Part shown: positions 1 through 64,000 of the stretch, piece by piece
How the letters are laid out: each line of letters starts with the position of its first letter
How positions within the stretch are numbered: position 1 is the first letter of the stretch
Source of the DNA: an uncultured Chloroflexia bacterium
GTDB taxonomy: Bacteria > Chloroflexota > Anaerolineae > JAAYZQ01
Reading direction: 5' to 3'
Assembly: GCA_963700285.1 (NCBI GenBank)
Contig: CAVOXA010000001.1
Location: forward strand, 640,001 to 704,000
DNA: 64,000 bases
Position numbers and translations under genes: made by a program
Notes under the pieces: generated by a model
What the model saw: the letters and a program-made list of their open reading frames with translations, nothing else
Told to the model about the DNA's origin: nothing
Database searches by the model: none

Positions 1-694
1 CGGATGGATCCGGCTCCTGTTCCCACCAAGGTACCTCCTCTGGCTCAGGCGCCACGGCGGCGCCCTGCCGCGCGATCCGCCAGCGGCTGAAAGAGGCCGA
101 GGTCAGCCGGTACTGGCGCTGGATCCAATACCACAGATCGTCCCAGGACACGGGCAGTACCAAAAAGAGGGCGAAGAGCAACCCCGTCCACAGGACAAGC
201 GCGCCAATCAGTATGCCCAGCCCCTCTAGCAGAAGCACTGCCAGCGCCCAGCCCACGTGACCCCCGGCCCGGCCGTGTTGTGCCGCCTCCAGAGATGCCT
301 CGACACCCGAGCGAAGGACCAGCGGCATGTGGCTGGCTGCCAGGGTGACCAGGAACAGCAGTTCTAGGCCGATGGCGGCTCCTATGTCAAAAGGCACATG
401 GTCGCGCATGTCCTGCCATAGCAGGTAGATTCCCGCCAACGCAAGTCCTAGGGCCACCAGATAGGCACCCCAGCCAAAGAGCCGCTGCAAAGTTGTCGCC
501 CACCAGCCCAGGATGGCACCTGACGAAACTCCAGCTAAACTGAGCAGGGTCAGAACAGCCACGATAAGCAGCACCAGGCCAATGGCCTCGCGCTGTATCG
601 GTCCCAACTGGAGTTGCTCACCTGGCCATGCCGCCTGTAGCCGCTGCCCAATGGATGGTTTCTTTCTGGCGTTCCTTTTGCTTTTGCTGCTCAC
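1..694 (-). CDS. ftsK: DNA translocase FtsK, N-terminal membrane region (runs off window)
   Basis: Manual translation from GTG at 694: MSSKSKRNARKK...PIQREAIGLVLLIVAVLTLLSLAG...GWWATTLQRLFGWGAYLV, typical of FtsK 4TM N-termini. The motor domain is outside the window. Confidence 0.65.
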   Translation of the reverse strand, partial: MSSKSKRNARKKPSIGQRLQAAWPGEQLQLGPIQREAIGLVLLIVAVLTLLSLAGVSSGAILGWWATTLQRLFGWGAYLVALGLALAGIYLLWQDMRDHVPFDIGAAIGLELLFLVTLAASHMPLVLRSGVEASLEAAQHGRAGGHVGWALAVLLLEGLGILIGALVLWTGLLFALFLVLPVSWDDLWYWIQRQYRLTSASFSRWRIARQGAAVAPEPEEVPWWEQEPDPS

Positions 695-704
695 GGTTTG
701 ATTC

Positions 705-1805
705 TCAAGTTGACATTCCCGGTTCGCTGCTGTGCACCTGGCGGAGGCTCAAACCTATTCGATGCTTGGCTGTATCGACATTCAGTACCCGTACCTGGAT
801 CACATCCCCTTCGCGGACGACGTTTCTGGGATGCATAAAACTCCCTTCCGCCAATTCTGAGATGTGGACGAGTCCTTCAAGTCCCTCTTCAAGGCGGACA
901 AATGCACCAAAGCTCACCACGTTGGTGACGATTCCCTCGACCAGTTGGCCTGCCCAGTACCGAGTTTCTACCTGAGTCCAGGGATCTGGGCGCAACCGTT
1001 TCACGCTCAGGGCAACTCGGCCTTGATCGGGATGCACGCCCATCACCTGAACCTCAATGTCTTGGCTGGCATGCAGCACATCGCCTGGATGGCGGACCCG
1101 TTCCCACGAAATCTCAGAGATATGCACCAGGCCCTCGACACCCCCAAGGTCCACAAAAGCGCCAAATGTAGTCAGGTTGGTTACAATACCCTGGCATACA
1201 TCCCCTGGCTGTAGTCTGTGCAGGATGCCCGAGGGCGAGCCTGTCTGCTGGGTAGCTGCCCGCTCAGAGAAAATCAGTTGATTCTGAATCGGATCCACTT
1301 CAATGAGACACGCTGTCAGTGACTGGCCGATGCGTCCAGTAAGCTCTGATACCCGGTCGTGGTGCCCGTGCGGTCGTGTCACCTCCTTCAGATGAGAAGC
1401 AGGTACAAATCCCTTCAGGCCGTTCCACTCTACCAGAAGGCCACCTCGATTGGCACCGCAGATGCTCAGGTTGAACACGTCACCTCGTTCCAGGGCCAGG
1501 TGTGCGGCCTGCCACTGGTCCTCCTGGTTTTCGTCCAGTATGGACCCTGTACTATCGCTTCCCATCCCTGACATGATACCCAGGGAGCCAAAGATCTCCT
1601 GGGACTCTGCTGGGGGTACAGCCCATGCCGCGATCTCGCCTTGCTCCAATAGTACGCGCCAATAGTCCTCGTCAAGTACTGTCCACCAACTGTGGTCGTC
1701 TGCTGGTGCCTGCCGCAGTTCCAAACTCTCCTCCAAGCCTCTCTGCTTTCGGTTTTCTCTGTGACCCGCTCCTACTGGCTCTTTGTACCCAGTCTCAGAC
1801 ACCAC
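705..1805 (-). CDS. S1 RNA-binding domain protein (short ribosomal protein S1-like, 3 S1 repeats)
   Basis: S1 motifs NRGGLLVEWNGLKGFVPASHL, FGAFVDLGGVEGLVHISEISW, FGAFVRLEEGLEGLVHISEL. Confidence 0.9.
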   Translation of the reverse strand: MVSETGYKEPVGAGHRENRKQRGLEESLELRQAPADDHSWWTVLDEDYWRVLLEQGEIAAWAVPPAESQEIFGSLGIMSGMGSDSTGSILDENQEDQWQAAHLALERGDVFNLSICGANRGGLLVEWNGLKGFVPASHLKEVTRPHGHHDRVSELTGRIGQSLTACLIEVDPIQNQLIFSERAATQQTGSPSGILHRLQPGDVCQGIVTNLTTFGAFVDLGGVEGLVHISEISWERVRHPGDVLHASQDIEVQVMGVHPDQGRVALSVKRLRPDPWTQVETRYWAGQLVEGIVTNVVSFGAFVRLEEGLEGLVHISELAEGSFMHPRNVVREGDVIQVRVLNVDTAKHRIGLSLRQVHSSEPGMST

Positions 1806-1835
1806 ACAAAGGAATGTGATATGATTATAGGATAC

Positions 1836-3806
1836 TCAAACTGGATTGTCAAGGTGGTTTTCCTGTACCACGACGTCAGGCCTGCCATCGCCATTCGGCG
1901 GAGGCGAGTTTCCATTCTGCTCCAGATCGGTCAGGACTCTGGCGACTTCGGTGATCGCGACACGCTGTTTCCGATACAGGTCTGACTCGCTCATGGCCAG
2001 GCGGTTGGCGACGTCCCTCACTCTCAGTCCCCGGATAAACTTGAACTCCAGGATGTTGTATAATATCCAGTCCGTGGTCGTCATCTGGCGCTCTCCCTCG
2101 GGCCGCAAGAGTTCAATGGCCTCGTGCAGAACGCTGCGAAGGGCATGTGTCGGAGGCCCACCCTGATCCTGGAGGGTGGAGCGCACGATACGAAGACCCA
2201 GCAAAGGACTCTCTGTTAGCTTTGGGCCGCCCCAATAGTGGCTCAAGGCATCCTTGACCCACTGCTGAAACTCGGGTGCATAGACGGGGCTGTCGGAAAT
2301 GATTTGCATGGGCGGCGCCCCGGCGTAGCGGGTGGCACCCCGCCATCGATGCAAACGTTCGATGTCAGGCACGATGTGACGCAGTGTATCGAACACGCTT
2401 TCCTGAAGGTAGCGATCCTCCAGAGCTTCCTGCGCTCGCCTGATGAGATGTGAAGCAACCTCCTGTTCCGAATCGGTGAGGTCAGGCTCTGGCCCCGGGG
2501 CCTCTACGCCCATCACTCCGAGGAGCATGTCGCTGCTCTGGCTGTGGAGCGGTACCAGCCAGAACTCGTTGCCAAGTGCAAAGTGGTTGCCCTCTTCCCG
2601 GTTACCGATGGACATGGCCACACTGGTCAGATCCCGACTCTCTAAGAAGCTGTCGACTCGATTTCTTTCCCCACAATGTGCTTCCAACCGGTGTTGCCCG
2701 CCAGCTAACACGGCGACAAAGCCGGTCCGGACCTGCAATAGATCGCAGAGGGCGGCCAACGTGTTCTCCAGAAAGGACTGTAGATCCCCAGTCGTGAGCA
2801 GCCGCCGGTCCAAAGTCTGTATCCAGGCAATCTCTTCTCGATCTTGGCGATAAATAATGCGATCGATGAATGGTTTGAACAAGTTGATGGCCAGCTGCAA
2901 AAGAACGACCACGCCAACTACTGCAAAGATGAGAACGGTGTCCCGTGGCAACCCAAGGATCTGCTGGACTTTGGGCACGGCCAACATGGTAAAGATCACC
3001 ACAGCGCCAACAAATGGACCGCGCAGCAGATAGTGGATGAGGCTGTGTTTGATCACTCGATCAGGCGTGAGGGCGCCAAAGTAGGCGACGCTGTATGCCA
3101 TGAGCACGATCATCAACAGCACGCCGATGTTACCGACCAGAAGCAGCGTCAAGAAGGCGCTAGGCGGCAGTGAAGCAGGCATGCTGGTGAGCAAAAGATA
3201 AGGAAAGACCCCCAAGGCGGGAGCTACAAAGGCAAGGCCCAGATAAGTCATACGCCGTCGCGATGCCCGGGTCAGGCAGCGGCGCCGGGCACGAAGGATA
3301 TTGGCCGCACCCCAAGCCACGGTTACAAAGAAATAGAGGGCAAAGACCCAGAACAGCGGTCCGGCAGTAAGATGGGAGGCGCGAGGCAAGTAGATGCCGT
3401 CGGCAACCAATAGATCGGTAAAGAAGACCAGCCCCAGGAAGCCAATACCCGCAGCATAGCTGAGCCCCGCGGCGATCCTTTGCCAGCGCGTCCGAACGTG
3501 AGTGGTACGCAGTAGGGCCACAGAGAAGTCGAGATAGGCAGCTGGCACGAGGGCGATGCCTATCCATTGAAACCTGAGCCAGCGGACAGCGTCCTCCTGA
3601 GCATCGACTCCATAAAGCGCCACATCACCGATGTATACAATCAGGACAAAGGCAAGGAGGGCACAGAAGGCCCGGGCCACGGGGCTTCGGAAGTTGTGGG
3701 TTAGAAGATAGATCAGTAGCGAAAAAGACGTGAGAACGATCGTGGCCGAGAGAACCTGGTTGGCCAGGGTCAGACTCCCGGTCATCAACGCTGTGATGAC
3801 TGACAT
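1836..3806 (-). CDS. Membrane sensor with HisKA_7TM-like N-terminus, GAF-like middle and C-terminal HTH; no kinase domain
   Basis: About 9 hydrophobic helices. The C-terminus LRVRDVANRLAMSESDLYRKQRVAI is HTH-like. No H-box or G-box motifs seen. Confidence 0.65.
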   Translation of the reverse strand: MSVITALMTGSLTLANQVLSATIVLTSFSLLIYLLTHNFRSPVARAFCALLAFVLIVYIGDVALYGVDAQEDAVRWLRFQWIGIALVPAAYLDFSVALLRTTHVRTRWQRIAAGLSYAAGIGFLGLVFFTDLLVADGIYLPRASHLTAGPLFWVFALYFFVTVAWGAANILRARRRCLTRASRRRMTYLGLAFVAPALGVFPYLLLTSMPASLPPSAFLTLLLVGNIGVLLMIVLMAYSVAYFGALTPDRVIKHSLIHYLLRGPFVGAVVIFTMLAVPKVQQILGLPRDTVLIFAVVGVVVLLQLAINLFKPFIDRIIYRQDREEIAWIQTLDRRLLTTGDLQSFLENTLAALCDLLQVRTGFVAVLAGGQHRLEAHCGERNRVDSFLESRDLTSVAMSIGNREEGNHFALGNEFWLVPLHSQSSDMLLGVMGVEAPGPEPDLTDSEQEVASHLIRRAQEALEDRYLQESVFDTLRHIVPDIERLHRWRGATRYAGAPPMQIISDSPVYAPEFQQWVKDALSHYWGGPKLTESPLLGLRIVRSTLQDQGGPPTHALRSVLHEAIELLRPEGERQMTTTDWILYNILEFKFIRGLRVRDVANRLAMSESDLYRKQRVAITEVARVLTDLEQNGNSPPPNGDGRPDVVVQENHLDNPV

Positions 3807-3952
3807 AGAGAATCAACCCCACAGAGCCCGAAATATACAGCAGACCACGCTACTGCCTCTCATCACGTCACCCAATAAAGCCCCGTCCGTTCCCAAAAGC
3901 CCGTCGCGGTGTGCATGCTGTCGCCCTGCCGCCAAGGCCACCGCGAGTACCG

Positions 3953-4483
3953 TTAGCGAATCGGCTGCACGAAGAACAGGGCGATGTCCTGGTTCGGATA
4001 GTAGTGATCATTGAAGCCGCAGAAACGGAAACCCAGTTTCTGGTATAGACTCAGGGCTGGAAAGTTCTTGGTCGTCGCCTCGAGCAACACGGTCTTCAGA
4101 CCTTGTTCCCTGGCCCACTGGCGGGCTTGACCCACTAGCGCCGCACCGATCTTCCGACGCCGATACCCCCTGTCCACAGCCAGATTGACCACCTTGCCCG
4201 ATCCAAGCCACGGCTGGGCGATTACATCGACATAACCCCTTACCTCACCATCTACCTCGGCGACAAAGAACCCCTCTCCGCGCTGCCAATCTTCCACCAG
4301 TTGCTCGACGTCACGAGGGTACTGGATCTGCATCCGGCGGGGTAGGCGCACGATATCGAAAGCCACACTCACCCTGAGCTGTGACCTTTGGTCCTGCATC
4401 TGCCAAACGTGGTCAGTCTCGCAGCTGGGATCCAGCGAAAGGCAAGCATTCAGATCGGCCAAGGTAGCTGGGCGGATGTCCAT
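3953..4483 (-). CDS. GNAT family N-acetyltransferase
   Basis: Motif A LAVDRGYRRRKIGAAL; motif B NFPALSLYQKLGF. Confidence 0.9.
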   Translation of the reverse strand: MDIRPATLADLNACLSLDPSCETDHVWQMQDQRSQLRVSVAFDIVRLPRRMQIQYPRDVEQLVEDWQRGEGFFVAEVDGEVRGYVDVIAQPWLGSGKVVNLAVDRGYRRRKIGAALVGQARQWAREQGLKTVLLEATTKNFPALSLYQKLGFRFCGFNDHYYPNQDIALFFVQPIR

Positions 4484-4565
4484 CGATTCTGAGACCCCGT
4501 GCTTTGTCCGAACCCAGGTTCACATGTTGCTTTCCCATGTTGGACAAGGTTCCAAATCTAACCTG

Positions 4566-4594
4566 ATTGTACCATTCTCAGCCGGAAAAGGCAA
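4566..4594 (-). promoter_or_regulatory. Sigma70-like promoter for GNAT operon
   Basis: TTGCCT-17-TACAAT with extended -10 TG on minus strand. Confidence 0.5.
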
Positions 4595-4819
4595 GCGCCT
4601 GGAAGCAGGAAGAGCAAGCAGCCCGTAGAACGTACCCCCTTGCAGCCCTATGAATGACCTACCCGACCGGAACTGCTTTGCACTCAGGTATAGGCTGGGG
4701 GACGGGGGCTGGTTGTACTCCGAGGGTGTGCATTCGGGGTCTGGTTCAGTAAGAGGTTCTTGTGGCTACCGCCTGCACCCCTATTCCAGTGCCCAGAACA
4801 CAAGTCCGGAGACCTTGAT

Positions 4820-4848
4820 TTGGCAAAATCCTCCGCCTCTGGTATAAT
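4820..4848 (+). promoter_or_regulatory. Sigma70-like promoter for hisS
   Basis: TTGGCA-17-TATAAT with TGn extension. Confidence 0.6.
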
Positions 4849-4901
4849 CGATCTATCCAATTAGGAATGATGGGTATGGGGAAGGCGATGGTTTCTAGCT
4901 G

Positions 4902-6173
4902 ATGGCAACAAAGACAACGATTCAAGCTGTAAAGGGAACCCGAGATTTTTACCCGGAGGCGATGGCCTTTCGAAACTGGCTCCACGACAAAGTGCGGGCT
5001 ACCTCCAAACGCTTCGGCTACCAGGAATGGGAGGCTCCAATCCTGGAGCGCCTAGATCTCTATGCGGCCAAGAGCGGTGAGGAACTGGTCAAGGAACAGT
5101 CCTTTGTCCTAACCGACCGGGGCGGTGATCAGCTAGCCTTACGCCCCGAACTGACCCCTTCCCTGGCGCGGTTGGTAGCCCAGCGGCAGGCAAGCCTGAT
5201 ACTGCCGGCGCGGTGGTTCTCTTTCGGCCCTTTCTGGCGCTATGAACGGCCCCAACGAGGCCGAACCCGTGAGTTCTTCCAGTGGAATATCGACATCTTG
5301 GGCGCCGAAACCCCTGCCGCCGACGGCGAAATCGTGGCCATCGGCGCCGAGTTCCTGCGCAGCCTGGGCTTGAGCGCCAGCGAAGTGGGCATCCACGTCA
5401 ACAGCCGGCGGCTGATGGAGCAGCAACTGGCTCGAATCGGCGTGGTGGACGAGCAGCGTGTAGACGTCTTTCGCTTGATCGACCGTCGTGATCGCCTCTC
5501 CCCAGATAAGTGGACCGAGTGGGCTCTGGACGCTGGTCTGTCAGAGAGCCAGTTGGCGGCTCTTAGCGACCTGTTGGCCAACGCTGACCTGTGGCAGGAA
5601 TCGGACGAGCTGCGCCAGGTCTTTGCCACAGCGGAGGCCTTTGGTGTGGCTGAGTACCTCACCTACGATGCGAGCATCGTGCGCGGGCTGGACTACTATA
5701 CTGGCCCGGTCTTTGAGGCCTACGATCGGGAGCGCAGGTTCCGCGCCATCTTTGGTGGCGGCCGTTACGACAACTTGGTGGCTGACGTCGGGGGCGACCG
5801 CATCACAGGCGTCGGTTTTGCCATGGGCGACGTAATCATCGAGTTGCTTTTGGAGCGAGTGGGCAAGTGTCCAGATCTTCCCGCTTCGCCCAGCCAGGTG
5901 CTGGTCACCCTCTTTGATGCCGATCTGTACTCCCAGACGCTGGCCTTCGCCGGACGGCTGCGCCGAGCGGGGGTCAATGCCGAACAGGTCCTGGAGCCCG
6001 CCCGCCTGGGCAAGCAGATCCGCCTTGCTGACCGCAAGGGCATTCCCTGTGTCGCCATCCTGGGGCCTGACGAACTGGAAGCCGGCCAAGTGGTGCTCAA
6101 GAACCTCTTGACAGGTGAGCAGCAGTCATGCTCGGAAGGGGAAGCTATCGAGCTGCTTCGATCGGGCCGCTAG
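4902..6173 (+). CDS. hisS: Histidine--tRNA ligase
   Basis: KGTRDFYP, LRPELTPS, WRYERPQRGRTREFFQ, RGLDYYTG, GGGRYDNL, C-terminal anticodon-binding domain. Confidence 0.97.
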   Translation: MATKTTIQAVKGTRDFYPEAMAFRNWLHDKVRATSKRFGYQEWEAPILERLDLYAAKSGEELVKEQSFVLTDRGGDQLALRPELTPSLARLVAQRQASLILPARWFSFGPFWRYERPQRGRTREFFQWNIDILGAETPAADGEIVAIGAEFLRSLGLSASEVGIHVNSRRLMEQQLARIGVVDEQRVDVFRLIDRRDRLSPDKWTEWALDAGLSESQLAALSDLLANADLWQESDELRQVFATAEAFGVAEYLTYDASIVRGLDYYTGPVFEAYDRERRFRAIFGGGRYDNLVADVGGDRITGVGFAMGDVIIELLLERVGKCPDLPASPSQVLVTLFDADLYSQTLAFAGRLRRAGVNAEQVLEPARLGKQIRLADRKGIPCVAILGPDELEAGQVVLKNLLTGEQQSCSEGEAIELLRSGR

Positions 6174-6252
6174 CATCAAGCCCCGGTCTGTTTCAACGGC
6201 TCGGACGCCAAATAAGGTTGCCCTGAGCCCTGAACAACCTTCAATGTTGAGC

Positions 6253-6281
6253 TTGACAAACATCCGAAAATAGGGTATGAT
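6253..6281 (+). promoter_or_regulatory. Near-consensus sigma70 promoter driving an ORF-less transcript
   Basis: TTGACA(6253-6258)-17-TATGAT(6276-6281). Confidence 0.7.
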
Positions 6282-6287
6282 AGACCT

Positions 6288-6573
6288 ACCTGATGTACCG
6301 CTAGGATTCTAAGGGACATCACTTTGATGTTGCTTTTGCCTTGTTCATAGGGCTTGCTCCTGGTCTCCAAGTGGGGAATCTGGTACGTAGTGGGTTGCGC
6401 TGATTCTAGGCCGCTCACGAACAGTTGTGCTTGCGGGGCAGAGATGCTCCGCCCAACGTAGGTCTGTTCGGACAGGAGGGCGTGGTCGAAAGGGTTGGGG
6501 GGGCCCTTCGGCTAGTAGTAGTGTCAACCTGAACCGACAGATAGGGGTGACGCCGCCCGGTGTCACCCCTTTT
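6288..6573 (+). ncRNA. Candidate structured non-coding RNA (~285 nt), family not recognised
   Basis: Bounded by a promoter and a terminator, contains several hairpins and no convincing ORF. Confidence 0.45.
6543..6573 (+). terminator. Rho-independent terminator
   Basis: AGGGGTGACGCC-gccc-GGTGTCACCCCT followed by a T run. Confidence 0.75.
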
Positions 6574-6576
6574 ACG

Positions 6577-6605
6577 TTGTATTTTGCCCGTGTTTCTGGT
6601 ATAAT
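6577..6605 (+). promoter_or_regulatory. Sigma70-like promoter for HerA-like ATPase
   Basis: TTGTAT-17-TATAAT with TGn extension. Confidence 0.5.
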
Positions 6606-6824
6606 CTGCAAGCTGCAGGTTGCTGGCAGTAGCTTGCAGCCCGCAGCCTGCCATTCAGAGTTCATGCCCGATCCTTGAACGTGTGGTTACTGCCCGGAAA
6701 TGGGTAGTCATGATCTATGTTGAGCACGGGCTCCGCTGGACTTGCTACCGAACCCAATCATGAACGCGCGTGCTGTGGCGGATTATCCCGGATAAACAAA
6801 GCAGGAGAGGAGACGAACCCGAAC

Positions 6825-9365
6825 ATGGACCCAGTGGAAGAGCGACTAGCAAGCTTTTATTTGGGACAGGTGCACGACCTGGTGCAGAATGAGACCCTCG
6901 ATCAAGTTGTGGACTATGATGCTCGCGACTTGACAACCCACGCCGTCTGCCTTGGCATGACCGGCAGTGGTAAAACGGGTCTGGGCGTGATCCTGCTGGA
7001 AGAGGCCGCCCTTGACGGCGTTCCATCTTTGGTCATCGATCCCAAGGGCGACATGACCAACTTGCTCCTGACCTTTCCCGACCTATTGACCGAAGATTTT
7101 CAACCCTGGATCAACCCCGACGACGCCCGGCGCAAGGACATGGATCAGGAGAGCTATGCGGCCAGCATGGCCAATCTCTGGCGCAAGGGGCTGGCTGAGA
7201 CGGGACAGGGCCCGGAGCGCATCCGCCGCCTCAAAGAGTCCGCGGATTTTGCCATCTATACGCCTGGCAGCAGCGCCGGCCGGCAGGTAAGCATCCTCCA
7301 CACGCTCAAAGCCCCTGACCTTTCCTGGGACATCGATTCGGAACTGCTGCGGGACAAGATTGAGAGCGTCGTCTCGGCTCTGTTGGGCCTGATTGGCATC
7401 GAGGCCGACCCGGTGCGCAGCCGCGAGCACATCCTGTTGTCCAACATCTTTGAAAACGCCTGGCGCGCTGGCGAGGACCTCGACCTGGCGCAACTGATCG
7501 TGCGCGTCCAGAAGCCGCCCTTCTCCCAGCTTGGCGTGTTTCCCGTGGATACCTTTTTCCCGGAGAAGGACCGCATGGAACTTGCTATGTTGCTCAACGG
7601 CCTGATGGCCTCCCCGGCCTTTGCCGATTGGATCCAGGGCCAGCCCCTGGACATTGATGGACTGCTGCATGGTACTTTGGGCAAGCCGCAGGTCAGTGTC
7701 TTGTACATCGCCCACCTCTCGGAGCCGGAGAAGCAGTTCTTTGTCACCCTGCTCCTGGAGCAGGTGGTGAGCTGGATGCGGGCCCAGAGCGGGACCACTA
7801 GCCTGCGGGCTCTGGTCTACATGGACGAGATGTTCGGCTACCTGCCGCCCCATCCCGACAACCCGCCTACCAAGAAACCGCTGCTCACCCTGCTCAAGCA
7901 GGCGCGCGCCTTTGGCCTGGGTCTGATCCTGGCCACCCAGAACCCGGTTGACCTGGACTACAAGGCCCTGTCCAATGCGGGGACCTGGTTTATCGGCCGT
8001 ATGCAGGCCGATCGCGACAAGCAGCGCCTGCTGGACGGGCTGGAGGGTGTGCAAGTGGGCAAGGGCGGCACCAGCCGCGCTGAGTTTGACCGCATGATCT
8101 CGGCCGTTCAATCGCGGGTGTTCCTGCTGCACAACGTCCACGAAGACGAACCAGTGGTATTCCACACCCGCTGGGCCATGAGCTACCTGCGCGGCCCGCT
8201 CACGCGTACCCAGATCCAGCAGCTCGTAGCTCAGCAGGCTGTGGCCCCGGCTGCTGCCGCGGCACAGCCCGCTGCACCCCGAACTCAAGCTTCTTCCATG
8301 TACGTTGCGCCGCCCCCGGCGCCACCGCCCGAGCCGGTGATCCCCTATGGCCAGGTGCCGCCCCAACTGCCCTCAGGTGTCACACAGGTATATCTCCCGG
8401 CGCGGGTTTCCTTTGAGGATGCCTTGGACAAGCTGGCCCGCGAGCAGCGCTGGTCAGCGCGTTCAGCGCAGGATGCCGAGGGATACCTGGTCTACGAACC
8501 CAATCTGGTGGGACTGGCCACACTCCGCTTCCCGCACACCAGGAGTCGCCAGACCGCATCCCGGGAAGTTGCCTACCTGCTGCCCGCGGAGGCTGATCTC
8601 GGTGGTCTGGACTGGTCGCGGGGCCAGGTGGTATTGGATATCAGTGACCTGGAGCGGAATGCAGAACCGGATGCTTATTTTGCCGAGCTGCCCGCCGATC
8701 TGGGCGGCCTCCGCAGTCTCAGTTCCTTCCAGAAAGACTTTGCCGACTATTTGTATCACAATTCGTCCATCGCGCTATTGTACAACCCCAAGCTCAGTCT
8801 CTATTCCAAGCTGGATGAGTCCGATGAGCAGTTTCAGATGCGATGCCGCCAGGCTGCCGAGAAGGCGCGTGATGCCGAGATCAAACGGCTCGAGGCCAAG
8901 TACGAGAGCAAGTTGGATACCTTGGAAAACCGGCTGGAGCGCGAGGAACGTGAACTGGAGGAGGATAAGGTCGAGCACAGCGCCCGCAAGCAGGAGGAAT
9001 TGTTGTCGGGTGCCGAATCGCTCTTTGGCATGTTCTCAGGACGCAAGTCATCGCAGCGTCTCTCCTCGGCCAGCCGCCGGCGACGCATGACCCGCCAGGC
9101 CAGAGCGGAGATCAAGGAATCAGAAGAAGCCATTGAGGAGCTGGAGAAGGAGATCGAGGAATTGGAGGCTGAGGCCAGGGGCGAGGTGGAAGAGGTCACC
9201 GCCCGATGGCAGACCTATCTCGAGGAAATGCAAGAAGAGGAGGTCCGGCCACGCCGCACTGATGTGCAGGTCAACGTCTTTGCCCTGGCCTGGCTGCCCC
9301 GCTGGGAGGTAGAGGTTGCAGGCCAAACTCTGACTGTCCCGGCCTTTGAAGCGGAGCCGGTATAG
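6825..9365 (+). CDS. HerA/FtsK-superfamily ATPase (DUF87/DUF853-like) with C-terminal coiled coil
   Basis: Walker A GMTGSGKT, IDPKGD, Walker B YMDEMFG, LATQNPVDLD, E/K-rich tail. Start moved to ATG 6825 behind AGGAG. Confidence 0.85.
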   Translation: MDPVEERLASFYLGQVHDLVQNETLDQVVDYDARDLTTHAVCLGMTGSGKTGLGVILLEEAALDGVPSLVIDPKGDMTNLLLTFPDLLTEDFQPWINPDDARRKDMDQESYAASMANLWRKGLAETGQGPERIRRLKESADFAIYTPGSSAGRQVSILHTLKAPDLSWDIDSELLRDKIESVVSALLGLIGIEADPVRSREHILLSNIFENAWRAGEDLDLAQLIVRVQKPPFSQLGVFPVDTFFPEKDRMELAMLLNGLMASPAFADWIQGQPLDIDGLLHGTLGKPQVSVLYIAHLSEPEKQFFVTLLLEQVVSWMRAQSGTTSLRALVYMDEMFGYLPPHPDNPPTKKPLLTLLKQARAFGLGLILATQNPVDLDYKALSNAGTWFIGRMQADRDKQRLLDGLEGVQVGKGGTSRAEFDRMISAVQSRVFLLHNVHEDEPVVFHTRWAMSYLRGPLTRTQIQQLVAQQAVAPAAAAAQPAAPRTQASSMYVAPPPAPPPEPVIPYGQVPPQLPSGVTQVYLPARVSFEDALDKLAREQRWSARSAQDAEGYLVYEPNLVGLATLRFPHTRSRQTASREVAYLLPAEADLGGLDWSRGQVVLDISDLERNAEPDAYFAELPADLGGLRSLSSFQKDFADYLYHNSSIALLYNPKLSLYSKLDESDEQFQMRCRQAAEKARDAEIKRLEAKYESKLDTLENRLEREERELEEDKVEHSARKQEELLSGAESLFGMFSGRKSSQRLSSASRRRRMTRQARAEIKESEEAIEELEKEIEELEAEARGEVEEVTARWQTYLEEMQEEEVRPRRTDVQVNVFALAWLPRWEVEVAGQTLTVPAFEAEPV

Positions 9366-9553
9366 CCGGTTGCCCCGAGGTGCCAGTCATGGAGGCTGGA
9401 ACAACAGCGTAATCGCGAGCGACAATCGGTCAGGTCACTGCGAGTGTACCATGGCGTAAGATACCACAAGGGCAGGGACCTGGATGCCCGCGATGAAGGG
9501 CATAGACCTTTCCACCGGATATCAAACCAACAAGAAGGAGAACCAAACAAACC

Positions 9554-10540
9554 ATGCACTATCGTGAACTGGGACGTACCGGCTGGCAGGTTTCCGAGAT
9601 CAGCTTTGGCGCTTGGGCGATCGGCGGCAGTTGGGGCGCAACCGACGACGCCGAGTCGCTGGCTGCCCTGCACCAGGCGCTGGACCTGGGCGTCAATTTT
9701 ATCGATACGGCTGATGGTTATGGCAATGGCCGCAGCGAAAAGCTGATCGGCCAGGTGTTGCGCGAACGCAAGAGCGAACGCATATACGTGGCTACCAAGG
9801 CCGGACGGCGGTTGTCGCCCCACGTGGCCGAGGGCTACAACCGCGAGAACCTGACCGCCTTTGTCGAGCGCAGCCTGAGCAATCTGGGCGTGGAGACCCT
9901 GGATCTGCTTCAATTGCACTGCCCGCCCACCCAGGTCTTTTACGAGCCCGAGGTTTTTGGCGTGCTCGATGATCTTATGGCCGCAGGCAAGCTCCGGCAC
10001 TATGGCGTCAGCGTCGAAAAGGTAGAGGAGGCGCTCAAGGCCATCGAGTACCCCAGCGTCAAAACGGTGCAGATAATCTTTAACATGTTCCGCCACCGTC
10101 CGGCTGATCGCTTCTTCGCTCAGGCCAAGGAGCAGGGGATCGGCATTCTGGCCCGTGTGCCCCTGGCCAGCGGTCTGCTGACCGGCAAAATGCGGGCCGA
10201 CACGGCCTTCGAAGAGGACGACCACCGCTACTTCAACCGCCACGGCCAGTCCTTCGACGTCGGCGAGACCTTCGCTGGCGTGCCTTACGAGGTGGGTCTG
10301 GAGGCCGTTGAGGAGCTGCGGCCCCTGGTACCGGAGGGTGCCACTATGGCCCAGATGGCCTTGCGCTGGATCCTGATGTTCGACGCCGTTAGCTGCGCGA
10401 TCCCCGGCGCCAAGCGCCCGCAGCAGGCCGTTGAAAACATCGCTGCCAGCGACCTGCCGCCCCTGAGCAACGAGACCATGGCCGCCGTGGACGACATCTA
10501 CGATCGTCTGATCCGACCCTACGTCCACCAGCGCTGGTAG
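9554..10540 (+). CDS. Aldo/keto reductase
   Basis: GVNFIDTADGYGNGRSE, LDLLQLH, GKLRHYGVS, AIPGAKRPQQ. Confidence 0.95.
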   Translation: MHYRELGRTGWQVSEISFGAWAIGGSWGATDDAESLAALHQALDLGVNFIDTADGYGNGRSEKLIGQVLRERKSERIYVATKAGRRLSPHVAEGYNRENLTAFVERSLSNLGVETLDLLQLHCPPTQVFYEPEVFGVLDDLMAAGKLRHYGVSVEKVEEALKAIEYPSVKTVQIIFNMFRHRPADRFFAQAKEQGIGILARVPLASGLLTGKMRADTAFEEDDHRYFNRHGQSFDVGETFAGVPYEVGLEAVEELRPLVPEGATMAQMALRWILMFDAVSCAIPGAKRPQQAVENIAASDLPPLSNETMAAVDDIYDRLIRPYVHQRW

Positions 10541-10561
10541 GCTGCTCTGTCCCCTGAAGCA

Positions 10562-10684
10562 CCGGGGCACTCCAAACTCAGAGAGGAGCGAGACATCCCC
10601 TGATGCTGAGCGGGGCCACTGGCATGAAGGCGTGCTCGCTCCTCGATCTGAGAGTCATCCCACATCCACCGGGGAGCGAGACAC
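10562..10684 (-). mobile_element. Hairpin-rich element end truncating the neighbouring gene, possibly an IS110-type non-coding end remnant
   Basis: Terminal TGTCTCGCTCC is repeated inside a long hairpin (GAGGAGCGAG 10583-10592 / CTCGCTCCTC 10635-10644). It abuts the break point of the repeat protein. Confidence 0.35.
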
Positions 10685-11583
10685 CCCCCCGGCGTAGACC
10701 ACGCCCCCGCTCTCCGCCAGGGCATAGACGTTGCTGCTGGCATTGGGGTCCCAGGCCGTGACCAGGCCCGTGCCGGCGTCCAGGGCGGCGATATAGTTGC
10801 GCGCCTGGCCGCCGATGGTGGTGAAACTCCCCCCGGCGTAGACCACGCCCCCGCTCTCCGCCAGGGCCTGGATGATGCTGTTGGCATTGGGGTCCCAGGC
10901 CGTGGCCAGCCCCGTGCCGCCGTCCAGGGCGGCGATGTAGTTGCGCGCCTGGCCGCCGATGGTGGTGAAAGCCCCCCCCGCGTAGACCGTGCCCCCGCTC
11001 ACCGCCAGGGCAAGGACGGGGCCGCTGGCGCTGGGGTCCCAGGCCGTGGCCAGCCCCGTGCCGGCGTCCAGGGCGGCGACGTAGTTGCGCCCCTGCCCGC
11101 CGATGGTGGTGAGCCCGCTCCCGCGTAGACCGTGCCCCCGCTCACTGCCAGGGCAAAAACTCCGTCATCGGCATTGGGGTCCCAGGCCGGGTCCACCGTA
11201 TAGTCGGGCAGGATGTGGGCGATGTTGTTGCGGGCCAGCCCGCCCACGTGGCTGAAGCTGCCGCCGATGTACCAGCCCCCGCTGCCATCGGGCACAACGA
11301 CATCGACCTCCGAGCTGGCGAATCCGGCGACGACTTTGGGGTACGTGGCTAGCGGGGAACCGCTGCCGCTGTCCAGGGGCACACCCGGGCCGGTGTTGGG
11401 CCCGACATAGTCAAAGTCTCCGCCAATATAGAGGGTGTTGCCCGAGACCAGCGTGGCAGAGACCAAGCCATCGGTGCCCCACAGGTCGGGCCGGATCGGC
11501 TCGTCGGCTTGGGCCGGCAGGGCCGACGCCAGAAACGCCAGCAGGACCAAGAAGCTGATGAACGTGCTCGCTCGCTGTGCCAT
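10655..11583 (-). pseudogene. Secreted beta-propeller-like repeat protein (AWDPNA repeats), frameshifted and 3'-truncated
   Basis: Signal peptide MAQRASTFISFLVLLAFLASALPAQA. 48-aa repeats VYAGGxFTTIGGQARNYIAALDxGTGLATAWDPNA are split over several frames, and the gene ends abruptly at ~10684. Confidence 0.7.
10685..11190. repeat. Tandem ~144-bp coding repeats (~3.5 units)
   Basis: GGCGTAGACCACGCCCCCGCTCTCCGCCAGGGC at 10691 and 10835; further degenerate units near 10980 and 11123. Confidence 0.85.
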
Positions 11584-11722
11584 TGTACCGCTCCTTTGTG
11601 ATGCGGCTCCGTTGAGGCAGCCTGGAACCGAGTTCAAGCAGGGATGCGCGGGTCGCTCCATGCAGGCGAGGGTCTGTCCCTCCTCCTCCCGCCGGCATGA
11701 GCCGGTTGGCCCAGCGCCAAAG

Positions 11723-11751
11723 AGTATATCATAGATCCTGCCGCGCGTCAA
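11723..11751 (-). promoter_or_regulatory. Sigma70-like promoter for repeat protein gene
   Basis: TTGACG-17-TATACT on minus strand. Confidence 0.55.
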
Positions 11752-11772
11752 TTGCGGGGGAAAAGCTTCAGG

Positions 11773-11870
11773 AAAGCGCGATGAAGCATGCCCTGAGCGA
11801 AGCCGAAGGGCGCGCACTACGAACAAGCCCCGCCCAGCACGCAACCGTTCGTAGCCGGCGATTTATCTCC
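11773..11870. repeat. GTAG-type REP/REPIN-like inverted pair, copy 1
   Basis: CTACGAAC...GTTCGTAG inverted pair flanked by GC palindromes; contains a CCCTGAGCGAAGCCGAAGGG insert absent from copy 2. Confidence 0.5.
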
Positions 11871-12313
11871 ATGTCCACAACTCCCTCGCTCCCACCATTC
11901 CTCGGCTCCTCCCACAGGGCTGATGTAGGACAAACACTGACAGGCATGCGAGCCCTTCGCCTACAACGGGATCAGACTACCACCGATAGACTTGAGCATA
12001 CCAAAGGTGTACAATCTTGAGTACTGGAAAAGCTCAAGGTCTACTAATGACACCGATCCTGTCACTGCGAGGCCCGCCGTTTGGGCCGAGGCACCGCCAC
12101 GAGACCTCGCAGTGACAGTCTCCACTTGTGTAGTTGGGGATTGCTTCACTCCGGCAAAAAGCGCCTCCGCTCGCAATGACGAGGTCAGGTGTCATTCCAT
12201 TTAGAGTGGCGCCCCGCGCCATGGAACACTCGCGAGGACAGGGCCGGACAAAGTTCGCAACCTAAAAGTTTATGAATACTACTTGAGGAGGGTACTATGT
12301 TCAAAAAGACTAG
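11850..12313 (+). repeat. Duplicated promoter/leader and first codons of the CSLREA gene, copy 1 (interrupted by MITE)
   Basis: 11850-12047 matches 14706-14903. 12198-12313 matches 16491-16606 with one mismatch seen, including the RBS and ATG TTC AAA AAG ACT AG. Confidence 0.9.
12041..12200. mobile_element. 160-bp MITE-like element with IS110-type ends (CTACTAA...CAT)
   Basis: Subterminal IRs AATGACACC/GGTGTCATT and an internal GTCACTGCGAGG/CCTCGCAGTGAC hairpin. It occupies exactly the site filled by IS110 in copy 2. Confidence 0.7.
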
Positions 12314-12524
12314 TACAACCTCTTCAAAGAGATTTTGATATAATCGGATAGAGCCGCTTGAGCTTATTGCGAGCGTCAATGGACGTGAACTGCCAATTCA
12401 CAGTTGCTTGCTGCCCATTGCGTATTGCTTCCCAGGCGGCAATCTCGCGGCACAACGTATCTTCGTCGGGGATACGGTCCGCCAGGCATTGTTCGCACAA
12501 GACGCCAATCTCTATCTCGACCAT
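12313..12524 (-). mobile_element. IS630-family transposase 3' remnant
   Basis: MVEIEIGVLCEQCLADRIPD...AWEAIRN...VNWQFTSIDARNKLKRLYP is an IS630 C-terminus. It sits at TA within CTAG, cutting the duplicated gene at codon 5-6. Confidence 0.8.
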
Positions 12525-12594
12525 TGTAGTGACCCCCAAAAACTGGACAGGTGCGATAGTTAATGTACAATCAGTCCAGGAAAGGGGAAACCGA

Positions 12595-12900
12595 ATGGCA
12601 AAGCGACGAAACTTCAAGCCGGAGTTCAAAGCCCGCCTCGTGCTCGAAGAGCTGACCGGCGCCAAGACCATGGCCGAGATCTGCCGGGAGCACCAACTGA
12701 GCGCGCCCGTCTTCTCTCGCTGGAAAGCCGAGTTCCTGAAACGGGCACCCGAGATCTTTGCGACGGAACCGAGCCGCGGCGACGAGCAGCAGCGTATCGC
12801 CGAGCTGGAACGGATGGTCGGGCGATTGACGATGGAGCTGGAAGCGGCAAAAAAAGCCTCGAGCATCTTGACCTCTCACTTGAGCGGAAACGGCAGGTGA
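12595..12900 (+). CDS. IS3 transposase OrfA (HTH)
   Basis: MAKRRNFKPEFKARLVLE...EICREHQLSAPVFSRWK...LERMVGRLTMELEAAKKA. Confidence 0.88.
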   Translation: MAKRRNFKPEFKARLVLEELTGAKTMAEICREHQLSAPVFSRWKAEFLKRAPEIFATEPSRGDEQQRIAELERMVGRLTMELEAAKKASSILTSHLSGNGR

Positions 12901-13741
12901 TCCACATGCTGGCCGACGACTATTCTGTGAGCCTGCTGTGCGAGCTGCTCGGGTGTCCCAGGAGCAGCTACTACTACCAACCCAAGCTGCAAGACGAGAC
13001 CGAGGTCAAGAGCGCTATCGAGGATGTGGCGATCGAATGGCCGACCTACGGCTACCGCCGAGTCACCAAACAACTGCATCGCAACGGACGGGACGTCAAC
13101 CACAAACGGGTGCAGCGTCTGATGCGTGAGATGGGACTGCAGGTCAAAACCAAGCGAAAAGCCCGGAAAACGACCAATAGCGAGCACGATTTCCCACGCT
13201 ATCCGAACCTGGTCCAGGACATGGAGATCGTGCTACCCCGATCAGGTCTGGGTGTCCGACATCACCTACATCCGCTTGCGCGACGAGTTCGTGTACCTGG
13301 CCGTGATCATGGACGTGTTCACGCGCAGCATTCGTGGCTGGCACCTGGGACGCAGCCTCGACCAGACGTTGACCCTGATCGCCCTGGACCGCGCGCTGGC
13401 CGGCCACGCACCAGAGATTCACCACTCGGACCAGGGTATCCAGTACGCGGCCACAGCCTACATCCAGATGCTTCGAGCCGCTCGGCGCCGAGATCAGCAT
13501 GGCCGAGATCGGCGAGGCCTGGCAGAACGGCTACGCCGAGCGGCTCATCCGCACGATCAAAGAGGAGGAGGTTGACCTGTCGGAGTACGAGTGCTATACT
13601 GATGCTGTCTCCCAGCTGGGCCGATTCCTGAACGACGTCTACATGCACAAGCGGATCCACTCCTCGCTGGGCTATCTCACGCCAGCCGAGTTCGAGGAAC
13701 AGTGGCGCCGTGGGCGTGAGCAGCCTCTCGATGTTAACTAA
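12897..13741 (+). pseudogene. IS3 transposase OrfB (DDE integrase core), frameshifted near 13236 and 13480
   Basis: YGYRRV, WVSDITYI, HHSDQGIQY and NGYAERLIRTIKEE are distributed over three ORFs. Confidence 0.85.
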
Positions 13742-13781
13742 AAACGGCTCCAAAAGTGTCCAGTTTCATGGGGTCACCGCA

Positions 13782-14576
13782 GTGCCCACCAGATGCACAC
13801 GGTGCGGCGTTGGAGGAAAGACCACTACGAGCAATGGCGCTACCACTGGGTGGTGCAGGTGCCAATCCGCGCGGGAGCCAAGGCGGTGCGAGTCAACTGG
13901 TGTGAAGTGACCGTTGTTCGCGAAGACAGCGGTGAGCAGGTCTATTACAATACCTGGATCACCAGTCATGATCTGAACACCAAGACCATCGAGGAAGTGG
14001 CGGATGCCGGGCGTACCCGCTGGAAGGTGGAGAACGAGGGATTCAATGTGCTCAAGAACCAAGGCTATCAGTTCGAGCACAACTTTGGCCACGGTCACCA
14101 GCACCTGTCGACGGTGTTACTGACGATGTTGTTTCTGGCTTTTCTCTTCCACACCGTGCTACATCTGACCAGTCGACTGTACGAGGCGCTTCGACAGGCC
14201 ATCGGCGCGCGGCGCGAGTTCTTCAACGACCTGCGTGCGCTGACCTGCTACCTCTACTTCCCCGGTTGGGACGAGATGCTGACCTTCATGGCCATCAAAC
14301 AAGAAGTGGCACTGAGCTGACCTAGTTCTCCTCGCCATCGTTTTGCCTTGGCGGTGCTGCTCCTCAAGCAGGCCACGACTTGAGGGCCGATATCCCCTGC
14401 TGGCTGCACTCTTACTCGCCTAGGCATCTTCGCTGCTCGGCTCCCTCGCCTCCTGCGGCGACCCACCTCGACTCCGCTTCGCCAGCTTACGGCAACGCCA
14501 TCTGCCATCCAAGTCGCCGGGACTACGCCTCGGTTCCCGTGTCAAACTCTCTACTCACCTAAAATAAGAATTGCTG
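13782..14576 (+). mobile_element. ISNCY-type transposase 3' remnant (CDS fragment to 14320) with right end
   Basis: GRTRWKVENEGFNVLKNQGYQFEHNFGHG motif; probable terminus GAATTGCTG at 14568-14576. Confidence 0.75.
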
Positions 14577-14594
14577 TCACAAAGCCACTATGGC

Positions 14595-14623
14595 TTGACA
14601 AGGTGCAACGGTTATGGTATAAT
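14595..14623 (+). promoter_or_regulatory. Perfect consensus sigma70 promoter
   Basis: TTGACA-17-TATAAT with TGn extended -10. Confidence 0.75.
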
Positions 14624-14652
14624 GTAAAGTGTAAAAGGTGGACAGCGCCTCA

Positions 14653-14726
14653 GAAAGCGCGTGAATCGCGCGCTACGAACAGGCCCCACCCAGAGCGCAA
14701 CTGTCCGTAGCCGGCGATTTATCTCC
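14653..14726. repeat. GTAG-type REP/REPIN-like inverted pair, copy 2
   Basis: AAAGCGCGTGAATCGCGCGCTACGAAC ... GTCCGTAGCCGGCGATTTATC. Confidence 0.5.
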
Positions 14727-14899
14727 ATGTCCACAACTCCCTCGCTCCCACCATTCCTCGGCTCCTCCCACAGGGCTGATGTAGGACAAACACTGACAGG
14801 CATGCGAGCCCTTCGCCTACAACGGGATCAGACTACCACCGATAGACTTGAGCATACCAAAGGTGTACAATCTTGAGTACTGGAAAAGCTCAAGGTCTA

Positions 14900-16282
14900 C
14901 TAAGAAACCGTGGTTGAAGGTGCATGGTTGGGTATCAATTCGAATCCCATGGCAGCCGCCTTGCGCTTGAGGCTACGTACAACTCGATCGCGATACTGCT
15001 GTTCATAGTAGGAGACGCCAGGATCAGTGTAGGCCGTGCGGTTCTTTAACATGAAGTAGACAATCCGCGCAAGTTTGTGAGCAGTAGCTGTGAGGGCTTT
15101 GGCCGGACCCTGCCTCGCCTTCATGCGGCGGTAGAATGCGCCAACTGCACACTGGCTTCGGCTCAGGCTCTGAGCAGCCAGCCTGAATGCCAGATTGGCT
15201 CTGTTCTTGGTCTTCTTGGTGCGCCTGCGCAGTACCTTTCCGCCTGACGTATCGTTGTGGGGAGATAGACCTAGCCAAGAAGTGAAGTGCTTTACAGTGG
15301 GCCAAGCACTCACATCTGTGCCAATCTCGGTGATGATCGACTGGGCCGTCAGGGCATCAATGCCATCAATGGCAGTCAGGTCTACACCCACGACCTGATA
15401 GAGCGAAGCTGCTAGGTCAAAGTGGGCTTGGTTCTTGCGCGGCTTGCCCCTCTTTGGCTTAGGTGGCGGAGAAACCAGATCCTCTGGATCGGAGGGAGCC
15501 ATAGCAGCGTACATTGCCTCCATCTCTGTGTCACACTCCTGAAGCTGTTGCTGGTAGAAGTCGTATTGAGCCACCGCCTGCTTTAGGACAAACACGTGTT
15601 CCTGCTTGTAGTTGCCGTCCAGAGCCTTGGCAATCTGTTCTTCACTCTTGGCACAGCCTGGCTGTCGAAGCTCAGCCAGCTGGTGAGGGTCTCGCTCTCC
15701 AGCCACAATGGCGCGGATGATGCTCAGACCTGTCACACCGGTGATATCAGTGACAACCTGGCTTAGCTTCACATTCATCAGCTGCATGGCTTTCTGCATG
15801 TGCTGGATATGGGCAGAACGATACCGAATCAAGTTGTCCCGATGTCTGGCCAGCGCTCGTAGAGCGCATATCTCTTCAGGGGGCCGGAACGAGGCACGCA
15901 ACAGACCGTATGTGTGCAACTGCTGAATCCACTGAGAATCGTGGATGTCTGACTTCCGCCCAGGCACGTTCTTGACATGGCGGGCATTGACCAGGTAGAC
16001 TTCAAAGCCTCGGGCCTCGAGGATCTCGAAAACTGGGATCCAATAGATGCCTGTGGATTCCATCGCTACTGTGTCAATCTTGCAGGCCGTCAACCAGTCG
16101 GCTAACTCGTGCAAGTCAACAGTGAAGGTGGGAAAGACCCGCACCCGGTGTTCGTCCCGGCCACCTGGGACACAAGCGTAGATGTCCTCTGGATGAATAT
16201 CTAGTCCAGCAGCATTGAGATTAATCTGCTCCAGGACATCAAAGTCCGGAGCCTTCACAGCCGATTTCCTGCGTTTGGCCAT
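14900..16282 (-). CDS. IS110-family DEDD transposase / bridge recombinase
   Basis: AAGLDIH, VAMESTGIYW, GRKSDIHDSQW, FTSWLGLSPHNDTSGGK, KALTATAHKLARIVY. The start is probably ATG 16282 behind AGGAG. Confidence 0.95.
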   Translation of the reverse strand: MAKRRKSAVKAPDFDVLEQINLNAAGLDIHPEDIYACVPGGRDEHRVRVFPTFTVDLHELADWLTACKIDTVAMESTGIYWIPVFEILEARGFEVYLVNARHVKNVPGRKSDIHDSQWIQQLHTYGLLRASFRPPEEICALRALARHRDNLIRYRSAHIQHMQKAMQLMNVKLSQVVTDITGVTGLSIIRAIVAGERDPHQLAELRQPGCAKSEEQIAKALDGNYKQEHVFVLKQAVAQYDFYQQQLQECDTEMEAMYAAMAPSDPEDLVSPPPKPKRGKPRKNQAHFDLAASLYQVVGVDLTAIDGIDALTAQSIITEIGTDVSAWPTVKHFTSWLGLSPHNDTSGGKVLRRRTKKTKNRANLAFRLAAQSLSRSQCAVGAFYRRMKARQGPAKALTATAHKLARIVYFMLKNRTAYTDPGVSYYEQQYRDRVVRSLKRKAAAMGFELIPNHAPSTTVS

Positions 16283-16310
16283 TTTGGGGTGACTCCTACT
16301 CATAGATTAG

Positions 16311-16456
16311 GTGTTCAGACCCGACTATCCATCGCCAACGTAGGCTACTAAACGGGGTCCAAAGGCCACCAATGATCAAGCCACCGATAGTCGGAACCAC
16401 ACTCGCGAACGGGCACTTGCGCACCATTGCCTCGACGGTCTTTGCTGTCTGAACAC
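16311..16456 (-). ncRNA. Putative bridge/seek RNA of the IS110 element
   Basis: Closed by a 10-bp IR GTGTTCAGAC/GTCTGAACAC with inner stem CCGACTATC/GATAGTCGG. The loop contains TTAGTAG, identical to the element end. TATAAT at 16460-16465. Confidence 0.6.
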
Positions 16457-16589
16457 TGTATTATACACTGAAGCGCAAGTAGGTTTCTTACATTTAGAGT
16501 GGCGCCCCGCGCCATGGAACACTCGCGAGGACAGGGCCGGACAAAGTTCGAAACCTAAAAGTTTATGAATACTACTTGAGGAGGGTACT

Positions 16590-18386
16590 ATGTTCAAAAA
16601 GACTAGGAAATTCCACGCTCATTTGGTATTGATTCTTGTCCTGCTGGGCAGCGCGCTGATCGTCACACCTGCGCACGCGGCAACAATCACGGTCAACGTT
16701 TTCACCGATGAGGATACCGACAACACAAACTGCTCTCTGCGTGAAGCTATAATTGCCGCGAATACAAACGCGGTATACAGGGGGTGTTCAGCCGGAGCTG
16801 GCTCAGATGATATCACCCTTCCTGCAGGGACGTTCACGCTCACATTGGGCAAGCAACTGCCTGTCGTAACCTCCTCCATGACGATCAACGGCAACAGCAG
16901 AACGGACACCTTCGTCCAGGCTTCAACCTGTGATCCTGTTACCCTGCCAGGTGGTTGTACTCCTGCCACCTACCGCGTCTTGGAAGTGGGCGGTGGGGGA
17001 TCCCTAACGATCAACAATCTGACCATACGACATGGGAACTGTCCGAACAGTCTTCTCTGCACCATCTCATCGGGAGATCAAGACAGCAACAAGGGCAAGG
17101 GCGGCGGCATCTTTAACAGTGGAATTCTGATGCTGAGTAACAGCACCATGTCAAGAAACAAAGCCACGAACGACGGTGGCGGCATCTACCTGTATCAAGG
17201 CTCCCTATCCATCACGGACACCGATATCGTGGACAACGCTGCTGGCACAGGCGGCGGCGGCGCCGCCAGCAGCGGCTCTGGCACGATAAACGTCATGAAC
17301 AGCGTTTTCGGGAGAAACACCGCGGGCAACGGTGGCGGCATCTCCACCAGTGGAGGCACGCTGAACGTGATGGGCAGTACTTTCGCGAATAACTCCGCTT
17401 CTGGTGGTGACGGCGGCGGCATCAACAGCGGTGGAACATTGACCGTGGATAAGAGTTCCATCCATGACAACACCGCTGGCAACAGGGGCGGCGGCATCGG
17501 GTCAACCGGTGGAGGTCCCAACAGCGTGACGAACAGCACCATCTCTTCCAACACCGCTTCCAGTAAAGGCGGCGGCATCTTTAACTATGACGACCTGAAC
17601 GTGACGAACAGCACGCTCACGGGCAACTCTGCTGCTGCCGGTGGCGGCTTTTACAGCGACCCCTATCAGCACGAGAACGATACCAAATACGCCGTAGTAA
17701 CCCTGAAGAACACCATCCTGGCCAATAGCACCAGTGGTGGCGATTGCTACAATTACGTGAATGGTCCAGAAAAACCAATTACCGGCAACAATAACCTCAT
17801 TGAAACAGAAGGGATCTCTCCTTGTGGAACGACTGCTCCCATAACCAACACTGATCCGAATCTGGGTACACTGACCGGTTCACCAGCTTTCTACCCCCTC
17901 AACGCTGGTTCGCCCGCCATTGATGCAGGCGATGATGCCACTTGTGCAGCGCAGCCCGTGAGTAATACTTCGCAGAATGGAGTCACCCGTCCACAAGGCT
18001 TGCATTGTGATATTGGCGCGTATGAAAAAACTCTGTCGGGGACCATCACCGTGAAAAAGCTGACGGTTCCTGCCGGGTCGGACCAAGCATTCGCCTTCAC
18101 GGGGGCCATCACGGCTCAGCTCAAGCATGGACAGAGCGCGACGGAGACGGTGGAGCCGGGCAGCTACAGCGTATCGGAGACGGTGCCAACGGGCTGGCAA
18201 TTGACGTCGATCCAGTGCGACGACAGCGATAGTGCGGGGGATGCGAGCACCGGCGAGGTCATCTTCCGTGTCCTGGCAGGAGAGGACGTGACCTGCACGT
18301 TTACGAACACGCAGGGCGGGGTCAAGCCGGACCATATGATCTATCTGCCCATGATGCACCAAGGCCCCAAGCCCAAACCAGAGTAG
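16590..18386 (+). CDS. Secreted CSLREA-domain protein with beta-helix repeats, choice-of-anchor Q-like region, Ig/prealbumin-like domain and YLP tail
   Basis: Signal peptide, CSLREAIIAAN, GGGI repeats, GSPAIDAG...RPQGLHCDIGAYE, TCTFTN, C-terminal HMIYLPMM. Confidence 0.88.
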   Translation: MFKKTRKFHAHLVLILVLLGSALIVTPAHAATITVNVFTDEDTDNTNCSLREAIIAANTNAVYRGCSAGAGSDDITLPAGTFTLTLGKQLPVVTSSMTINGNSRTDTFVQASTCDPVTLPGGCTPATYRVLEVGGGGSLTINNLTIRHGNCPNSLLCTISSGDQDSNKGKGGGIFNSGILMLSNSTMSRNKATNDGGGIYLYQGSLSITDTDIVDNAAGTGGGGAASSGSGTINVMNSVFGRNTAGNGGGISTSGGTLNVMGSTFANNSASGGDGGGINSGGTLTVDKSSIHDNTAGNRGGGIGSTGGGPNSVTNSTISSNTASSKGGGIFNYDDLNVTNSTLTGNSAAAGGGFYSDPYQHENDTKYAVVTLKNTILANSTSGGDCYNYVNGPEKPITGNNNLIETEGISPCGTTAPITNTDPNLGTLTGSPAFYPLNAGSPAIDAGDDATCAAQPVSNTSQNGVTRPQGLHCDIGAYEKTLSGTITVKKLTVPAGSDQAFAFTGAITAQLKHGQSATETVEPGSYSVSETVPTGWQLTSIQCDDSDSAGDASTGEVIFRVLAGEDVTCTFTNTQGGVKPDHMIYLPMMHQGPKPKPE

Positions 18387-18393
18387 CAGCTCA

Positions 18394-18443
18394 GGACTGG
18401 CAGACCCGGGACTCCATCCCGACCGAGGTCTGCCAGTCCTTTT
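18394..18443 (+). terminator. Rho-independent terminator
   Basis: GGACTGGCAGACC...GGTCTGCCAGTCC followed by TTTT. Confidence 0.7.
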
Positions 18444-18664
18444 CGCGTGATACCTGTACCCATTTCGCTCGTGCGGGACGACAGACTCCACCGAGCTCAG
18501 TCGAGCCCTCCAGCGTCGGTGGCAGCAAATCGCGTGCTGTGGCCTGCCAAGAGCTTTCGACGGGGGGTGTTGCCGGGGGGTGCCCTCCCGGACCAGTTGT
18601 GGAGCAAGGTATCCCCCGATGCTAAACGGGCTCCGCTCGCATGCTGGCTCCTGATGGCCAGAAG

Positions 18665-19798
18665 TCATTCGATCCAACAACTACCGGACTCACCCAGTCC
18701 GCCCTTTACCCGGACGCGGCCGGGCAGAAACTGGTTCACCACCCAGACGCTGGTCAGCAGGTGCTGGGTCACCGCCTCAGTTGTGAATTGCGACGGTCCG
18801 CTGGCCAGTGCAAGGGGCAGCACCAGTTGATCCGCCAGGTAACCGTCCACAGCGGCATCGCCCTGCAGGTAGGCCAACAGGTCCCGCGCTGCCTCCTCAG
18901 CCACCTGCTCCGCTGGCTTGCCCAGCTCCCCCAAGGATGTGAACCCGGCCGCAGCGTTCTCCGATTCGGCCCACAGGAATACCACCGTGCCCTGCCCCTT
19001 GGAGGGCGAGTCCACGACCTCAATGCGGGCGTTCACGCCATTCGCGCGCAGCGCCTGGAGTACCGCTTGCTCCTGCCGTACCCGGATGTGTTTGGGCAGA
19101 TTGCTGCTGGCCGACAGGCCCCGCACTCGCAACAAGTCTCCCCGCTGGCGCAAGTCCAGGCCGGACAGGCGAGTAGCCGCCGCGGCGCTGCCCTCCTTTG
19201 CCGCGTGTTGCGTGTTGCCTATTGTGTGGTGCGCGACGCCATCAGCCTGTAGCATGGAACTCGCCGCGCCCTCCACCGTCCCCTGGATGGCGCCGCCGCC
19301 CTGTGGGTACCAGCCCCACTTCTGGATGTTCACCTTGGCCCGGATCCCTACGCGCGCCAGAACCGGCAGGTACACGCGCTTCAGATAGTCGAAAGGTGGA
19401 CTCCAGGCCACGTGGGTACCGCCCCGGAGCGTCAGATTTGAAACACCCTCGGCCAAGGCCAGGGGCAGCAGTACCGTCTGCAGGATGAGGCTCACTGAGC
19501 CGGCGCTGCCCCCTTTGGCCGCCTGGGCCACGTCAAAGGTGTAGGTGCCCGCCTGCGGCGTTGAGCCTGGCACAAAGGTCACCGTCTGCGCGTTCAGCCT
19601 GGCTCCCTCCAGGCGGGCCCCGCACACCTTGGCCGCCGCCCGTACGCTTGTTAGATGTTGGGGCGCCAACCCCGGCTTACGCCGCCCGGCCCGGATGTGC
19701 TCAATGCGCACTGGCTGGCCGGTGATCGCTGCCATGGCCAGGCTGGTACGCAGCACCTGGCCGCCGCCTTCCCCGTACGAACCGTCAATGGTGAGCAT
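18665..19798 (-). CDS. rtcA: RNA 3'-terminal phosphate cyclase
   Basis: IDGSYGEGGGQVLRT, IRAGRRKPGLAPQH, GGTHVAWSPPFDY, GWYPQGGG, LADQL, TQHLLT. Confidence 0.95.
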   Translation of the reverse strand: MLTIDGSYGEGGGQVLRTSLAMAAITGQPVRIEHIRAGRRKPGLAPQHLTSVRAAAKVCGARLEGARLNAQTVTFVPGSTPQAGTYTFDVAQAAKGGSAGSVSLILQTVLLPLALAEGVSNLTLRGGTHVAWSPPFDYLKRVYLPVLARVGIRAKVNIQKWGWYPQGGGAIQGTVEGAASSMLQADGVAHHTIGNTQHAAKEGSAAAATRLSGLDLRQRGDLLRVRGLSASSNLPKHIRVRQEQAVLQALRANGVNARIEVVDSPSKGQGTVVFLWAESENAAAGFTSLGELGKPAEQVAEEAARDLLAYLQGDAAVDGYLADQLVLPLALASGPSQFTTEAVTQHLLTSVWVVNQFLPGRVRVKGGLGESGSCWIE

Positions 19799-19944
19799 CT
19801 GGTTCCCCTCCTACTAGAGAGCGCCGGATCGACGTCGCTGGCTTGGGGACCCAGGCCAGTGTAGTTCTCAAGGGAGCCTCCTCCTGTTAGGACGCCCCTG
19901 GTGGTCCCGCTGCCAGGGCACTGAACAAGTTCAGGACTTCCAGG

Positions 19945-20979
19945 CTAGCCTGCTGGGCGGGGATGATGGCGTGGGTTGACGCCCAGACCCGAGCCGCCGG
20001 GCAGGATCAAGCGTCCATTCTCTACCCGCACCCCGGCAAAGGGATCGTCACTGATGAGCAGCGTGCCATCCAGGTCGGCCCAATCGACCAGCGGCGCCAG
20101 GTGGGCCGCTGCGGTGATGCCTACTGAGGTTTCCACCATGCAGCCTAGCATTACCTGCAGGTCGTGTGCCCGGGCCACAGCGATCATACGCTGTGCTTCG
20201 CGCAATCCGCCCGCCTTCTGTACCTTGATGTTAACCCCATCTACGCAGCCTGCCAGGCGGGGGATGTCGCGTGCCGTGCGCACAGGCTCGTCGGCAAAGA
20301 CTGGCAGCGGCGAGGCTTGGCGTACCTGGCGCATGCCCTCCAGGTCCTCCTCGGGCAGCGGTTGTTCGATCCATTCCAGACCCAGGTCGGCCAGGGCCGG
20401 GATGAGCTGGAGCGCCTGGTCAGCGGTCCAGGCGCAGTTGGCGTCGGCCACCAGGCGGGCGTCGCTCACGTCCCGCACGGCTCGCACCAGGGCCAGGCTG
20501 CGATCACCATCGCTGTCTAGCTTGAGCTTCAGGATCGGGAAGCCGGCGGCCTCGCGGGCCTTGGCCTGTACCTCCTCTACTGTCCCCAGACCGATGGTCA
20601 GTGACGTAACCGGCACCCGCTGCGGGTTCAGGCCCAGGAGCCGGTACAGCGGCGTGCCCAGCTTTTTGCCAACCAGATCGTGCAAGGCCATGTCCACGGC
20701 CGCCCTACCCGCTTGGGAGCCTGGCGGTAGGGCGGAGAGCAGGTCCTCCAGCAGGAAGGAATCGTTGCTTGGGGGCCAGCGCTGAGCGAGTGCCTCCAAG
20801 TATGCCACAACGGTGGCCTGGGTCTCATGGTGCTGGCGGACGGGTGCGGCTTCTCCCAGACCCTCGTGCTCGCCGTCGCCAATGCGAACGAGCACGTTAT
20901 GCCGCACTTTGCTGCTGCCGTGCGCAATGCGGAATGGTGTCTTGAGCGTCAGCGTGATCCGTTTATATCGCAGGTACAT
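19945..20979 (-). CDS. Dipeptide epimerase (L-Ala-D/L-Glu epimerase, enolase superfamily)
   Basis: FRIAHG, LKLKL, DANCAW, EQP, ADE, NIKVQKAGG, GCMVET, DLDG. Confidence 0.9.
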   Translation of the reverse strand: MYLRYKRITLTLKTPFRIAHGSSKVRHNVLVRIGDGEHEGLGEAAPVRQHHETQATVVAYLEALAQRWPPSNDSFLLEDLLSALPPGSQAGRAAVDMALHDLVGKKLGTPLYRLLGLNPQRVPVTSLTIGLGTVEEVQAKAREAAGFPILKLKLDSDGDRSLALVRAVRDVSDARLVADANCAWTADQALQLIPALADLGLEWIEQPLPEEDLEGMRQVRQASPLPVFADEPVRTARDIPRLAGCVDGVNIKVQKAGGLREAQRMIAVARAHDLQVMLGCMVETSVGITAAAHLAPLVDWADLDGTLLISDDPFAGVRVENGRLILPGGSGLGVNPRHHPRPAG

Positions 20980-21220
20980 GTTCTCTATCCTTAGGTACTA
21001 GTCCTACCGGTTTCTCTCTATCTGCGAGGCAAAGTAGGTAGGCCCGCTATAGCCGTTCTGACCTTGTTGAACCTCTATGCAGCGATGATCTCCAGCGCCG
21101 AATCCATCCCGGCCGGTGGGCCAGGAAGGCCGGCTGACCCCAATTGGCCCGGGAATCGTTTTCAATAGGCAGGACAGGGTGATCGACAGCCCAGGCCGCA
21201 GGGGAATGCATGGGAAGCTG

Positions 21221-21574
21221 TCACAACCCAAGGCGCGAGCGCTGGACGGTCGATTTGTCGCCTTGAGTGCTCTCGCCGGTCAAACCCGGAACCTGAAGCA
21301 CAACATGATGGTAGTCGGTTGAGCTTGAGACAAATGTGTGCGCTTCGCCCGGTTCCACGATGACCAGGTCCCCGGCTGATAGCGCGATGCTCTGCCGCTC
21401 CACTCTGATCTCTGCCGTGCCGCGCACGACCAAGTAGATCTCGGTAATCTGAGCATGGACGTGGGGTTCGTCGATTCCCTTGTTCGCGAACCCGATGGAG
21501 ACACTGAGGTCAGAATTCCAAGGACCGGCGTACCATCCTTTGCCATCAGATAGATTCGCCTGCTTGAATCGCAT
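21221..21574 (-). CDS. Cupin domain protein
   Basis: HVHAQITEIYLVVRG ... VEPGEAHTF. Confidence 0.85.
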   Translation of the reverse strand: MRFKQANLSDGKGWYAGPWNSDLSVSIGFANKGIDEPHVHAQITEIYLVVRGTAEIRVERQSIALSAGDLVIVEPGEAHTFVSSSTDYHHVVLQVPGLTGESTQGDKSTVQRSRLGL

Positions 21575-21670
21575 CCGGTGCTCTCCCAGTTCCTGTTTGG
21601 AGATGAAGAAGGTGGCGACCGCGGGCTCCGCCGATCAAGGGCGCCAGGTGTACAGGTTGGCCTGTTTGCC

Positions 21671-21946
21671 TCAACGCCAGAATTGCCACCAGGCGCCTTT
21701 GGTTTGCGCGCCTTTGTCCTGGTCGCGTGCCTGATGGCGCTCGTCATCCTCCGGCGCCAGCGCATCCAGCCACCGCCAGTCGAGTTCCTCTGGACCGAGC
21801 GCACCAGCGGGAGGTCGTACGGCAATGTTGGTCAGATTTGCCCCACAAGCCGGGCAATGGGGCCTGCTTGCAGGCCAGGTTCCACCACAGGAGACGCAGG
21901 TTTTCACTGTTTCCGATTCGGCTGTCGCCGAGTTCTCACTGCACAT
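21671..21946 (-). CDS. Small zinc-ribbon protein with C-terminal WWQFW motif
   Basis: CVSCG...CPACG; ends KGAWWQFWR; ATG 21946 preceded by GGAG. Confidence 0.6.
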   Translation of the reverse strand: MCSENSATAESETVKTCVSCGGTWPASRPHCPACGANLTNIAVRPPAGALGPEELDWRWLDALAPEDDERHQARDQDKGAQTKGAWWQFWR

Positions 21947-22149
21947 CAGTCCACTCCCCCTCCAGCAGTGCGGCAGACAAAGTCTCATGCCCAGCACTGC
22001 AGGCTGTTTTGACCATTGAATTATGCCACAACTGGCCAAGCACGTCAATCCCTGCCAAGTCCTCATGTGATTTTAATCATGAATACTATTCACTTTTTCA
22101 CTAAAATATGATATACTCCTGCTGAGCTTGTCAACAGAAGGATGTGACC

Positions 22150-23076
22150 ATGAACCCAGCAAACGATACCTCTCGGTTCACCCCAATTACCGCCATTCTG
22201 GCCGCAGTATTGGCCTTGGGCTCGCTGGTGAGCTATCTGTTCTGGCCCGATGTGTTGCAGGCTGGGGGAGTGGACTTTTACCTGGGTATTCTGCACCATA
22301 CAACCCTTTTCCGCTTTACCTATCTCGCTTTTGCACTCTCGGCCCTGGCTGCTTCGGTCCTGGTTCTGGCCATGTGGGATCTGCTGCGCTGGCTCAGCTT
22401 GCTAGGTGTTGTGGGCTACTCGGTGATTGCTCTGCACTTTTTTGCCTACCAGAACGAGGTCGTCCGGATCGCAGAGGCATACACAGACCAGGCCGGATCT
22501 TATGAGGCGTACGGCATCTATCTCGGTCCGACGTCATCAGGCCAGCTGTTGGTTGCGCTCTTTCCACCTGAATCAGCAGGTGAATCCGGTTTCGAGAAGG
22601 GTGCAGTATTGACAGCGGTTAACGGTCGGGCGATCTCCCGTGGCAGCACGCTGCAGGAGGTTTGGGATGGCAGTGAGGTCACGGTTACTCTGCGGGATGC
22701 AGATGGCGCGCAGCGAGAGGTGGTACTGGATTCCGGGCCGCAGTCGTATTGGAACCTTGACGCCCAGCAGGCTATCAGCGCCGTTGGCGAGCCAGCCCTT
22801 GACCGCAACTTCATGTTTGGCTTTGGCCTCGTCGGGCTGTGGCTTGTCGCGATCAACTGGCTGGCTTGGCGCTGGGATGCTTACCCTCGGATCTTGGCTC
22901 TGATCGGTGTCGGTGCCGGGCTGGCCTATTGGGCCTTTGCGGCGGGCAATCAGTTTGGCGTCGGGGTACTTGGCCAGGCTGGACCGTTAGTTGGCCTGGT
23001 ACTGCTGCCAGCGTGGCTGGTGTGGACGGGCATGGTCCTTCGTAGGCTCGGACCAGCAGCTGCAGAGTCTCAATAA
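22150..23076 (+). CDS. Integral membrane protein with PDZ-like extracytoplasmic insert
   Basis: Three N-terminal and three C-terminal TM helices flank PESAGESGFEKGAVLTAVNGRAI...GSEVTVTLRD. Confidence 0.6.
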   Translation: MNPANDTSRFTPITAILAAVLALGSLVSYLFWPDVLQAGGVDFYLGILHHTTLFRFTYLAFALSALAASVLVLAMWDLLRWLSLLGVVGYSVIALHFFAYQNEVVRIAEAYTDQAGSYEAYGIYLGPTSSGQLLVALFPPESAGESGFEKGAVLTAVNGRAISRGSTLQEVWDGSEVTVTLRDADGAQREVVLDSGPQSYWNLDAQQAISAVGEPALDRNFMFGFGLVGLWLVAINWLAWRWDAYPRILALIGVGAGLAYWAFAAGNQFGVGVLGQAGPLVGLVLLPAWLVWTGMVLRRLGPAAAESQ

Positions 23077-26000
23077 GGCTCCACCACGAGATCATCCCAG
23101 TACTTGCTGCCCGAAGAGTAGCTCCACAACCCGACGCGGCCATTCAGCAGCCGGCCACTATCCTTGTACCAGGCGTGCACCTGCCAGTCAGCGGGCTCTT
23201 CCGTACCCTCCGGCCATACCTTGGCTCGAACTTGTGTCCGCGATCCCGCGTCCTCCACTTCTAGTACGAACCAGTACCATAGGTTCGGCTCCGGCTTGAT
23301 CCCCGTATCAACATCTCCTTCGAGGATCACTGTACCATGAGGGTGTGGCGCAAGGTGGAAAGACGTGTCGCCATACCGCCGCAGCCGGTAATAGATATCC
23401 CGGTCCGCGTACTGGCTGTAAGCTGTCACCCCCAGGCCGCTTGCTGTGGACGTCATCAGCATCCGGCCCCGGAAGCGGAGGTCAGACCAATCCTCACTGC
23501 CCGCTCCGACATAGTGCGAGTGGATGTTCTTCTGCGTCGATTGGGTACCGAATGCCTTGTTCCCTTCGAGGTCGTATACCTTGAACAGGCGGTTGTCCTG
23601 CTGCATACTATTCCCGGCCTTTGTGTCGTACCAGCCGGCCGGATCAGCCGCCTCTGCATAGCCCTCAAAGTCCACCGCATAGAGCCAGGGTACCTGCTCA
23701 AAGGTCGCTGTAACGGCCGCATCGCCGGAAATCTCAATTGTGGCTGGATTCGAGAGACCAGACAGGGCTCCGCTCCAGCCGGTAAAAACCCACCCTCCAT
23801 CGGCTATCGCTTCGACCTGTACAGCGTCTCCGAAATAATAGCCTGCCTTCTGGGGCGTCACCGTCACCCGCCCTCCGCCGACGACAGTGGGAGTCAGTGT
23901 GTATTCTTTCATCACAAAGACAGCCAGCACTGCCTTGTCGCCATCCATGCCAACGGTAGCTGGGCTGTCGCTTCCCCCCAGGTCGCCATCCCAGTGGTCA
24001 AAGCGCCAGCCTTCTTTCCCTTCCGCTGCCAGCGTGACTTTTTCATCCAGTCTGTAGACAGCCTTGTCCGGTTGCTTGGAGACCGACCCCTCGCCCTCTG
24101 TGTCTATCGACAGGGAATACATGCCTTCGCTGAACGCTGCTGCTACCCTCTTGTCTCCATCCATGGTGATGCTGATGGAGCTCTCGGAGCCTGTTGCATC
24201 TCCGCTCCAGCCGGCAAAGTGCCAGCCGGCGCCAGCCAGTGCTGACAGTTCAACTTTCTCGCCATGGCCATAGGTCTCTTTCTCCGGCGAAACCTCTACG
24301 GCACCGTCCCCGGTCACCTCCACCCTCAATGTGTATGTTTCCTCGACAAAGACGGCCTCCACAATCTTATCCCCGTCCATGGTCACGGTCCCGGGGTTCT
24401 CGCTGCCAGATAGGTCGCCACCCCACCTCTCAAAACGCCAGCCAGGCTCCCCAGTCGCTGTGAGGGTCACTTCCTGACCATCCGCATACTGCGCCTGCTC
24501 CGGCGCTACACCCACAGCGCCCCGGCTCAACCCCTTGACCTCGAGGTCCCAGTACTGTATCGGTGTCACTGGGTGTGCCAGCAGATCATCCCAGTACTTG
24601 CTGCCCGAGGAGTAGCTCCACACGCCAATCCGGCCATGTGTCAGCCGGCCGCTGCCGCCGTGCCGGGCATTCACTTGCCAGTCCTCTGGCTCGGGAGTAC
24701 CCTCCGGCCAAACCTTGGCCCGGATCTCTGTCTGTGTTCCTGTGTTCCCTATCTCAATCAGGAACCAGTACCATACGTCTGGCCGCGGCTTGACCCCCGT
24801 ATCGGTATCCCCATCCAGGGCCACCGAGCTGTGGGGGTGCGAGGCCAGATGGAATGCCGTGCCGTCATGCCGTCGCAAGCGGTAGTAGACGTCCTCGTCC
24901 GCATACTTGCTGTAGAATGTTACCCCCACTCCGCTGTCCTGCGACGTAATCATCATCCTGCCCATGTAGCGAAAGCTTGACCATCCTTCGCTGCCCGCCT
25001 CTACATAGTGGGAGTGGATGTTGCTTTGCTCTGATTGGGTGCCAAAGGCCCGGGTCTCTCCAAGGTCGTAGACCTGGAACAGACCATCGTCCTGGACTGT
25101 GCTGTTGTCTGCCTGGGTGTCGTACCAGCCATCGGGATCCGAACCGGGTTCATATCCTTCAAAGTCCTCCTCGTACGAGACCGCGCTCTGGACAAAGATG
25201 GCCTCCACACTCATGTCGCCCGTGATTTTCAGGGCTTCCGGGCTTGCATGACCGAAGAGATTGCCCCTCCAGCGGCCCAGGGTGAAACCTGGTTCCGGTC
25301 GGGCTGTCAACTGGAGTTGTGTCCCCCAAGTGTATCCACTACCGCCGCAGTTGGGCGGTTGGCTGGTTTCTACCGAACCGGAGTCACTGGGCTCAACGCT
25401 CAAGGATAGCGTGTAACAGCCGGGGCCAAAGTTTGCTGTGACGGACCGGTCTCTGACCATCTCCAGGGACCAGGTTCCATCGCCGTTGTCCGTCAAGTCG
25501 TCAGAGTCGGCGCCGCTCCAGTTCTCAAAGACCCAGCCCTTTGCCGGCAAGGGGCTGAGTCGTACTACCTCACCTTCGGCGTAGGCAGCAGAGTTGGCTT
25601 CCCTGTCCACGGTTCCCTGGCCCACAGTGTCGATAGCCAGCGCGTAGACGTCACCCACCGGGCGGACTTGCACATCGCCAAAGGTCACATCGGTTTGATG
25701 GGCCAGCAGCAAGAAGCTTCCAGTTTGCGGATCGTTCAGCGCCTCCTGGCCCTTCAGGTCCCAACCCGAGGGCTCGGGCTCGTCTGCTCGCCACATTTTC
25801 AGCCGGTAGAAGCCGCCTTTTCCTGGCTTGGTCTCGACGCGCATTTTCAGGACATAGGGCACATTGAGCTCGAGTTTCTTGCTGTTTGTGCTATCCAAGA
25901 GCCTCTTGTGATTGCCATAAATGTGAAATCTCTTGCCGCCGGAATCATACCACCGGTACCAGCCCAGAGCGCCCAGGGGATACCAGCCGCTCTTGGGCTG

Positions 26001-26789
26001 CCAGCCCGAGACCGGATTGTCGGTGTGCCCCTTCCAGCGCATCAGGATCCCCACGCCGGGTGACCCGGAGGACCCGCGGCTGTGAACAGTGACCGGTACT
26101 GTGACCTCATAGTCGGACCAGATCATATCGCCGATTGCCACCAGCCGATCATATCCCCGTATCTTGGTGCGGATCCCCTCCGGCGTCAGCTCCCACAACC
26201 CATCCACCACCTGCGCCACCTGTTGGATATCCGAGATTTCGCTCCAATCGATGGCATAGCGCACCGGCCAGACGTTGTCAGGCTCGTATTGAAGTGTCAC
26301 TGTCTGGGCAGACTGGTTGCCCTGAGTATCTTGAGCGACAATCACAACTTTATTTATGCCTGGATAGAGGTTGTTGCGGTTAAGCTCGATGTTGAAATCG
26401 CCCTTGGAGGCCAGCCTGCGGCCATCAGGGCCGACGGAGAGGGATTGTTGCGCGTCGCCATTTAGCGAGTACTTGAGAGACTTGACCCCGTTGTCGTCCG
26501 AAACGCGGCCCAGAATGCTGATCCGCCGTTGGGGGTCGCCCAGGTGGCCAAATACTTGGCTGGAGCCATACCAGACGTTGATCAGTGGCGGCACACCTGC
26601 GGCAGAGGTCTGGCTGTCGCCCGGCGCGGGACCGTCGGCGACGGCCTCGGATTCCAAAGGTTCGGTCATCTCAAACAAGAAGCCCGTCCCGCCATCCGCC
26701 AGTGTTACAGAAAGGCGGGGAGTGAGAAGCGCCAGTGTGCCTAGAACGGCAAGGATCCAGGCGACGGGTTTGGGTTTCCGCTGCTTCAT
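23070..26789 (-). CDS. Large secreted protein with InlB B-repeat-like modules and lectin/jelly-roll-like domains
   Basis: Signal peptide MKQRKPKPVAWILAVLG; about 6 repeats YxxGExVxLxA..GWxFxxWSGD; two near-duplicate FEGY...GRxGxWSYSSGSKYWDDL domains. Confidence 0.8.
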   Translation of the reverse strand: MKQRKPKPVAWILAVLGTLALLTPRLSVTLADGGTGFLFEMTEPLESEAVADGPAPGDSQTSAAGVPPLINVWYGSSQVFGHLGDPQRRISILGRVSDDNGVKSLKYSLNGDAQQSLSVGPDGRRLASKGDFNIELNRNNLYPGINKVVIVAQDTQGNQSAQTVTLQYEPDNVWPVRYAIDWSEISDIQQVAQVVDGLWELTPEGIRTKIRGYDRLVAIGDMIWSDYEVTVPVTVHSRGSSGSPGVGILMRWKGHTDNPVSGWQPKSGWYPLGALGWYRWYDSGGKRFHIYGNHKRLLDSTNSKKLELNVPYVLKMRVETKPGKGGFYRLKMWRADEPEPSGWDLKGQEALNDPQTGSFLLLAHQTDVTFGDVQVRPVGDVYALAIDTVGQGTVDREANSAAYAEGEVVRLSPLPAKGWVFENWSGADSDDLTDNGDGTWSLEMVRDRSVTANFGPGCYTLSLSVEPSDSGSVETSQPPNCGGSGYTWGTQLQLTARPEPGFTLGRWRGNLFGHASPEALKITGDMSVEAIFVQSAVSYEEDFEGYEPGSDPDGWYDTQADNSTVQDDGLFQVYDLGETRAFGTQSEQSNIHSHYVEAGSEGWSSFRYMGRMMITSQDSGVGVTFYSKYADEDVYYRLRRHDGTAFHLASHPHSSVALDGDTDTGVKPRPDVWYWFLIEIGNTGTQTEIRAKVWPEGTPEPEDWQVNARHGGSGRLTHGRIGVWSYSSGSKYWDDLLAHPVTPIQYWDLEVKGLSRGAVGVAPEQAQYADGQEVTLTATGEPGWRFERWGGDLSGSENPGTVTMDGDKIVEAVFVEETYTLRVEVTGDGAVEVSPEKETYGHGEKVELSALAGAGWHFAGWSGDATGSESSISITMDGDKRVAAAFSEGMYSLSIDTEGEGSVSKQPDKAVYRLDEKVTLAAEGKEGWRFDHWDGDLGGSDSPATVGMDGDKAVLAVFVMKEYTLTPTVVGGGRVTVTPQKAGYYFGDAVQVEAIADGGWVFTGWSGALSGLSNPATIEISGDAAVTATFEQVPWLYAVDFEGYAEAADPAGWYDTKAGNSMQQDNRLFKVYDLEGNKAFGTQSTQKNIHSHYVGAGSEDWSDLRFRGRMLMTSTASGLGVTAYSQYADRDIYYRLRRYGDTSFHLAPHPHGTVILEGDVDTGIKPEPNLWYWFVLEVEDAGSRTQVRAKVWPEGTEEPADWQVHAWYKDSGRLLNGRVGLWSYSSGSKYWDDLVVEPY

Positions 26790-26895
26790 TGAATTTGCCT
26801 CAATACGAGTGAGATGCGTTGATTCCGGGAGCCATTGTACCATCATCGCTGGGAGAAGGCAAGGGCGAAGGGGTCATGCAGGGGGTAAACCGAAT

Positions 26896-26933
26896 GGGCC
26901 GCCAGCCCCTGCAATTGCAAGGGCTGGTGGCCC
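26896..26933 (-). terminator. Terminator-like hairpin downstream of carD
   Basis: GGGCCGCCAGCCC...GGGCTGGTGGCCC. Confidence 0.5.
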
Positions 26934-27023
26934 ATCTTATGCTAGGCAACCTGGTTCCGGCTAGCGGATTCTAGGATTCGCCCAGGCCTGCTTGCCCAGA
27001 ACTCTCACATCCTATCGTTGCTC

Positions 27024-27527
27024 TTACTCCAGAATCCCCGCGACGGCAGCCGTCATCGTAGCCGCGATCAGCTCGCTCGCATCAGAGACGTCGTCGCCGG
27101 ATACCAGGGCCATCTCGGCCGCCAGCATTCCCTGTCCTTGTTTGAGGAGATCTGAGTCCCTCTTTGTGAGGTGGGCGCGGTCTCGGTGCCAGGTCAGATC
27201 GCGCACTACCTTGGCTACCTGCATCACCTTGCCCGTGCTCAGTTTCTCTCCTACTTGCTCCTGGCGCTCCTTAAAGTCGTCGGGCAATCGGCGGGGTTTG
27301 CTCCGCAGCGTGTTCAGTACCTGGGGGAGCCTGGATGGAAGCATGGCAGGCCTCAGCCCCAGTTCATCGACTCTGTGGACCGGGATCTGAAGGATCAGGG
27401 CCTGGTCCGGTATGTCGATCACATAGTAGCGCTTGATCCCATCCAGTAGTTCTTTGCGCTCAATGCTTGCCACCCGCCCCGGTCCATGGTGCGGATGTAC
27501 CACCCTATCACCTACCGAGTACTTCAT
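27024..27527 (-). CDS. carD: CarD family transcription regulator
   Basis: YSVGDRVVHPHHGPGRVASIE...YYVI...IPV...GLRP. Confidence 0.9.
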   Translation of the reverse strand: MKYSVGDRVVHPHHGPGRVASIERKELLDGIKRYYVIDIPDQALILQIPVHRVDELGLRPAMLPSRLPQVLNTLRSKPRRLPDDFKERQEQVGEKLSTGKVMQVAKVVRDLTWHRDRAHLTKRDSDLLKQGQGMLAAEMALVSGDDVSDASELIAATMTAAVAGILE

Positions 27528-27593
27528 GGCTTTCCCTCCTCTGGGCTCGTCCCAATATGCTCAACGCTCCGATCCCATGCCCGCTTTCGGGTC

Positions 27594-27809
27594 CTACTGA
27601 TATCTATTCAGGCGGCTCTCCATCTTTCCTTTGCGGTTTCGCTCTCGCCGTTTCGCTTTGCGCAGGGCGATGCGTCTCCGTTCACTGCTCGACATAAAGA
27701 AGCGCTTCTTCCTTACGTCGCTCATCACCCGTTCATTCTGGATCTTTTTTCCGAAACGTCTAAGCAGTTGTTCTTGCGACTCGTTCGTCCTCAATTCGAC
27801 GGTTGCCAA
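27594..27809 (-). CDS. rpsU: 30S ribosomal protein bS21
   Basis: VELRTNESQEQLLRRFGKKIQNERVMSDVRKKRFFMSSSERRR; GGAGG RBS with TTG start. Confidence 0.85.
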   Translation of the reverse strand: MATVELRTNESQEQLLRRFGKKIQNERVMSDVRKKRFFMSSSERRRIALRKAKRRERNRKGKMESRLNRYQ

Positions 27810-27895
27810 TTGACTAGCCTCCAGCTATGAATGAACATCCGAACCCGCTCTCATAGATGCCAAAGACCGAGTTCCCGAATACCGAATCTACCAAT

Positions 27896-28909
27896 CTACA
27901 GCGACCGAAAGCTCACCAACTTTTGGTGCTGCTCATCCCACAGGTTCATGCGCAACGAGTCCAAGCTTTTCCAAAAGGTGAGTGGCTGGACCGCCTGCAT
28001 GGCCGGGATCTCGTCGTAGCACGGTTGCAGATGATAGTTGGGAATGCGCGGTCGAAGGTGGTGGATGTGGTGCAGACCGATGTTTCCTGTGAACCACTGC
28101 AGTACCCTGGGCAGTTTGTAGTAGGAGCTGCCCTCCAGAGCTGCCTTGGTGGCGTCCCATTTGCCGTCGCGGGCCCAATACACGCCTTCGTATTGGTGCT
28201 GAACGTAAAAGAGCCAGATGCCCAGGGCTCCCCCGATGAGTATGATGGGCAGTTGGATCAAGGCGTAGGTATCCAATCCGATGGTCAGGCTGGCCAGTAC
28301 GATGATGGCCAGAATCGCCAGGTCCGTGATCAGCACACTATTGCGCTCTCGCGGCTTGGCTCCCTTCTGGGGAAAACGTTGAGCAATCAGAAAAGAGGCC
28401 GCTGGCCCCACGCCAAACAGGATCACGGGGTTCCTGTACACGCGATAGGCGATCCGCGTTCGCCGGGGAGCTGTCCGGTACTCCTCGACCGTCATGGTCC
28501 ACACGTCGCCGACCCCGCGCCGGTCCAGATTGCCGGCTGTGGCATGGTGCAGGGCGTGGGCACGGCGCCAACTATGGTAGGGTGTGAAGGTCAGGACGCC
28601 GGTGACATAACCCAATGCCGTGTTGGCCTTTGACGAGGCGAAAAAGGAACCATGGCCGGCGTCGTGGAAAAAGATAAAGATGCGGGCCAGCAACGTAGAG
28701 GCCAGGACGGCCAGGGCCAGGGTGACCCAGTAGGGCGACCCAGATTCGGCGGTGTAGATCATGAGAATCCAGAGGCCGAAGTAGGGTACAAAGGTGTTCA
28801 CCAGTTGCCAGAGCGCCTTGCGGTGATTCGGCTTCGCGAACCGGATGATATCCTGATACCAGGCTGGCTTGGGTGCACGTGGCTTGGTAGCATTTGAGTC
28901 CTCGGTCAC
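27896..28909 (-). CDS. Membrane fatty acid desaturase (Des-like)
   Basis: Three His boxes HDAGH, HALHH, HHIHH; GTG start behind GGAGG. Confidence 0.93.
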   Translation of the reverse strand: MTEDSNATKPRAPKPAWYQDIIRFAKPNHRKALWQLVNTFVPYFGLWILMIYTAESGSPYWVTLALAVLASTLLARIFIFFHDAGHGSFFASSKANTALGYVTGVLTFTPYHSWRRAHALHHATAGNLDRRGVGDVWTMTVEEYRTAPRRTRIAYRVYRNPVILFGVGPAASFLIAQRFPQKGAKPRERNSVLITDLAILAIIVLASLTIGLDTYALIQLPIILIGGALGIWLFYVQHQYEGVYWARDGKWDATKAALEGSSYYKLPRVLQWFTGNIGLHHIHHLRPRIPNYHLQPCYDEIPAMQAVQPLTFWKSLDSLRMNLWDEQHQKLVSFRSL

Positions 28910-29018
28910 GTCGTACCTCCTGGAAATGGCGCCCAATTCTGACGATTGGGGTGGCTGGTAGTTGTCCTGGCTCGGCCCGCGTACCAGGATGAACCAAGAT
29001 ACTGTTTGGGCTGAGCAT

Positions 29019-29051
29019 AGTCAGGGGGTACTGACCGCGTACCCCCTGACT
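29019..29051 (-). terminator. Hairpin downstream of degV
   Basis: AGTCAGGGGGTAC-loop-GTACCCCCTGACT perfect 13-bp stem. Confidence 0.55.
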
Positions 29052-29056
29052 CCCAC

Positions 29057-29926
29057 TTATGGTATATCGGAGAAGGCTGCCAGCGGTGCATAGGCCACCC
29101 CCACCATGCTCGGGCCCGTGTGGGCGCCCAGCACGAGAGACATCGAACCAGATGATAACCAAGTACAATCGAAACGCTGATCCACAAGATCTCGGAGCAT
29201 TTCTGCACCTTCGGGGTTCTGGGCGTGAAGCACCTGGACGCGCATGGCGCTGCCTTGCGCGTGCTGCTTGACCATGTGCTGGACTAGGCCCTCGACGGCG
29301 GCCTTAAAAGAACGCACTTGGCCAAGCTGCACGTAGGTTCCATTCACCTTCTCGACTCCGATCAAGGGTTTGAGGTTGAGCACCGAAGCGATCAATCCTT
29401 TCATGTGGCTGATACGCCCGCCGTGGATCAGATACTTGAGTTCCTTCAATGTATAGGCGCTGTCGCTGGCCGCGCCGATGCGCTCCATCAGTGCCAGAAT
29501 CTGCTCCATGCTCCAACCGGACTTTGCGGCCCGAGCAGCCGCTTCCACCTGCCAGCCGGACGCCGCGGACAAGGTCTTGGTATCGACGAGGGTAACGGTC
29601 GCGTCTGGTGCCAGTTGCGCTCCCGCTTGCGCCGAGTTGAACGTTCCGCTTAGCCCCGAAGTCATATGGATGGACAGGATATCCGGGTCGGCAGCCGCCA
29701 GGCGTTGGTAGACCTCGGCGAAATCCCCTGGTGATGGCTGCGAGGTGATAGGCAGGCTGTCGGTCGCTGCCAGCAAACTGTAGAACTCGTCCGGTTGGAT
29801 GTCCACGCCTTCACGATACGATTGGCCATCCAGAGTAACCACAAGGGGCACGGTGTGGATGCCCAAATTGGACTTGGTCTCCTGGGGTAAAATCAGGTCG
29901 ACGCCACTGTCGGTCACGATCTGCAT
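29057..29926 (-). CDS. DegV family fatty acid-binding protein
   Basis: MQIVTDS, TSQPSPGDF, SGLSGTFNSA, GGRI, LNLKPLI, AHTGP. Confidence 0.93.
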   Translation of the reverse strand: MQIVTDSGVDLILPQETKSNLGIHTVPLVVTLDGQSYREGVDIQPDEFYSLLAATDSLPITSQPSPGDFAEVYQRLAAADPDILSIHMTSGLSGTFNSAQAGAQLAPDATVTLVDTKTLSAASGWQVEAAARAAKSGWSMEQILALMERIGAASDSAYTLKELKYLIHGGRISHMKGLIASVLNLKPLIGVEKVNGTYVQLGQVRSFKAAVEGLVQHMVKQHAQGSAMRVQVLHAQNPEGAEMLRDLVDQRFDCTWLSSGSMSLVLGAHTGPSMVGVAYAPLAAFSDIP

Positions 29927-30001
29927 TATTGCGCTCCATGCCGAGCCCGCCAAGGGCTCGAAGTTCATGTTTCAAGATGCTGTGCGATAGCTGGTGTGCG
30001 G

Positions 30002-31657
30002 TCACACCTCTGTCAGCGCTACCGTCACCACCGGGTTGCGCTTGGTCTCCCGGTAGAAAAGGCTGGACAGAGCTCGCTCGACCTTTGCCTCCACTTGTGC
30101 TGGTGCGGTTCCCCGCTTGCCTGACGCGGCGGTGGAGACGATTTTTCCGGCCTGGGATAGTAGATCCTGCGCATCTGGGGTATAGACAAATCCACTCGTG
30201 ATGATGCGAGGCTGTCCCACTGTCTTCCCTGCTTGCCGATCGTAGAGGATTATGGCTGTCACAAATCCCCCCTGGGCCAACTCATCCCGTTGGCGCATTA
30301 CCGTCGGCCCTACCTCACCTACCCGCGAACCGTCCACAAAGACATAGTCGCCAGGAATCCGGTCTTCGATCTTTATTGTCTGCCCATCAAAGGTCAATGG
30401 GTAGCCGTTCTCGACGACGGCAATGTCCGTCTTGGCGATGCCTAGTTCATGGGCCAACTTGGCATGTGCTACCAGATGGCGAAGCTCGCCGTGGATGGGC
30501 ACAAAGAAACGCGGGCGCAGCATCTCGATTAGCTGCTTCAGATCTTCCCGACTGCCGTGGCCCGAGACATGCGCCTGGGCTTGGGGGCCATAGATCACGT
30601 CCGCACCCGCCTGAAAGAGCCGGTTGATGACGGCGTAGGTTGTCTCCTCATTGCCAGGGATGGTGTGCGAAGAGAGCAAAACCGTATCGCCTTCCTGGAT
30701 GCTCAGGGATCGGTGGGTATCGGTGGCCAGGCGGTTTAGGACCGCCAGGGGTTCTCCCTGGGAGCCTGTGGCCATGATTACGACCTGCTCGGGCGGCTGC
30801 CTGTCGATCTCGTCCAGGCCGATGAGCATGCCGGGCGGGATTCGAAGATAGCCCAGTTCGCGGGCCATTTGGGTATTCTCTACCATGCTCCGGCCGGCGA
30901 TGGCAATCTTGCGACCCTGCCGCTGCGCTACGTTTACCACCTGCTGGACGCGCGAAATCAGTGATGAGAAAGTGGCAATGATCACCCGGCCTGTCGCTTC
31001 CTGCATAATCTGACCCAAGGCACCATCCAGCGCCGCCTCGGAAGGTGTGGCCCCCGGCTGGTTGGCATTGGTGCTGTCTGAAAGCAGCGCCAGTACGCCG
31101 CGGCCACTGAACTCGGCCAGCTTGGCACTGTCGGTGGGCCAGCCATCTACCGGGGTGGGATCGAACTTGAAATCACCGCTGTGCACGATCAAGCCTGCCG
31201 GCGTCGTGATGCCCAGCCCGACAGAATCGGGAATGGAATGGCAGACGTGATAGGGCTCGATGGTAAAGGGCCCGATATTGACAATGTCGCCGGCGGCATA
31301 GGTATGGAGCTTGGTCTGCTCCAGTAGCCCTTCTCGCCGGAGCTTGATCTCGATCAAGCCGCGGGTCAGGCGGGTAGCGTATACCGGCACATCGAATTCC
31401 TGTAAGAAATGGGGTAGGGCACCGATGTGATCCAGGTGCCCGTGGGTGATGAGGACAGCGCGCAGGCGGTCCTTTCTTTCGCGCAGGTATTCCCAGTCGG
31501 GGATGATATAGTCAACACCCAACATATTGGCTTCCGGGAACATCATACCCGCGTCGATGACGATGATGTTGCGGCCATACTCAATACTTACCATGTTCTT
31601 GCCCACTTCTCCCAGGCCGCCGAGGGGCAAGATGCGTACTTCTTTACTCAGTTTCAT
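30002..31657 (-). CDS. rnj: Ribonuclease J
   Basis: PLGGLGEVGKN, THGHLDHIG, HSIPDS, GDFKFD, DSTNA, TGSQGEP, HVSGH, PIHGE. Confidence 0.96.
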   Translation of the reverse strand: MKLSKEVRILPLGGLGEVGKNMVSIEYGRNIIVIDAGMMFPEANMLGVDYIIPDWEYLRERKDRLRAVLITHGHLDHIGALPHFLQEFDVPVYATRLTRGLIEIKLRREGLLEQTKLHTYAAGDIVNIGPFTIEPYHVCHSIPDSVGLGITTPAGLIVHSGDFKFDPTPVDGWPTDSAKLAEFSGRGVLALLSDSTNANQPGATPSEAALDGALGQIMQEATGRVIIATFSSLISRVQQVVNVAQRQGRKIAIAGRSMVENTQMARELGYLRIPPGMLIGLDEIDRQPPEQVVIMATGSQGEPLAVLNRLATDTHRSLSIQEGDTVLLSSHTIPGNEETTYAVINRLFQAGADVIYGPQAQAHVSGHGSREDLKQLIEMLRPRFFVPIHGELRHLVAHAKLAHELGIAKTDIAVVENGYPLTFDGQTIKIEDRIPGDYVFVDGSRVGEVGPTVMRQRDELAQGGFVTAIILYDRQAGKTVGQPRIITSGFVYTPDAQDLLSQAGKIVSTAASGKRGTAPAQVEAKVERALSSLFYRETKRNPVVTVALTEV

Positions 31658-31706
31658 TCTCCTAAATCGTTCGTTCTGTTGTTCTGTGAATCGGGTTCAC
31701 AGAGAA

Positions 31707-31737
31707 GCGCGGACCGGATGGAAGCCGGTCCGCGCTC
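31707..31737 (-). terminator. Hairpin between RRM gene and rnj
   Basis: AGCGCGGACCGG...CCGGTCCGCGCT 12-bp stem. Confidence 0.5.
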
Positions 31738-31818
31738 CAGCGTGCTAGCTTGTGAGTTTCCCGCTAACCATAGATAGCGCTCCGTCTCGTTGTGGATCAA
31801 TACGAGCAGGTGCCATTC

Positions 31819-32106
31819 CTACCAACGAGGGCGACCCCGGTCACTCTGTCCCTGGTCGCGCTTTGGCTTGGCGTTGTCCACCTTGAGTTCTCTGCCGTCA
31901 ACCTGCTTGCCGTTCACGCTAGTCTTGGCCTCCTGGGCGGCTTCCTCAGTCGTCATCTCGACAAAGGCAAAGCCCCTGGATCGGCCTGAATAGCGATCGG
32001 TGACCAGATTGACCGTTTCGATCTCGCCATATTCGGCGAACAGCGTCCGCAATGTGTCCTCGGTTGTGTCGTAGCTCAGATTGCCTACGTACAGATTCTT
32101 GGCCAT
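31819..32106 (-). CDS. RRM RNA-binding protein
   Basis: RNP2 LYVGNL, RNP1 RGFAFVEM. Confidence 0.95.
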   Translation of the reverse strand: MAKNLYVGNLSYDTTEDTLRTLFAEYGEIETVNLVTDRYSGRSRGFAFVEMTTEEAAQEAKTSVNGKQVDGRELKVDNAKPKRDQGQSDRGRPRW

Positions 32107-32113
32107 GATGTGC

Positions 32114-32329
32114 CTACCAGCCTACCACAGTCACGTTGGTCGCCTGCAGTCCCTTTTGGCCCTGCTCGACGTTGAACTCGACGGTCTGCCCTTCCTCCAG
32201 GTTCCGGAAACCCTCACCCTGGATGGCCGAAAAGTGGACAAAGACGTCGTCACTTCCCTCTCGGGCTATGAATCCAAAGCCCTTGCCGCCGTTGAACCAC
32301 TTGACAGTACCAGTTTCTCTCTCAGACAT
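32114..32329 (-). CDS. Cold-shock protein
   Basis: [32 protein letters not shown]. Confidence 0.96.
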
Positions 32330-32462
32330 GTTACACCTTTCGTAGATGTTGTTAGGAGGAAGGTACAGCCGGTCTTCGCACAGAAAAATGGCCCAGACTC
32401 GTAAAAGCCTGGGCGCTCATCGTCTTTGATCAAACCAGATTCTTACTTCATCCTACGCCTAT

Positions 32463-32491
32463 AGGATACCATATTCGCTCGATTCTGTCAA
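32463..32491 (-). promoter_or_regulatory. Promoter of cold-shock cluster
   Basis: TTGACA-17-TATCCT with TGn; gives a ~125-nt 5' UTR. Confidence 0.5.
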
Positions 32492-32510
32492 ACTGTAATG
32501 GGACCGTGGC

Positions 32511-33251
32511 CTATACCGCCTCGCCCTGCACTGCGTTCAGCCCGAGCCCCTGACGGAACATTTCGGCAAATGATTCGGGAAGACGGTTGGCGCGGATGGC
32601 AGCCACCATCTGTTCCACGTCATAGTTCACCCGGTGGTGCTGTACCTGGACCTCTTTCGGCCCAATCTGCAAGAGGGAGTAGTGGGCGCGAGGATCGCCA
32701 TCGACTGGCAACCCGACGCTGCCAGGATTAATGAACCAGATACCATCCACCTGGTGGGCAAAGGGCTTGTGGGTGCGACCACAGACGATGATGTTGGCCC
32801 TGGCCTCATGAGCCAAGCCCACGAGAGCCTCTGGCGGGTCGTTGGGTCCGAGGCTCTTTCCACCAAGACCGGGGCAGTCGTGGGTCAATAATACCCGTCT
32901 GCCTTTGGCCGTCATGCGCATCTCCCGGGACAGGAAGCGGAGGTACTTGTGGCTTTTCTTGGAGAGCTGTCCGTAGGCCCACTCGAGGGCCAGATACTCC
33001 TCCAAGCTTTTCTGTTTGCGCCAGCGTTCCTTACGCTTCTTGAATCGCAGGACCTGGTCGTCAAAGCTTCCGATCGTGTTGAGTATATCATCGCCCTGAA
33101 GCTGCTGGACCACCTCCTCGGGGAAGGCGCCGTAGCCCACAAGGTCGCCCGAGTTCCAGATCGCTTTGGCATCTTGCTCACGCGCATGGGCCAGTACCGC
33201 ATCGAGCGCCGGCAGGTTGGCGTGCACATCTCCGATCAAAGCAATCTTCAT
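32511..33251 (-). CDS. Metallophosphoesterase (YfcE-like)
   Basis: GDVHANLPAL, GDLVGYG, INPGSVG. The usual GNHD and GHTH motifs read GSFD and GRTH. Confidence 0.88.
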   Translation of the reverse strand: MKIALIGDVHANLPALDAVLAHAREQDAKAIWNSGDLVGYGAFPEEVVQQLQGDDILNTIGSFDDQVLRFKKRKERWRKQKSLEEYLALEWAYGQLSKKSHKYLRFLSREMRMTAKGRRVLLTHDCPGLGGKSLGPNDPPEALVGLAHEARANIIVCGRTHKPFAHQVDGIWFINPGSVGLPVDGDPRAHYSLLQIGPKEVQVQHHRVNYDVEQMVAAIRANRLPESFAEMFRQGLGLNAVQGEAV

Positions 33252-33257
33252 GAACCT

Positions 33258-35402
33258 TTACTCCTCGTTCCAAAGCCCCCGATGCTCGATCATCCACTGC
33301 TGTGAATCAAGCTCCGGTTCACCTTCCTGGGGGTGCACCCGTTTCCAGTTCCCCGTGGCCAGTAGCCGCCGGGCCTGCATGTTGTCCTTGAGATGAACAC
33401 ATAAGATATGCTCGTACACCGAATCCCGGAGGTCCGGATCTTCTATCGGAAAGAGCTGCTCGACGCGCCGGTCCAAGTTGCGTGGCATCAGGTCGGCGCT
33501 GCCCAACAGCAATTCGCTCTGGCCGCCATTCTGGAAGTAATAGATACGGGGATGCTCTAAGAATCGGCCTACCAAGGAGGTTACAGTGATATTTTCACTC
33601 ACGCCCGGTATACCTGGGCGCAGGCAGCAGATCCCCCGCACTTGCAGATCCACTTTCACGCCGGCCTGAGAGGCCCGGTACAGGGCCTGGATGCAGGCTT
33701 TGTCCACCAAAGAGTTCATCTTGAAGGCAAGCAACCCGTCGCCGTGCTCCTCTTGCCGCTTGATCTCACGATTGATGCGCTCGATGATTTCCTGTCGCAT
33801 CAAACCTGGTGCCACCAGCAACTTGCAGTACTCTTGCTTGTAGGAGTAGCCTGTCAGCACGTTGAAAAGCTCCGACACATCGGCGCTAAGGTCGGGGTCG
33901 CTCGTCATAAAGCCAATGTCAGAGTAGAGGCGAGCCGTGGTATCGTTATAATTACCTGTACTCATGTGGACATAACGCCTGATGCCGTCCCACTCCCGGC
34001 GGATCACAAGAAGAAGTTTGGCGTGGGTCTTGAGGCCTACCAGACCGTATACGACGTGCACGCCTGCTTCTTCTAGGGCTCGGGCCCAGACGATATTGTT
34101 CTCCTCGTCAAAACGGGCTTTTAGTTCCACCAGCACGGCAACTTGTTTTCCGTTCTCACGCGCTTTCCGAAGAGCATCAACCACGGGCGAGTCTGGGCCG
34201 GCTCGGTACAGCGTCTGCTTAATGGCCAATACATCCGGGTCCGCCGCCGCCTCCTGTACAAGATCCACGACGGGGGTAAAGCTATCGTAGGGGTGGTAGA
34301 GCAGCACGTCCTGCCGCTGGAGTACTGAAAAGATCGACTCATCCGTGGTCAAGGGCGGTGGCACCGCTGGTAGGAAGGGGGGATCCTTAAGCACAGGGTT
34401 GCTGATCTTTGTTAGCTCCATCAGGCTGGCCAGACCCAGAGGCGCGTCCCACGTATACACCTGGTAGGGAGCCAGTCCCAGGTTGGTGACAAGGATCTTG
34501 CGGATCCGCTCGGGCAGGTTGGTGTCCACCTCCAGCCGCACAGCAGAACCAAATTGCCGTTGCCGCACACTTACCTGGATTGCGGCCAAAAGATCAGCAG
34601 CTTCGTCTTCCTCGATCTCGGGCTCAGCATCACGGGTTACGCGGAAGGGATGGGCGGCCACAATCTCCATCCCAGGGAAAAGTAGATCCAGGTTGGCGGC
34701 GACGACTTCCTCCAACCAGACATAGTTGTTGGATGTGTCATCCAAGAGGCCCAAACTCTCATAGCTTTCGGCTACTTCTTCACCAGGAATGCGCAGCAGG
34801 CGAGGGAACACGGCTGGTACCTTCAGCCGGGCAAACCGCTCGCCATATCGTGGATCATTGAGTACAACGGCAAGGTTGATGCTTAGGTTGGAGATGTGCG
34901 GGAAGGGGTGCCCTGGATCAAAAGCCAACGGTGTCAGCGCTGGGAAAACCTCGCGTTCAAAGTAGCGGCGCAGCAACTTTCGCTGCTTGCCCTTGAGTTC
35001 GTCGTGGTCCAGGATGTCGATGCCAGCCTGCTCCAGTTTGGGCAACAGGTCATCTCGCCAACACTCTCCGTGCTGGTCAAGCATGGGCAACAACTCCTGG
35101 CGGATGGCCATCAACTGCTCGGCAGGCGTCATCCCATCTGGCGGCGTGTCAATAATGTCGGCTTCCAACTGTCGCCGAAGACCCGAGACGCGTATCATAA
35201 AGAACTCGTCCAGATTGCTGGCAAAGATCGACAGGAACTTGACTCGTTCCAACAGGGGGTGGCGTTCGTCAATCGCCTCCTCCAGTACGCGCCGGTTGAA
35301 ATGCAGCCAACTCAACTCCCGGTTGATGTACAAGCTGGGATCATTCAGGTCTATGGACTCGGTCATCTTCTGGTCCTTCTCACCCGCAACTTCAGTCATC
35401 AC
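33258..35402 (-). CDS. ppk1: Polyphosphate kinase 1
   Basis: YINRELSWL, NLDEFFMIRV, HPFPHISNLS, HPYDSF, IKQTLYR, ELKARFDEENN, KTHAK, RFLEH, GSADLMPRNLDRRVE. Confidence 0.97.
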   Translation of the reverse strand: MMTEVAGEKDQKMTESIDLNDPSLYINRELSWLHFNRRVLEEAIDERHPLLERVKFLSIFASNLDEFFMIRVSGLRRQLEADIIDTPPDGMTPAEQLMAIRQELLPMLDQHGECWRDDLLPKLEQAGIDILDHDELKGKQRKLLRRYFEREVFPALTPLAFDPGHPFPHISNLSINLAVVLNDPRYGERFARLKVPAVFPRLLRIPGEEVAESYESLGLLDDTSNNYVWLEEVVAANLDLLFPGMEIVAAHPFRVTRDAEPEIEEDEAADLLAAIQVSVRQRQFGSAVRLEVDTNLPERIRKILVTNLGLAPYQVYTWDAPLGLASLMELTKISNPVLKDPPFLPAVPPPLTTDESIFSVLQRQDVLLYHPYDSFTPVVDLVQEAAADPDVLAIKQTLYRAGPDSPVVDALRKARENGKQVAVLVELKARFDEENNIVWARALEEAGVHVVYGLVGLKTHAKLLLVIRREWDGIRRYVHMSTGNYNDTTARLYSDIGFMTSDPDLSADVSELFNVLTGYSYKQEYCKLLVAPGLMRQEIIERINREIKRQEEHGDGLLAFKMNSLVDKACIQALYRASQAGVKVDLQVRGICCLRPGIPGVSENITVTSLVGRFLEHPRIYYFQNGGQSELLLGSADLMPRNLDRRVEQLFPIEDPDLRDSVYEHILCVHLKDNMQARRLLATGNWKRVHPQEGEPELDSQQWMIEHRGLWNEE

Positions 35403-35623
35403 TCCTCGATGCCATCTGCTGTCTTTTGCTCAAGGGCAGCTTCATGCCGGACCGCTGCCACTTGCCTGGCGCAGTCGCAGATGGCCCCTTTCTTGTACCA
35501 AAGCCTAAACTTGGGCCGAGACGAGCAGGATCATACCACACTTCGGTCCTAAAGTCAATCCTTCTGAGGAATCATTGAACCATAACCTGGGGTTCAGATT
35601 CGCAAAAGAACGAATGCAATAGC

Positions 35624-36922
35624 CTAGAGCAGACAGGCTCCCTCTTCCCCATGCCGCGGGTCGAGCAAGCGGAAGCTCATCCAGGTAGCGATTGCCATCA
35701 GTATCACACCGCTGGCCAGTAGGCCTGGGTAAGACCAGACGTCGACAAGTGCCCCGACCACCAGTGGCAGCAAGGCTACAGGAAGGAGCAGCGTATTCTG
35801 CAGTGCTACGCAGGTGGGGCGCAATTGTACCGGCGCCATCTCCAAGATAAAGTTAGGGTAACCCAAGCGCATGCCGCTAATCGTCGCACCCAACAGTGCA
35901 AAGACAAGAACAAAGAGGGTCTCTGTCGTCCACGGCGCCAGCAAGGCTAGCAGTGGAGCCAGCGTGCCGGTCAGGGCGGTACCAATAATCACCGTGCGGT
36001 TGCCGTAGCGGTCGCCCAGCCAGCCCCAGAGCAGATTTGAAACTGCCCCGCCCGCCATTTGGGCCGCCAGGTAGACGCCCACCATACCCGGATCGACGCC
36101 TACCTCGGAGCGGGCATAGAGTACGTAAAAGGGCGCCAGGGCCAATGCTGCGGTTGTCAACCCTCTTGCAGCAAGCAGCCGGCGAAAATTGAGATTCTGC
36201 CGGGCAAGCACGCCAGCCCTCCGCAGCAGGCCGCCCAGTGATTGGGAGACACGCTTGACTGGGTACACAGGCTCTTTGATCAAGGCGAAGCCAGTGAAGG
36301 CGACAAGCAAGCAGCCAGCGCTCAGCAGGAAGATCAGTGCGAAATTCTCGGCGTAGGGAAAGCGCTCTGGCCGGTCCAGGATGTACTTGACCACGTACCC
36401 TGCGCCGATGGCCAGCAGATAGCCCAACAATTGCCGCAACCCGGCAAAGAGACCCCGTCGCTGGGCTGGGATCGCCTTGGAGAACACGTCAGCGTAGACC
36501 ACCGTGCCCATGCCTCCAGCCATGGAAAAGAGGCCGAAGAGCAAGATCAATACGGCCAGCACCAGCTCTGGTTGAGTCTGAGCATAGGTCACGGTGAGAT
36601 AAGCCAACACAGCCCAGCTTACCCAGCGGATGGTGATGATCCACAGCAGGTAGGGCTTCTTTCGTGGTTTGTCCTCCACCAGGTAGGCGGTGAACATCTG
36701 GGGCAGTACCTCACCAATGCCCTGTACTGCTGCCATCAGGCCCACGGCCACAGGTGAATCGGTCAGGGTAGCTACAAAAGCAGGCAGGACGGTGTAGATG
36801 CTACCAAAGGCCGTGGAAGCCTGGAAAAAGACCCCGTGTACCAAACCAGCTGCAAAGTTTCGGTGATAGTAGCGTTCACTGTCCTCTTCGAACTGGGTCA
36901 GAGTAGGAGTATCATTGCTCAC
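35624..36922 (-). CDS. MFS transporter
   Basis: About 12 hydrophobic helices; motif A-like GWLGDRYGNR. Confidence 0.88.
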   Translation of the reverse strand: MSNDTPTLTQFEEDSERYYHRNFAAGLVHGVFFQASTAFGSIYTVLPAFVATLTDSPVAVGLMAAVQGIGEVLPQMFTAYLVEDKPRKKPYLLWIITIRWVSWAVLAYLTVTYAQTQPELVLAVLILLFGLFSMAGGMGTVVYADVFSKAIPAQRRGLFAGLRQLLGYLLAIGAGYVVKYILDRPERFPYAENFALIFLLSAGCLLVAFTGFALIKEPVYPVKRVSQSLGGLLRRAGVLARQNLNFRRLLAARGLTTAALALAPFYVLYARSEVGVDPGMVGVYLAAQMAGGAVSNLLWGWLGDRYGNRTVIIGTALTGTLAPLLALLAPWTTETLFVLVFALLGATISGMRLGYPNFILEMAPVQLRPTCVALQNTLLLPVALLPLVVGALVDVWSYPGLLASGVILMAIATWMSFRLLDPRHGEEGACLL

Positions 36923-37063
36923 GCGCTCTCTCCATGGTCGGTTGTAGTTGTGACACAGGGTCCGTGATACGATACGTATGGCGCCGGTTCGCGCCTGGGC
37001 CAGCGGACTGCTATGATGGTCTCCAGTCGGATCAGGGGTTTCTGCCTGGAGGACTCTTGGTCA

Positions 37064-37150
37064 TCAGATATGTTCTTTTCCCTGCCAGCGTTCGGTGCCG
37101 GTGAATAACATGTGTTCCATAGCGGGATATGCCATTACTGTACGTATCAT
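37064..37150 (-). CDS. Putative small protein (28 aa) upstream of MFS
   Basis: TTGACT-17-TAAAAT promoter (37170-37198), AGGAGG RBS, MIRTVMAYPAMEHMLFTGTERWQGKEHI. Confidence 0.35.
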   Translation of the reverse strand: MIRTVMAYPAMEHMLFTGTERWQGKEHI

Positions 37151-37304
37151 AGACCACCTCCTGGGACCCATTTTACTCCTTCCCCGCCAGGGAGTCAACC
37201 CTCGACGTTGAGCAAAGTGAGGGATGGAATCCACAATCTCAGGTTCAGAGACATATGGGGGCTATTCCCCCCAGTTCCTGGGATCTGTCAGAAACCGCAA
37301 CCGA

Positions 37305-37333
37305 TTGACCCCAAATCTGGACTGTGATATACT
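37305..37333 (+). promoter_or_regulatory. Promoter for yraN-miaA
   Basis: TTGACC-17-TATACT with TGn. Confidence 0.55.
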
Positions 37334-37506
37334 CATGCTGGATGGATAGTAGGGCCCGCCCGAAATCATGGATAGCGGCAGCATAAGCCTGGCCTGTCCG
37401 AAATTCGTGTGCCTTGCGTGTTGAAGGACAGCAGCCATCGCACCAGTCAGATGCTACAGACTGTCCAGGGGTTGTATGGGCCCGGCCGCAAGCGCTGGAG
37501 GATTGC

Positions 37507-37878
37507 GTGGCGATCGGTGATGACCGGCGGGGCTTGGGCCGGCGGGGTGAAGATCTTGCTGCCCAGCACCTGACCAGCAAGGGCTACGAGATCTTGGCCC
37601 ACAATTGGCGGTGTGGGGCCGGCGAATTGGACCTGGTGGCCAGCGACGGCGATTGCCTGGTTCTTGTGGAGGTACGGGCCCGCCGGGGTCGTGCGCTGGG
37701 CAGCCCCGAGGAATCGATAACCCTGTCCAAGCAGGCGAGGCTCGCCATCCTGGCCGAGGCCTACGTTCAAGCTCACGATTGGGCTGGAGACTATCGGATC
37801 GATGTGATCGCCATCGAGTTCGACCGGCGCGGGCGATTGCTCCGGATGGATCACTATGAGAACGCCGTTACAGGCTGA
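37507..37878 (+). CDS. YraN family (UPF0102) putative endonuclease
   Basis: LGRRGEDLAAQHL..KGYEILAHNWR..GELDLVA..LVLVEVRAR..RIDVIAI; GTG behind GGAGG. Confidence 0.9.
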   Translation: MAIGDDRRGLGRRGEDLAAQHLTSKGYEILAHNWRCGAGELDLVASDGDCLVLVEVRARRGRALGSPEESITLSKQARLAILAEAYVQAHDWAGDYRIDVIAIEFDRRGRLLRMDHYENAVTG

Positions 37879-38920
37879 GCTACCTTGCCACGACTCGGGC
37901 CGTCTGAGGGAGGACGAGCACCCTCCTCTGGTTGCCATTGTAGGTCCGACGGCTGTGGGAAAAACCGCGCTTTCGCTACACCTGGCCGAGGTGCTGGGAG
38001 GTGAGGTTGTGTCGGCCGATTCCCGGCAGGTCTACTGCGGCATGGACATTGGTACGGCCAAAGCAAGCCTTGAGGAGCGGGCTCGCGTGCCTCACCACCT
38101 GCTGGATGTGGTGAATCCCGACCAGGTGCTCAGCCTGGCCCAGTACCAGGAGATGGCTTATGCAGCAGTGGATGCCATCCTTTTTCGGGGACATATTCCC
38201 TTTCTGGTCGGTGGGACCGGACAGTATGTGATGGCTGTCCTGGAGGGCTGGCAGGTGCCCCGGGTGCCGCCAGATCAGGCCGTGCGGCACCAGCTCTACC
38301 GCCAGGCAGAGGAAGAAGGGGCAGCGGTGCTTCACTCGCGGCTCCAGGCGCTGGATCCCGTGGCTGCCGGGCGCGTCGATGCTCGCAATATACGCCGTGT
38401 GGTCCGCGCTCTGGAGGTTTGCTTGGTCACCGGCCGGCCAATTTCGGAGCAGCAGGGGCGATCTCGGCCACCCTACCGCTGCCTGCTCGTTGGCCTGAAT
38501 TTGCCTCGCTCAGAACTCTACCGCCGCATCGATGTCCGGGTGGAGCGGATGGTGACCACTGGACTGGAGGCGGAGGTAAGGGGTCTGGTGGCGGCGGGTT
38601 ATGGCTTTGATCTACCGGCCATGTCCGGGGTGGGATATGGCCAATTTGCTCCGTACCTGGCCTGCGAGGCGACGCTGGATGAGGTGGTCGACCAGGTCAA
38701 GCGAGCCACGCGGCGTTTTGTGCGCCAACAGGGCAACTGGTTCCGCCTAAACGATAGTCGCATCCACTGGTTTGAGGCATACCCAGAACCCTTCATGGCC
38801 GTTCTGGATCTGGTATGCAGCTTTGTCACCTCACCTCCTGGAGGAGAGAATCAGCAGACCGAGGGCGGATCCCCTGGGGCGGAGTGGCCAGCAGTGCATC
38901 GACAGCCTCGTCAGATATAG
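37856..38920 (+). CDS. miaA: tRNA dimethylallyltransferase
   Basis: GPTAVGKT, SADSRQVY.GMDIGTAK, VGGTGQY, RRVVRALEV, TRRFVRQQGNWF. Confidence 0.96.
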   Translation: MRTPLQAELPCHDSGRLREDEHPPLVAIVGPTAVGKTALSLHLAEVLGGEVVSADSRQVYCGMDIGTAKASLEERARVPHHLLDVVNPDQVLSLAQYQEMAYAAVDAILFRGHIPFLVGGTGQYVMAVLEGWQVPRVPPDQAVRHQLYRQAEEEGAAVLHSRLQALDPVAAGRVDARNIRRVVRALEVCLVTGRPISEQQGRSRPPYRCLLVGLNLPRSELYRRIDVRVERMVTTGLEAEVRGLVAAGYGFDLPAMSGVGYGQFAPYLACEATLDEVVDQVKRATRRFVRQQGNWFRLNDSRIHWFEAYPEPFMAVLDLVCSFVTSPPGGENQQTEGGSPGAEWPAVHRQPRQI

Positions 38921-39007
38921 ACTTGCTGCCAGATTTGGCCTGGCCCCGAGAAACGCGATACTTCTGACCCGATCTTGTGTTATATATCGTGGGAGGTGAC
39001 AGATATC

Positions 39008-40279
39008 ATGAGCAAAGAAATGCAGGAACCCTGCGGTAGGCGTAGGGTAGTGATCACTGGCATGGGGGCACTGACTCCGGTCGGTCTTACGGCTGAGGAT
39101 ACCTGGCAGGCCCTGCTCGCTGGCCAGTCGGGCATCGACAACATGTACCTGGAAGGTCTGGATGATTGCTCTTGCCAGATTGGCGGCGAGTTGAAGGGCT
39201 TTGACGCTGGCGACTACCTGGGCCGCAAAGAGGCAAAGCGGTTAGCTCGCTTTAGCCAGATAGCCGTAATCGCCGCGCAGATGGCCATGGAGGATTCGGG
39301 TCTTCAATTGAGCGATGAGGAGCGGGAAAACGCAGGCGTGGTACAAGGCACAGCCGTGGGTGGGACCGTGATCGAGGTCGAAGATGGCCTGCGCCTGCTG
39401 GGGGCCAAGAGCCTGTCGCGCATTTCGCCGAATCACCTGCTGGCGCTGCCACCCAACATGGCTGCCTTTCACATCGCCAAGACCCTTGGCTTCCACGGCT
39501 ATTGCAACACTACGGTGACTGCCTGTGCCGCCGGCGCGCAAGCCATCGGCGACGCTGCCGAGTGGATCCGCCACGGGCGCGCTGACGTGATGATCAGCGG
39601 CGGCAGCGAGGCAACGCTTACACCGGTGGCCGTGGCCAGTTTTGCCGTGATGCGGGCCCTGTCCACGCGGAATGGCGACCCGGCTGCATCCAGTCGCCCC
39701 TTTGACGCCCAACGGGATGGCTTTGTAATGAGCGAGGGTTCGGCCATCTTTGTTCTGGAGAGCCTGGACCATGCCTTGGCGCGGGGAGCCCGGATCTATG
39801 CTGAGGTGGTGGGATATGCGGCGAATAGCGATGGCTTTCACGTCATCGCACCCAACCCAGACCCCAGTGGCTCTATCAAAGCCATCCGCCAGTCCCTGGC
39901 AGACGCCGGCATCAGCCCTCAGGAAGTATCCTGGATCAACGCCCACGGTACCAGTACCCCGCTGGGGGATGTGGCCGAGACGAAGGCCATCAAAGAGGTA
40001 TTTGGTGAGCACGCCTACCAGGTGCCGATCAGCGCCAACAAGTCGATGCTGGGGCATGGGTTGGGATCTGCGGGCGCCATGGAGTCCCTGTCCTGCGTGA
40101 TGTCCTTTCGGGACAATATCATTCCGCCGACCATAAACCTGGACTACCCTGACCCGGAGTGTGACCTGGACTATGTACCCAACACTGCCCGAGAAGTCAA
40201 GGTGGACGTAGTCCTCAAGAACTCCTTTGGAATGGGCAACCAGAATACCTGCTTGGTTTTCAAGCGGTATACTGGGTAG
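39008..40279 (+). CDS. fabF: 3-oxoacyl-ACP synthase II
   Basis: RRVVITGMG, TACAAG, SRPFDAQRDGFV, NAHGTSTPLGD, KSMLGH, KNSFG. Confidence 0.95.
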   Translation: MSKEMQEPCGRRRVVITGMGALTPVGLTAEDTWQALLAGQSGIDNMYLEGLDDCSCQIGGELKGFDAGDYLGRKEAKRLARFSQIAVIAAQMAMEDSGLQLSDEERENAGVVQGTAVGGTVIEVEDGLRLLGAKSLSRISPNHLLALPPNMAAFHIAKTLGFHGYCNTTVTACAAGAQAIGDAAEWIRHGRADVMISGGSEATLTPVAVASFAVMRALSTRNGDPAASSRPFDAQRDGFVMSEGSAIFVLESLDHALARGARIYAEVVGYAANSDGFHVIAPNPDPSGSIKAIRQSLADAGISPQEVSWINAHGTSTPLGDVAETKAIKEVFGEHAYQVPISANKSMLGHGLGSAGAMESLSCVMSFRDNIIPPTINLDYPDPECDLDYVPNTAREVKVDVVLKNSFGMGNQNTCLVFKRYTG

Positions 40280-40311
40280 CGACTAACCGTACAACTGCAA
40301 GTTCTCGCTGG

Positions 40312-42210
40312 CTACATGGCAAGGGGCATCTTCGGGTGGCTCTTTTTTTGGTTTTTTGGGGACGTGCGCTCATACTGAGCGATGTCGAGTGATTCGAGCT
40401 TTTCTTGGGTCGGTATGCCATTGGCATCCCAGCCCCGCTCCACATAATAGTCGTCCAGTACGCGATCCAGCTCAAAAACCTCCCCCTGAATGGGGCCGGC
40501 AGGCATGGGTTCGAACATACGTGGTGCCAGGGTATCATCGGCACGGGTGAAGCCAGCCTTGGTCAGGAAGAGTCGCTCCAGAGTATAGACCCGGTCGGCC
40601 GCCTCCAGCAGGCTCTCTGGAGTATAGCCAGCACCGGTAGCTTGGTTGACCATCTCGGTCAGACGAGTAGGTGCGTACCTGTTCGCCGTGTCCAGCGTGT
40701 ACCGGATGGCGACAAAGACGCACAGCCCCGCGGCATCGATGATGGCGAAAAGATCCTGGAAGTACTTGACCAGTGCCGCCTTGCCCTCGTAGGCCAGGCC
40801 ATCGATCTTTTCTCCGACGCCAAAAAGCTCCATGTACGCAGTATCTCCGGCCATGTGTGAAGCGCCGATGTTGGAGGTTGCGTACAGAAGGCCCATGCCC
40901 TTGAGCCCGCGGGCGTCGTAACTGGGGAACTCGAGCTTTTTGGCTGTCATTGACATCTCTGGGTGGCCGTATTTGTGCGCCAGACGCCAACTGCCTTCCG
41001 CGATGTCACTGCCAAACCCTTCCCGCGTCGCTGTGCGACGGATCATATCGAGCAGGCCCTCGGCATCGCCAAAGGGCAGGGGTCGTCCGACCTGCTTCTC
41101 CGTTAGAATGCCCTTGCTGTACATCTCCATGGCACAGGCGACCGTCAGTCCAGTGGATATGGTGTCCAAGCCCAGCTCATTGCAGAGGTAGTTGGCCTTG
41201 GTGATGGCGGCCAAGCTGTCGATGCCACATGCGCTGCCCAGAGAGCCGATACTCTCGTATTCAGGCCCCTCACCTCGTCCGGCAAACTGCTCGCCCCATT
41301 CTTCGGCTCTGACCTCGGTCAGACGGGCGCAGGCCAGGGGACAGGAGTAGCAGCCGCTATGCCGGATCAAAAAGTTATCCTTGAGGAACGGGCCGTTGAT
41401 CCTGGGCGTGCCCTCGAACTGGCCAAGCTGGAAGTTGAAGGTGGGGAAAACTCCCGCTTCATGGGTTACGTCGGGCACGTAGGATGTGCCATAGATGCGC
41501 ATCGTCGCACCCTGTTTGATGTCAGCTGCCAGCTGCTGGTTGGATTCTCGTACCACGGAACGTAGGGCCTTGGCGTCATACAGCTTGGGCTTTAGACCGC
41601 CTCGTACAGCCACGGCCTTGAGTTTCTTGGCGCCCATCACGGCCCCTACCCCAGAACGAGCAGCTGCCCGGTGCTTGTCGTTGATAATTGCGGCAATGAG
41701 CGCCAGGTTTTCGCCCGCAGGACCGATGCAGGCCACGCTGGCGTCGTTGCTGGTCTCGGCTCGAACGGCATCGTCGGTTTGGTGGGTATCCAGCCCCCAC
41801 AGGTGGGCCGCCTCGCGCAGTTCAGCCCGCCGTTCATCGACGTAGAGATAGACGGGCTTATCAGCCTTCCCCTCAAAGATAAAGAGGTCATAGCCCGAGC
41901 GCTTCATCATCGTAGGGAAGGTGCCGCCCGAGTTCGAGTTGGACAGCGCGCCGGTGAGCGGTGACTTGGTGACTACCATGTAGCGGTTGCCGGTCGGTGC
42001 CGGGGTGGAAGTCAGTGGCCCGGTGGCCATGATGAGCAGGTTCGAGGGCGACAGGGGATCGGCCTGGGGATCCATGCCCTCAAGCAGGTACTTGATCGCC
42101 AGACCACGCCCGCCGATGTATTTTTGGGCTTCAGCCTCAGGAATAATCTCCTCGCGGATGGTGCAATCGGAAAGGTTAATGCGCAGCAGTCTTCCGTGCC
42201 AACCGTACAT
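40312..42210 (-). CDS. Aldehyde:ferredoxin oxidoreductase family (tungstopterin)
   Basis: GGRGL, KSPLTG, CIGPAGENL, RSGVGAVMGAKKLKAV, CxxCxxxC, EGPEYES, GLDTIS. Confidence 0.95.
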   Translation of the reverse strand: MYGWHGRLLRINLSDCTIREEIIPEAEAQKYIGGRGLAIKYLLEGMDPQADPLSPSNLLIMATGPLTSTPAPTGNRYMVVTKSPLTGALSNSNSGGTFPTMMKRSGYDLFIFEGKADKPVYLYVDERRAELREAAHLWGLDTHQTDDAVRAETSNDASVACIGPAGENLALIAAIINDKHRAAARSGVGAVMGAKKLKAVAVRGGLKPKLYDAKALRSVVRESNQQLAADIKQGATMRIYGTSYVPDVTHEAGVFPTFNFQLGQFEGTPRINGPFLKDNFLIRHSGCYSCPLACARLTEVRAEEWGEQFAGRGEGPEYESIGSLGSACGIDSLAAITKANYLCNELGLDTISTGLTVACAMEMYSKGILTEKQVGRPLPFGDAEGLLDMIRRTATREGFGSDIAEGSWRLAHKYGHPEMSMTAKKLEFPSYDARGLKGMGLLYATSNIGASHMAGDTAYMELFGVGEKIDGLAYEGKAALVKYFQDLFAIIDAAGLCVFVAIRYTLDTANRYAPTRLTEMVNQATGAGYTPESLLEAADRVYTLERLFLTKAGFTRADDTLAPRMFEPMPAGPIQGEVFELDRVLDDYYVERGWDANGIPTQEKLESLDIAQYERTSPKNQKKSHPKMPLAM

Positions 42211-42243
42211 GAGTGTCGCCTCCTCTTGATTTTTCGTCTGTTC

Positions 42244-42486
42244 CTAGCCCCCGCCTACGGCGGGAAAGACAGCCAAAATGTCGCCCTCGTTCAGAACTTG
42301 ATCCCACTGCGCGTGACTGCCGTTGAGCAGGAAGGTGAAGGCATCATCCACCGGGATCGGCAGCTCGGCCAGGATGTCGCCTACCTTGTAGCCGAGTGGG
42401 ACGTCGTAGCCATAGCCTGCCTGAAGGTCGTGGTCCTGAGGCAGATAGCGGCGATAGCCAGCCAACAAGCGGACAGTAATTTGCAT
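42244..42486 (-). CDS. MoaD/ThiS sulfur carrier
   Basis: Ubiquitin-like, ends FPAVGGG; adjacent to AOR. Confidence 0.9.
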   Translation of the reverse strand: MQITVRLLAGYRRYLPQDHDLQAGYGYDVPLGYKVGDILAELPIPVDDAFTFLLNGSHAQWDQVLNEGDILAVFPAVGGG

Positions 42487-42493
42487 CGCGCCC

Positions 42494-43267
42494 TCAAAGC
42501 TGCAACTGCTGATAGCCGCTCTCAGCCAACGGTTCGATGCACCGGGGGTCGTCGTTGCCGGGGCGATTGACGAGATGGCTCACGGGGAAAGCCTCCATCT
42601 CCTCAGGTGGATAGGCGCGCAGGAGGGACTGGAGCTGCTCTGTGTCCTGGACCCTGGGATCGAGCCAAAGATCGTAATCTCGGGGATGCAGGATCACGGG
42701 CATGCGGTTGTGCAGGGGACGGAGTAGGTCGTTGGGCTCGGTAGTCAGCAGGGTACAGGACTCGATGATCGTACCCTTTCCGGAGGGATCCGAAGGGTTG
42801 TCAGCTCCACTCCAGTACTCCCACAGCCCGGCAAAGGCAAAGGGCCGCCCGTTGTGGAGACGGATGTAGAAAGGTTGCTTGCCTTGCTCGACCTGCTGCC
42901 ACTCGTAGAAGCCATCTGCCACGATGAGGCAGCGCCGTCGCCGGAAGGCGGCCCGAAACGCAGGCTTCTCAGCTACAGTCTCGGAGCGGGCATTGATCAT
43001 GCGCGCTCCGACTTTGGGGTCCTTGGCCCAGAAGGGGATCAGGCCCCAATGTAGCAGGGCCAACTCGCGAACCATATGGTCAGTTCCAAAAGACGCGTCT
43101 TCTTCAAATGACCATGTGTCTCCCTCCGCAGGCGGTACCACGCGTATCGCCGCCACCGGTTGGGTTGGGGCGATGTTGTAACGCGGCTTCATGTCTGGGA
43201 TCTCGGGCAGGTTGAACTGTATGGCCAGATCTTGTTCTGGGTCGGTTAGAGTGAATCGTCCACACAT
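42494..43267 (-). CDS. SOS response-associated peptidase (SRAP/HMCES, abasic-site protection)
   Basis: N-terminal MCGRF, RYNIAPTQ, WGLIP, NARSET, DGFYEW, HNRMPVIL. Confidence 0.95.
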   Translation of the reverse strand: MCGRFTLTDPEQDLAIQFNLPEIPDMKPRYNIAPTQPVAAIRVVPPAEGDTWSFEEDASFGTDHMVRELALLHWGLIPFWAKDPKVGARMINARSETVAEKPAFRAAFRRRRCLIVADGFYEWQQVEQGKQPFYIRLHNGRPFAFAGLWEYWSGADNPSDPSGKGTIIESCTLLTTEPNDLLRPLHNRMPVILHPRDYDLWLDPRVQDTEQLQSLLRAYPPEEMEAFPVSHLVNRPGNDDPRCIEPLAESGYQQLQL

Positions 43268-43610
43268 GCTTGTCTCACTTCCTTCCGGAGGACCCACGAC
43301 GGGGTCGCACAAATCACAGGTATTCCAGACCGGGTATCACGGCGAACCCGTCTGCCGCCCATGGTTACAGAGCATAGTATGGCACAATCTGGCTGCAAAG
43401 TCAAGGCAAACCCGTGGGGGCAAGGCGTGTGCTGCCCTGGAGGAATGCCCCTTGTCTTCACGGGGTTCAGCGCTTTGTTCGAACGGGAGGCCCACTGGAT
43501 CGCATTGGTGGCGTCCCGATGAGCCATTTAGGCACAGCGGTTCTGTTCAACGACCTGACCATGCAGGTGGTACAAAATAGAGCAATCGCTCGAAGCAGGT
43601 GGTGTCCAGC

Positions 43611-45164
43611 TCAGTGGCTTTTGGTCATGGCTGACCGGATCAGTTCCTGCTTGAGATCCCACAGACTTTGGGTCAGTGAGACATGGTAGACGTGGGGGTT
43701 CATGAGACGGCGGACGCCTGGGTCAAGCCGATGTACGTCGGCCTGGCGTCCCCGGCGCATCTGCTCGATGGTAGGCAGATCGTAGACGAGCTTACCCTCC
43801 TGCAGGACATCTACAAGGAGCGGTTCGATCTCTGCGACCTCCTCCTGCGTCAAGCATCGGTACTTGGCATGGTTCGAAGGGTGGTGCAGGGTGATCTGTT
43901 CCATCTTCCGGGGGTCCTCGTTATCGAGGCTCAGCAGGTCAGCCGTAGCCTTGCCGCGCCGGTCGTACACCCGCCAGATGTGCTTTTGCCCGGGGTTGGG
44001 GGTCTTGGCCGAAGACTCGGATACCTTGATTGCCGGTAACCATGTTCCCGAGTCGCGTACGGCAACCAGTTTGTAGACGCCGCCCAGCGCCGGCTCGCCC
44101 CAAGATGTGATGAGCCGCGTTCCCACGCCGTACACCAGGCGTTCAATCAGATGGTCGGGATCCACGTCGTAGCGAGGCGCCTCGTGGCTGATCTGGGTGA
44201 TGATCTGGAGGATGACCAGCTCGTCCAGGTTGTTAGAAAGAACAATCGCGACTTTTGGGAAGCCCGCGCTATTCAACATCTTTGCCACTTGGATGCTCAG
44301 ATAGGCCAGGTCACCGGAGTCGAGGCGGATGCCCACCGGCTCGTGGCCCTGGCGTCGCAGCTCTTCAAAAACCTGGATGGCATTGGGCACGCCACTCTCC
44401 AGGGTATCAATCGTATCCACAAGCAGCAGGCAGTCGTCGGGATACACGCCAGCGTAGGCGCGAAATGAATCCAATTCGCTCATGCCCAGGCTCATGAACA
44501 CCTGGACCATGCTGTGGGCATGGGTTCCCTGGGGCATATAGCCCAGTACGTGGGAAAGACCCACGTTGGAGCTAAAGTCTGCTCCACCGATGAGGGCGGC
44601 TCGCGCCCCGGCATTGGCTCCTCTCGCGTGCCCCCGGCGCAACCCGAACTCCAGCATCAAACGCTGCCGACCGCTTTCACGAATGCGCGTTGCTTTGGTG
44701 GCGATGAGGGTCTGGTAGTTGAGGTGGTTCAGGAGCGAGGTCTCCAGGATCTGAGCCATGGCCAGGGAGCCCTGGACTATGGTCAGCGGTACGTTGGCGT
44801 GGACCACGCGGCCTTCGGGGACGGCGCGCATTGTGACGGACTCGAATGTGCCGTTCTTGCGCAGCCAGTTCAGGAAATCGCTGGCAAAGACCCGCTTGCC
44901 GCTTCGACCTTTCTGGCTGCGCAGGTAGTCGATGTCCTGGGCGCGAAAGTGGGCCCTCTGCATCCAATCCAGGAGCCACTCCAGGCCTGCGTTGATGCAG
45001 TAGCCCGCCTTGTGTGCTCCATAGTCGGGATAGCGCCGGAAAAAGTGGTCAAACTGTGCTTGTTTCTCGTGCAGCCCTGTCCTGTAGTAGAGCTGGGCCA
45101 TGGTGAGCTGGTACTGGTCAGTGAAGAGGATGCCCTCGACTGTCTTGCGGTCCGATTCTCTCAT
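43611..45164 (-). CDS. pncB: Nicotinate phosphoribosyltransferase
   Basis: [42 protein letters not shown]. Confidence 0.93.
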
Positions 45165-45232
45165 GGCTGGCTCTCCTGCGGTAGCCGACTGTCCACCACA
45201 AACAGGGCGCGTGTTTGGGTGTCTGCTACGTG

Positions 45233-45589
45233 CTACTCGCTGTCTGCCCTGGCGCGCAAAAGGTCGATGGTCTCAAAGGCATGGCGCAGGTGGGGAATAA
45301 CAATGCTTCCGCCAACCACCAGCGCCACGTTGAGGGCTTCGTACAGCTCTTCATCGGAAAAACCAGCGTCAACGCATTCGATGAGGTGATAGTCGATGCA
45401 ATCATCACAGCGCAGCACGGCCGAGGCCACCAGGCCCAATAACTCCTTGGTTCTGCCGGTCAGTGCGCCATCCTTGTAGGCGTTGGTGTCCAGGTTGAAG
45501 AAACGCTTAATGCCCAGGTGACCGGCTGTTAATATGCGCTCGTTCATCCGTCTGCGATAGGCTTGAAAGTCGTCAATGCGTGTGGTCAC
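45233..45589 (-). CDS. Carboxymuconolactone decarboxylase/AhpD family protein
   Basis: [27 protein letters not shown]. Confidence 0.88.
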
Positions 45590-45699
45590 GGTAGCCCTCT
45601 CCCAATAGGTTGTATTCCTTGCTGACGGGCGTCGAACTCGATACGTATTGTGCGATGCGTACCCGCGCAATGCACACTTTACGTACTATGAGTCACGAA

Positions 45700-46452
45700 T
45701 CAAGCTTCTTGGACTCTGTCCAGCGGGCAAGTTGGCGGCATAGCGCGCTTGTGGGCTGAGGTGGCGATCATGTGCTGGACCCTGTTCAGAAGTGTGGGGT
45801 CCAGGTCGCTGATTTCATGCGCCTCGATGGCGGCCAAGCTTCGGTCTAGGTCATCATAGGTGAGGCCCATTTCAGCCTCATCGGTCTGACCTGCCCATAG
45901 CCCAGCTGTGGGCGGTCGCTCGATGATGGGCTGGGGGACCCCAAGATATCGGGCTAACAGGCGCACTTGCCACTTGTACAGCTTACCTAGGGGCTCCAGG
46001 TCGACCCCGCCGTCGCCGTATTTTGTAAAGTAGCCAATCTGGAGTTCGCTCTTGTTTCCTGTGCCGGCTACCAGGTAGCCGCGCGTCTGCCCTAGGGCAT
46101 ACAATGTCGCCATTCGCAGCCGGGGCTTGATATTTGCCTGGGCCATATCCGTTACTCCGGGTGGCAGCGCGACCAGCAAGGCTTCGTAGGGCGCAGTCAG
46201 GTCCACTGTAACGGTCTTCAAGTGGAGGGCATCGGCCACCAGATGTGCCATCTCGCTGTCCTCTGGCGCGCTGTTACAGGGCATCAGGACGCCCAGCACG
46301 CCATCGCCCATGGCCCTTTGGCACAAGGCGGCTGTGACGGCGGAATCGATCCCGCCGCTCAAGCCGACGACGTAACCCTCCGCGCCGCTATTCTGGGCAT
46401 AGGTGCGCAACCACGTTGTGATCTCATCAGCTACTCTGCTCATGTCGTTCAT
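45700..46452 (-). CDS. nadE: NH3-dependent NAD+ synthetase
   Basis: GLSGGIDS, NIKPRLRM, GTGNKSE..GYFTKYGDG, PTAGLW.GQTDE. Confidence 0.95.
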   Translation of the reverse strand: MNDMSRVADEITTWLRTYAQNSGAEGYVVGLSGGIDSAVTAALCQRAMGDGVLGVLMPCNSAPEDSEMAHLVADALHLKTVTVDLTAPYEALLVALPPGVTDMAQANIKPRLRMATLYALGQTRGYLVAGTGNKSELQIGYFTKYGDGGVDLEPLGKLYKWQVRLLARYLGVPQPIIERPPTAGLWAGQTDEAEMGLTYDDLDRSLAAIEAHEISDLDPTLLNRVQHMIATSAHKRAMPPTCPLDRVQEA

Positions 46453-46484
46453 CGCATCCCACCTTTTCTACGATTTCCACGGTG

Positions 46485-47927
46485 TTACAATGTTCTGATA
46501 AAAGCTTCTCCGCAGGCCATCAAATCTGCATAATCCTCAGGCGGAGTAAGTCTAGTCAGTAGTTGGCCAGTATGGCGGCCCAGAACCTCGCCCGCTAGCG
46601 GAGAACCCTGATCAAGCCATTCTTCCAAGACCAAGTGGGGCAAGATGTCGCTGCGAAAGTGAGCGGTTCGAAAGAGCTTCAGCGTCTGTTGTGAGGTCAG
46701 AAAATCCCCACCAGGTCCTGCTTGAGCGATCTCGTCCAGCTTTACCGAGCTATCGTCCAGGGCGAAGCCTTGAGCAAAGAGTCGGGCCTGCTGGATGACG
46801 TCATTGGCATAGACGGCAATGGCAGGTGAAAAGGCCAGAGAGCCCAGATTGTCGCCGACAAAGGGGGCCAGTCCAACCTTGCTCATGCAGCTTAGTAGGT
46901 GGTTCATCCATTGGTGGCCGGCGGCGATGATGTCGGCTCCCCAGCCCAGACCGCTCCCTGAGGTGCCGCAATGGGGCAGGCCATAGTGGGACATCATCTC
47001 CGCGCAGGCCAGGCCAACCAGGTAGCTTCTTGGAGCGTAAAAGCTGCCAATCCCCTTCATGTCAAAGAAGGCTGGAAGGCTGCCCAGGATGATGGGCGTA
47101 CCCTCTAGCATCAGTTGACTGAGGGTCAACCCTGCCAGCAACTCGGCGTTCAGGAGGGCGAGCGCGCCTCCGGGAGTGATCGGCGTCGTCGCGCCGGCCA
47201 TCCCATAGTTGGAATAGATAAAGGGCAGGCCCCGCTCTGTGGCCAGCCACATCTTGTCGACCGTGCCTTTGTTGATCACCAGGGGGCTGATGGGGTTGAA
47301 GTAGGGGATGGTGAACGGGTTCGAGGCCAAATCTCCGTGTAGCTGCTCCAAGAGATCCAGCACCGGTGCGAAAGCATTCTCGTCTGAGACCAAGATCACC
47401 AGTGGTTTTGTGGTGTTGGCTGTCATCTCCAAGGTGGCATACAGATCTGACTGGTTCGGCGGGACGTCCTGGATGATGCCCACGGTGGAGATGACGTCAA
47501 AGCTTGGCAAAATGCCTCCAAGCCGCACCGTGGACTCCATGTGCTGCCGGGTGAAGGGCATCACTGCCTCGGTTTCCGGGTCCTGGTAGTAGAGTGCGGT
47601 CACGCCGATGCCAAAACGAGCCTCCCCTGGCAGGCAAAAGGCCAGGTTCCCCCGCCGATCATAGATGTCGACGGCTGCAGGTGCCCTTTCCAGAGCCCAC
47701 TCTACCAGTTCGCGGGGGATACGGACGTATTCACCTGCAATGGCTGTGCTCCCGGCGGCCTGGCCAAAGAGCTGCCGGGCTCGTTCAGAGTCCATGCGGA
47801 CTCCAATGGAGGCAAGGATCTGCAGCGAATAGTCGTGAACCTGCTGCATCTGGTCTTTGTCCAAGATGGTGAGGTTGGGTCGGACCATCAAGGGGTTGCT
47901 GGCGCTAGGTCTGTCCATGGGTGACAA
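46485..47927 (-). CDS. Trimethylamine methyltransferase (MttB) family, non-pyrrolysine
   Basis: NTTKP, NPISPL, GATTPITPGGALALLNAE.LAG, EMMSHYGLP, GPGGDFLT; no in-frame amber codon. Confidence 0.88.
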   Translation of the reverse strand: MSPMDRPSASNPLMVRPNLTILDKDQMQQVHDYSLQILASIGVRMDSERARQLFGQAAGSTAIAGEYVRIPRELVEWALERAPAAVDIYDRRGNLAFCLPGEARFGIGVTALYYQDPETEAVMPFTRQHMESTVRLGGILPSFDVISTVGIIQDVPPNQSDLYATLEMTANTTKPLVILVSDENAFAPVLDLLEQLHGDLASNPFTIPYFNPISPLVINKGTVDKMWLATERGLPFIYSNYGMAGATTPITPGGALALLNAELLAGLTLSQLMLEGTPIILGSLPAFFDMKGIGSFYAPRSYLVGLACAEMMSHYGLPHCGTSGSGLGWGADIIAAGHQWMNHLLSCMSKVGLAPFVGDNLGSLAFSPAIAVYANDVIQQARLFAQGFALDDSSVKLDEIAQAGPGGDFLTSQQTLKLFRTAHFRSDILPHLVLEEWLDQGSPLAGEVLGRHTGQLLTRLTPPEDYADLMACGEAFIRTL

Positions 47928-48041
47928 GGTTCCTCCATTCTGTCGTTATGATGGGCGCGCCAGAGGGGCGCAGACCCAAGGCCAACTCAATGCCCGTGAG
48001 AAGTGGGTGAGAATCGGCCGAGTACGCGGGAACAGCAATGC

Positions 48042-48548
48042 TTAGATGCCTGTGATCTCGCTGCGGCGTTCCATCAGGATGACATCGCGCCAAACGCCAT
48101 GCATTTGGCCAATTCGGTGTCGACGCCCTACGAGTCGAAATCCACAGGTCATGTGCAGGGCGATGCTCGCCACGTTTTCGGGAAAGATCCCGGCCTGGAG
48201 CGTCCAAATGCCCTCGCGTTCCGAAGCCCGGATAAGGTTCTGTAGCAAGAGTGTACCCAAGCCCTGGCATCTCGCCGCCTCGGCCACATAGACGCTGACC
48301 TCGGCAACACCGCCATACACGCATCTGGTGGAGACACCGCTTAATGCCGCCCAGCCGGCGACCTCTCCTCCAGTCCTAGCCACCAGCCTGCAGGCTCGTA
48401 AGTGACTGCGGTCCCACTCTTTCCAATGAGGTACGTCAGTTTCAAAAGTGGCATGGCCGGTAGCGATGCCTTCCTTGTAGATGGCCTTGATCGCGTGCCA
48501 ATCCTCAACCCTCAACTCTGCAATGGTGACGCCCATGGTACTCCCCAT
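48042..48548 (-). CDS. GNAT acetyltransferase (YncA/phosphinothricin/ArsN-like)
   Basis: EGIATGHATFET, AEVSVYV, IWTLQAGIFPENVASIALH, WRDVILMERRS. Confidence 0.9.
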   Translation of the reverse strand: MGSTMGVTIAELRVEDWHAIKAIYKEGIATGHATFETDVPHWKEWDRSHLRACRLVARTGGEVAGWAALSGVSTRCVYGGVAEVSVYVAEAARCQGLGTLLLQNLIRASEREGIWTLQAGIFPENVASIALHMTCGFRLVGRRHRIGQMHGVWRDVILMERRSEITGI

Positions 48549-48580
48549 TCAATCGCCCGGCCGTCGGTTCGGGCGATTGG

Positions 48581-49075
48581 TCAGGCCCGAATACCGTACT
48601 CGGCCAGCGAATCATCCAGGAATCGCTGCCATACCGCGTTTGGATGCCAGATCCGGAGCAGATCCTTTTCGGCCGTTTCTTGGGACACGCCGAGCCAGAT
48701 GACGCGGTAGAGGTAGACGAAAACCGAGACCCGCATATTCATGACACAATGGACAAACACTCGCTTGCCACGGCACCTGGCCATCACGTCGAAGAACTGC
48801 TCAAGGTTCTGCGCCGTGGGGCGCTCCCATAGGACAGGGATGTGGACGTAGAGCATTCCCGCCCCGGCAACAAGCCGCTGCTCGTTGGGCAGCGCGTTGG
48901 AGGAATCGGGCATGGCCAGGTTCACGACGATGTCATAGCCTGCCGCTCTAACGTCGGCAAACTGGGAAGGTGCGGGCTGTCCCGCCGTGCCAATCGTATC
49001 TGAAATGGCGAGATAGTTGAGCACGTCCTCCAAGTCTGGTGATGGCATTGGCTGCCTCCTATCTTGATCCTCCAT
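48581..49075 (-). CDS. Protein tyrosine phosphatase-like protein (DUF442/Blh-type)
   Basis: TAGQP, VVNLA, YVHIPV, VFVHCVMNMRVS (Cx4R). Confidence 0.82.
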   Translation of the reverse strand: MEDQDRRQPMPSPDLEDVLNYLAISDTIGTAGQPAPSQFADVRAAGYDIVVNLAMPDSSNALPNEQRLVAGAGMLYVHIPVLWERPTAQNLEQFFDVMARCRGKRVFVHCVMNMRVSVFVYLYRVIWLGVSQETAEKDLLRIWHPNAVWQRFLDDSLAEYGIRA

Positions 49076-51398
49076 CCTTCCACAGGCCGTCCCGTAGCTG
49101 CACGCCGAAGCGAGCTAGGCTTTCCTTCGCCTCCGCCAGCCTGTCTGTTGGGACGACGGCCAGCGTACGATGGGCCGCCGGGAAGGGGGTGAGAAGCTGC
49201 TGCAGGTCGGCATTCTCTCGCAACTCATCCAGGGCGCCCGGATCGCTGAATTCGATGAGTGAAAGGGTTTCCACTGCGGCATTGCCATAGTAGCCGCCCC
49301 AGGCTTTGACTTGATCGACAAGGCCCCCGGGCAGCGTCCCCCGGTGCAGTTTGCCCAATTCGTCCAGTAGGCGGGTCGCTTTGATTTTGTTCCCTGCGGC
49401 GCGGCGCACGGACCTGGGACTTAGCTTCCACATACCATCAGGCGTCTCTTTGGCCAGCCTCGAGAGCCTGCCGCGTAGATGCAGGCTGGGGCAAGCGTGG
49501 ATGGGGCGGATCGTTCCATCTTCCTCAACGATGACGCTGTCATCCGCCGACTCTGGCTCGGCGCCGGTGACTGCTGGAAACAGTCCCTGGCCAACCAGTT
49601 GCGCTATCAGCGCTTCCTCGCCACCCGCCTTGAGCAGCGCCACTTGTTTTGACAGCCTGCGGGCCATGTGCTTGCTTAGCTGAGGATCAGCCACCAGTCT
49701 GCCGAGCAGATCGCCATCGACCGCCTGAAGAAGGCTGACGCCGGTACGGAACACGATCCGTTCGTGCTGTGCGCCCCACTCTTTCAGAGATCGCAGCACG
49801 TTCTGCGGCAGAGTTGCGCCGATTTTCTGCTCCAAAAAGTGGAGTATTTGTGTCGTCTCCATGCCCAATTGTTGGGCGCGGTAGACTGAATCCCGCGACA
49901 GGCGGTATTCAAAGGCGCCCCGGTCAGCCTGCTCTCTGTCGGCGAACGAGTCCAGGCGTGCCAGCCATTCCAGGGGGACCGGACCAATGGCTATCACCTG
50001 GAAGTTGGGCTGGAGCACCAGCCTGCCCGTGCCCTCCTCAGGAAGGGCAGCCGGGGTTCGTGCTTCTGTGGCAGACAGTACTTCCTTGCCTGCCCGAGTC
50101 AAGCGAAATGCCTGCCACTGGCCCAGGTGGTAGCCTAGGTCGACGAGGCCAAGTTGGTGCAGAACCCCGGTGACCGCGCTTTCTACAAAACTCTTCTCAA
50201 AGCCGTTGAGCTTTCGGATCAACTCCTGGGTCGAGCCATAGTAGTAGGAACCGCTGTGACCATAATACCAGTTGCCTCGGTACGTCTCAAGATTGAGGCG
50301 ATTGGCAAACAAGAAATCTGGGTCCTGGTCTTGGATCGTCTCTAGGATATTATCCAATTCGTGCCAGACGCCAGGTGGCTGCGGCCGGAGGCAGGCCAGC
50401 AGGCTTTCCTTCGCGTGGCGGGGGCGGGGGTCATAGTCAGCCGCCCCTCTTAACCAAGGTTCTGCCACGCCAAGCTGTGACCACGCATCCAGACAGGCGG
50501 CCAACTGCCTGGATAGCGACCAACTCCAGTAAGGAGGTACTCCTACAGGGTCCTCATCGGCTGGACGTAACTGGCCCTCTTGTCTGCGTACCAGATCCAA
50601 TTTCTCCAGGAGCAAGCGGAGCAGGTACAGCCGACCGGTCTCGTCCTCGCGCTTGGCGTCGTCCACTAGAGGATCGGGCAGCAGCAGAGTCTGGTTGATC
50701 GCCTTGAGCCAGCGTTTGCCTACGAGACCACCTTTGAGTAGGGACACCTCGTGACGCCGTACAAAGTCCCAGTAAAGGTACAGGTCCCGCAGCAACAGGG
50801 CCGCATCGCCGCTCTGTACCTCAGTCGGGTGCCAGTCGGGTGCCTGCGGTGGAATCGGCTCCGGCTGCGGCAAGGTCTTTCGGATGATTTCGGGTATATG
50901 CAGCGTTTTGCCGGGATGGAATTGGAGTTTGTAGGACGTGCCGCTGCTGGAAAAGGACTCTTCCCGGCTGAAGACCAGGCCGCGATAGGTCAGCCGGGCA
51001 ATCACATCTTCAAACACGCGCGAGTCCCCACGATAAGGCTGTCCTGCGTATCCTTCTGCATAGGGCACGCGAAGATAGCTACGGCCATGGCTCTCAGTTC
51101 GAGGTGCAGTAGCCGCTAACCCTGCCCGGATCACCTCGCGCTTCAAAGTCCTCGTCGAGATCGTGCCGCCGTGTAACAGCAACCGATCGAGGACGGCCCG
51201 CTCGCGCTCGTCGAGCCGGTCGAGGGAGTCCCGGATCCGCTCCTCGGCAAAGTACTCAGCCTGCATCTTGGAGAGGACCTCTGATTTTGACAGCTTTTTC
51301 CCTTTTGGGTCTGTGACCCGCAAGCCGGCGGCGTCCGCCATCTCCCACAACGTGGTAGAGTGGTACGCATCAAGAAGGGTCCGGATCTCGTCGGCCAT
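49059..51398 (-). CDS. Helicase-associated domain protein (Helicase_C_3 / p52-Tfb2-like)
   Basis: LHQLGLVDL..FRLTRAG winged helix, then LVLQPNFQVIA..LDSFA..YRLSRDSVYRA..LPQNVLRSLKEW; a second degenerate copy lies at the C-terminus. Confidence 0.8.
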   Translation of the reverse strand: MADEIRTLLDAYHSTTLWEMADAAGLRVTDPKGKKLSKSEVLSKMQAEYFAEERIRDSLDRLDERERAVLDRLLLHGGTISTRTLKREVIRAGLAATAPRTESHGRSYLRVPYAEGYAGQPYRGDSRVFEDVIARLTYRGLVFSREESFSSSGTSYKLQFHPGKTLHIPEIIRKTLPQPEPIPPQAPDWHPTEVQSGDAALLLRDLYLYWDFVRRHEVSLLKGGLVGKRWLKAINQTLLLPDPLVDDAKREDETGRLYLLRLLLEKLDLVRRQEGQLRPADEDPVGVPPYWSWSLSRQLAACLDAWSQLGVAEPWLRGAADYDPRPRHAKESLLACLRPQPPGVWHELDNILETIQDQDPDFLFANRLNLETYRGNWYYGHSGSYYYGSTQELIRKLNGFEKSFVESAVTGVLHQLGLVDLGYHLGQWQAFRLTRAGKEVLSATEARTPAALPEEGTGRLVLQPNFQVIAIGPVPLEWLARLDSFADREQADRGAFEYRLSRDSVYRAQQLGMETTQILHFLEQKIGATLPQNVLRSLKEWGAQHERIVFRTGVSLLQAVDGDLLGRLVADPQLSKHMARRLSKQVALLKAGGEEALIAQLVGQGLFPAVTGAEPESADDSVIVEEDGTIRPIHACPSLHLRGRLSRLAKETPDGMWKLSPRSVRRAAGNKIKATRLLDELGKLHRGTLPGGLVDQVKAWGGYYGNAAVETLSLIEFSDPGALDELRENADLQQLLTPFPAAHRTLAVVPTDRLAEAKESLARFGVQLRDGLWKDGGSR

Positions 51399-51399
51399 G

Positions 51400-53739
51400 T
51401 CACACCTGGTCGGTCTGCTTGGGAGTGTAGCCGGCCTTTTCCAGCTCGGCCCGCAGAGGATCCACGGCATGAGGGCTGATGATTACCAGCCGGGGCGACA
51501 TTTCGGCGATCAGGTACTTGTCCAGCGACGTTACCGCCTTCGCCTCAGCCAGGGCATAGTCATCGCCGAACTCGATCACCGTAAGGCCTTTGTAGATGCG
51601 AACCTGACCGTAGGCCTGCCACCATGACGCTAGTTGGCTGCGGATGGCGTCGGGCATCGGAACCTGTAGGAATTGCTCCCAGCCATCCAGGATCTCGGAC
51701 AGGGCGGTGCCACTCTCGAAGGCTTCGTAGGCGGCCTGGGCATCCAGCCGATACTCAAAGTAATCGGCTTCAGCGATCGTTAGGCGAGCGATCTTGTCCA
51801 GCAGGCTGTGAGCCTGGGCGCTAACAGCCGAGGGCCTAAGGGTGACACAGAGTCCGTCCGCATTTACCGCTCCAGCCCCTGGTACAGCCGGGACCTGATC
51901 GACAGCGTGCCGTGGTGGGGGAACGGACTCTGTACGATCCAGATACAGTTCGCCCAGGCCCTGAAGGCGAAAGGCTGCCAGTTCCCCGCCTTCGAAGAAA
52001 AGGTCGGCCAATCCCAGCCAGTGCAAGGGTCCAGCGATGATCTGCCGGACAAAGTTCCCCTGGGCCAGGTCCCAGTGTTGTACGTTGCCCTGAAGCAAGG
52101 GTTGCCCATCCCTGGTCAGCAACCAGGCGCCTGCGCGCTGGCGTTGGGGGATCGAATAGGCCCGATAGTAGGGATCCTGTACCGTCTGATCAAACCTGGG
52201 CCAGATGGTGCGCAGTAGCTGGAACAGGTCCTTCAGAGCCACCCATTCTCCGTCTGGCAGGGTAGCCAGCGTACGAAGGACCAGTTGGCGAAACTCGACC
52301 AGATCCTTCCCCAAATTCATGGGCTTGTAGTACAAGTAATGGCAGGTACGCACGAAGTGTAGGGGCTTAACCGTCCGCAGTACCTCCCACAGCGCGCTCC
52401 AGTTCCACATGGTCAGGTAGATCCGGGCCAGAAGGGCCCGCTGGGCCAGTTCATCTAGGCGCAGGAACTGGGCCTTCACCTCGGGCCAGACGGTCGTTGG
52501 GCTGCCGGGTTGAAACACGCCCGTCGCTGCCAATAGGGAAAAGACAAACTCCAGGCGTGCTTCCCCATCGTCTCGCCCGCACTCGGCTCCGGCGGCCAGG
52601 GGAGCCAGGCGTACGATTGCCTCGTCGGGCAGGGAACGCCCTGGTGGTGGGAGCGTGAGCGTCAAGTCCGCACGATTCCTGATCTGCCCGCTCTTTTGCA
52701 TCTGCGCGAGTTCGACCGGGTCATAGTCCCACCCCTCTAGATCGGGGAGAAACCGTTCCAGGCGGGGGCGGGGCATGGGCGGCCGCAAGCGTACAGGCTG
52801 TTGCTCCAGCAAGACCGCGATCTGGTTGGTGGTACGGACCAGGGCGTAAGGATCAGCCAGGCAAAGTCCTGTCCCGGCAGACTCTGTAGGCAGATTGGTC
52901 GTCATCTCCCCTAATAGGGGGGGGAAATGGCGGACAAGGGCAAAGGGAATGAAATCCTCCTTGTCGCCATACGCATCTCTGGCATAGCCGGGCAGCGCCA
53001 AGCCCGTTTCCCACAGATGGCGCGTAAAGGTGGGGGCCACCTTGTGGTTCCCAGGCGCTCTCCATGCTCTGGCTATTTCCTCCAGGTCTTCGGCTCGTAC
53101 CCCAAAGCTCCCACTCAGGAGGAGCATTGCCCGGAGCATCAGCCGATGTTCCTCAGGCAGGTCCTGGATGGCCTGGGCGATCTCTTCAGGGTTGACAATG
53201 TACTTGGCAACCTGCTGTATAATATCCGCCTTGCGCGTCCCCTTCAGCCGCCAACCCCGGTTCTTGGCCATCCGACGCAGATCCTGAAGCTTTACCTGGG
53301 AGAGCCATGCTTCCAACTGCTCTTGATAGACGCGCTGGCGCTCTTCCCAGGACACTGCAATCCAGCTGGGTGTTTCTTCAGGACGATAGGTGGGTAGGGG
53401 ATCAACTGCTGTGACTTCGATAGGGTATTCTTTGGAAAGGGGCACAGCACCTTTCGGAACAAACTCCTCCGGCGTCGATATCCACTTGAGCAGGACTGCG
53501 CCCACGTGCTTGCAGTAGCCGCTCCAATCATAGGGGCAGGTGCAACGTGCGTCAATGCCGCCCGCCCCGACCTCGATTTCCACTTCGTACAGTCGGCTAC
53601 CGCGCACCAGGGCAGTGAGGGTCTGGCCCACACGCACCGGATTCCGAACCCGGGCTACGTAGCCTTGGGCCCGGCGCAGGCTCTTGGCGTTCAGTGGACC
53701 GCGAATGTCGGCCTCTCTGAGAGTTTCCAAAGTAGGCAA
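51400..53739 (-). CDS. SWIM zinc finger plus helicase-associated (Helicase_C_3-like) protein
   Basis: SWIM ARCTCPY...CKHVGAVLL; PLHWLGLADL..FRL; YRLDAQAAYEAFESG..MPDAIRSQLASWWQAYGQVRIY. Confidence 0.8.
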   Translation of the reverse strand: MPTLETLREADIRGPLNAKSLRRAQGYVARVRNPVRVGQTLTALVRGSRLYEVEIEVGAGGIDARCTCPYDWSGYCKHVGAVLLKWISTPEEFVPKGAVPLSKEYPIEVTAVDPLPTYRPEETPSWIAVSWEERQRVYQEQLEAWLSQVKLQDLRRMAKNRGWRLKGTRKADIIQQVAKYIVNPEEIAQAIQDLPEEHRLMLRAMLLLSGSFGVRAEDLEEIARAWRAPGNHKVAPTFTRHLWETGLALPGYARDAYGDKEDFIPFALVRHFPPLLGEMTTNLPTESAGTGLCLADPYALVRTTNQIAVLLEQQPVRLRPPMPRPRLERFLPDLEGWDYDPVELAQMQKSGQIRNRADLTLTLPPPGRSLPDEAIVRLAPLAAGAECGRDDGEARLEFVFSLLAATGVFQPGSPTTVWPEVKAQFLRLDELAQRALLARIYLTMWNWSALWEVLRTVKPLHFVRTCHYLYYKPMNLGKDLVEFRQLVLRTLATLPDGEWVALKDLFQLLRTIWPRFDQTVQDPYYRAYSIPQRQRAGAWLLTRDGQPLLQGNVQHWDLAQGNFVRQIIAGPLHWLGLADLFFEGGELAAFRLQGLGELYLDRTESVPPPRHAVDQVPAVPGAGAVNADGLCVTLRPSAVSAQAHSLLDKIARLTIAEADYFEYRLDAQAAYEAFESGTALSEILDGWEQFLQVPMPDAIRSQLASWWQAYGQVRIYKGLTVIEFGDDYALAEAKAVTSLDKYLIAEMSPRLVIISPHAVDPLRAELEKAGYTPKQTDQV

Positions 53740-53743
53740 GGTA

Positions 53744-55546
53744 CTACACTCCGCCTGTCGTGAGCCTGGGATGTGGATCAGTTGCGAAAGACTCGGACTC
53801 GACTAGCTCGCCTGCAATCGTCGCTGGTTCATAGTCCGCCACCTCGTCGTCGTAGAGGATGGTGTAGCGGTAGCCCTGTTCGGTGAGAAAGAGCTGGCGA
53901 TTGGCGCTATAGTCCTGGTCGATGGTAGTCCTTGCTGACCAGCGTGTAAAAGTGGGCCAGCAACCCATTGTGCTTGGGGCGCAAGATGCGGCCCAGACGC
54001 TGAGCCTCCTCCTGGCGGCTGCCAAAGGTCCCGCTGATCTGGATCATGACGCTGGCATCGGGCAAGGTCAATGGCGAAATTTCCTACTTTGGAGACGATC
54101 AACCGGCTCAAAGTTCCCTCTCGAAACTCCTGATAGAGCTTGCGCCGCTCAATCACTGCCGTCTTGCCGGTGATGACCGGATATCCGTACTTTTCGGCCA
54201 CTTGCTGGAGTTGTTCCAGGTACATGCCGATGATGAGCACCTGGTCGTCCGGATGCTTGGCCAACAGCTGGTCCAACACCTCGAATTTGCGCGGGTTCTC
54301 AGCGGCGACCCGGTACTTTTGCCTCGGCTCGGCCAGGGCATAGTCCATCCGTAGTTCGGGGGACATCGGGATGCGGATCTCAGTCACCTCGGCGGTGGCG
54401 ATCCAGCCCTGTTTCTCCAGGTCTTTCCAGGGCACATCGTACTTCTTTGGGACCGATGAGCGAGAACACGTCGGTCTCCCGGCCATCCTCCCGTACCAGC
54501 GTGGCCGTCAGCCCCAGACGGCGGCGCGCTTGGAGTTCGGCCGTGATGCGAAAGACAGGGGCGGGCAGCAGATGCACCTCATCGTAGATGATCAGGCCCC
54601 AGTCCCGCTCGTTAAAGAGCCCAAAGTGGGGGAACTGCTCAAGCAGAGGTACGCCAGGTTTCTGTGTGCCGCGCTTGCGGTAGGTCATCGTCTGGTAGGT
54701 CGAGATGGTCACCGGCCGGATCTCCTTGCGATGACCCGTATATTCGCCGATCTGATCCTCGGTCAGCATTGTTTTGTCCAGCAGTTCGTCGATCCACTGT
54801 CGCACGGCGACAGTGTTGGGTGAGAGGATCAGGGTGTTGCACTGCATTTGCTCCATGGCCGCCATGCCGACCATCGTCTTGCCCGCCCCGCAGGGGAGCA
54901 CGATCGACGCCCGAGCCGCCCTGGGCTGCGCCATCAGCATAGTAGATTTCGGCTGCTTCCTGCTGGTAGGCTCGCAGCGCAAAGGGTACTCGGCGCCAGA
55001 CGATATCGGTCGCAGGCGGATCTCCAGCCCTTCGCCATCTACATAGCCAACCAGGTCCTCGGCCGGGTAGCCGATTTCGACCAGGGCATGTTTGATGTGG
55101 CCCCGCTGGGCCGGATCCACGCGCAAGGTGAAAGCATCGATGGGGGCCAGGATGTAGGGGGCGAGGCGCTTGTGCCGGGCCAGTTCGGTGACAATCAGCC
55201 TCCTCATCAGAGACAAGTACCAGATCGCCATCCTGCCGCATCAGCTTGACCCGGCCATAGCGCGAGATATAGTCGACAATGTCGACCCGTACGTTGCCGG
55301 GGACAGGGTATTTGCTGTATCGCTCCAACCCCTCCAGGATGGCCTGTCCGCGGCCAGCCCGGCAGATGCCGCGTTCCAGAGCGAGAGCGGCGTGATCCGA
55401 TAGGTGTGAACGTATTCGGGGCTTTTTTCCAGTTCCGCAAAGCGAGCCAGCACGTCTCGCGCATTCTGATAGAGGTCGTTGTCGACCTCCAGCAGGACGC
55501 TCTTGTCTCCCTGGACGATAAGTGGATTCTCTGGATTATAGGTCAT
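53744..55546 (-). CDS. DNA repair helicase XPB (ERCC3/Rad25-like), multiply frameshifted in this sequence
   Basis: [90 protein letters not shown] across several frames. Confidence 0.9.
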
Positions 55547-55580
55547 GTTGAAAAGTCACTGGCAAAAAGGCTGACTTGTA

Positions 55581-55609
55581 ATCATAGCGCAAAACCGGGC
55601 CGGTGGCAA
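55581..55609 (-). promoter_or_regulatory. Promoter of XPB operon
   Basis: TTGCCA-17-TATGAT on minus strand. Confidence 0.5.
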
Positions 55610-55792
55610 ATGTGCTTGTCCACGAATCTGAAGGCTGTAACAGGGGCGCGTGGTTGGGGCAGGACTCGTGTCGTCATCCGGGCCATCGAGGGAAAGGGAA
55701 TTGACGCTTGGGCTTATGCGGACTATACTGGCCTTGGTCTGTCTGTATCCCAGGGCAGAGGATCATATTCTACCCACGGAGTCACGTCCTCT

Positions 55793-57613
55793 ATGCCAGA
55801 ATTGATGCCCCGCCAGGATAGCCTTGTACTGTACAAAACGCGCCCGGCTCGAGTCATACGTGCCGGAAAAAAGCTCGAGATCGAGTTGGGTGGGGGTGAG
55901 ACGCTAAAGGTCCGCCTCAAAGACGTTGAGGTATTGCACCCGGGTCCGATGGGCGATCTAGACCAACTTCAGCCGCAAACGGGAGAGGTAGAGACGGCCT
56001 GGGAGCTACTGGCCGGGGCCAAGACTGATCTGGCCGAGCTGGCTGAGCTGGCCTTCGGCGACTATACTCCGGCCAGTGCCTGGGCGGCCTGGCAACTGGT
56101 GGCCGAAGGACTTTTTTTCCACGGAAGTCCTGGAGCGATCGTGGCCCATTCACCGGAGGATGTGGCCCGCGAGCAGGCGGCCCGACAGGCCCGGGAGGCG
56201 GAGGAGCAGGCATGGCAGGGATTCCTCACTCGATTGCGCACCAGAAACGTCGGGCCCGAGGACGGACGCTACCTGAGGGAAGTGGAGGAAATCGCCCTCA
56301 AGCAGAGGGCCAAGAGTCGCGTGCTGCGGGAGTTGGGGCGCGCCGAAAGCCCAGAGGTAGCCCACGCTCTCTTGCTCGAGGTGGGCTACTGGGAGGTTAC
56401 AAGAGATCCCTACCCCCGGCGGCTTGGCCTGCCCGAGTCTGTGGTATCTCTGGAACTCCCAGATCTCGCCAAAGAAGACCGGGTCGATCTGGCCCATCTG
56501 CCAGCCTTTGCCATCGACGATGAGGGCAACCAGGAGCCGGATGACGCGCTGAGCTTGGAGGGGGACCGCCTGTGGGTTCACGTGGCCGACGTGGCGGCCC
56601 TGGTAGGCCCTGGCAGTGAGATTGATCTGGAAGCCCGGGCTCGAGGGGCGACTCTGTACCTGCCTGAGAAGACAGTACCCATGTTGCCCATGCAGGCCAT
56701 CGAGACTTTGGGGCTCGGCTTGGCAAAAGTATCCCCGGCCCTGTCCATCGGCCTGGATCTGAGTTCCAGGGGTGAAATCGGTTCCGTCGAGGTAGTGCGA
56801 AGCTGGGTCCAGGTCACACGTCTGTCCTACCGTGAGGCCGACAGCCGGCTGGACGAGGAACCCCTGAAAAGCCTGCACTCCCTGGCGCAAAGGAACGAGG
56901 CGCGGCGGTTGAAGCAGGGTGCCATAGCTCTCAACCTTCCCGAGGTCAAGGTGCAGGTCGAGGGGGAGGCTGTGAGCATCCACCCCCTGCCCCCACTCAG
57001 GAGTCGGGATCTGGTGACGGAGGCGATGCTTCTGGCGGGAGAGGCCATCGCCCAGTTTGCAGCAGAGAGGGCTATCCCCATCCCGTACGTTACGCAAGAT
57101 CCACCGTATTCCGACGAAAGGCCTCAGGACCTCGCCGGGATGTACGCACTGCGGCGCGCCTTCAGACCCAGCCAGCCCAGTACGGTGCCCGGGCACCACG
57201 CCGGGTTGGGCCTGGAAACCTATGTCCAGGCCACCAGCCCTCTGAGGCGCTACCTGGATCTGGTTGTACACCAGCAGTTGCGGGCCTATCTGCGGCACGA
57301 AAGGCTGCTGGACGCCCAGGAGATCCTGGAGCGGGTGGGAGCAACTGCGGCAGTGGCTGGCAGCGTGCGTCAAGCCGAGCGGCTGGCCAGGCGGCATTGG
57401 ACACTGGTCTACCTGATGCAGCGGCCAGGCTGGCGCGGGGAAGGGATCCTGGTAGAGCAGCGTGGTTCCCAGGGCACGGTACTCATCACCCAGCTAGATC
57501 TTGATGCCCAGGTACACTTGCGCCAGGACCTGCCTCTGAACAGCCCCGTCGATCTGGTTCTGGCCGAGGTCAAGCTGGCGGAGCTTGCAGCCCACTTTCA
57601 GGTCGTGCGCTGA
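55793..57613 (+). CDS. RNB-domain exoribonuclease (RNase II/R family)
   Basis: AIDDEGNQEPDDALS, VHVADV, RGATLYLP, EAMLLA, HAGLGL..YVQATSPLRRYLDL. Confidence 0.93.
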   Translation: MPELMPRQDSLVLYKTRPARVIRAGKKLEIELGGGETLKVRLKDVEVLHPGPMGDLDQLQPQTGEVETAWELLAGAKTDLAELAELAFGDYTPASAWAAWQLVAEGLFFHGSPGAIVAHSPEDVAREQAARQAREAEEQAWQGFLTRLRTRNVGPEDGRYLREVEEIALKQRAKSRVLRELGRAESPEVAHALLLEVGYWEVTRDPYPRRLGLPESVVSLELPDLAKEDRVDLAHLPAFAIDDEGNQEPDDALSLEGDRLWVHVADVAALVGPGSEIDLEARARGATLYLPEKTVPMLPMQAIETLGLGLAKVSPALSIGLDLSSRGEIGSVEVVRSWVQVTRLSYREADSRLDEEPLKSLHSLAQRNEARRLKQGAIALNLPEVKVQVEGEAVSIHPLPPLRSRDLVTEAMLLAGEAIAQFAAERAIPIPYVTQDPPYSDERPQDLAGMYALRRAFRPSQPSTVPGHHAGLGLETYVQATSPLRRYLDLVVHQQLRAYLRHERLLDAQEILERVGATAAVAGSVRQAERLARRHWTLVYLMQRPGWRGEGILVEQRGSQGTVLITQLDLDAQVHLRQDLPLNSPVDLVLAEVKLAELAAHFQVVR

Positions 57614-57653
57614 CAGTTGATTCGAATGGAATAACCATACTTGGTGGAAAAGA

Positions 57654-57685
57654 AAAAGGACCTCCTGCCAAAGGAGGTCCTTTTT
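57654..57685. terminator. Bidirectional Rho-independent terminator
   Basis: AAAAGGACCTCCT-gcca-AAGGAGGTCCTTTTT. Confidence 0.8.
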
Positions 57686-57759
57686 GGTGGCGAGGGCGGG
57701 ATTTGAACCCACAACCAAGGGCTTATGAGTCCCCTGCTCTTCCATTGAGCTACCTCGCC
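57685..57759 (-). tRNA. tRNA with CAT anticodon, probably tRNA-Ile2 (lysidine) rather than elongator Met
   Basis: GGCGAGGTAGCTCAATGGAAGAGCAGGGGACTCATAAGCCCTTGGTTGTGGGTTCAAATCCCGCCCTCGCCACCA. Confidence 0.9.
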
Positions 57760-57836
57760 GTCTACTTATGGTCAAAGGCAGATAGTGCTTCGCACTACCT
57801 GCCAGGATAGTGCCCACTATCTGCCGTCACTCCAGG

Positions 57837-57908
57837 TAGCGGGGGGAGGATTCGAACCTCCGACCTTTGGGTTATGAGCCCAACGAGCTGCCTCTGCTCC
57901 ACCCCGCA
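57837..57908 (-). tRNA. Initiator tRNA-fMet (CAT)
   Basis: TGCGGGGTGGAGCAG...TTGGGCTCATAACCCAA...GTTCGAATC...CCCGCTA; GGG/CCC anticodon stem and unpaired 1:72; followed by CCT, not CCA. Confidence 0.93.
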
Positions 57909-57919
57909 TCGTCGGAGAG

Positions 57920-57948
57920 ATTATACTGAATTTCTTGCAGCCCGTCAA
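57920..57948 (-). promoter_or_regulatory. tRNA operon promoter
   Basis: TTGACG-17-TATAAT. Confidence 0.7.
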
Positions 57949-57982
57949 CTTTGGGGACGGCCAAGACACGGGACGGTGGGGG

Positions 57983-59092
57983 CTAGCCCATGCCAGCCAG
58001 CGTCACCACAGTTACAAACAACCAGATCGTAAAAGCCCCAACAAGAGCGGCGGTGCCGCCAAGGCCCAATCGCATCCATACAAGACGGGCCGCGGCCGGG
58101 TCGAGAGGGAGCGGCGTGTCTCTGGCAGTATCTGCCATCTGCCCTGGTTCCAGCGGTGGCGGCACAGGTCCCTGGTCTGCTGTCGGGTCCTGCCTGGCCT
58201 GAGCCAACTCGCGCAAACGAAGGCTAGCCTGCGTTCGTACCTCAGGGGAACCGCTGCACCTCACCGCAGCCGTGAAGGCACTCGTGGCCAGGGGTAAACG
58301 GCCCCTGGCCCAGTAGACCAGGCCCTGGTTGTAGTAGGCCAGGGCAAAATCCTCATCCTGAGCTAGCGCTTGCCGATAGCGAGCGATGGCCTCATCCAGT
58401 TGGCCTTCCTTTTGATACTCCAGTCCGATGTCAAAGTGAATCTGCGCGGGGCTCTGGGGGAGGGGATCGCTGCCGGTTGAACCCGGGACTGGTTCTGGTT
58501 CGTCTTCAGTCTCAGGCCTCCGAGAACCGCGAAGCATGCCTACCAGGCTCATCACTGCCCGGAAACCGTCCAGCGGGGGCAATGGCAGCAGGTTAAAGAA
58601 GGCCAGCAACAGGTTCACCATGATCATGTAGTAGGTAAAGGCCACCACAAATCCTTGGGCGTCCGGCCCAGGCTGCTCATAGATCAGATATTGCATGACA
58701 TCAAAGGGGGCGGCTCCGGTCGCCGTCCAGACGACCGTCACCGTTGCTGCCATCCCAAAAAGGACCAGCAAAGCGGTAAGGATGTTGGCGGCAGGCCCGG
58801 CAATGGCAACCAGAAAGACACCGAATTCCTGATTCTTGATGCGCAGCCGGTTTTGGTCGACCCACACCGGTTTGGCCCAGCCAAAACCCACCAACAGAAA
58901 GGCGATCATGCCTACCCAAGAAACGTGGCGTAGGGGATTAAAGCTCAGGCGTTTGCGTTCCACCTGGGTGGTGTCGCCCAGCAGAAAGGCCACCAGGGCG
59001 TGAGCCAGTTCGTGCACCGTGAAGCCGACAAAGAGGGCAGGGAGGAGGAGTAGGGTAGACCAGGTGGGCGGCCAGTTTACGAGATTGCCCAT
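57983..59092 (-). CDS. Site-2 protease (M50) fused to TPR repeats and a C-terminal TM helix
   Basis: HELAH, GWAKPV, AGPAAN, NLLPLPPLDG; TPR HFDIGLEYQKEGQLDEAIARYRQAL. Confidence 0.88.
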   Translation of the reverse strand: MGNLVNWPPTWSTLLLLPALFVGFTVHELAHALVAFLLGDTTQVERKRLSFNPLRHVSWVGMIAFLLVGFGWAKPVWVDQNRLRIKNQEFGVFLVAIAGPAANILTALLVLFGMAATVTVVWTATGAAPFDVMQYLIYEQPGPDAQGFVVAFTYYMIMVNLLLAFFNLLPLPPLDGFRAVMSLVGMLRGSRRPETEDEPEPVPGSTGSDPLPQSPAQIHFDIGLEYQKEGQLDEAIARYRQALAQDEDFALAYYNQGLVYWARGRLPLATSAFTAAVRCSGSPEVRTQASLRLRELAQARQDPTADQGPVPPPLEPGQMADTARDTPLPLDPAAARLVWMRLGLGGTAALVGAFTIWLFVTVVTLAGMG

Positions 59093-59097
59093 ATTCC

Positions 59098-59448
59098 TCA
59101 CACAGCCTCGGGCAGCGAAAAAGTAAACTGCCGCTCAGCTCGGGTCACCAGTTCATTCTCGTAGAACACGCCTACGTGCAGCGTGTATTCACCCGGGCCT
59201 GGATCCTTGCGCAGGTGCATGATCTTGTCCAGCATCCATTCTCGATTCTGCAGCAATCGGATGCTGCAGCATTCATCATCGTCTGGACCCACGATCACCA
59301 GATCCATGTCTACGGGCTGCGAGCAGGGCGTTACGTCCACGGCCACATCTACACGCCGCCCATCCAGTGGATTCACGCCCACACTTTCAATGCGGATCTC
59401 GGACACTGGTACCGGCGGCCGGCCTGACGAGAATGGGTTCTGAGACAA
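59098..59448 (-). CDS. Hypothetical protein (small beta-sandwich-like)
   Basis: Coupled to the M50 gene; beta-strand pattern, GEYTLHVGVFY. Confidence 0.6.
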   Translation of the reverse strand: MSQNPFSSGRPPVPVSEIRIESVGVNPLDGRRVDVAVDVTPCSQPVDMDLVIVGPDDDECCSIRLLQNREWMLDKIMHLRKDPGPGEYTLHVGVFYENELVTRAERQFTFSLPEAV

Positions 59449-59607
59449 GACTCACTCCGGAGGAAAGCTTTTTGTGTTCAGCTTTCAGCGATCATGATTG
59501 AGAAATTGGTATTCGTCGGTCAGCATCGAGGCCCTCGCCCTTTATGCGATAGGCGTTTGCCCTGCTGCCCTGGGGCGCAAGTTGGATACGATGGCCGAGC
59601 GGTCCTC

Positions 59608-59636
59608 ATTATACACTGCCCGGCTGGTGTGGTCAA
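59608..59636 (-). promoter_or_regulatory. Sigma70-like promoter
   Basis: TTGACC-17-TATAAT. Confidence 0.6.
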
Positions 59637-59672
59637 ACGCCAGCCGAGCAGTCTCCGTGGTTGCACAACTCC

Positions 59673-61475
59673 TTAAGCGCTGGCTGTCGCCTCCTGTGGT
59701 TGCACTTCCGGCCGGCGCAGGTCACGCATGGCCTGTTGGTCCATGGTCGAGATGCGGGGCATGTCGATCATGTTCATGCGGATCATACGTTCGGTCATTT
59801 TGTTCACAAAAGCACGGTTCAACGCCGGGTAGCCCGCCATCTGGCGCAGCGTGCTGGCTAGTACCTGCAACAGATTGGAATCTTCCTCGAGGATCACGTT
59901 GGCCGTGCGGGGCACTGCGGTCAGGGCCGCAATCTCGCCAAAGAAATCGCCGGCTCGCAGTACCTCCAGTACCCGCTCCCGGCCATCCTCCTCGCGCCCG
60001 GCCACCGCCGTGCCTTCCAGGATCAGGTAGGCAGCGTCGCTGACCTCGCCGTGGCGCAGGACGACGGTCCCGGCCGGTGCCTCGATGTAGGTCATGTCTT
60101 TGAGCAGGCCCTTCCGCTCCTCCGTGCTCAGCTCGGCAAAGGCAGGCATCCGGGTTGCGTAGCGGTTCAGGTCGGCCAGCACCGCCGCCCGGCCTACCGC
60201 CAGCCCTGGCGCGACCGGCACGCTGCGCAACAGGCTCACCGCCCGCCGCCACCGCGCCGCCGGCTGGCGCAGCCCGGGCAGCACGGCCGCCAGCGCCCCG
60301 CCAAACAGAATGAGCAGGGAGGCGGCCAACATCATCCAGCGCACATCCAGCACGTCCGCCAGTCCGGCCAGGGCCATGCCCACCAGGTACACGACATCCC
60401 GCGAGACAAAGTAGGCGCTGGCCACGCGGCCCCGGATCTCACGCTCCGTGTAACGCTGCAGGATCAGCCTGCGACCGATAGCCCCTGGCGCGTTCATGAA
60501 GCCCGAGAGCGTTACCAGCGCAAAGGCCACGGGGATCGATGTGGCCCCGGCGTAAAAGACACCAAAGATCCCCATCCCCAGCCAGCTCAGCGCCATCCAC
60601 TGGCCTTCGCGCAAGCGGTCCACCAGGCCCGCCATCAGCAGGCTGCCAACGACAAAGCCTACCGACGTCAAAGCCTCCTGCACGCCGTACTCAAACTCGG
60701 TGGCCCCCAGGGCTTCTGTGGCAAAGGGCAGGAGCAGCGTGTTCCACATGCCAAAAGCGACCATGATGGGTACCGATACGATCACCAGCGAGCGCAGTAT
60801 CTGCGAGTCGAACATGTACTGGAGGCCGGCCTTGAGGTTGCGCATCACGACCTTGATGTTGGTCTTCTCATCCACGGCATAGGAGGGCACCCGCATGGCC
60901 AGGATGCAGGCAGCTGAGAGGAGAAAGGTCAGGGCGTCCAGGTAGAAGGCCCATTCAATAGCGGCCGCGGATGCGATCAAGCCCGCAGCGGCAAAGCCAA
61001 TCGCCGTCGAACCAAAGGAACTGATGGCCAGCATCGAGTTGGCCGCGCCAAGCTCCTCCTCCGAGGCCACGTCGGGCAGCAGGCTCTCTTCCGCCGGCGC
61101 AAAGAACTGCCCCACCGCGCTGGTCAGCATGATCAGTACATACAGCCAGACGATGCTGTAGGGCACCAGAAAAGGGATGAGCAGGACCAGGAAACCGCGG
61201 ATCACGTCCGAGGCGATCATGATCCGCCGCCGGTCATAGCGGTCGACAAAGACCCCGGCTATCAGGCCCACGACCAGCGTGGGAATGACGGTGGCCATCA
61301 GCATCAGACCGACGCTCAGCGCGGAGCCGGTCAGGCGGTAGACCAGGATCGACGCCGCCAGGGATGTCAGCGAGGTGCCGATGGTGGAGACGAGTTGGCC
61401 GCTCCACAGCAGGGTAAAGTTTCGATTGCGGAAAACGGCAAAGGCTGAGACTTTGCTTTCACCCGCTTCGGTCAT
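59673..61475 (-). CDS. MFS transporter (DHA3/MefA-like) fused to C-terminal cyclic nucleotide-binding domain
   Basis: RNRNFTLLWSGQLVS, GVFVDRYDRRRIM, 12 TMs; CNB phosphate-binding cassette GDFFGEIAALTAVPRTANV. Confidence 0.92.
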   Translation of the reverse strand: MTEAGESKVSAFAVFRNRNFTLLWSGQLVSTIGTSLTSLAASILVYRLTGSALSVGLMLMATVIPTLVVGLIAGVFVDRYDRRRIMIASDVIRGFLVLLIPFLVPYSIVWLYVLIMLTSAVGQFFAPAEESLLPDVASEEELGAANSMLAISSFGSTAIGFAAAGLIASAAAIEWAFYLDALTFLLSAACILAMRVPSYAVDEKTNIKVVMRNLKAGLQYMFDSQILRSLVIVSVPIMVAFGMWNTLLLPFATEALGATEFEYGVQEALTSVGFVVGSLLMAGLVDRLREGQWMALSWLGMGIFGVFYAGATSIPVAFALVTLSGFMNAPGAIGRRLILQRYTEREIRGRVASAYFVSRDVVYLVGMALAGLADVLDVRWMMLAASLLILFGGALAAVLPGLRQPAARWRRAVSLLRSVPVAPGLAVGRAAVLADLNRYATRMPAFAELSTEERKGLLKDMTYIEAPAGTVVLRHGEVSDAAYLILEGTAVAGREEDGRERVLEVLRAGDFFGEIAALTAVPRTANVILEEDSNLLQVLASTLRQMAGYPALNRAFVNKMTERMIRMNMIDMPRISTMDQQAMRDLRRPEVQPQEATASA

Positions 61476-61490
61476 TGGATCCTCCTCCTT

Positions 61491-64000
61491 TCATGGCCTG
61501 GCAGGTGATCCTGGCCAGGCGTTCCTCCATGAACTTGATGTTTTTGCGCTTCCCCTCCCCCGCAGGCGCTGCGCTGCGGCCGTGAAGTAATGGTGGTTTT
61601 CCAGCATCCTCAATTGGCTGCGGATCCACTGCTCTAGACTTACCGAGACGCCTGATGAGGCCATCTCGGTCTGTAGCGCCTCGTTGCGAGGCAGGAAGTC
61701 GTCGCGACCCAGAACGTCCAAGTCCGCATCGGCCAGGATCTCCTCCAAGGGCGTCTGTGGCGTTTGGGGCAACTGGGTGGCCATGATCATACCCTGGATA
61801 GCTGCCACCTGGGCCTGGGAGAAGCCAAAGGTCGGCAGCAGCTCCGCTGCCAACTCGGCACCAATCCGCTCATGCTCCTGTTGCTGTACTACAAAACCCA
61901 GGTCGTGATACGCGGCTGCCACTTCCAGCAGCTGGGACTCTTCCTGACTTACGCCGGTCATCGCCGCCAGGCGTTGGACTGCCGGCAGAACATCATCCCG
62001 GGTGTGGAACAGGTTGTGGTAGGTCAGCTTGGGCGACAGCTCCCGCTCCAGCCGCTCCAGCGCCAGTGCTTTCGCCCCCTCATAATCTACGTCCTCCTGC
62101 CCATAGAACTCTGTACTGAGCACCGCGGCCCCGGCGTCGAGTTCCAGGCTCTCCTGCAGGTATCGCTCCGCGTCCTCGAACGCGCCTGTTCGTAGTGCCT
62201 CTTGCCCCGCCTTCTCCAGGTAGTCGATCGCCCTCGCCGGTTCCTCCGCCTGCCGCCAGTGATGGGCCAGGGTGGCATAGTGAGGCGCCAGGTTCTCCAT
62301 GTAGCGGCGCTCATAGCCCTCGGCTGCCAGCCGGTGCATGTGGCGCCGCTGGGCGAACAGCATCGAGCCGTATGCCAGCTCCCGGACGGCACCACCTTGG
62401 AATCTGTACGTTTCTTCTGCCGATTCCTGGACCACCAGGCCCGCATCTTCCAACACCCGCAGGTGCTCGCCCAGTCGAGCCCTGCCCGGATCGGCGGGGT
62501 GGATCTCTGCCATCATGGCGACGGAGAACGAGTGCCCGAGCACGCTGGCCAGCTTCAGGGTCAGCTGCTGTCCTGGTGTCAGCTGGTCAATGACGGCCTG
62601 GAGTACTCCCTCATCGCCGGTGGCGCGTTCTGGTTCCCCGAGCGGACAGAAGACCGGGATCGGATCTTCCATGCCCTTGACGGCAACAGGCGGCAGCCTT
62701 TCAAAGGCCATCTGTGCCTTCGCGCCGTGGTACACCGCCTCGTCACAGAGGATAGCGCCTACCTCGGCCTGCATCATCAGCCTGGCTGCCAGGATTGTCC
62801 TGTCGCCCAGGACGCCGTAGGTGCGCTGTGTGGGACCGCCATAGGACCCTGTCCGCATCAGACCCCTGGCCAAGCCCACTTGAACGCCGGTGATAAATCC
62901 CAGCGACGGGGGTGGCGACCGAAGTGCCAGGCCTGCGCCAACAGCCCGGACCTCGTCGTCGCTGTGGGCTATGGGCGCCCCAAAAGCGGCATACAGATAG
63001 CTGCCCTTGTCGCCGGTGGTCAGCTGGATCAGTGCACCCTCCCGCTCTTCGATCACGCTCTGTACCCAGCGCACGTAGGCGTCCAGCTTTTTTCCCGCCT
63101 CCTCATCCCCGTCATAGTCGATGCCTCCAAACCGGACGAACAGGGCAACAGCCGGCCGCAGCTCGGCCAGGAACTGCTTCATGCCGCTGCACATGCGGCG
63201 GTACACCGCGGGCAGGAGCCAGGGCCGGCATTGCTCCTCGGACAGGCTGTTTGGCGGCAGCTCGGGCCAGGGCAGCTCGGGTACAGGCTCATCCAGGCCC
63301 GAGACGACCGCATAGCGCTGGCCTGTGGGATCGTCGATGCGCCAACCGGCAATCCTGACGCTTCCGCCGGCCCGTTCGACGATGCCGGCCTGAACAACGA
63401 CTTCCTCAGGCTGAGCCAGCTGCTCGGCCCGGGCCAGGTCGTCCAGCGTCCGCCCCGCAACGACCTCGATGTTCTGGATCTGGGGATCACCGGCCAGGAA
63501 GCGGCGTACCGGGCCGCATACGACGGCGACCTTGATGGCCAGTGAGAAGGAGTCGCCTGACGGAGTCTGGACGGCGGCGAAGGGAGTCATGGCCTGCTGC
63601 ATGGCCAGCCCGCAAGCTACGGCGCGCAGACCTGCGCCCGCTGATGCTGCGACAGGCTCACCACGCAAGCTGAGGGCAGGGTCGTCATCCAGCCAGCAGG
63701 TGATGGCGTCGCCGCTGAAGCCAATGATGCTGCCCCCGTAGCGGTGTACCTCGGCGATCAGCGCCCCGTAGACCTGGTTCAGCAGCCGGGTGAGCTCCTC
63801 CGCCCCGCGCTGCAGGCCCAGGGACTGGGCCAGGGCGGCCGTGAAAGGTGTAAAGCCGGAGATGTCGGCGAAAATCGCCGCTCCCGTGGTCCGGTCGGGC
63901 AGGGTGCGCCCGTGTACCAGCGCCTGGCGGCGATCCATGGGCACATAGACGCTGGGCGGCTCGACAAAGGCAAGTCGCATCTCCTCGACGTCCAGTTGTA
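61491..64000 (-). CDS. sAC-like class III nucleotide cyclase (two domains) + short TPR region + HD phosphohydrolase domain
   Basis: FADISGFT, FSGDAI, GDKG..FGAP, YGVLGD...AARLM; YHNLFHT, AAAYHDLG, ADADL. The frame is open to the window edge upstream of ATG 63980. Confidence 0.88.
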   Translation of the reverse strand, partial: QLDVEEMRLAFVEPPSVYVPMDRRQALVHGRTLPDRTTGAAIFADISGFTPFTAALAQSLGLQRGAEELTRLLNQVYGALIAEVHRYGGSIIGFSGDAITCWLDDDPALSLRGEPVAASAGAGLRAVACGLAMQQAMTPFAAVQTPSGDSFSLAIKVAVVCGPVRRFLAGDPQIQNIEVVAGRTLDDLARAEQLAQPEEVVVQAGIVERAGGSVRIAGWRIDDPTGQRYAVVSGLDEPVPELPWPELPPNSLSEEQCRPWLLPAVYRRMCSGMKQFLAELRPAVALFVRFGGIDYDGDEEAGKKLDAYVRWVQSVIEEREGALIQLTTGDKGSYLYAAFGAPIAHSDDEVRAVGAGLALRSPPPSLGFITGVQVGLARGLMRTGSYGGPTQRTYGVLGDRTILAARLMMQAEVGAILCDEAVYHGAKAQMAFERLPPVAVKGMEDPIPVFCPLGEPERATGDEGVLQAVIDQLTPGQQLTLKLASVLGHSFSVAMMAEIHPADPGRARLGEHLRVLEDAGLVVQESAEETYRFQGGAVRELAYGSMLFAQRRHMHRLAAEGYERRYMENLAPHYATLAHHWRQAEEPARAIDYLEKAGQEALRTGAFEDAERYLQESLELDAGAAVLSTEFYGQEDVDYEGAKALALERLERELSPKLTYHNLFHTRDDVLPAVQRLAAMTGVSQEESQLLEVAAAYHDLGFVVQQQEHERIGAELAAELLPTFGFSQAQVAAIQGMIMATQLPQTPQTPLEEILADADLDVLGRDDFLPRNEALQTEMASSGVSVSLEQWIRSQLRMLENHHYFTAAAQRLRGRGSAKTSSSWRNAWPGSPARP

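Follow-up and report, generated by a model that had tools for sequence, protein, structure and literature searches.

A 190-bp mini-element with the ends of a neighbouring IS110 element and an interior of REP hairpins in an Anaerolineae genome

A short element without a transposase occupies positions 12041 to 12230 of the window, the whole 64,000-nt stretch of Anaerolineae DNA analysed here. This mini-element measures 190 bp, including the CT cores at 12041-12042 and 12229-12230, and is probably a non-autonomous donor, which the neighbouring IS110 recombinase and its bridge RNA would cut out in trans as a small circle and integrate at CT cores. Movement in trans is the likely reading of four kinds of sequence evidence: the ends in common, the guide matches, near-identical copies scattered through the genome, and repeat arms found both empty and filled. 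The proposal of the first-pass annotation that a non-autonomous element carries IS110 donor ends is backed by the genome-wide copies, by the empty and filled arms, and by guide covariation across IS110 relatives.

Ends, fold and guide RNA of the mini-element and its IS110 partner

The IS110 element is complete from core to core (14897-16523, minus strand), with subterminal repeats at 14901-14909 and 16482-16490. Its recombinase of 467 amino acids, confirmed at 14900-16303 of the minus strand, contains the domains PF01548 and PF02371 and scores 281 bits against NF033542 (cut-off, 140). In sequence alignment, it shows a DEDD RuvC-like domain and a Tnp domain with a catalytic serine, residues D35, E82, D119, D122, and S353 aligning with the catalytic residues of IS621. 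A bridge RNA closed by a 10-bp stem is predicted at 16311-16456 of the minus strand, with a TATAAT hexamer at 16460-16465 of the same strand. Among 10 sequences its structure is conserved, with 39 consensus pairs, 12 of which show compensatory change; single-sequence folding was not significant (z, −1.54), and an Rfam scan of 11500-17000 gave no matches at an E value of ≤1.

The mini-element shares both of its ends with the IS. Thus, the core and right donor CTACTAA at 12041-12047 (plus strand), identified by guide covariation, is the same as the right end of the IS at 14897-14903 (7 of 7 bases), and the left end at 12198-12228 (minus strand) is identical to 16491-16521 in all 31 bases. This left end contains a 6-bp hairpin (12207-12221), and most left ends of IS110 relatives likewise fold into a short hairpin. 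It is followed by the core and right target half (12229-12236, plus strand), which matches the target-loop guide in 7 of 8 bases and is found again at 16522-16529. For its part, the left arm of the mini-element subterminal repeat (12045-12054, plus strand) pairs with 12188-12196. The subterminal repeats of the two elements, TAAGAAACC in the mini-element and TAATGACACC in the IS, had been described as unrelated; they are in fact related, one substitution and one inserted base apart.

These results correct the extent assigned in the first-pass annotation, which had described an element of 160 bp ending at CAT. The letters that it quoted, at 12041-12200 and 14897-16493, are confirmed, and the right boundary is wrong: the 28 nt beyond CAT (12201-12228), which had been read as shared target flank, recur at most other copies and form the IS left end in homologues, and the element is therefore 190 bp long rather than 160. 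The claim of an identical insertion point holds for the duplicated flanks and the CT but not for these 28 nt, which are IS left end and not target. Of the two terminal motifs on which the annotation had proposed to test its reading, CAT is not terminal, whereas CTACTAA is core plus right donor. Similarly, the notion that only the donor core is mimicked, with a minimal donor of 7 plus 3 nt, does not stand. Since the full 31-nt hairpin left end and the subterminal repeat are kept, the minimal donor would be about 42 nt at one end and about 14 nt at the other, which would provide a natural minimal donor, with exchangeable cargo, for a clade of bridge recombinases. The fold of the mini-element is indeed stable (z, −4.44; matched by none of 200 shuffles), although it consists of a 9-bp closing stem enclosing several hairpins and not of a single long hairpin.

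The structure is that of an IS110-dependent MITE, having the two ends of its partner, a core dinucleotide at each junction, and no transposase. A classical DDE-type MITE was also considered and rejected, as the repeats are subterminal and asymmetric and only the 2-bp core is repeated.

Guides were compared in 17 elements, comprising the window element and 16 of 26 loci with relatives; of the other ten loci, four were further copies of multi-copy elements and six had no readable end or motif, and additional relative loci, being duplicates or unreadable, added nothing to the set. In all 17 elements, the target-loop 3′ guide matched DNA located 31 to 38 nt outside the left subterminal repeat. The right-target guide was matched in 101 of 102 nt (permutation mean, 55.9) and the right-donor guide, in the donor-loop 3′ side, matched the right end in 102 of 102 (permutation mean, 74.0), values reached by none of 20,000 permutations, counts that overstate significance because the elements are related to one another and the best match within 60 nt was taken as the target register. 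In the window element these guides lie on the minus strand, the right-target guide at 16402-16409, with two handshake bases at 16400-16401, assigned by covariation, and the right-donor guide at 16345-16351, complementary to CTACTAA. The CTACTAA that had been noticed within the non-coding RNA at 16345-16351 is confirmed there and corresponds to this guide read on the opposite strand. Handshake pairing of the target loop was found in 16 of 17 elements for the first base (6.1 by permutation) and in 11 of 17 for the second, and that of the donor loop was weak (10 of 17 and 8 of 17).

The left side behaved differently. A loose candidate for the left-target guide (16430-16436, minus strand) matched 59 of 119 nt across the 17 mutually related elements, with a permutation mean of 35.2 and none of 20,000 permutations reaching the observed value; the window's own left target matches it in 1 of 7 positions in the clade register. 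No covariation of a left-donor guide was detected in the 17 elements, either with the seven end bases or with any left-end 7-mer (86 versus 87.8). The guide-to-target and guide-to-end matches across the 17 relatives therefore fix the ends of the element, and in the multi-copy homologues L012 to L014 and L022 to L024 the shared sequence reaches identical boundaries. Relatives L012-L014, L015-L017, and L022-L024 use other guides, one group being directed to an A-run and the others to TGTAAG or CAAAG sites; by reading of the letters, the A-run target in L015 and L016 falls inside apparent IS3-type frameshift windows.

Copies, empty sites and the duplicated flanks of the window

A BLAST search of the genome (G000; its contigs are C1, C4, and so on) with the 160 bp found 14 matches with 150 or more aligned bases, together with many partial ones. 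The 14 include the window copy and a copy on contig C8, which was dropped because this contig, sharing 96% identity with C10 across 10 kb, is probably redundant. Left flanks vary among the copies, whereas to the right of CAT the 28-nt block is found repeatedly, and then CT and a REP half. This comparison of copy flanks, which the annotation had proposed, upheld its left boundary, the near-identical copies having at least six different left junctions and every one starting at the CT core, and moved the right end 30 nt past the reported position. In an ungapped scan allowing up to five mismatches, the 28-nt block was found at 17 places, followed by CTCGC in 11, by CTCAG in 4, and by other sequences in 2.

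Several copies lie in a host repeat that is itself a second small element of about 180 to 210 bp, which has repeats at its termini and target duplications of 10 bp, so some of them are probably its passengers. This second element is found at C1:887469, C1:565546, C4:114305, and about ten more places, and both of its REP hairpin arms are IS110 targets. Arm A was empty in 11 of 13 copies; in the other two the same CT is occupied, once by the IS and once by the mini-element. Of 20 copies of arm B, 17 were empty; the remaining three carried mini-element right ends, two of them without a complete left end. Thus, multiple copies occupy the target of the partner, and empty alleles exist in the form of paralogous repeat arms. 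In-silico removal of the insert recreated a junction present eight times for the C10 copy (24 nt), four times for the C6 copy (24 nt), and once for the C22 copy (30 nt). For four of the seven correctly delimited copies, including the window copy, the exact 24-nt empty junction is missing from the genome; two family-B rows with wrong left coordinates are excluded from this test.

Other interiors are found between ends of the same type, two of them with an IS-type subterminal repeat; such small elements lie at C10:856655, C10:1578483, C10:1359479, C22:104232, and C6:43355. At C6:200100-200930 (L078), three copies lie among target units of 15 bp in tandem, of which one is filled and some are empty. 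At C1:849854-849960, a right end is followed about 45 bp on by the left end of a related IS110 element, with a CTGAG-type target and no transposase.

In the window, the left flank (11811-12040, plus strand) has a second copy at 14667-14896, and the true right flank (12231-12313, plus strand) a second copy from 16524. The duplication extends over 237 nt at 97% identity on one side and 119 nt at 98% on the other, with no differences over 11850-12047, one over 12198-12313, and all seven left-flank differences within the first 39 bases. This near identity points to a recent duplication. The IS and the mini-element thus alternate between flanks that differ by 1 base in approximately 310, and no empty version of the site was found in the genome. 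The right flank comprises the upstream region and first codons of a CSLREA-domain gene, cut at 12313. The left flank is paralogous to DNA upstream of response-regulator-like genes, and its paralogues run on, as read from the letters, into a response-regulator-like reading frame. Since the left flank belongs elsewhere to such genes, the window site looks like a rearrangement junction and not a simple filled target.

The region from 10540 to 18665 (about 8 kb) is absent between adjacent orthologues in three other genomes (G001, G006, and G022). It also holds an IS3-like element (12522-13784) and other transposase remnants, a gene with 144-bp tandem repeats, and a CSLREA/choice-of-anchor Q gene. 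Sequence from the beginning of the left flank (11811-11870) forms part of tandem arrays on contig C22 (208700-211100, 279600-280450, and 292500-293550), which have repeat periods of about 108 and 80 bp.

Contigs from two RNA libraries (runs X1 and X3) join the left flank to the IS at ≥99% identity, and the IS-filled site is therefore present in other sediment samples; none of the contigs has the mini-element at this flank. Circle junctions were not found in five public runs (X1 to X5), for which contigs only, at a depth of 2 to 6, were available and a negative is not evidence of absence. In JGI metagenomes, the circle-junction pattern gave two exact matches, both in unrelated sequence, and the mini-element pattern had no matches in viral contigs. 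Head-to-tail junctions of mini-elements were chromosomal only, and an older pair at C1:1302970 forms a head-to-tail dimer sharing a single CT.

Related elements were matched in 10 of 41 genomes, this one counted; among 23 genomes of the family, 5 had the right-end pattern. In G001, of the same genus, conservation was higher at the ends (13 of 14 and 29 of 30 bases) than in the interior (111 of 146), and donor-type junctions are present in G002. Mini-elements occur in G001, G002, and G022 (90, 81, and 77% complete, respectively), where no transposase of the clade was detected at an E value of ≤1e-40. Seven of 14 regions of G000 were searched for orthologous empty sites in G001; one had no orthologue, one was rearranged, and five were compared letter by letter. 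None of these five was a clean empty orthologue: four lacked the whole repeat block, and one showed CT at the breakpoint with about 22 further bases missing.

Insertion in trans and alternative explanations

The interior of the mini-element (12061-12180) consists of TGTC-type REP hairpins with three CTCGC half-sites, starting at 12071 on the minus strand and at 12106 and 12170 on the plus strand. Genome-wide, the REP arm motifs occur 86, 40, and 32 times; for the first, about 3 occurrences would be expected. The mini-element is likely an IS110 passenger, since it has the same two ends and is filled with palindromes into which IS110 inserts. BLAST found no match between its interior and the IS, and no similarity to the bridge RNA in particular; an ssr9-like antisense role was set aside for this reason.

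According to the mechanism that we favour, the RNA-loaded recombinase would join the two mini-element ends at CT to give a circle of a predicted 188 bp, which would then insert at REP arms fitting the right-target guide. The donor-loop guide would read CTACTAA, and the hairpin left end and the subterminal repeats would probably be read by the protein and by handshake pairing. The target loop would select REP arms of the CTCGC(A/G) type, with strict matching of the right side and loose matching of the left. The recent duplication in the window would have provided two identical sites, one with the IS and one with the mini-element; the simplest route to this alternation may be excision or half-match insertion and then refilling. 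Both excision with refilling and half-match insertion with subsequent loss of one unit agree with what has been reported for IS621 (bioRxiv 2026.08.31.748434; PMC13626964). Some copies were probably carried further by the second small element or by inter-repeat recombination.

An alternative, which we regard as unlikely, is that the ends are fossils and that a single old IS110-derived insert, or a few of them, were later copied only passively, via the second small element, tandem slippage, or recombination between REP hairpins. Such spread would agree with the terminal repeats and 10-bp duplications of the second element (about 210 bp), with at least five copies in arm B that have one end missing, three of them starting at internal position 79, with the C6 copies within a tandem array, and with relatives that contain the mini-element without the IS. 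However, it accounts poorly for near-identical copies whose left junctions, at least six in number, all fall at the CT core. Nor does it explain the window copy, which does not lie in the second element, matches a C6 copy without a difference over 156 nt, and occupies, between near-identical flanks, the place that the IS has in the other flank copy; the shared homology of 7 and 31 nt would be short for homologous replacement.

Less probable still is a REP composite moved by a RAYT/Y1 nuclease, its IS-like ends being scars where half-match recombination with REP arms was aborted. Recombination of this type has been documented for IS621 (bioRxiv 2026.08.31.748434), the genome has four Y1_Tnp matches, and CTACTAATGAC equals the REP arm CTCGCAATGAC in length and in its last six bases (11 versus 86 copies). 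Yet such scars are not expected to pair a right end with a 31-nt left end, in the orientation of the IS and around a fixed interior, and the paired ends recur in several interior families and in several genomes.

The literal model of the first-pass annotation (a 160-bp element ending at CAT, mimicking the core only, at a fixed site with the right flank TTAGAG) agrees with a copy that stops exactly at CAT (C7:149697) and another that stops one base later (C4:70049), but it is refuted by the homologue boundaries and guide matches and can be given almost no weight, given that the TTAGAG block follows most copies irrespective of the left flank, that the guide-matched target lies 31 to 38 nt outside the repeat in 17 of 17 IS relatives, and that no such empty site exists anywhere in the genome.

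REP cargo and related systems

If mini-elements are moved in trans by the IS110 recombinase, they would give a testable explanation of how CGTC/TGTC REPs spread. A broader proposal, which is tentative and rather doubtful, is that IS110-ended mini-elements are the vehicle of the TGTC/CGTC REPs, for which no transposase is known; lacking a left-donor guide, such donors would be read through the right guide and a DNA hairpin end. Under it, the RNA-guided recombinase would seed its own landing sites, since each insertion would use one target and deliver three, and the several interior families and two guide types would suggest that this took place more than once in the lineage.

The closest known system is MITEPpu9 with ISPpu9 in Pseudomonas putida KT2440, in which a transposase-less element with the boxes of the IS is described as forming circles, and the idea of an IS110 passenger element is thus already published (PMC12288879). 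According to the same report, ISPpu9 is an IS110-family element that sits in REP arrays, recombines at the dinucleotide AG, as read on the strand of the transposase, and has a left box that is long, at 43 bp, and contains an inverted repeat, both boxes being borne by MITEPpu9. In contrast, the cargo of MITEPpu9 is given as the ssr9 small-RNA gene, whereas here it consists of REP hairpins with target half-sites, and five of its eight copies are reported as joined to the IS (PMC12288879). Here, several interior families are found, and the host belongs to the Anaerolineae. What is new is that the cargo is the target repeat itself and that no left-donor guide is detected.

Compared with IS621, for which handshake pairing has been described, the recombinase shares the DEDD and serine residues, the CT core, a two-loop RNA, and right guides and handshake in the same order (PMC11208158; PDB 8wt6). 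The two sequences are distant (E value, 4.8e-8), and the core here reads CT on the strand opposite the gene. Also unlike IS621, the right-target guide here is long and strict and the left one loose, no left-donor guide is detected, and subterminal repeats are present. A donor mode without a detectable left guide bears on off-target half-match events in bridge editing, and the 17 natural pairs of guide and target are now mapped.

The interior resembles the CGTC- and TGTC-tagged REPs, described as palindromes ending in TGTC or CGTC and occurring in dimers and clusters (Di Nocera 2013, PMC3733652); it is set beside those families by terminal motif and abundance, not by a consensus match. In the part of that account available, no Chloroflexi are listed for the CGTC repeats, which are said to lack a dedicated transposase (PMC3733652). 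QMITE2 of Coxiella, a repeat of 150 to 190 bp, similarly holds a REP targeted by an IS110/IS1111 element, but it has direct repeats of 7 to 11 nt and is described in the accessible text as a target only, without IS ends (PMC5896051). The main text of a 2026 survey of IS110 sizes does not contain the words MITE or non-autonomous (bioRxiv 2026.08.14.744561), and a literature search, beyond whose reach lay subscription papers and supplements, found no IS110-ended element with REP cargo.

Two further copies of the IS110 element are present in this genome, at C1:1226457-1227573 and C5:75264-76386 (99% and 78% identical, respectively). Both are truncated at one internal CTCG site, corresponding to window position ∼16019, after which a right-target half follows, suggesting recombination at an internal target-like site in these copies.

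Follow-up and report, generated by a model that had tools for sequence, protein, structure and literature searches.

Does a bacterial XPB come with dedicated partners, comparable to the p52 and p8 subunits that accompany XPB in eukaryotic TFIIH? This question is raised by a three-gene cluster from an uncultured Chloroflexia bacterium, analyzed here within a stretch of 64,000 nucleotides (hereafter "the window"). On the minus strand, XPB (55546–53744), P1 (53739–51400), and P2 (51398–49059) follow one another with gaps of 4 bp and 1 bp, and both P1 (TTG start codon) and P2 (ATG start codon) are 779 amino acids long. A sigma-70-like promoter sequence (TTGCCA-17-TATGAT, positions 55581–55609, minus strand) lies 35 bases upstream of XPB, as a consensus match only. 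Past P2, an ORF with a DUF442/BLH-like phosphatase fold (48581–49075, minus strand) overlaps the P2 end by 17 bp and is followed by a GNAT acetyltransferase (48042–48548, minus strand) whose nearest family, ArsN1a, is matched below its cut-off. The order and spacing of these genes are as described in the original prediction, and every motif quoted there is present in the translations.

The first gene encodes an ERCC3/Rad25-type SF2 ATPase composed of an N-terminal domain (NTD), a DRD-like segment, and two RecA domains. Its pieces retain legible Walker A, DEVH, RED, and motif VI sequences and match the XPB family NF045503 at positions 1–60, 105–354, and 351–480, along with PF13625, ResIII, and PF16203. 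All features that define the XPB/ERCC3/Rad25 family, i.e., the NTD, SF2 motifs, RED motif, and ERCC3_RAD25_C, are hence found, and the intact gene of a congener has them all as well. In the source assembly, however, this gene is not a single ORF: compared to the congener's intact 597-aa gene (genome G001), its frame is broken by seven insertions of 1–2 bases, near 55341, 55198, 54992, 54906, 54446, 54063, and 53928. Because contigs from independent runs (mostly 90–99% alike) lack all seven, these insertions are likely assembly errors. The seven frameshifts are confined to the 1.8 kb of XPB, with no net frameshift in the 4.7 kb of P1 and P2, which could also be expected if XPB were a true pseudogene in the source strain and the operon were decaying. 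We consider this extremely improbable, as all seven are insertions left out in the independent contigs, small indels relative to the congener also cluster elsewhere (42–47 kb of the window), and the XPB pieces are still 83–94% identical to the congener's protein. A profile search over all six frames did not reveal a second XPB in the source genome, which is 89% complete.

We fetched 77 loci, of which 11 were cut by contig ends, and found XPB, P1, and P2 all adjacent in 64 of the 66 informative ones. Within the class, XPB was found in 25 of 61 genomes, from 17 families and including related genomes that are not independent; a P2 with two C-terminal modules (see below) occurs in the same 25 genomes and in none of the 36 XPB-negative ones, and all 25 have a P1-type gene next to XPB or P2. 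The genomic co-occurrence that the original prediction called for is thus borne out, with a patchy distribution in which only 3 of 22 same-family relatives carry a close P2 or P1–P2 locus. The DUF442 and GNAT genes do not share this linkage: first considered as members of the system, they are adjacent in a single locus of the 77, that of the congener, and are best seen as bystanders. The DUF442 ORF is likely co-transcribed with the cluster, yet lies outside the conserved system. A divergent RNase II-like gene borders the cluster in 2 of the 77 loci. Recurring neighbors inspected across these loci are transporters and metabolic enzymes, none of them in more than five, and no sigma factor or polymerase gene, no small gene of at least 70 aa, and, within 5 kb, no XPD, p44, p34, or p62 gene was seen as a conserved neighbor.

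Structure models support a likeness of P1 and P2 to p52/Tfb2 along the length of p52, with tails predicted to adopt a p8 fold. In the Foldseek comparison suggested with the original prediction, p52/Tfb2-sized TFIIH chains made up the top 16 matches of P1 (best E 3.3e-8, about 650 columns) and the top 13 of P2 (best E 1.5e-9), in alignments spanning 580–680 columns. Residues 45–607 of P2 align in order with p52 27–461 (VIA Z 13–14), at an rmsd of 10–24 that is high because the domains are hinged differently. Domain by domain, both models contain the p52 winged-helix region in p52's order (against 6tru_D, Z 9.4, rmsd 4.1, 155 residues aligned for P1; VIA Z 6.9, rmsd 4.0, 151 aligned for P2), followed by a clutch (MD2) with the fold of the XPB NTD. 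This clutch, already noted in both partners from their sequences, matches PF13625 (XPB-NTD) in each and is close to the XPB NTD in structure, both in P1 (residues ~617–712, 51604–51891, minus strand; VIA Z 12.0, rmsd 2.3, 93 aligned to 6ro4_A) and in P2 (residues 457–546; VIA Z 14.3, rmsd 1.6, 90 aligned). Sequence comparisons point the same way, including to Tfb2/p52 for the clutch: the 13 best PDB matches of a P2 profile are XPB and Tfb2/p52 chains (E 3e-5 to 0.033), and Pfam Tfb2 (PF03849), which has no match in P1, scores below its 34.5-bit cut-off on P2 (19.3 bits, E 6e-4) and passes it on one orthologue (38.4 bits, E 9e-10).

Both models end in alpha/beta tails. That of P1 (residues ~713–775, 51415–51603, minus strand) superposes on 3dom_B over 55 of 58 residues (VIA Z 6.4, rmsd 2.0) and is the most conserved part of the protein (conservation 0.78). 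Pfam Tfb5 matched 1 of 93 tail pieces (E 0.049), and a tail profile retrieved no p8 or Tfb5 chain from the PDB; since p8 is hardly detectable by sequence, the "p8-like" label rests on structure. No free p8/Tfb5 of about 70 aa was found as a conserved neighbor in the 77 loci; the fold occurs here solely in the tails that P1 and P2 carry.

P1 further carries, as originally predicted for one of the two partners, a SWIM domain (residues ~1–90, 53470–53739, minus strand; Pfam E 2.5e-4, above the cut-off) in which C66, C68, C76, and H78 are at least 90% conserved and which resembles a chain of the ZSWIM8 complex (VIA Z 12.7, rmsd 2.0, 97 aligned). This domain is optional, being present in 51 of 67 long P1 ORFs. 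Natural short P1 forms of 281 and 308 aa consist of SWIM, clutch, and tail, and are still located directly before P2. A putative SAP/HeH-like helix pair in both partners (residues ~150–182 in P1, 53194–53292, minus strand) is moderately supported, with Pfam SAP matched at E ≤ 0.1 in 16 of 78 N-terminal pieces (best 2e-5) and Rho_N in 12. In P1, P2, and 21 related partners, Pfam identified neither a WYL domain nor a nuclease family, as anticipated from the sequence. NCBIfam likewise gave no nuclease for P1 or P2, whose folds are matched best by p52 and XPB.

A patchy distribution combined with a P1 SWIM region similar to the N-terminal part of PADLOC PDC-S62 (E 7e-8) and an XPB that matches parts of the PbeA helicase could suggest an accessory defense module against phages or plasmids, with XPB, P2, and P1 sensing or displacing foreign DNA; a prokaryotic "Tfb2_Cas3Cterminus_WYL" locus also appears among CRISPR-linked systems in the available part of one survey (PMC10910872), the sole related trace we encountered in the literature. 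This role nevertheless seems very unlikely. The PADLOC matches are to generic domains only (61 of the 566 positions in the PDC-S62 profile); none is a full-length match to a core protein, P2 has none at all, the cluster includes no effector domain, and the recurring neighbors inspected are the transporters and metabolic enzymes described above.

P2 (with SAP/HeH pair and p52-like winged-helix region) differs from p52 in carrying two clutch-plus-tail modules. Module 1 (clutch 457–546, tail 547–610; 49569–50030, minus strand) aligns by sequence to human p52 302–449, and its clutch is the most conserved part of P2 (conservation 0.75). Module 2 (clutch 620–704, tail 705–770; 49089–49541, minus strand) is absent from p52. 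The P2 tail motif quoted in the original prediction is real, but belongs to this second module, the presence of two modules having been missed. P1 and P2 are paralogous over 547 columns (HHalign 100%, E 9e-46), and their tails are homologous to the DRD-like segment of XPB itself (HHalign 72–92%). This shows that the NTD plus DRD of XPB and the clutch plus CTD of p52 are versions of one homologous two-domain module, a point relevant to the evolution of the TFIIH motor lobe and of p8, the trichothiodystrophy subunit. In a tree of 68 modules built with a quick method, each module type forms one group, the order among groups is unsettled, and we claim from it neither a donor nor an order of events. 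Going further, one may picture XPB–P2–P1 as a self-sufficient miniature TFIIH translocase that preserves the ancestral state of the eukaryotic XPB–p52–p8 lobe and is built from a single clutch-plus-p8-fold module, which would be present four times (XPB NTD plus DRD, once in P1, twice in P2). In this scenario p8 would derive from a second p52 paralogue trimmed down to its tail, a kind of reduction illustrated by the natural P1 series from 779 aa down to about 300 aa. We regard this scenario as unlikely, if plausible.

A complex model joins the P1 tail to P2 tail 1 in the manner of the p52-CTD/p8 dimer, with a score of 0.68 versus 0.00 for the best of three controls. Of 157 solved complexes, 116 attain the score mark, as do 2 of 215 mismatched pairs, rates that apply only roughly here; runs agreed in at least 78% of contacts, with a partner pLDDT of at least 67. 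The modelled interface involves P2 544–613 and P1 709–779 through antiparallel strands 548–558 and 713–724, so that a p8-fold C-terminal domain dimerizing with a p8-fold partner, as in p52, is found here by prediction only. Pairing of the P1 clutch sheet with P2 clutch 2 was not seen among the confident contacts, bar a few (P1 667–679 with P2 502–509 and 634–640). Scoring was applied to P1 only, and XPB was represented by residues 1–180, i.e., without the RecA domains that p8 touches in TFIIH. No confident contact involves any of these XPB residues, which, like the control combining XPB 1–180 and P1 with P2 replaced (0.00), weighs neither for nor against a P1–XPB contact. The prediction thus bears on the P1–P2 pair of the three-subunit machine initially proposed, and the high score may itself reflect likeness to the solved Tfb2-CTD/Tfb5 dimer (3DOM) rather than P1–P2 binding. 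Overall, P2 likely occupies p52's place, with P1 probably acting as the p8 of an XPB translocase. The two partners are indeed paralogous, as first suggested, but do not look like equivalent activators: P2 carries a second module, P1 exists in naturally reduced forms, and in the model the P1 tail sits at p8's place.

With P1–P2 as both the modelled interface and the tightest genomic link, the two proteins could instead form a DNA-binding scaffold whose clutches pair with each other or with paralogues, XPB being a loose client or held inactive, with module 2 as a mimic of its NTD and DRD. P1–P2 pairs occur without an adjacent XPB in 2 of the 66 informative loci, in genome G227, and in several genomes from outside the class, and not every protein of p52-like fold serves an XPB, since a single-module paralogue (~570 aa; next to RimO, MerR, and DUF1232 genes) was matched in 33 of the 36 class genomes without XPB. 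The source genome holds one such paralogue too. The best PDB sequence matches of module 2 are to XPB 95–196, and p52/p8 is reported to limit XPB speed as well (available part of PMC7708078). Conversely, double-module P2 and XPB are found in exactly the same genomes, G035 and G223 keep XPB with a P1-type gene and have P2 elsewhere, and module 2 scores nearer to module 1 than to XPB, with its origin left unsettled by the tree. Hence, we view a scaffold of this type as rather unlikely.

We instead favor, as moderately probable, a reading of the cluster as a three-protein bacterial counterpart of the XPB–p52–p8 motor lobe of TFIIH, with P2 as p52 and the P1 tail as p8. XPB, whose SF2 motifs and NTD are all seen in the sequence, would be the motor; P2 clutch 1, judging from homology and conservation, would pack on the XPB NTD as the p52 clutch does; and the P1 tail and P2 tail 1 are predicted to exchange strands into a p52-CTD/p8-type dimer. 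As in the TFIIH described in the available part of PMC7708078, domains of P1 and P2 may cradle XPB RecA2 and set the ATPase rate. The motor could be kept in place on DNA or a partner by the SAP/HeH and winged-helix domains and, where present, by SWIM, a task that falls to the rest of TFIIH in eukaryotes, such that translocation would open or remodel duplex DNA, with module 2 of P2 as a possible spare docking site for some partner. TFIIH XPB is, however, reported to translocate only within the complete core (same part of PMC7708078), which, with no XPD, p44, or p34 as conserved neighbor, counts against the motor-lobe reading.

The likeliest use of such a motor might be accessory DNA-damage repair or tolerance beside UvrABC, rather than basal transcription. 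Upstream of XPB in 46 loci, the top enriched 7-mers are -35/-10-like words, no exact GAAC-N4-GTTC box occurs, and this box with one mismatch was found 7 times versus 2.9 in the background. Four consensus patterns of LexA or similar type, along with one of PafBC type, were not clearly enriched in these loci. Counting against this use, the upstream sequences give no sign of damage regulation, and UvrB is intact. RNA run X16 includes three short contigs that fall on P2 and XPB and do not in themselves show transcription. An upstream region without an SOS-type box and an operon without a nuclease would also suit a complex that serves transcription, opening or remodeling promoter or stalled RNA-polymerase complexes to which its SAP, winged-helix, and SWIM domains recruit it. 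Bacterial holoenzyme opens promoters without an ATPase, though, and the distribution is patchy even among same-family relatives, with no sigma factor or polymerase gene conserved nearby. Promoter opening is described for TFIIH XPB in the available text of a recent review (PMC13024598), but such a role appears decidedly unlikely for the present cluster.

Among known systems, the closest to our preferred motor-lobe reading is the eukaryotic XPB–p52–p8 lobe itself (human ERCC3/GTF2H4/GTF2H5, yeast Ssl2/Tfb2/Tfb5; PDB 6NMI, 8EBS, 6TRS, 3DOM). Both have an XPB with an NTD, a partner with winged-helix region, XPB-NTD-fold clutch, and p8-fold CTD in this order, and, by prediction here, a strand-exchanged dimer of two p8-fold tails (available parts of PMC6422496 and PMC7708078). 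Unlike TFIIH, the cluster has two p52 paralogues instead of p52 and a free p8, a second module in P2, extra SAP/HeH and SWIM domains, no XPD, p44, p34, or p62 as a conserved neighbor, and a patchy, accessory distribution, at 10–18% identity to p52. In archaea, XPB likewise has a dedicated partner, Bax1, which modulates its ATPase (available text of PMC13024598); Bax1 is a nuclease that binds the XPB thumb and HD2, whereas P1 and P2 have no nuclease match and resemble p52. Bacterial Helicase_C_3+WYL proteins (class J, PMC6789036; "Tfb2_Cas3Cterminus_WYL", PMC10910872) are, like P1 and P2, non-enzymatic and labelled PF13625 or Tfb2, but P1 and P2 have no WYL match and their models end in p8-fold tails; the available parts of both papers do not link such proteins to XPB or a TFIIH-like complex. 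We found no description of a bacterial XPB–p52 complex in a mostly open-access literature, in which an earlier mention is possible. Mycobacterium tuberculosis XPB (NF045503) belongs to the same family as the present XPB and shares its domain layout. In the portion available of a 2012 paper (PMC3353954), p44 and p52 homologues were not found in bacteria, bacterial XPB was thought likely to act without a TFIIH-like complex, and the purified M. tuberculosis enzyme unwound DNA only at large excess; the function of bacterial XPB was still called elusive in the 2026 review cited above. Here, two p52-fold genes are instead tightly linked to XPB, which makes P1 and P2 candidates for the regulatory subunits that bacterial XPB was thought to lack, could explain why the M. 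tuberculosis protein was needed in excess, and offers a specific, testable architecture.

Five minus-strand genes make up the region, which lies on contig C1 of the 7.05-Mb, 89% complete source genome: XPB (55546-53744), its two partners P1 (53739-51400) and P2 (51398-49059), a DUF442/BLH-like ORF (49075-48581) and a GNAT gene (48548-48042). Judged by the names attached to homologues and same-class loci, the DNA belongs to Chloroflexota, most likely Anaerolineae. The window sequence and its translations agree with the original prediction that gaps of 4 bp and 1 bp separate the first three genes and that both partners are 779 aa long. Downstream of the GNAT gene lies a trimethylamine methyltransferase (MttB) family gene (46485-47927, minus strand) that is unconnected with the XPB-P1-P2 system. 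An RNase II/RNB-family gene (55760-57613, plus strand) diverges from XPB, with promoter-like sites facing each other in the short intergenic region, and is a neighbour in only 2 of 77 loci.

Pfam and family profiles matched XPB in the window piecewise, not as one ORF. Relative to the intact 597-aa gene of a congener (92% DNA identity), XPB carries seven insertions of 1-2 bases, and P1 and P2 show no net frameshift. All seven insertions are absent from contigs of three independent DNA runs (contigs mostly 90-99% alike), and on these sequence comparisons we read the XPB frame breaks as assembly errors. A further cluster of dense 1-2-base indels relative to the congener occupies window positions 42000-47000, where assembly errors may also affect ORFs such as the nicotinate phosphoribosyltransferase-like and NAD synthetase-like genes. 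Elsewhere on the same contig, a UvrB-related helicase match broken across several frames with internal stops (G000:C1:1310951-1312710) is probably another error-broken gene.

Pfam assigns SWIM and PF13625 to P1; in P2 it detects PF13625 twice, along with a below-threshold Tfb2 match. The partners are indeed paralogous (HHalign 100%, E 9e-46, 547 aligned columns), and family searches found neither a WYL domain nor a nuclease in them, as anticipated. Predicted models (pLDDT 90.6 and pTM 0.85 for P1; 93.2 and 0.79 for P2) likewise upheld the proposed resemblance to p52, since p52/Tfb2-sized TFIIH chains accounted for all 16 Foldseek matches of P1 at E<=0.001 and the top 13 of 38 matches of P2, with the remaining P2 matches below 0.001 being more p52 and XPB chains. 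Whole-chain TM-scores against TFIIH chains were low (~0.2-0.3) and rmsd high, as expected for hinged domains. At the domain level, the XPB N-terminal domain (NTD) was matched by P2 457-546 (Z 14.3, rmsd 1.6) and P1 619-712 (Z 12.0, rmsd 2.3), and the P1 N-terminus matched a ZSWIM8 chain (Z 12.7). P1 713-770 matched 3dom_B (Z 6.4, rmsd 2.0, 55/58 residues) and the N-terminal half of p52 (6tru_D) matched P1 (Z 9.4) and P2 (Z 6.9), although a Z below 8 may by itself reflect a common arrangement and the weight rests on the collinear domain order. XPB and Tfb2/p52 ranked first in the P2 profile search, in which the first P2 module (an NTD-like clutch plus a p8-like tail) aligned with human p52 302-449; in a wider alignment, the second aligned best with XPB 95-196. 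The four clutch domains are homologous to one another (97-98%, HHalign), as is the DRD-like segment of XPB to the three tails (72-92%; controls <2%), and clutch+tail and NTD+DRD therefore represent one module. The suggested N-terminal SAP-like helix pair has moderate support: it was SAP-like in 16 of 78 pieces, and it aligns with a SAP-type entry from human (E 0.008).

The three genes also co-occur in other genomes, as the original proposal requires. The 77 loci compared are a set that leans to close kin, chosen as the best among 238 P2 relatives. Of these, 56 have the order XPB-P1-P2, five add a 610-aa paralogue to it, three have P1-P2-XPB, eight have P1-P2 without XPB, and five have P2 alone. 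A contig end interrupts 11 of the 13 loci missing genes, leaving 66 informative loci, 64 of which hold all three. The SWIM finger is carried by 51 of the 67 long P1 ORFs. DUF442 and GNAT adjoin the cluster in 1 of 77 loci, and each of the other neighbours occurs at five of the 77 at most. When 61 genomes of the class were sampled evenly, source genome included, XPB and double-module P2 were found in the same 25, each of which has a P1-type gene adjacent to XPB or to P2; these 25 represent 17 families, with kin not independent. The three genes are together in 22, two have XPB-P1 with P2 elsewhere, and one has P1-P2 with XPB elsewhere. At the level of the phylum, 50 of 151 genomes contained PF13625. 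A weaker match, covering a single module among the matches listed, appears in 33 of 36 XPB-negative class genomes, which tells against a simple reading. Overall, the homology of P1 and P2 to p52 and their linkage to XPB are well supported. In G039 (C1, C36, C58) and in G204 (C42, C25, C16), both XPB and the P1-P2 pair are present twice per genome.

Minimal natural P1 proteins, of 281 and 308 aa in two genomes (L033:7632-8477, L123:3126-4052), consist solely of SWIM, clutch and tail and immediately precede P2, and some P2 proteins lack the first 190 residues; the C-terminal modules are thus the part always kept. The source genome also encodes a stand-alone 564-aa single-module p52-like paralogue (L040:8882-10576; G000:C10, about 1120881-1122575) within a conserved neighbourhood of RimO-type radical SAM, MerR HTH, DUF1232 and glycosyltransferase (GT2) genes. 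The divergent 610-aa paralogue, a fourth clutch-bearing protein whose gene precedes XPB or separates it from P1 (L027:1843-3690, L028:13332-15179, L049:4178-6007, L054:3963-5798, L109:262-2100), forms its own long branch in the module tree. Further paralogues, in which a single module is joined to an extension that may include a WYL tail, lie in open frames of ~710-770 aa on G037:C31, G196:C96, G220:C85, G029:C8, G218:C107 and G190:C85, some in XPB-negative genomes.

Complex modelling of congener XPB 1-180, P2 395-775 and P1 548-779, with P1 scored, predicted a P1-P2 contact, in line with the original proposal (0.68, against 0.00 for the best of three controls). Among solved complexes the mark for this score is attained by 116 of 157, and among mismatched pairs by 2 of 215, counts that are only rough for this complex, and a passing score may show likeness only, because the p52-CTD/p8 dimer is already solved. 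Prediction runs share at least 78% of contacts, with partner pLDDT at least 67. The predicted interface joins P1 709-779 to P2 544-613 through antiparallel strands (P2 548-558, P1 713-724), and this modelled pairing of the P1 tail with the first P2 tail would reproduce the layout of the p52-CTD/p8 dimer. PMC7708078 describes that dimer as mediated by beta-strands from both proteins. Interface positions are more conserved (0.79 and 0.77, vs 0.65 elsewhere), a difference inflated by buried residues; the most conserved regions are the tail in P1 and the first clutch in P2.

Within TFIIH, the clutch of p52 pairs pseudo-symmetrically with the NTD of XPB (PMC6422496), and p52/p8 both activates the XPB ATPase and limits XPB speed (PMC7708078). 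By analogy, we infer that the partners regulate XPB, P2 acting as p52 and the P1 tail as p8, while the SAP, winged-helix and SWIM domains would anchor the motor so that duplex DNA is opened or remodelled. The pathway assignment is the weakest step of this proposal. A basal transcription role is disfavoured by the patchy distribution. UvrB is intact in the source genome and no SOS-type box is enriched upstream of XPB at 46 loci, so any repair role would be accessory. A PADLOC search for defence systems returned generic domain matches only.

We saw no description of an XPB-p52 complex from bacteria in the literature searched, with most subscription papers outside its scope. The available portions of earlier reports state that p44 and p52 homologues were not found in bacteria (PMC3353954), describe bacterial XPB function as elusive (PMC13024598), and tabulate Helicase C3+WYL proteins without a tie to XPB (PMC6789036). 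A prokaryotic locus labelled 'Tfb2_Cas3Cterminus_WYL' in PMC10910872 means that a prokaryotic Tfb2 domain label is already in print. We conclude that the XPB-P1-P2 system is genuine and conserved, and that it varies the XPB-p52-p8 lobe of TFIIH in a new way.
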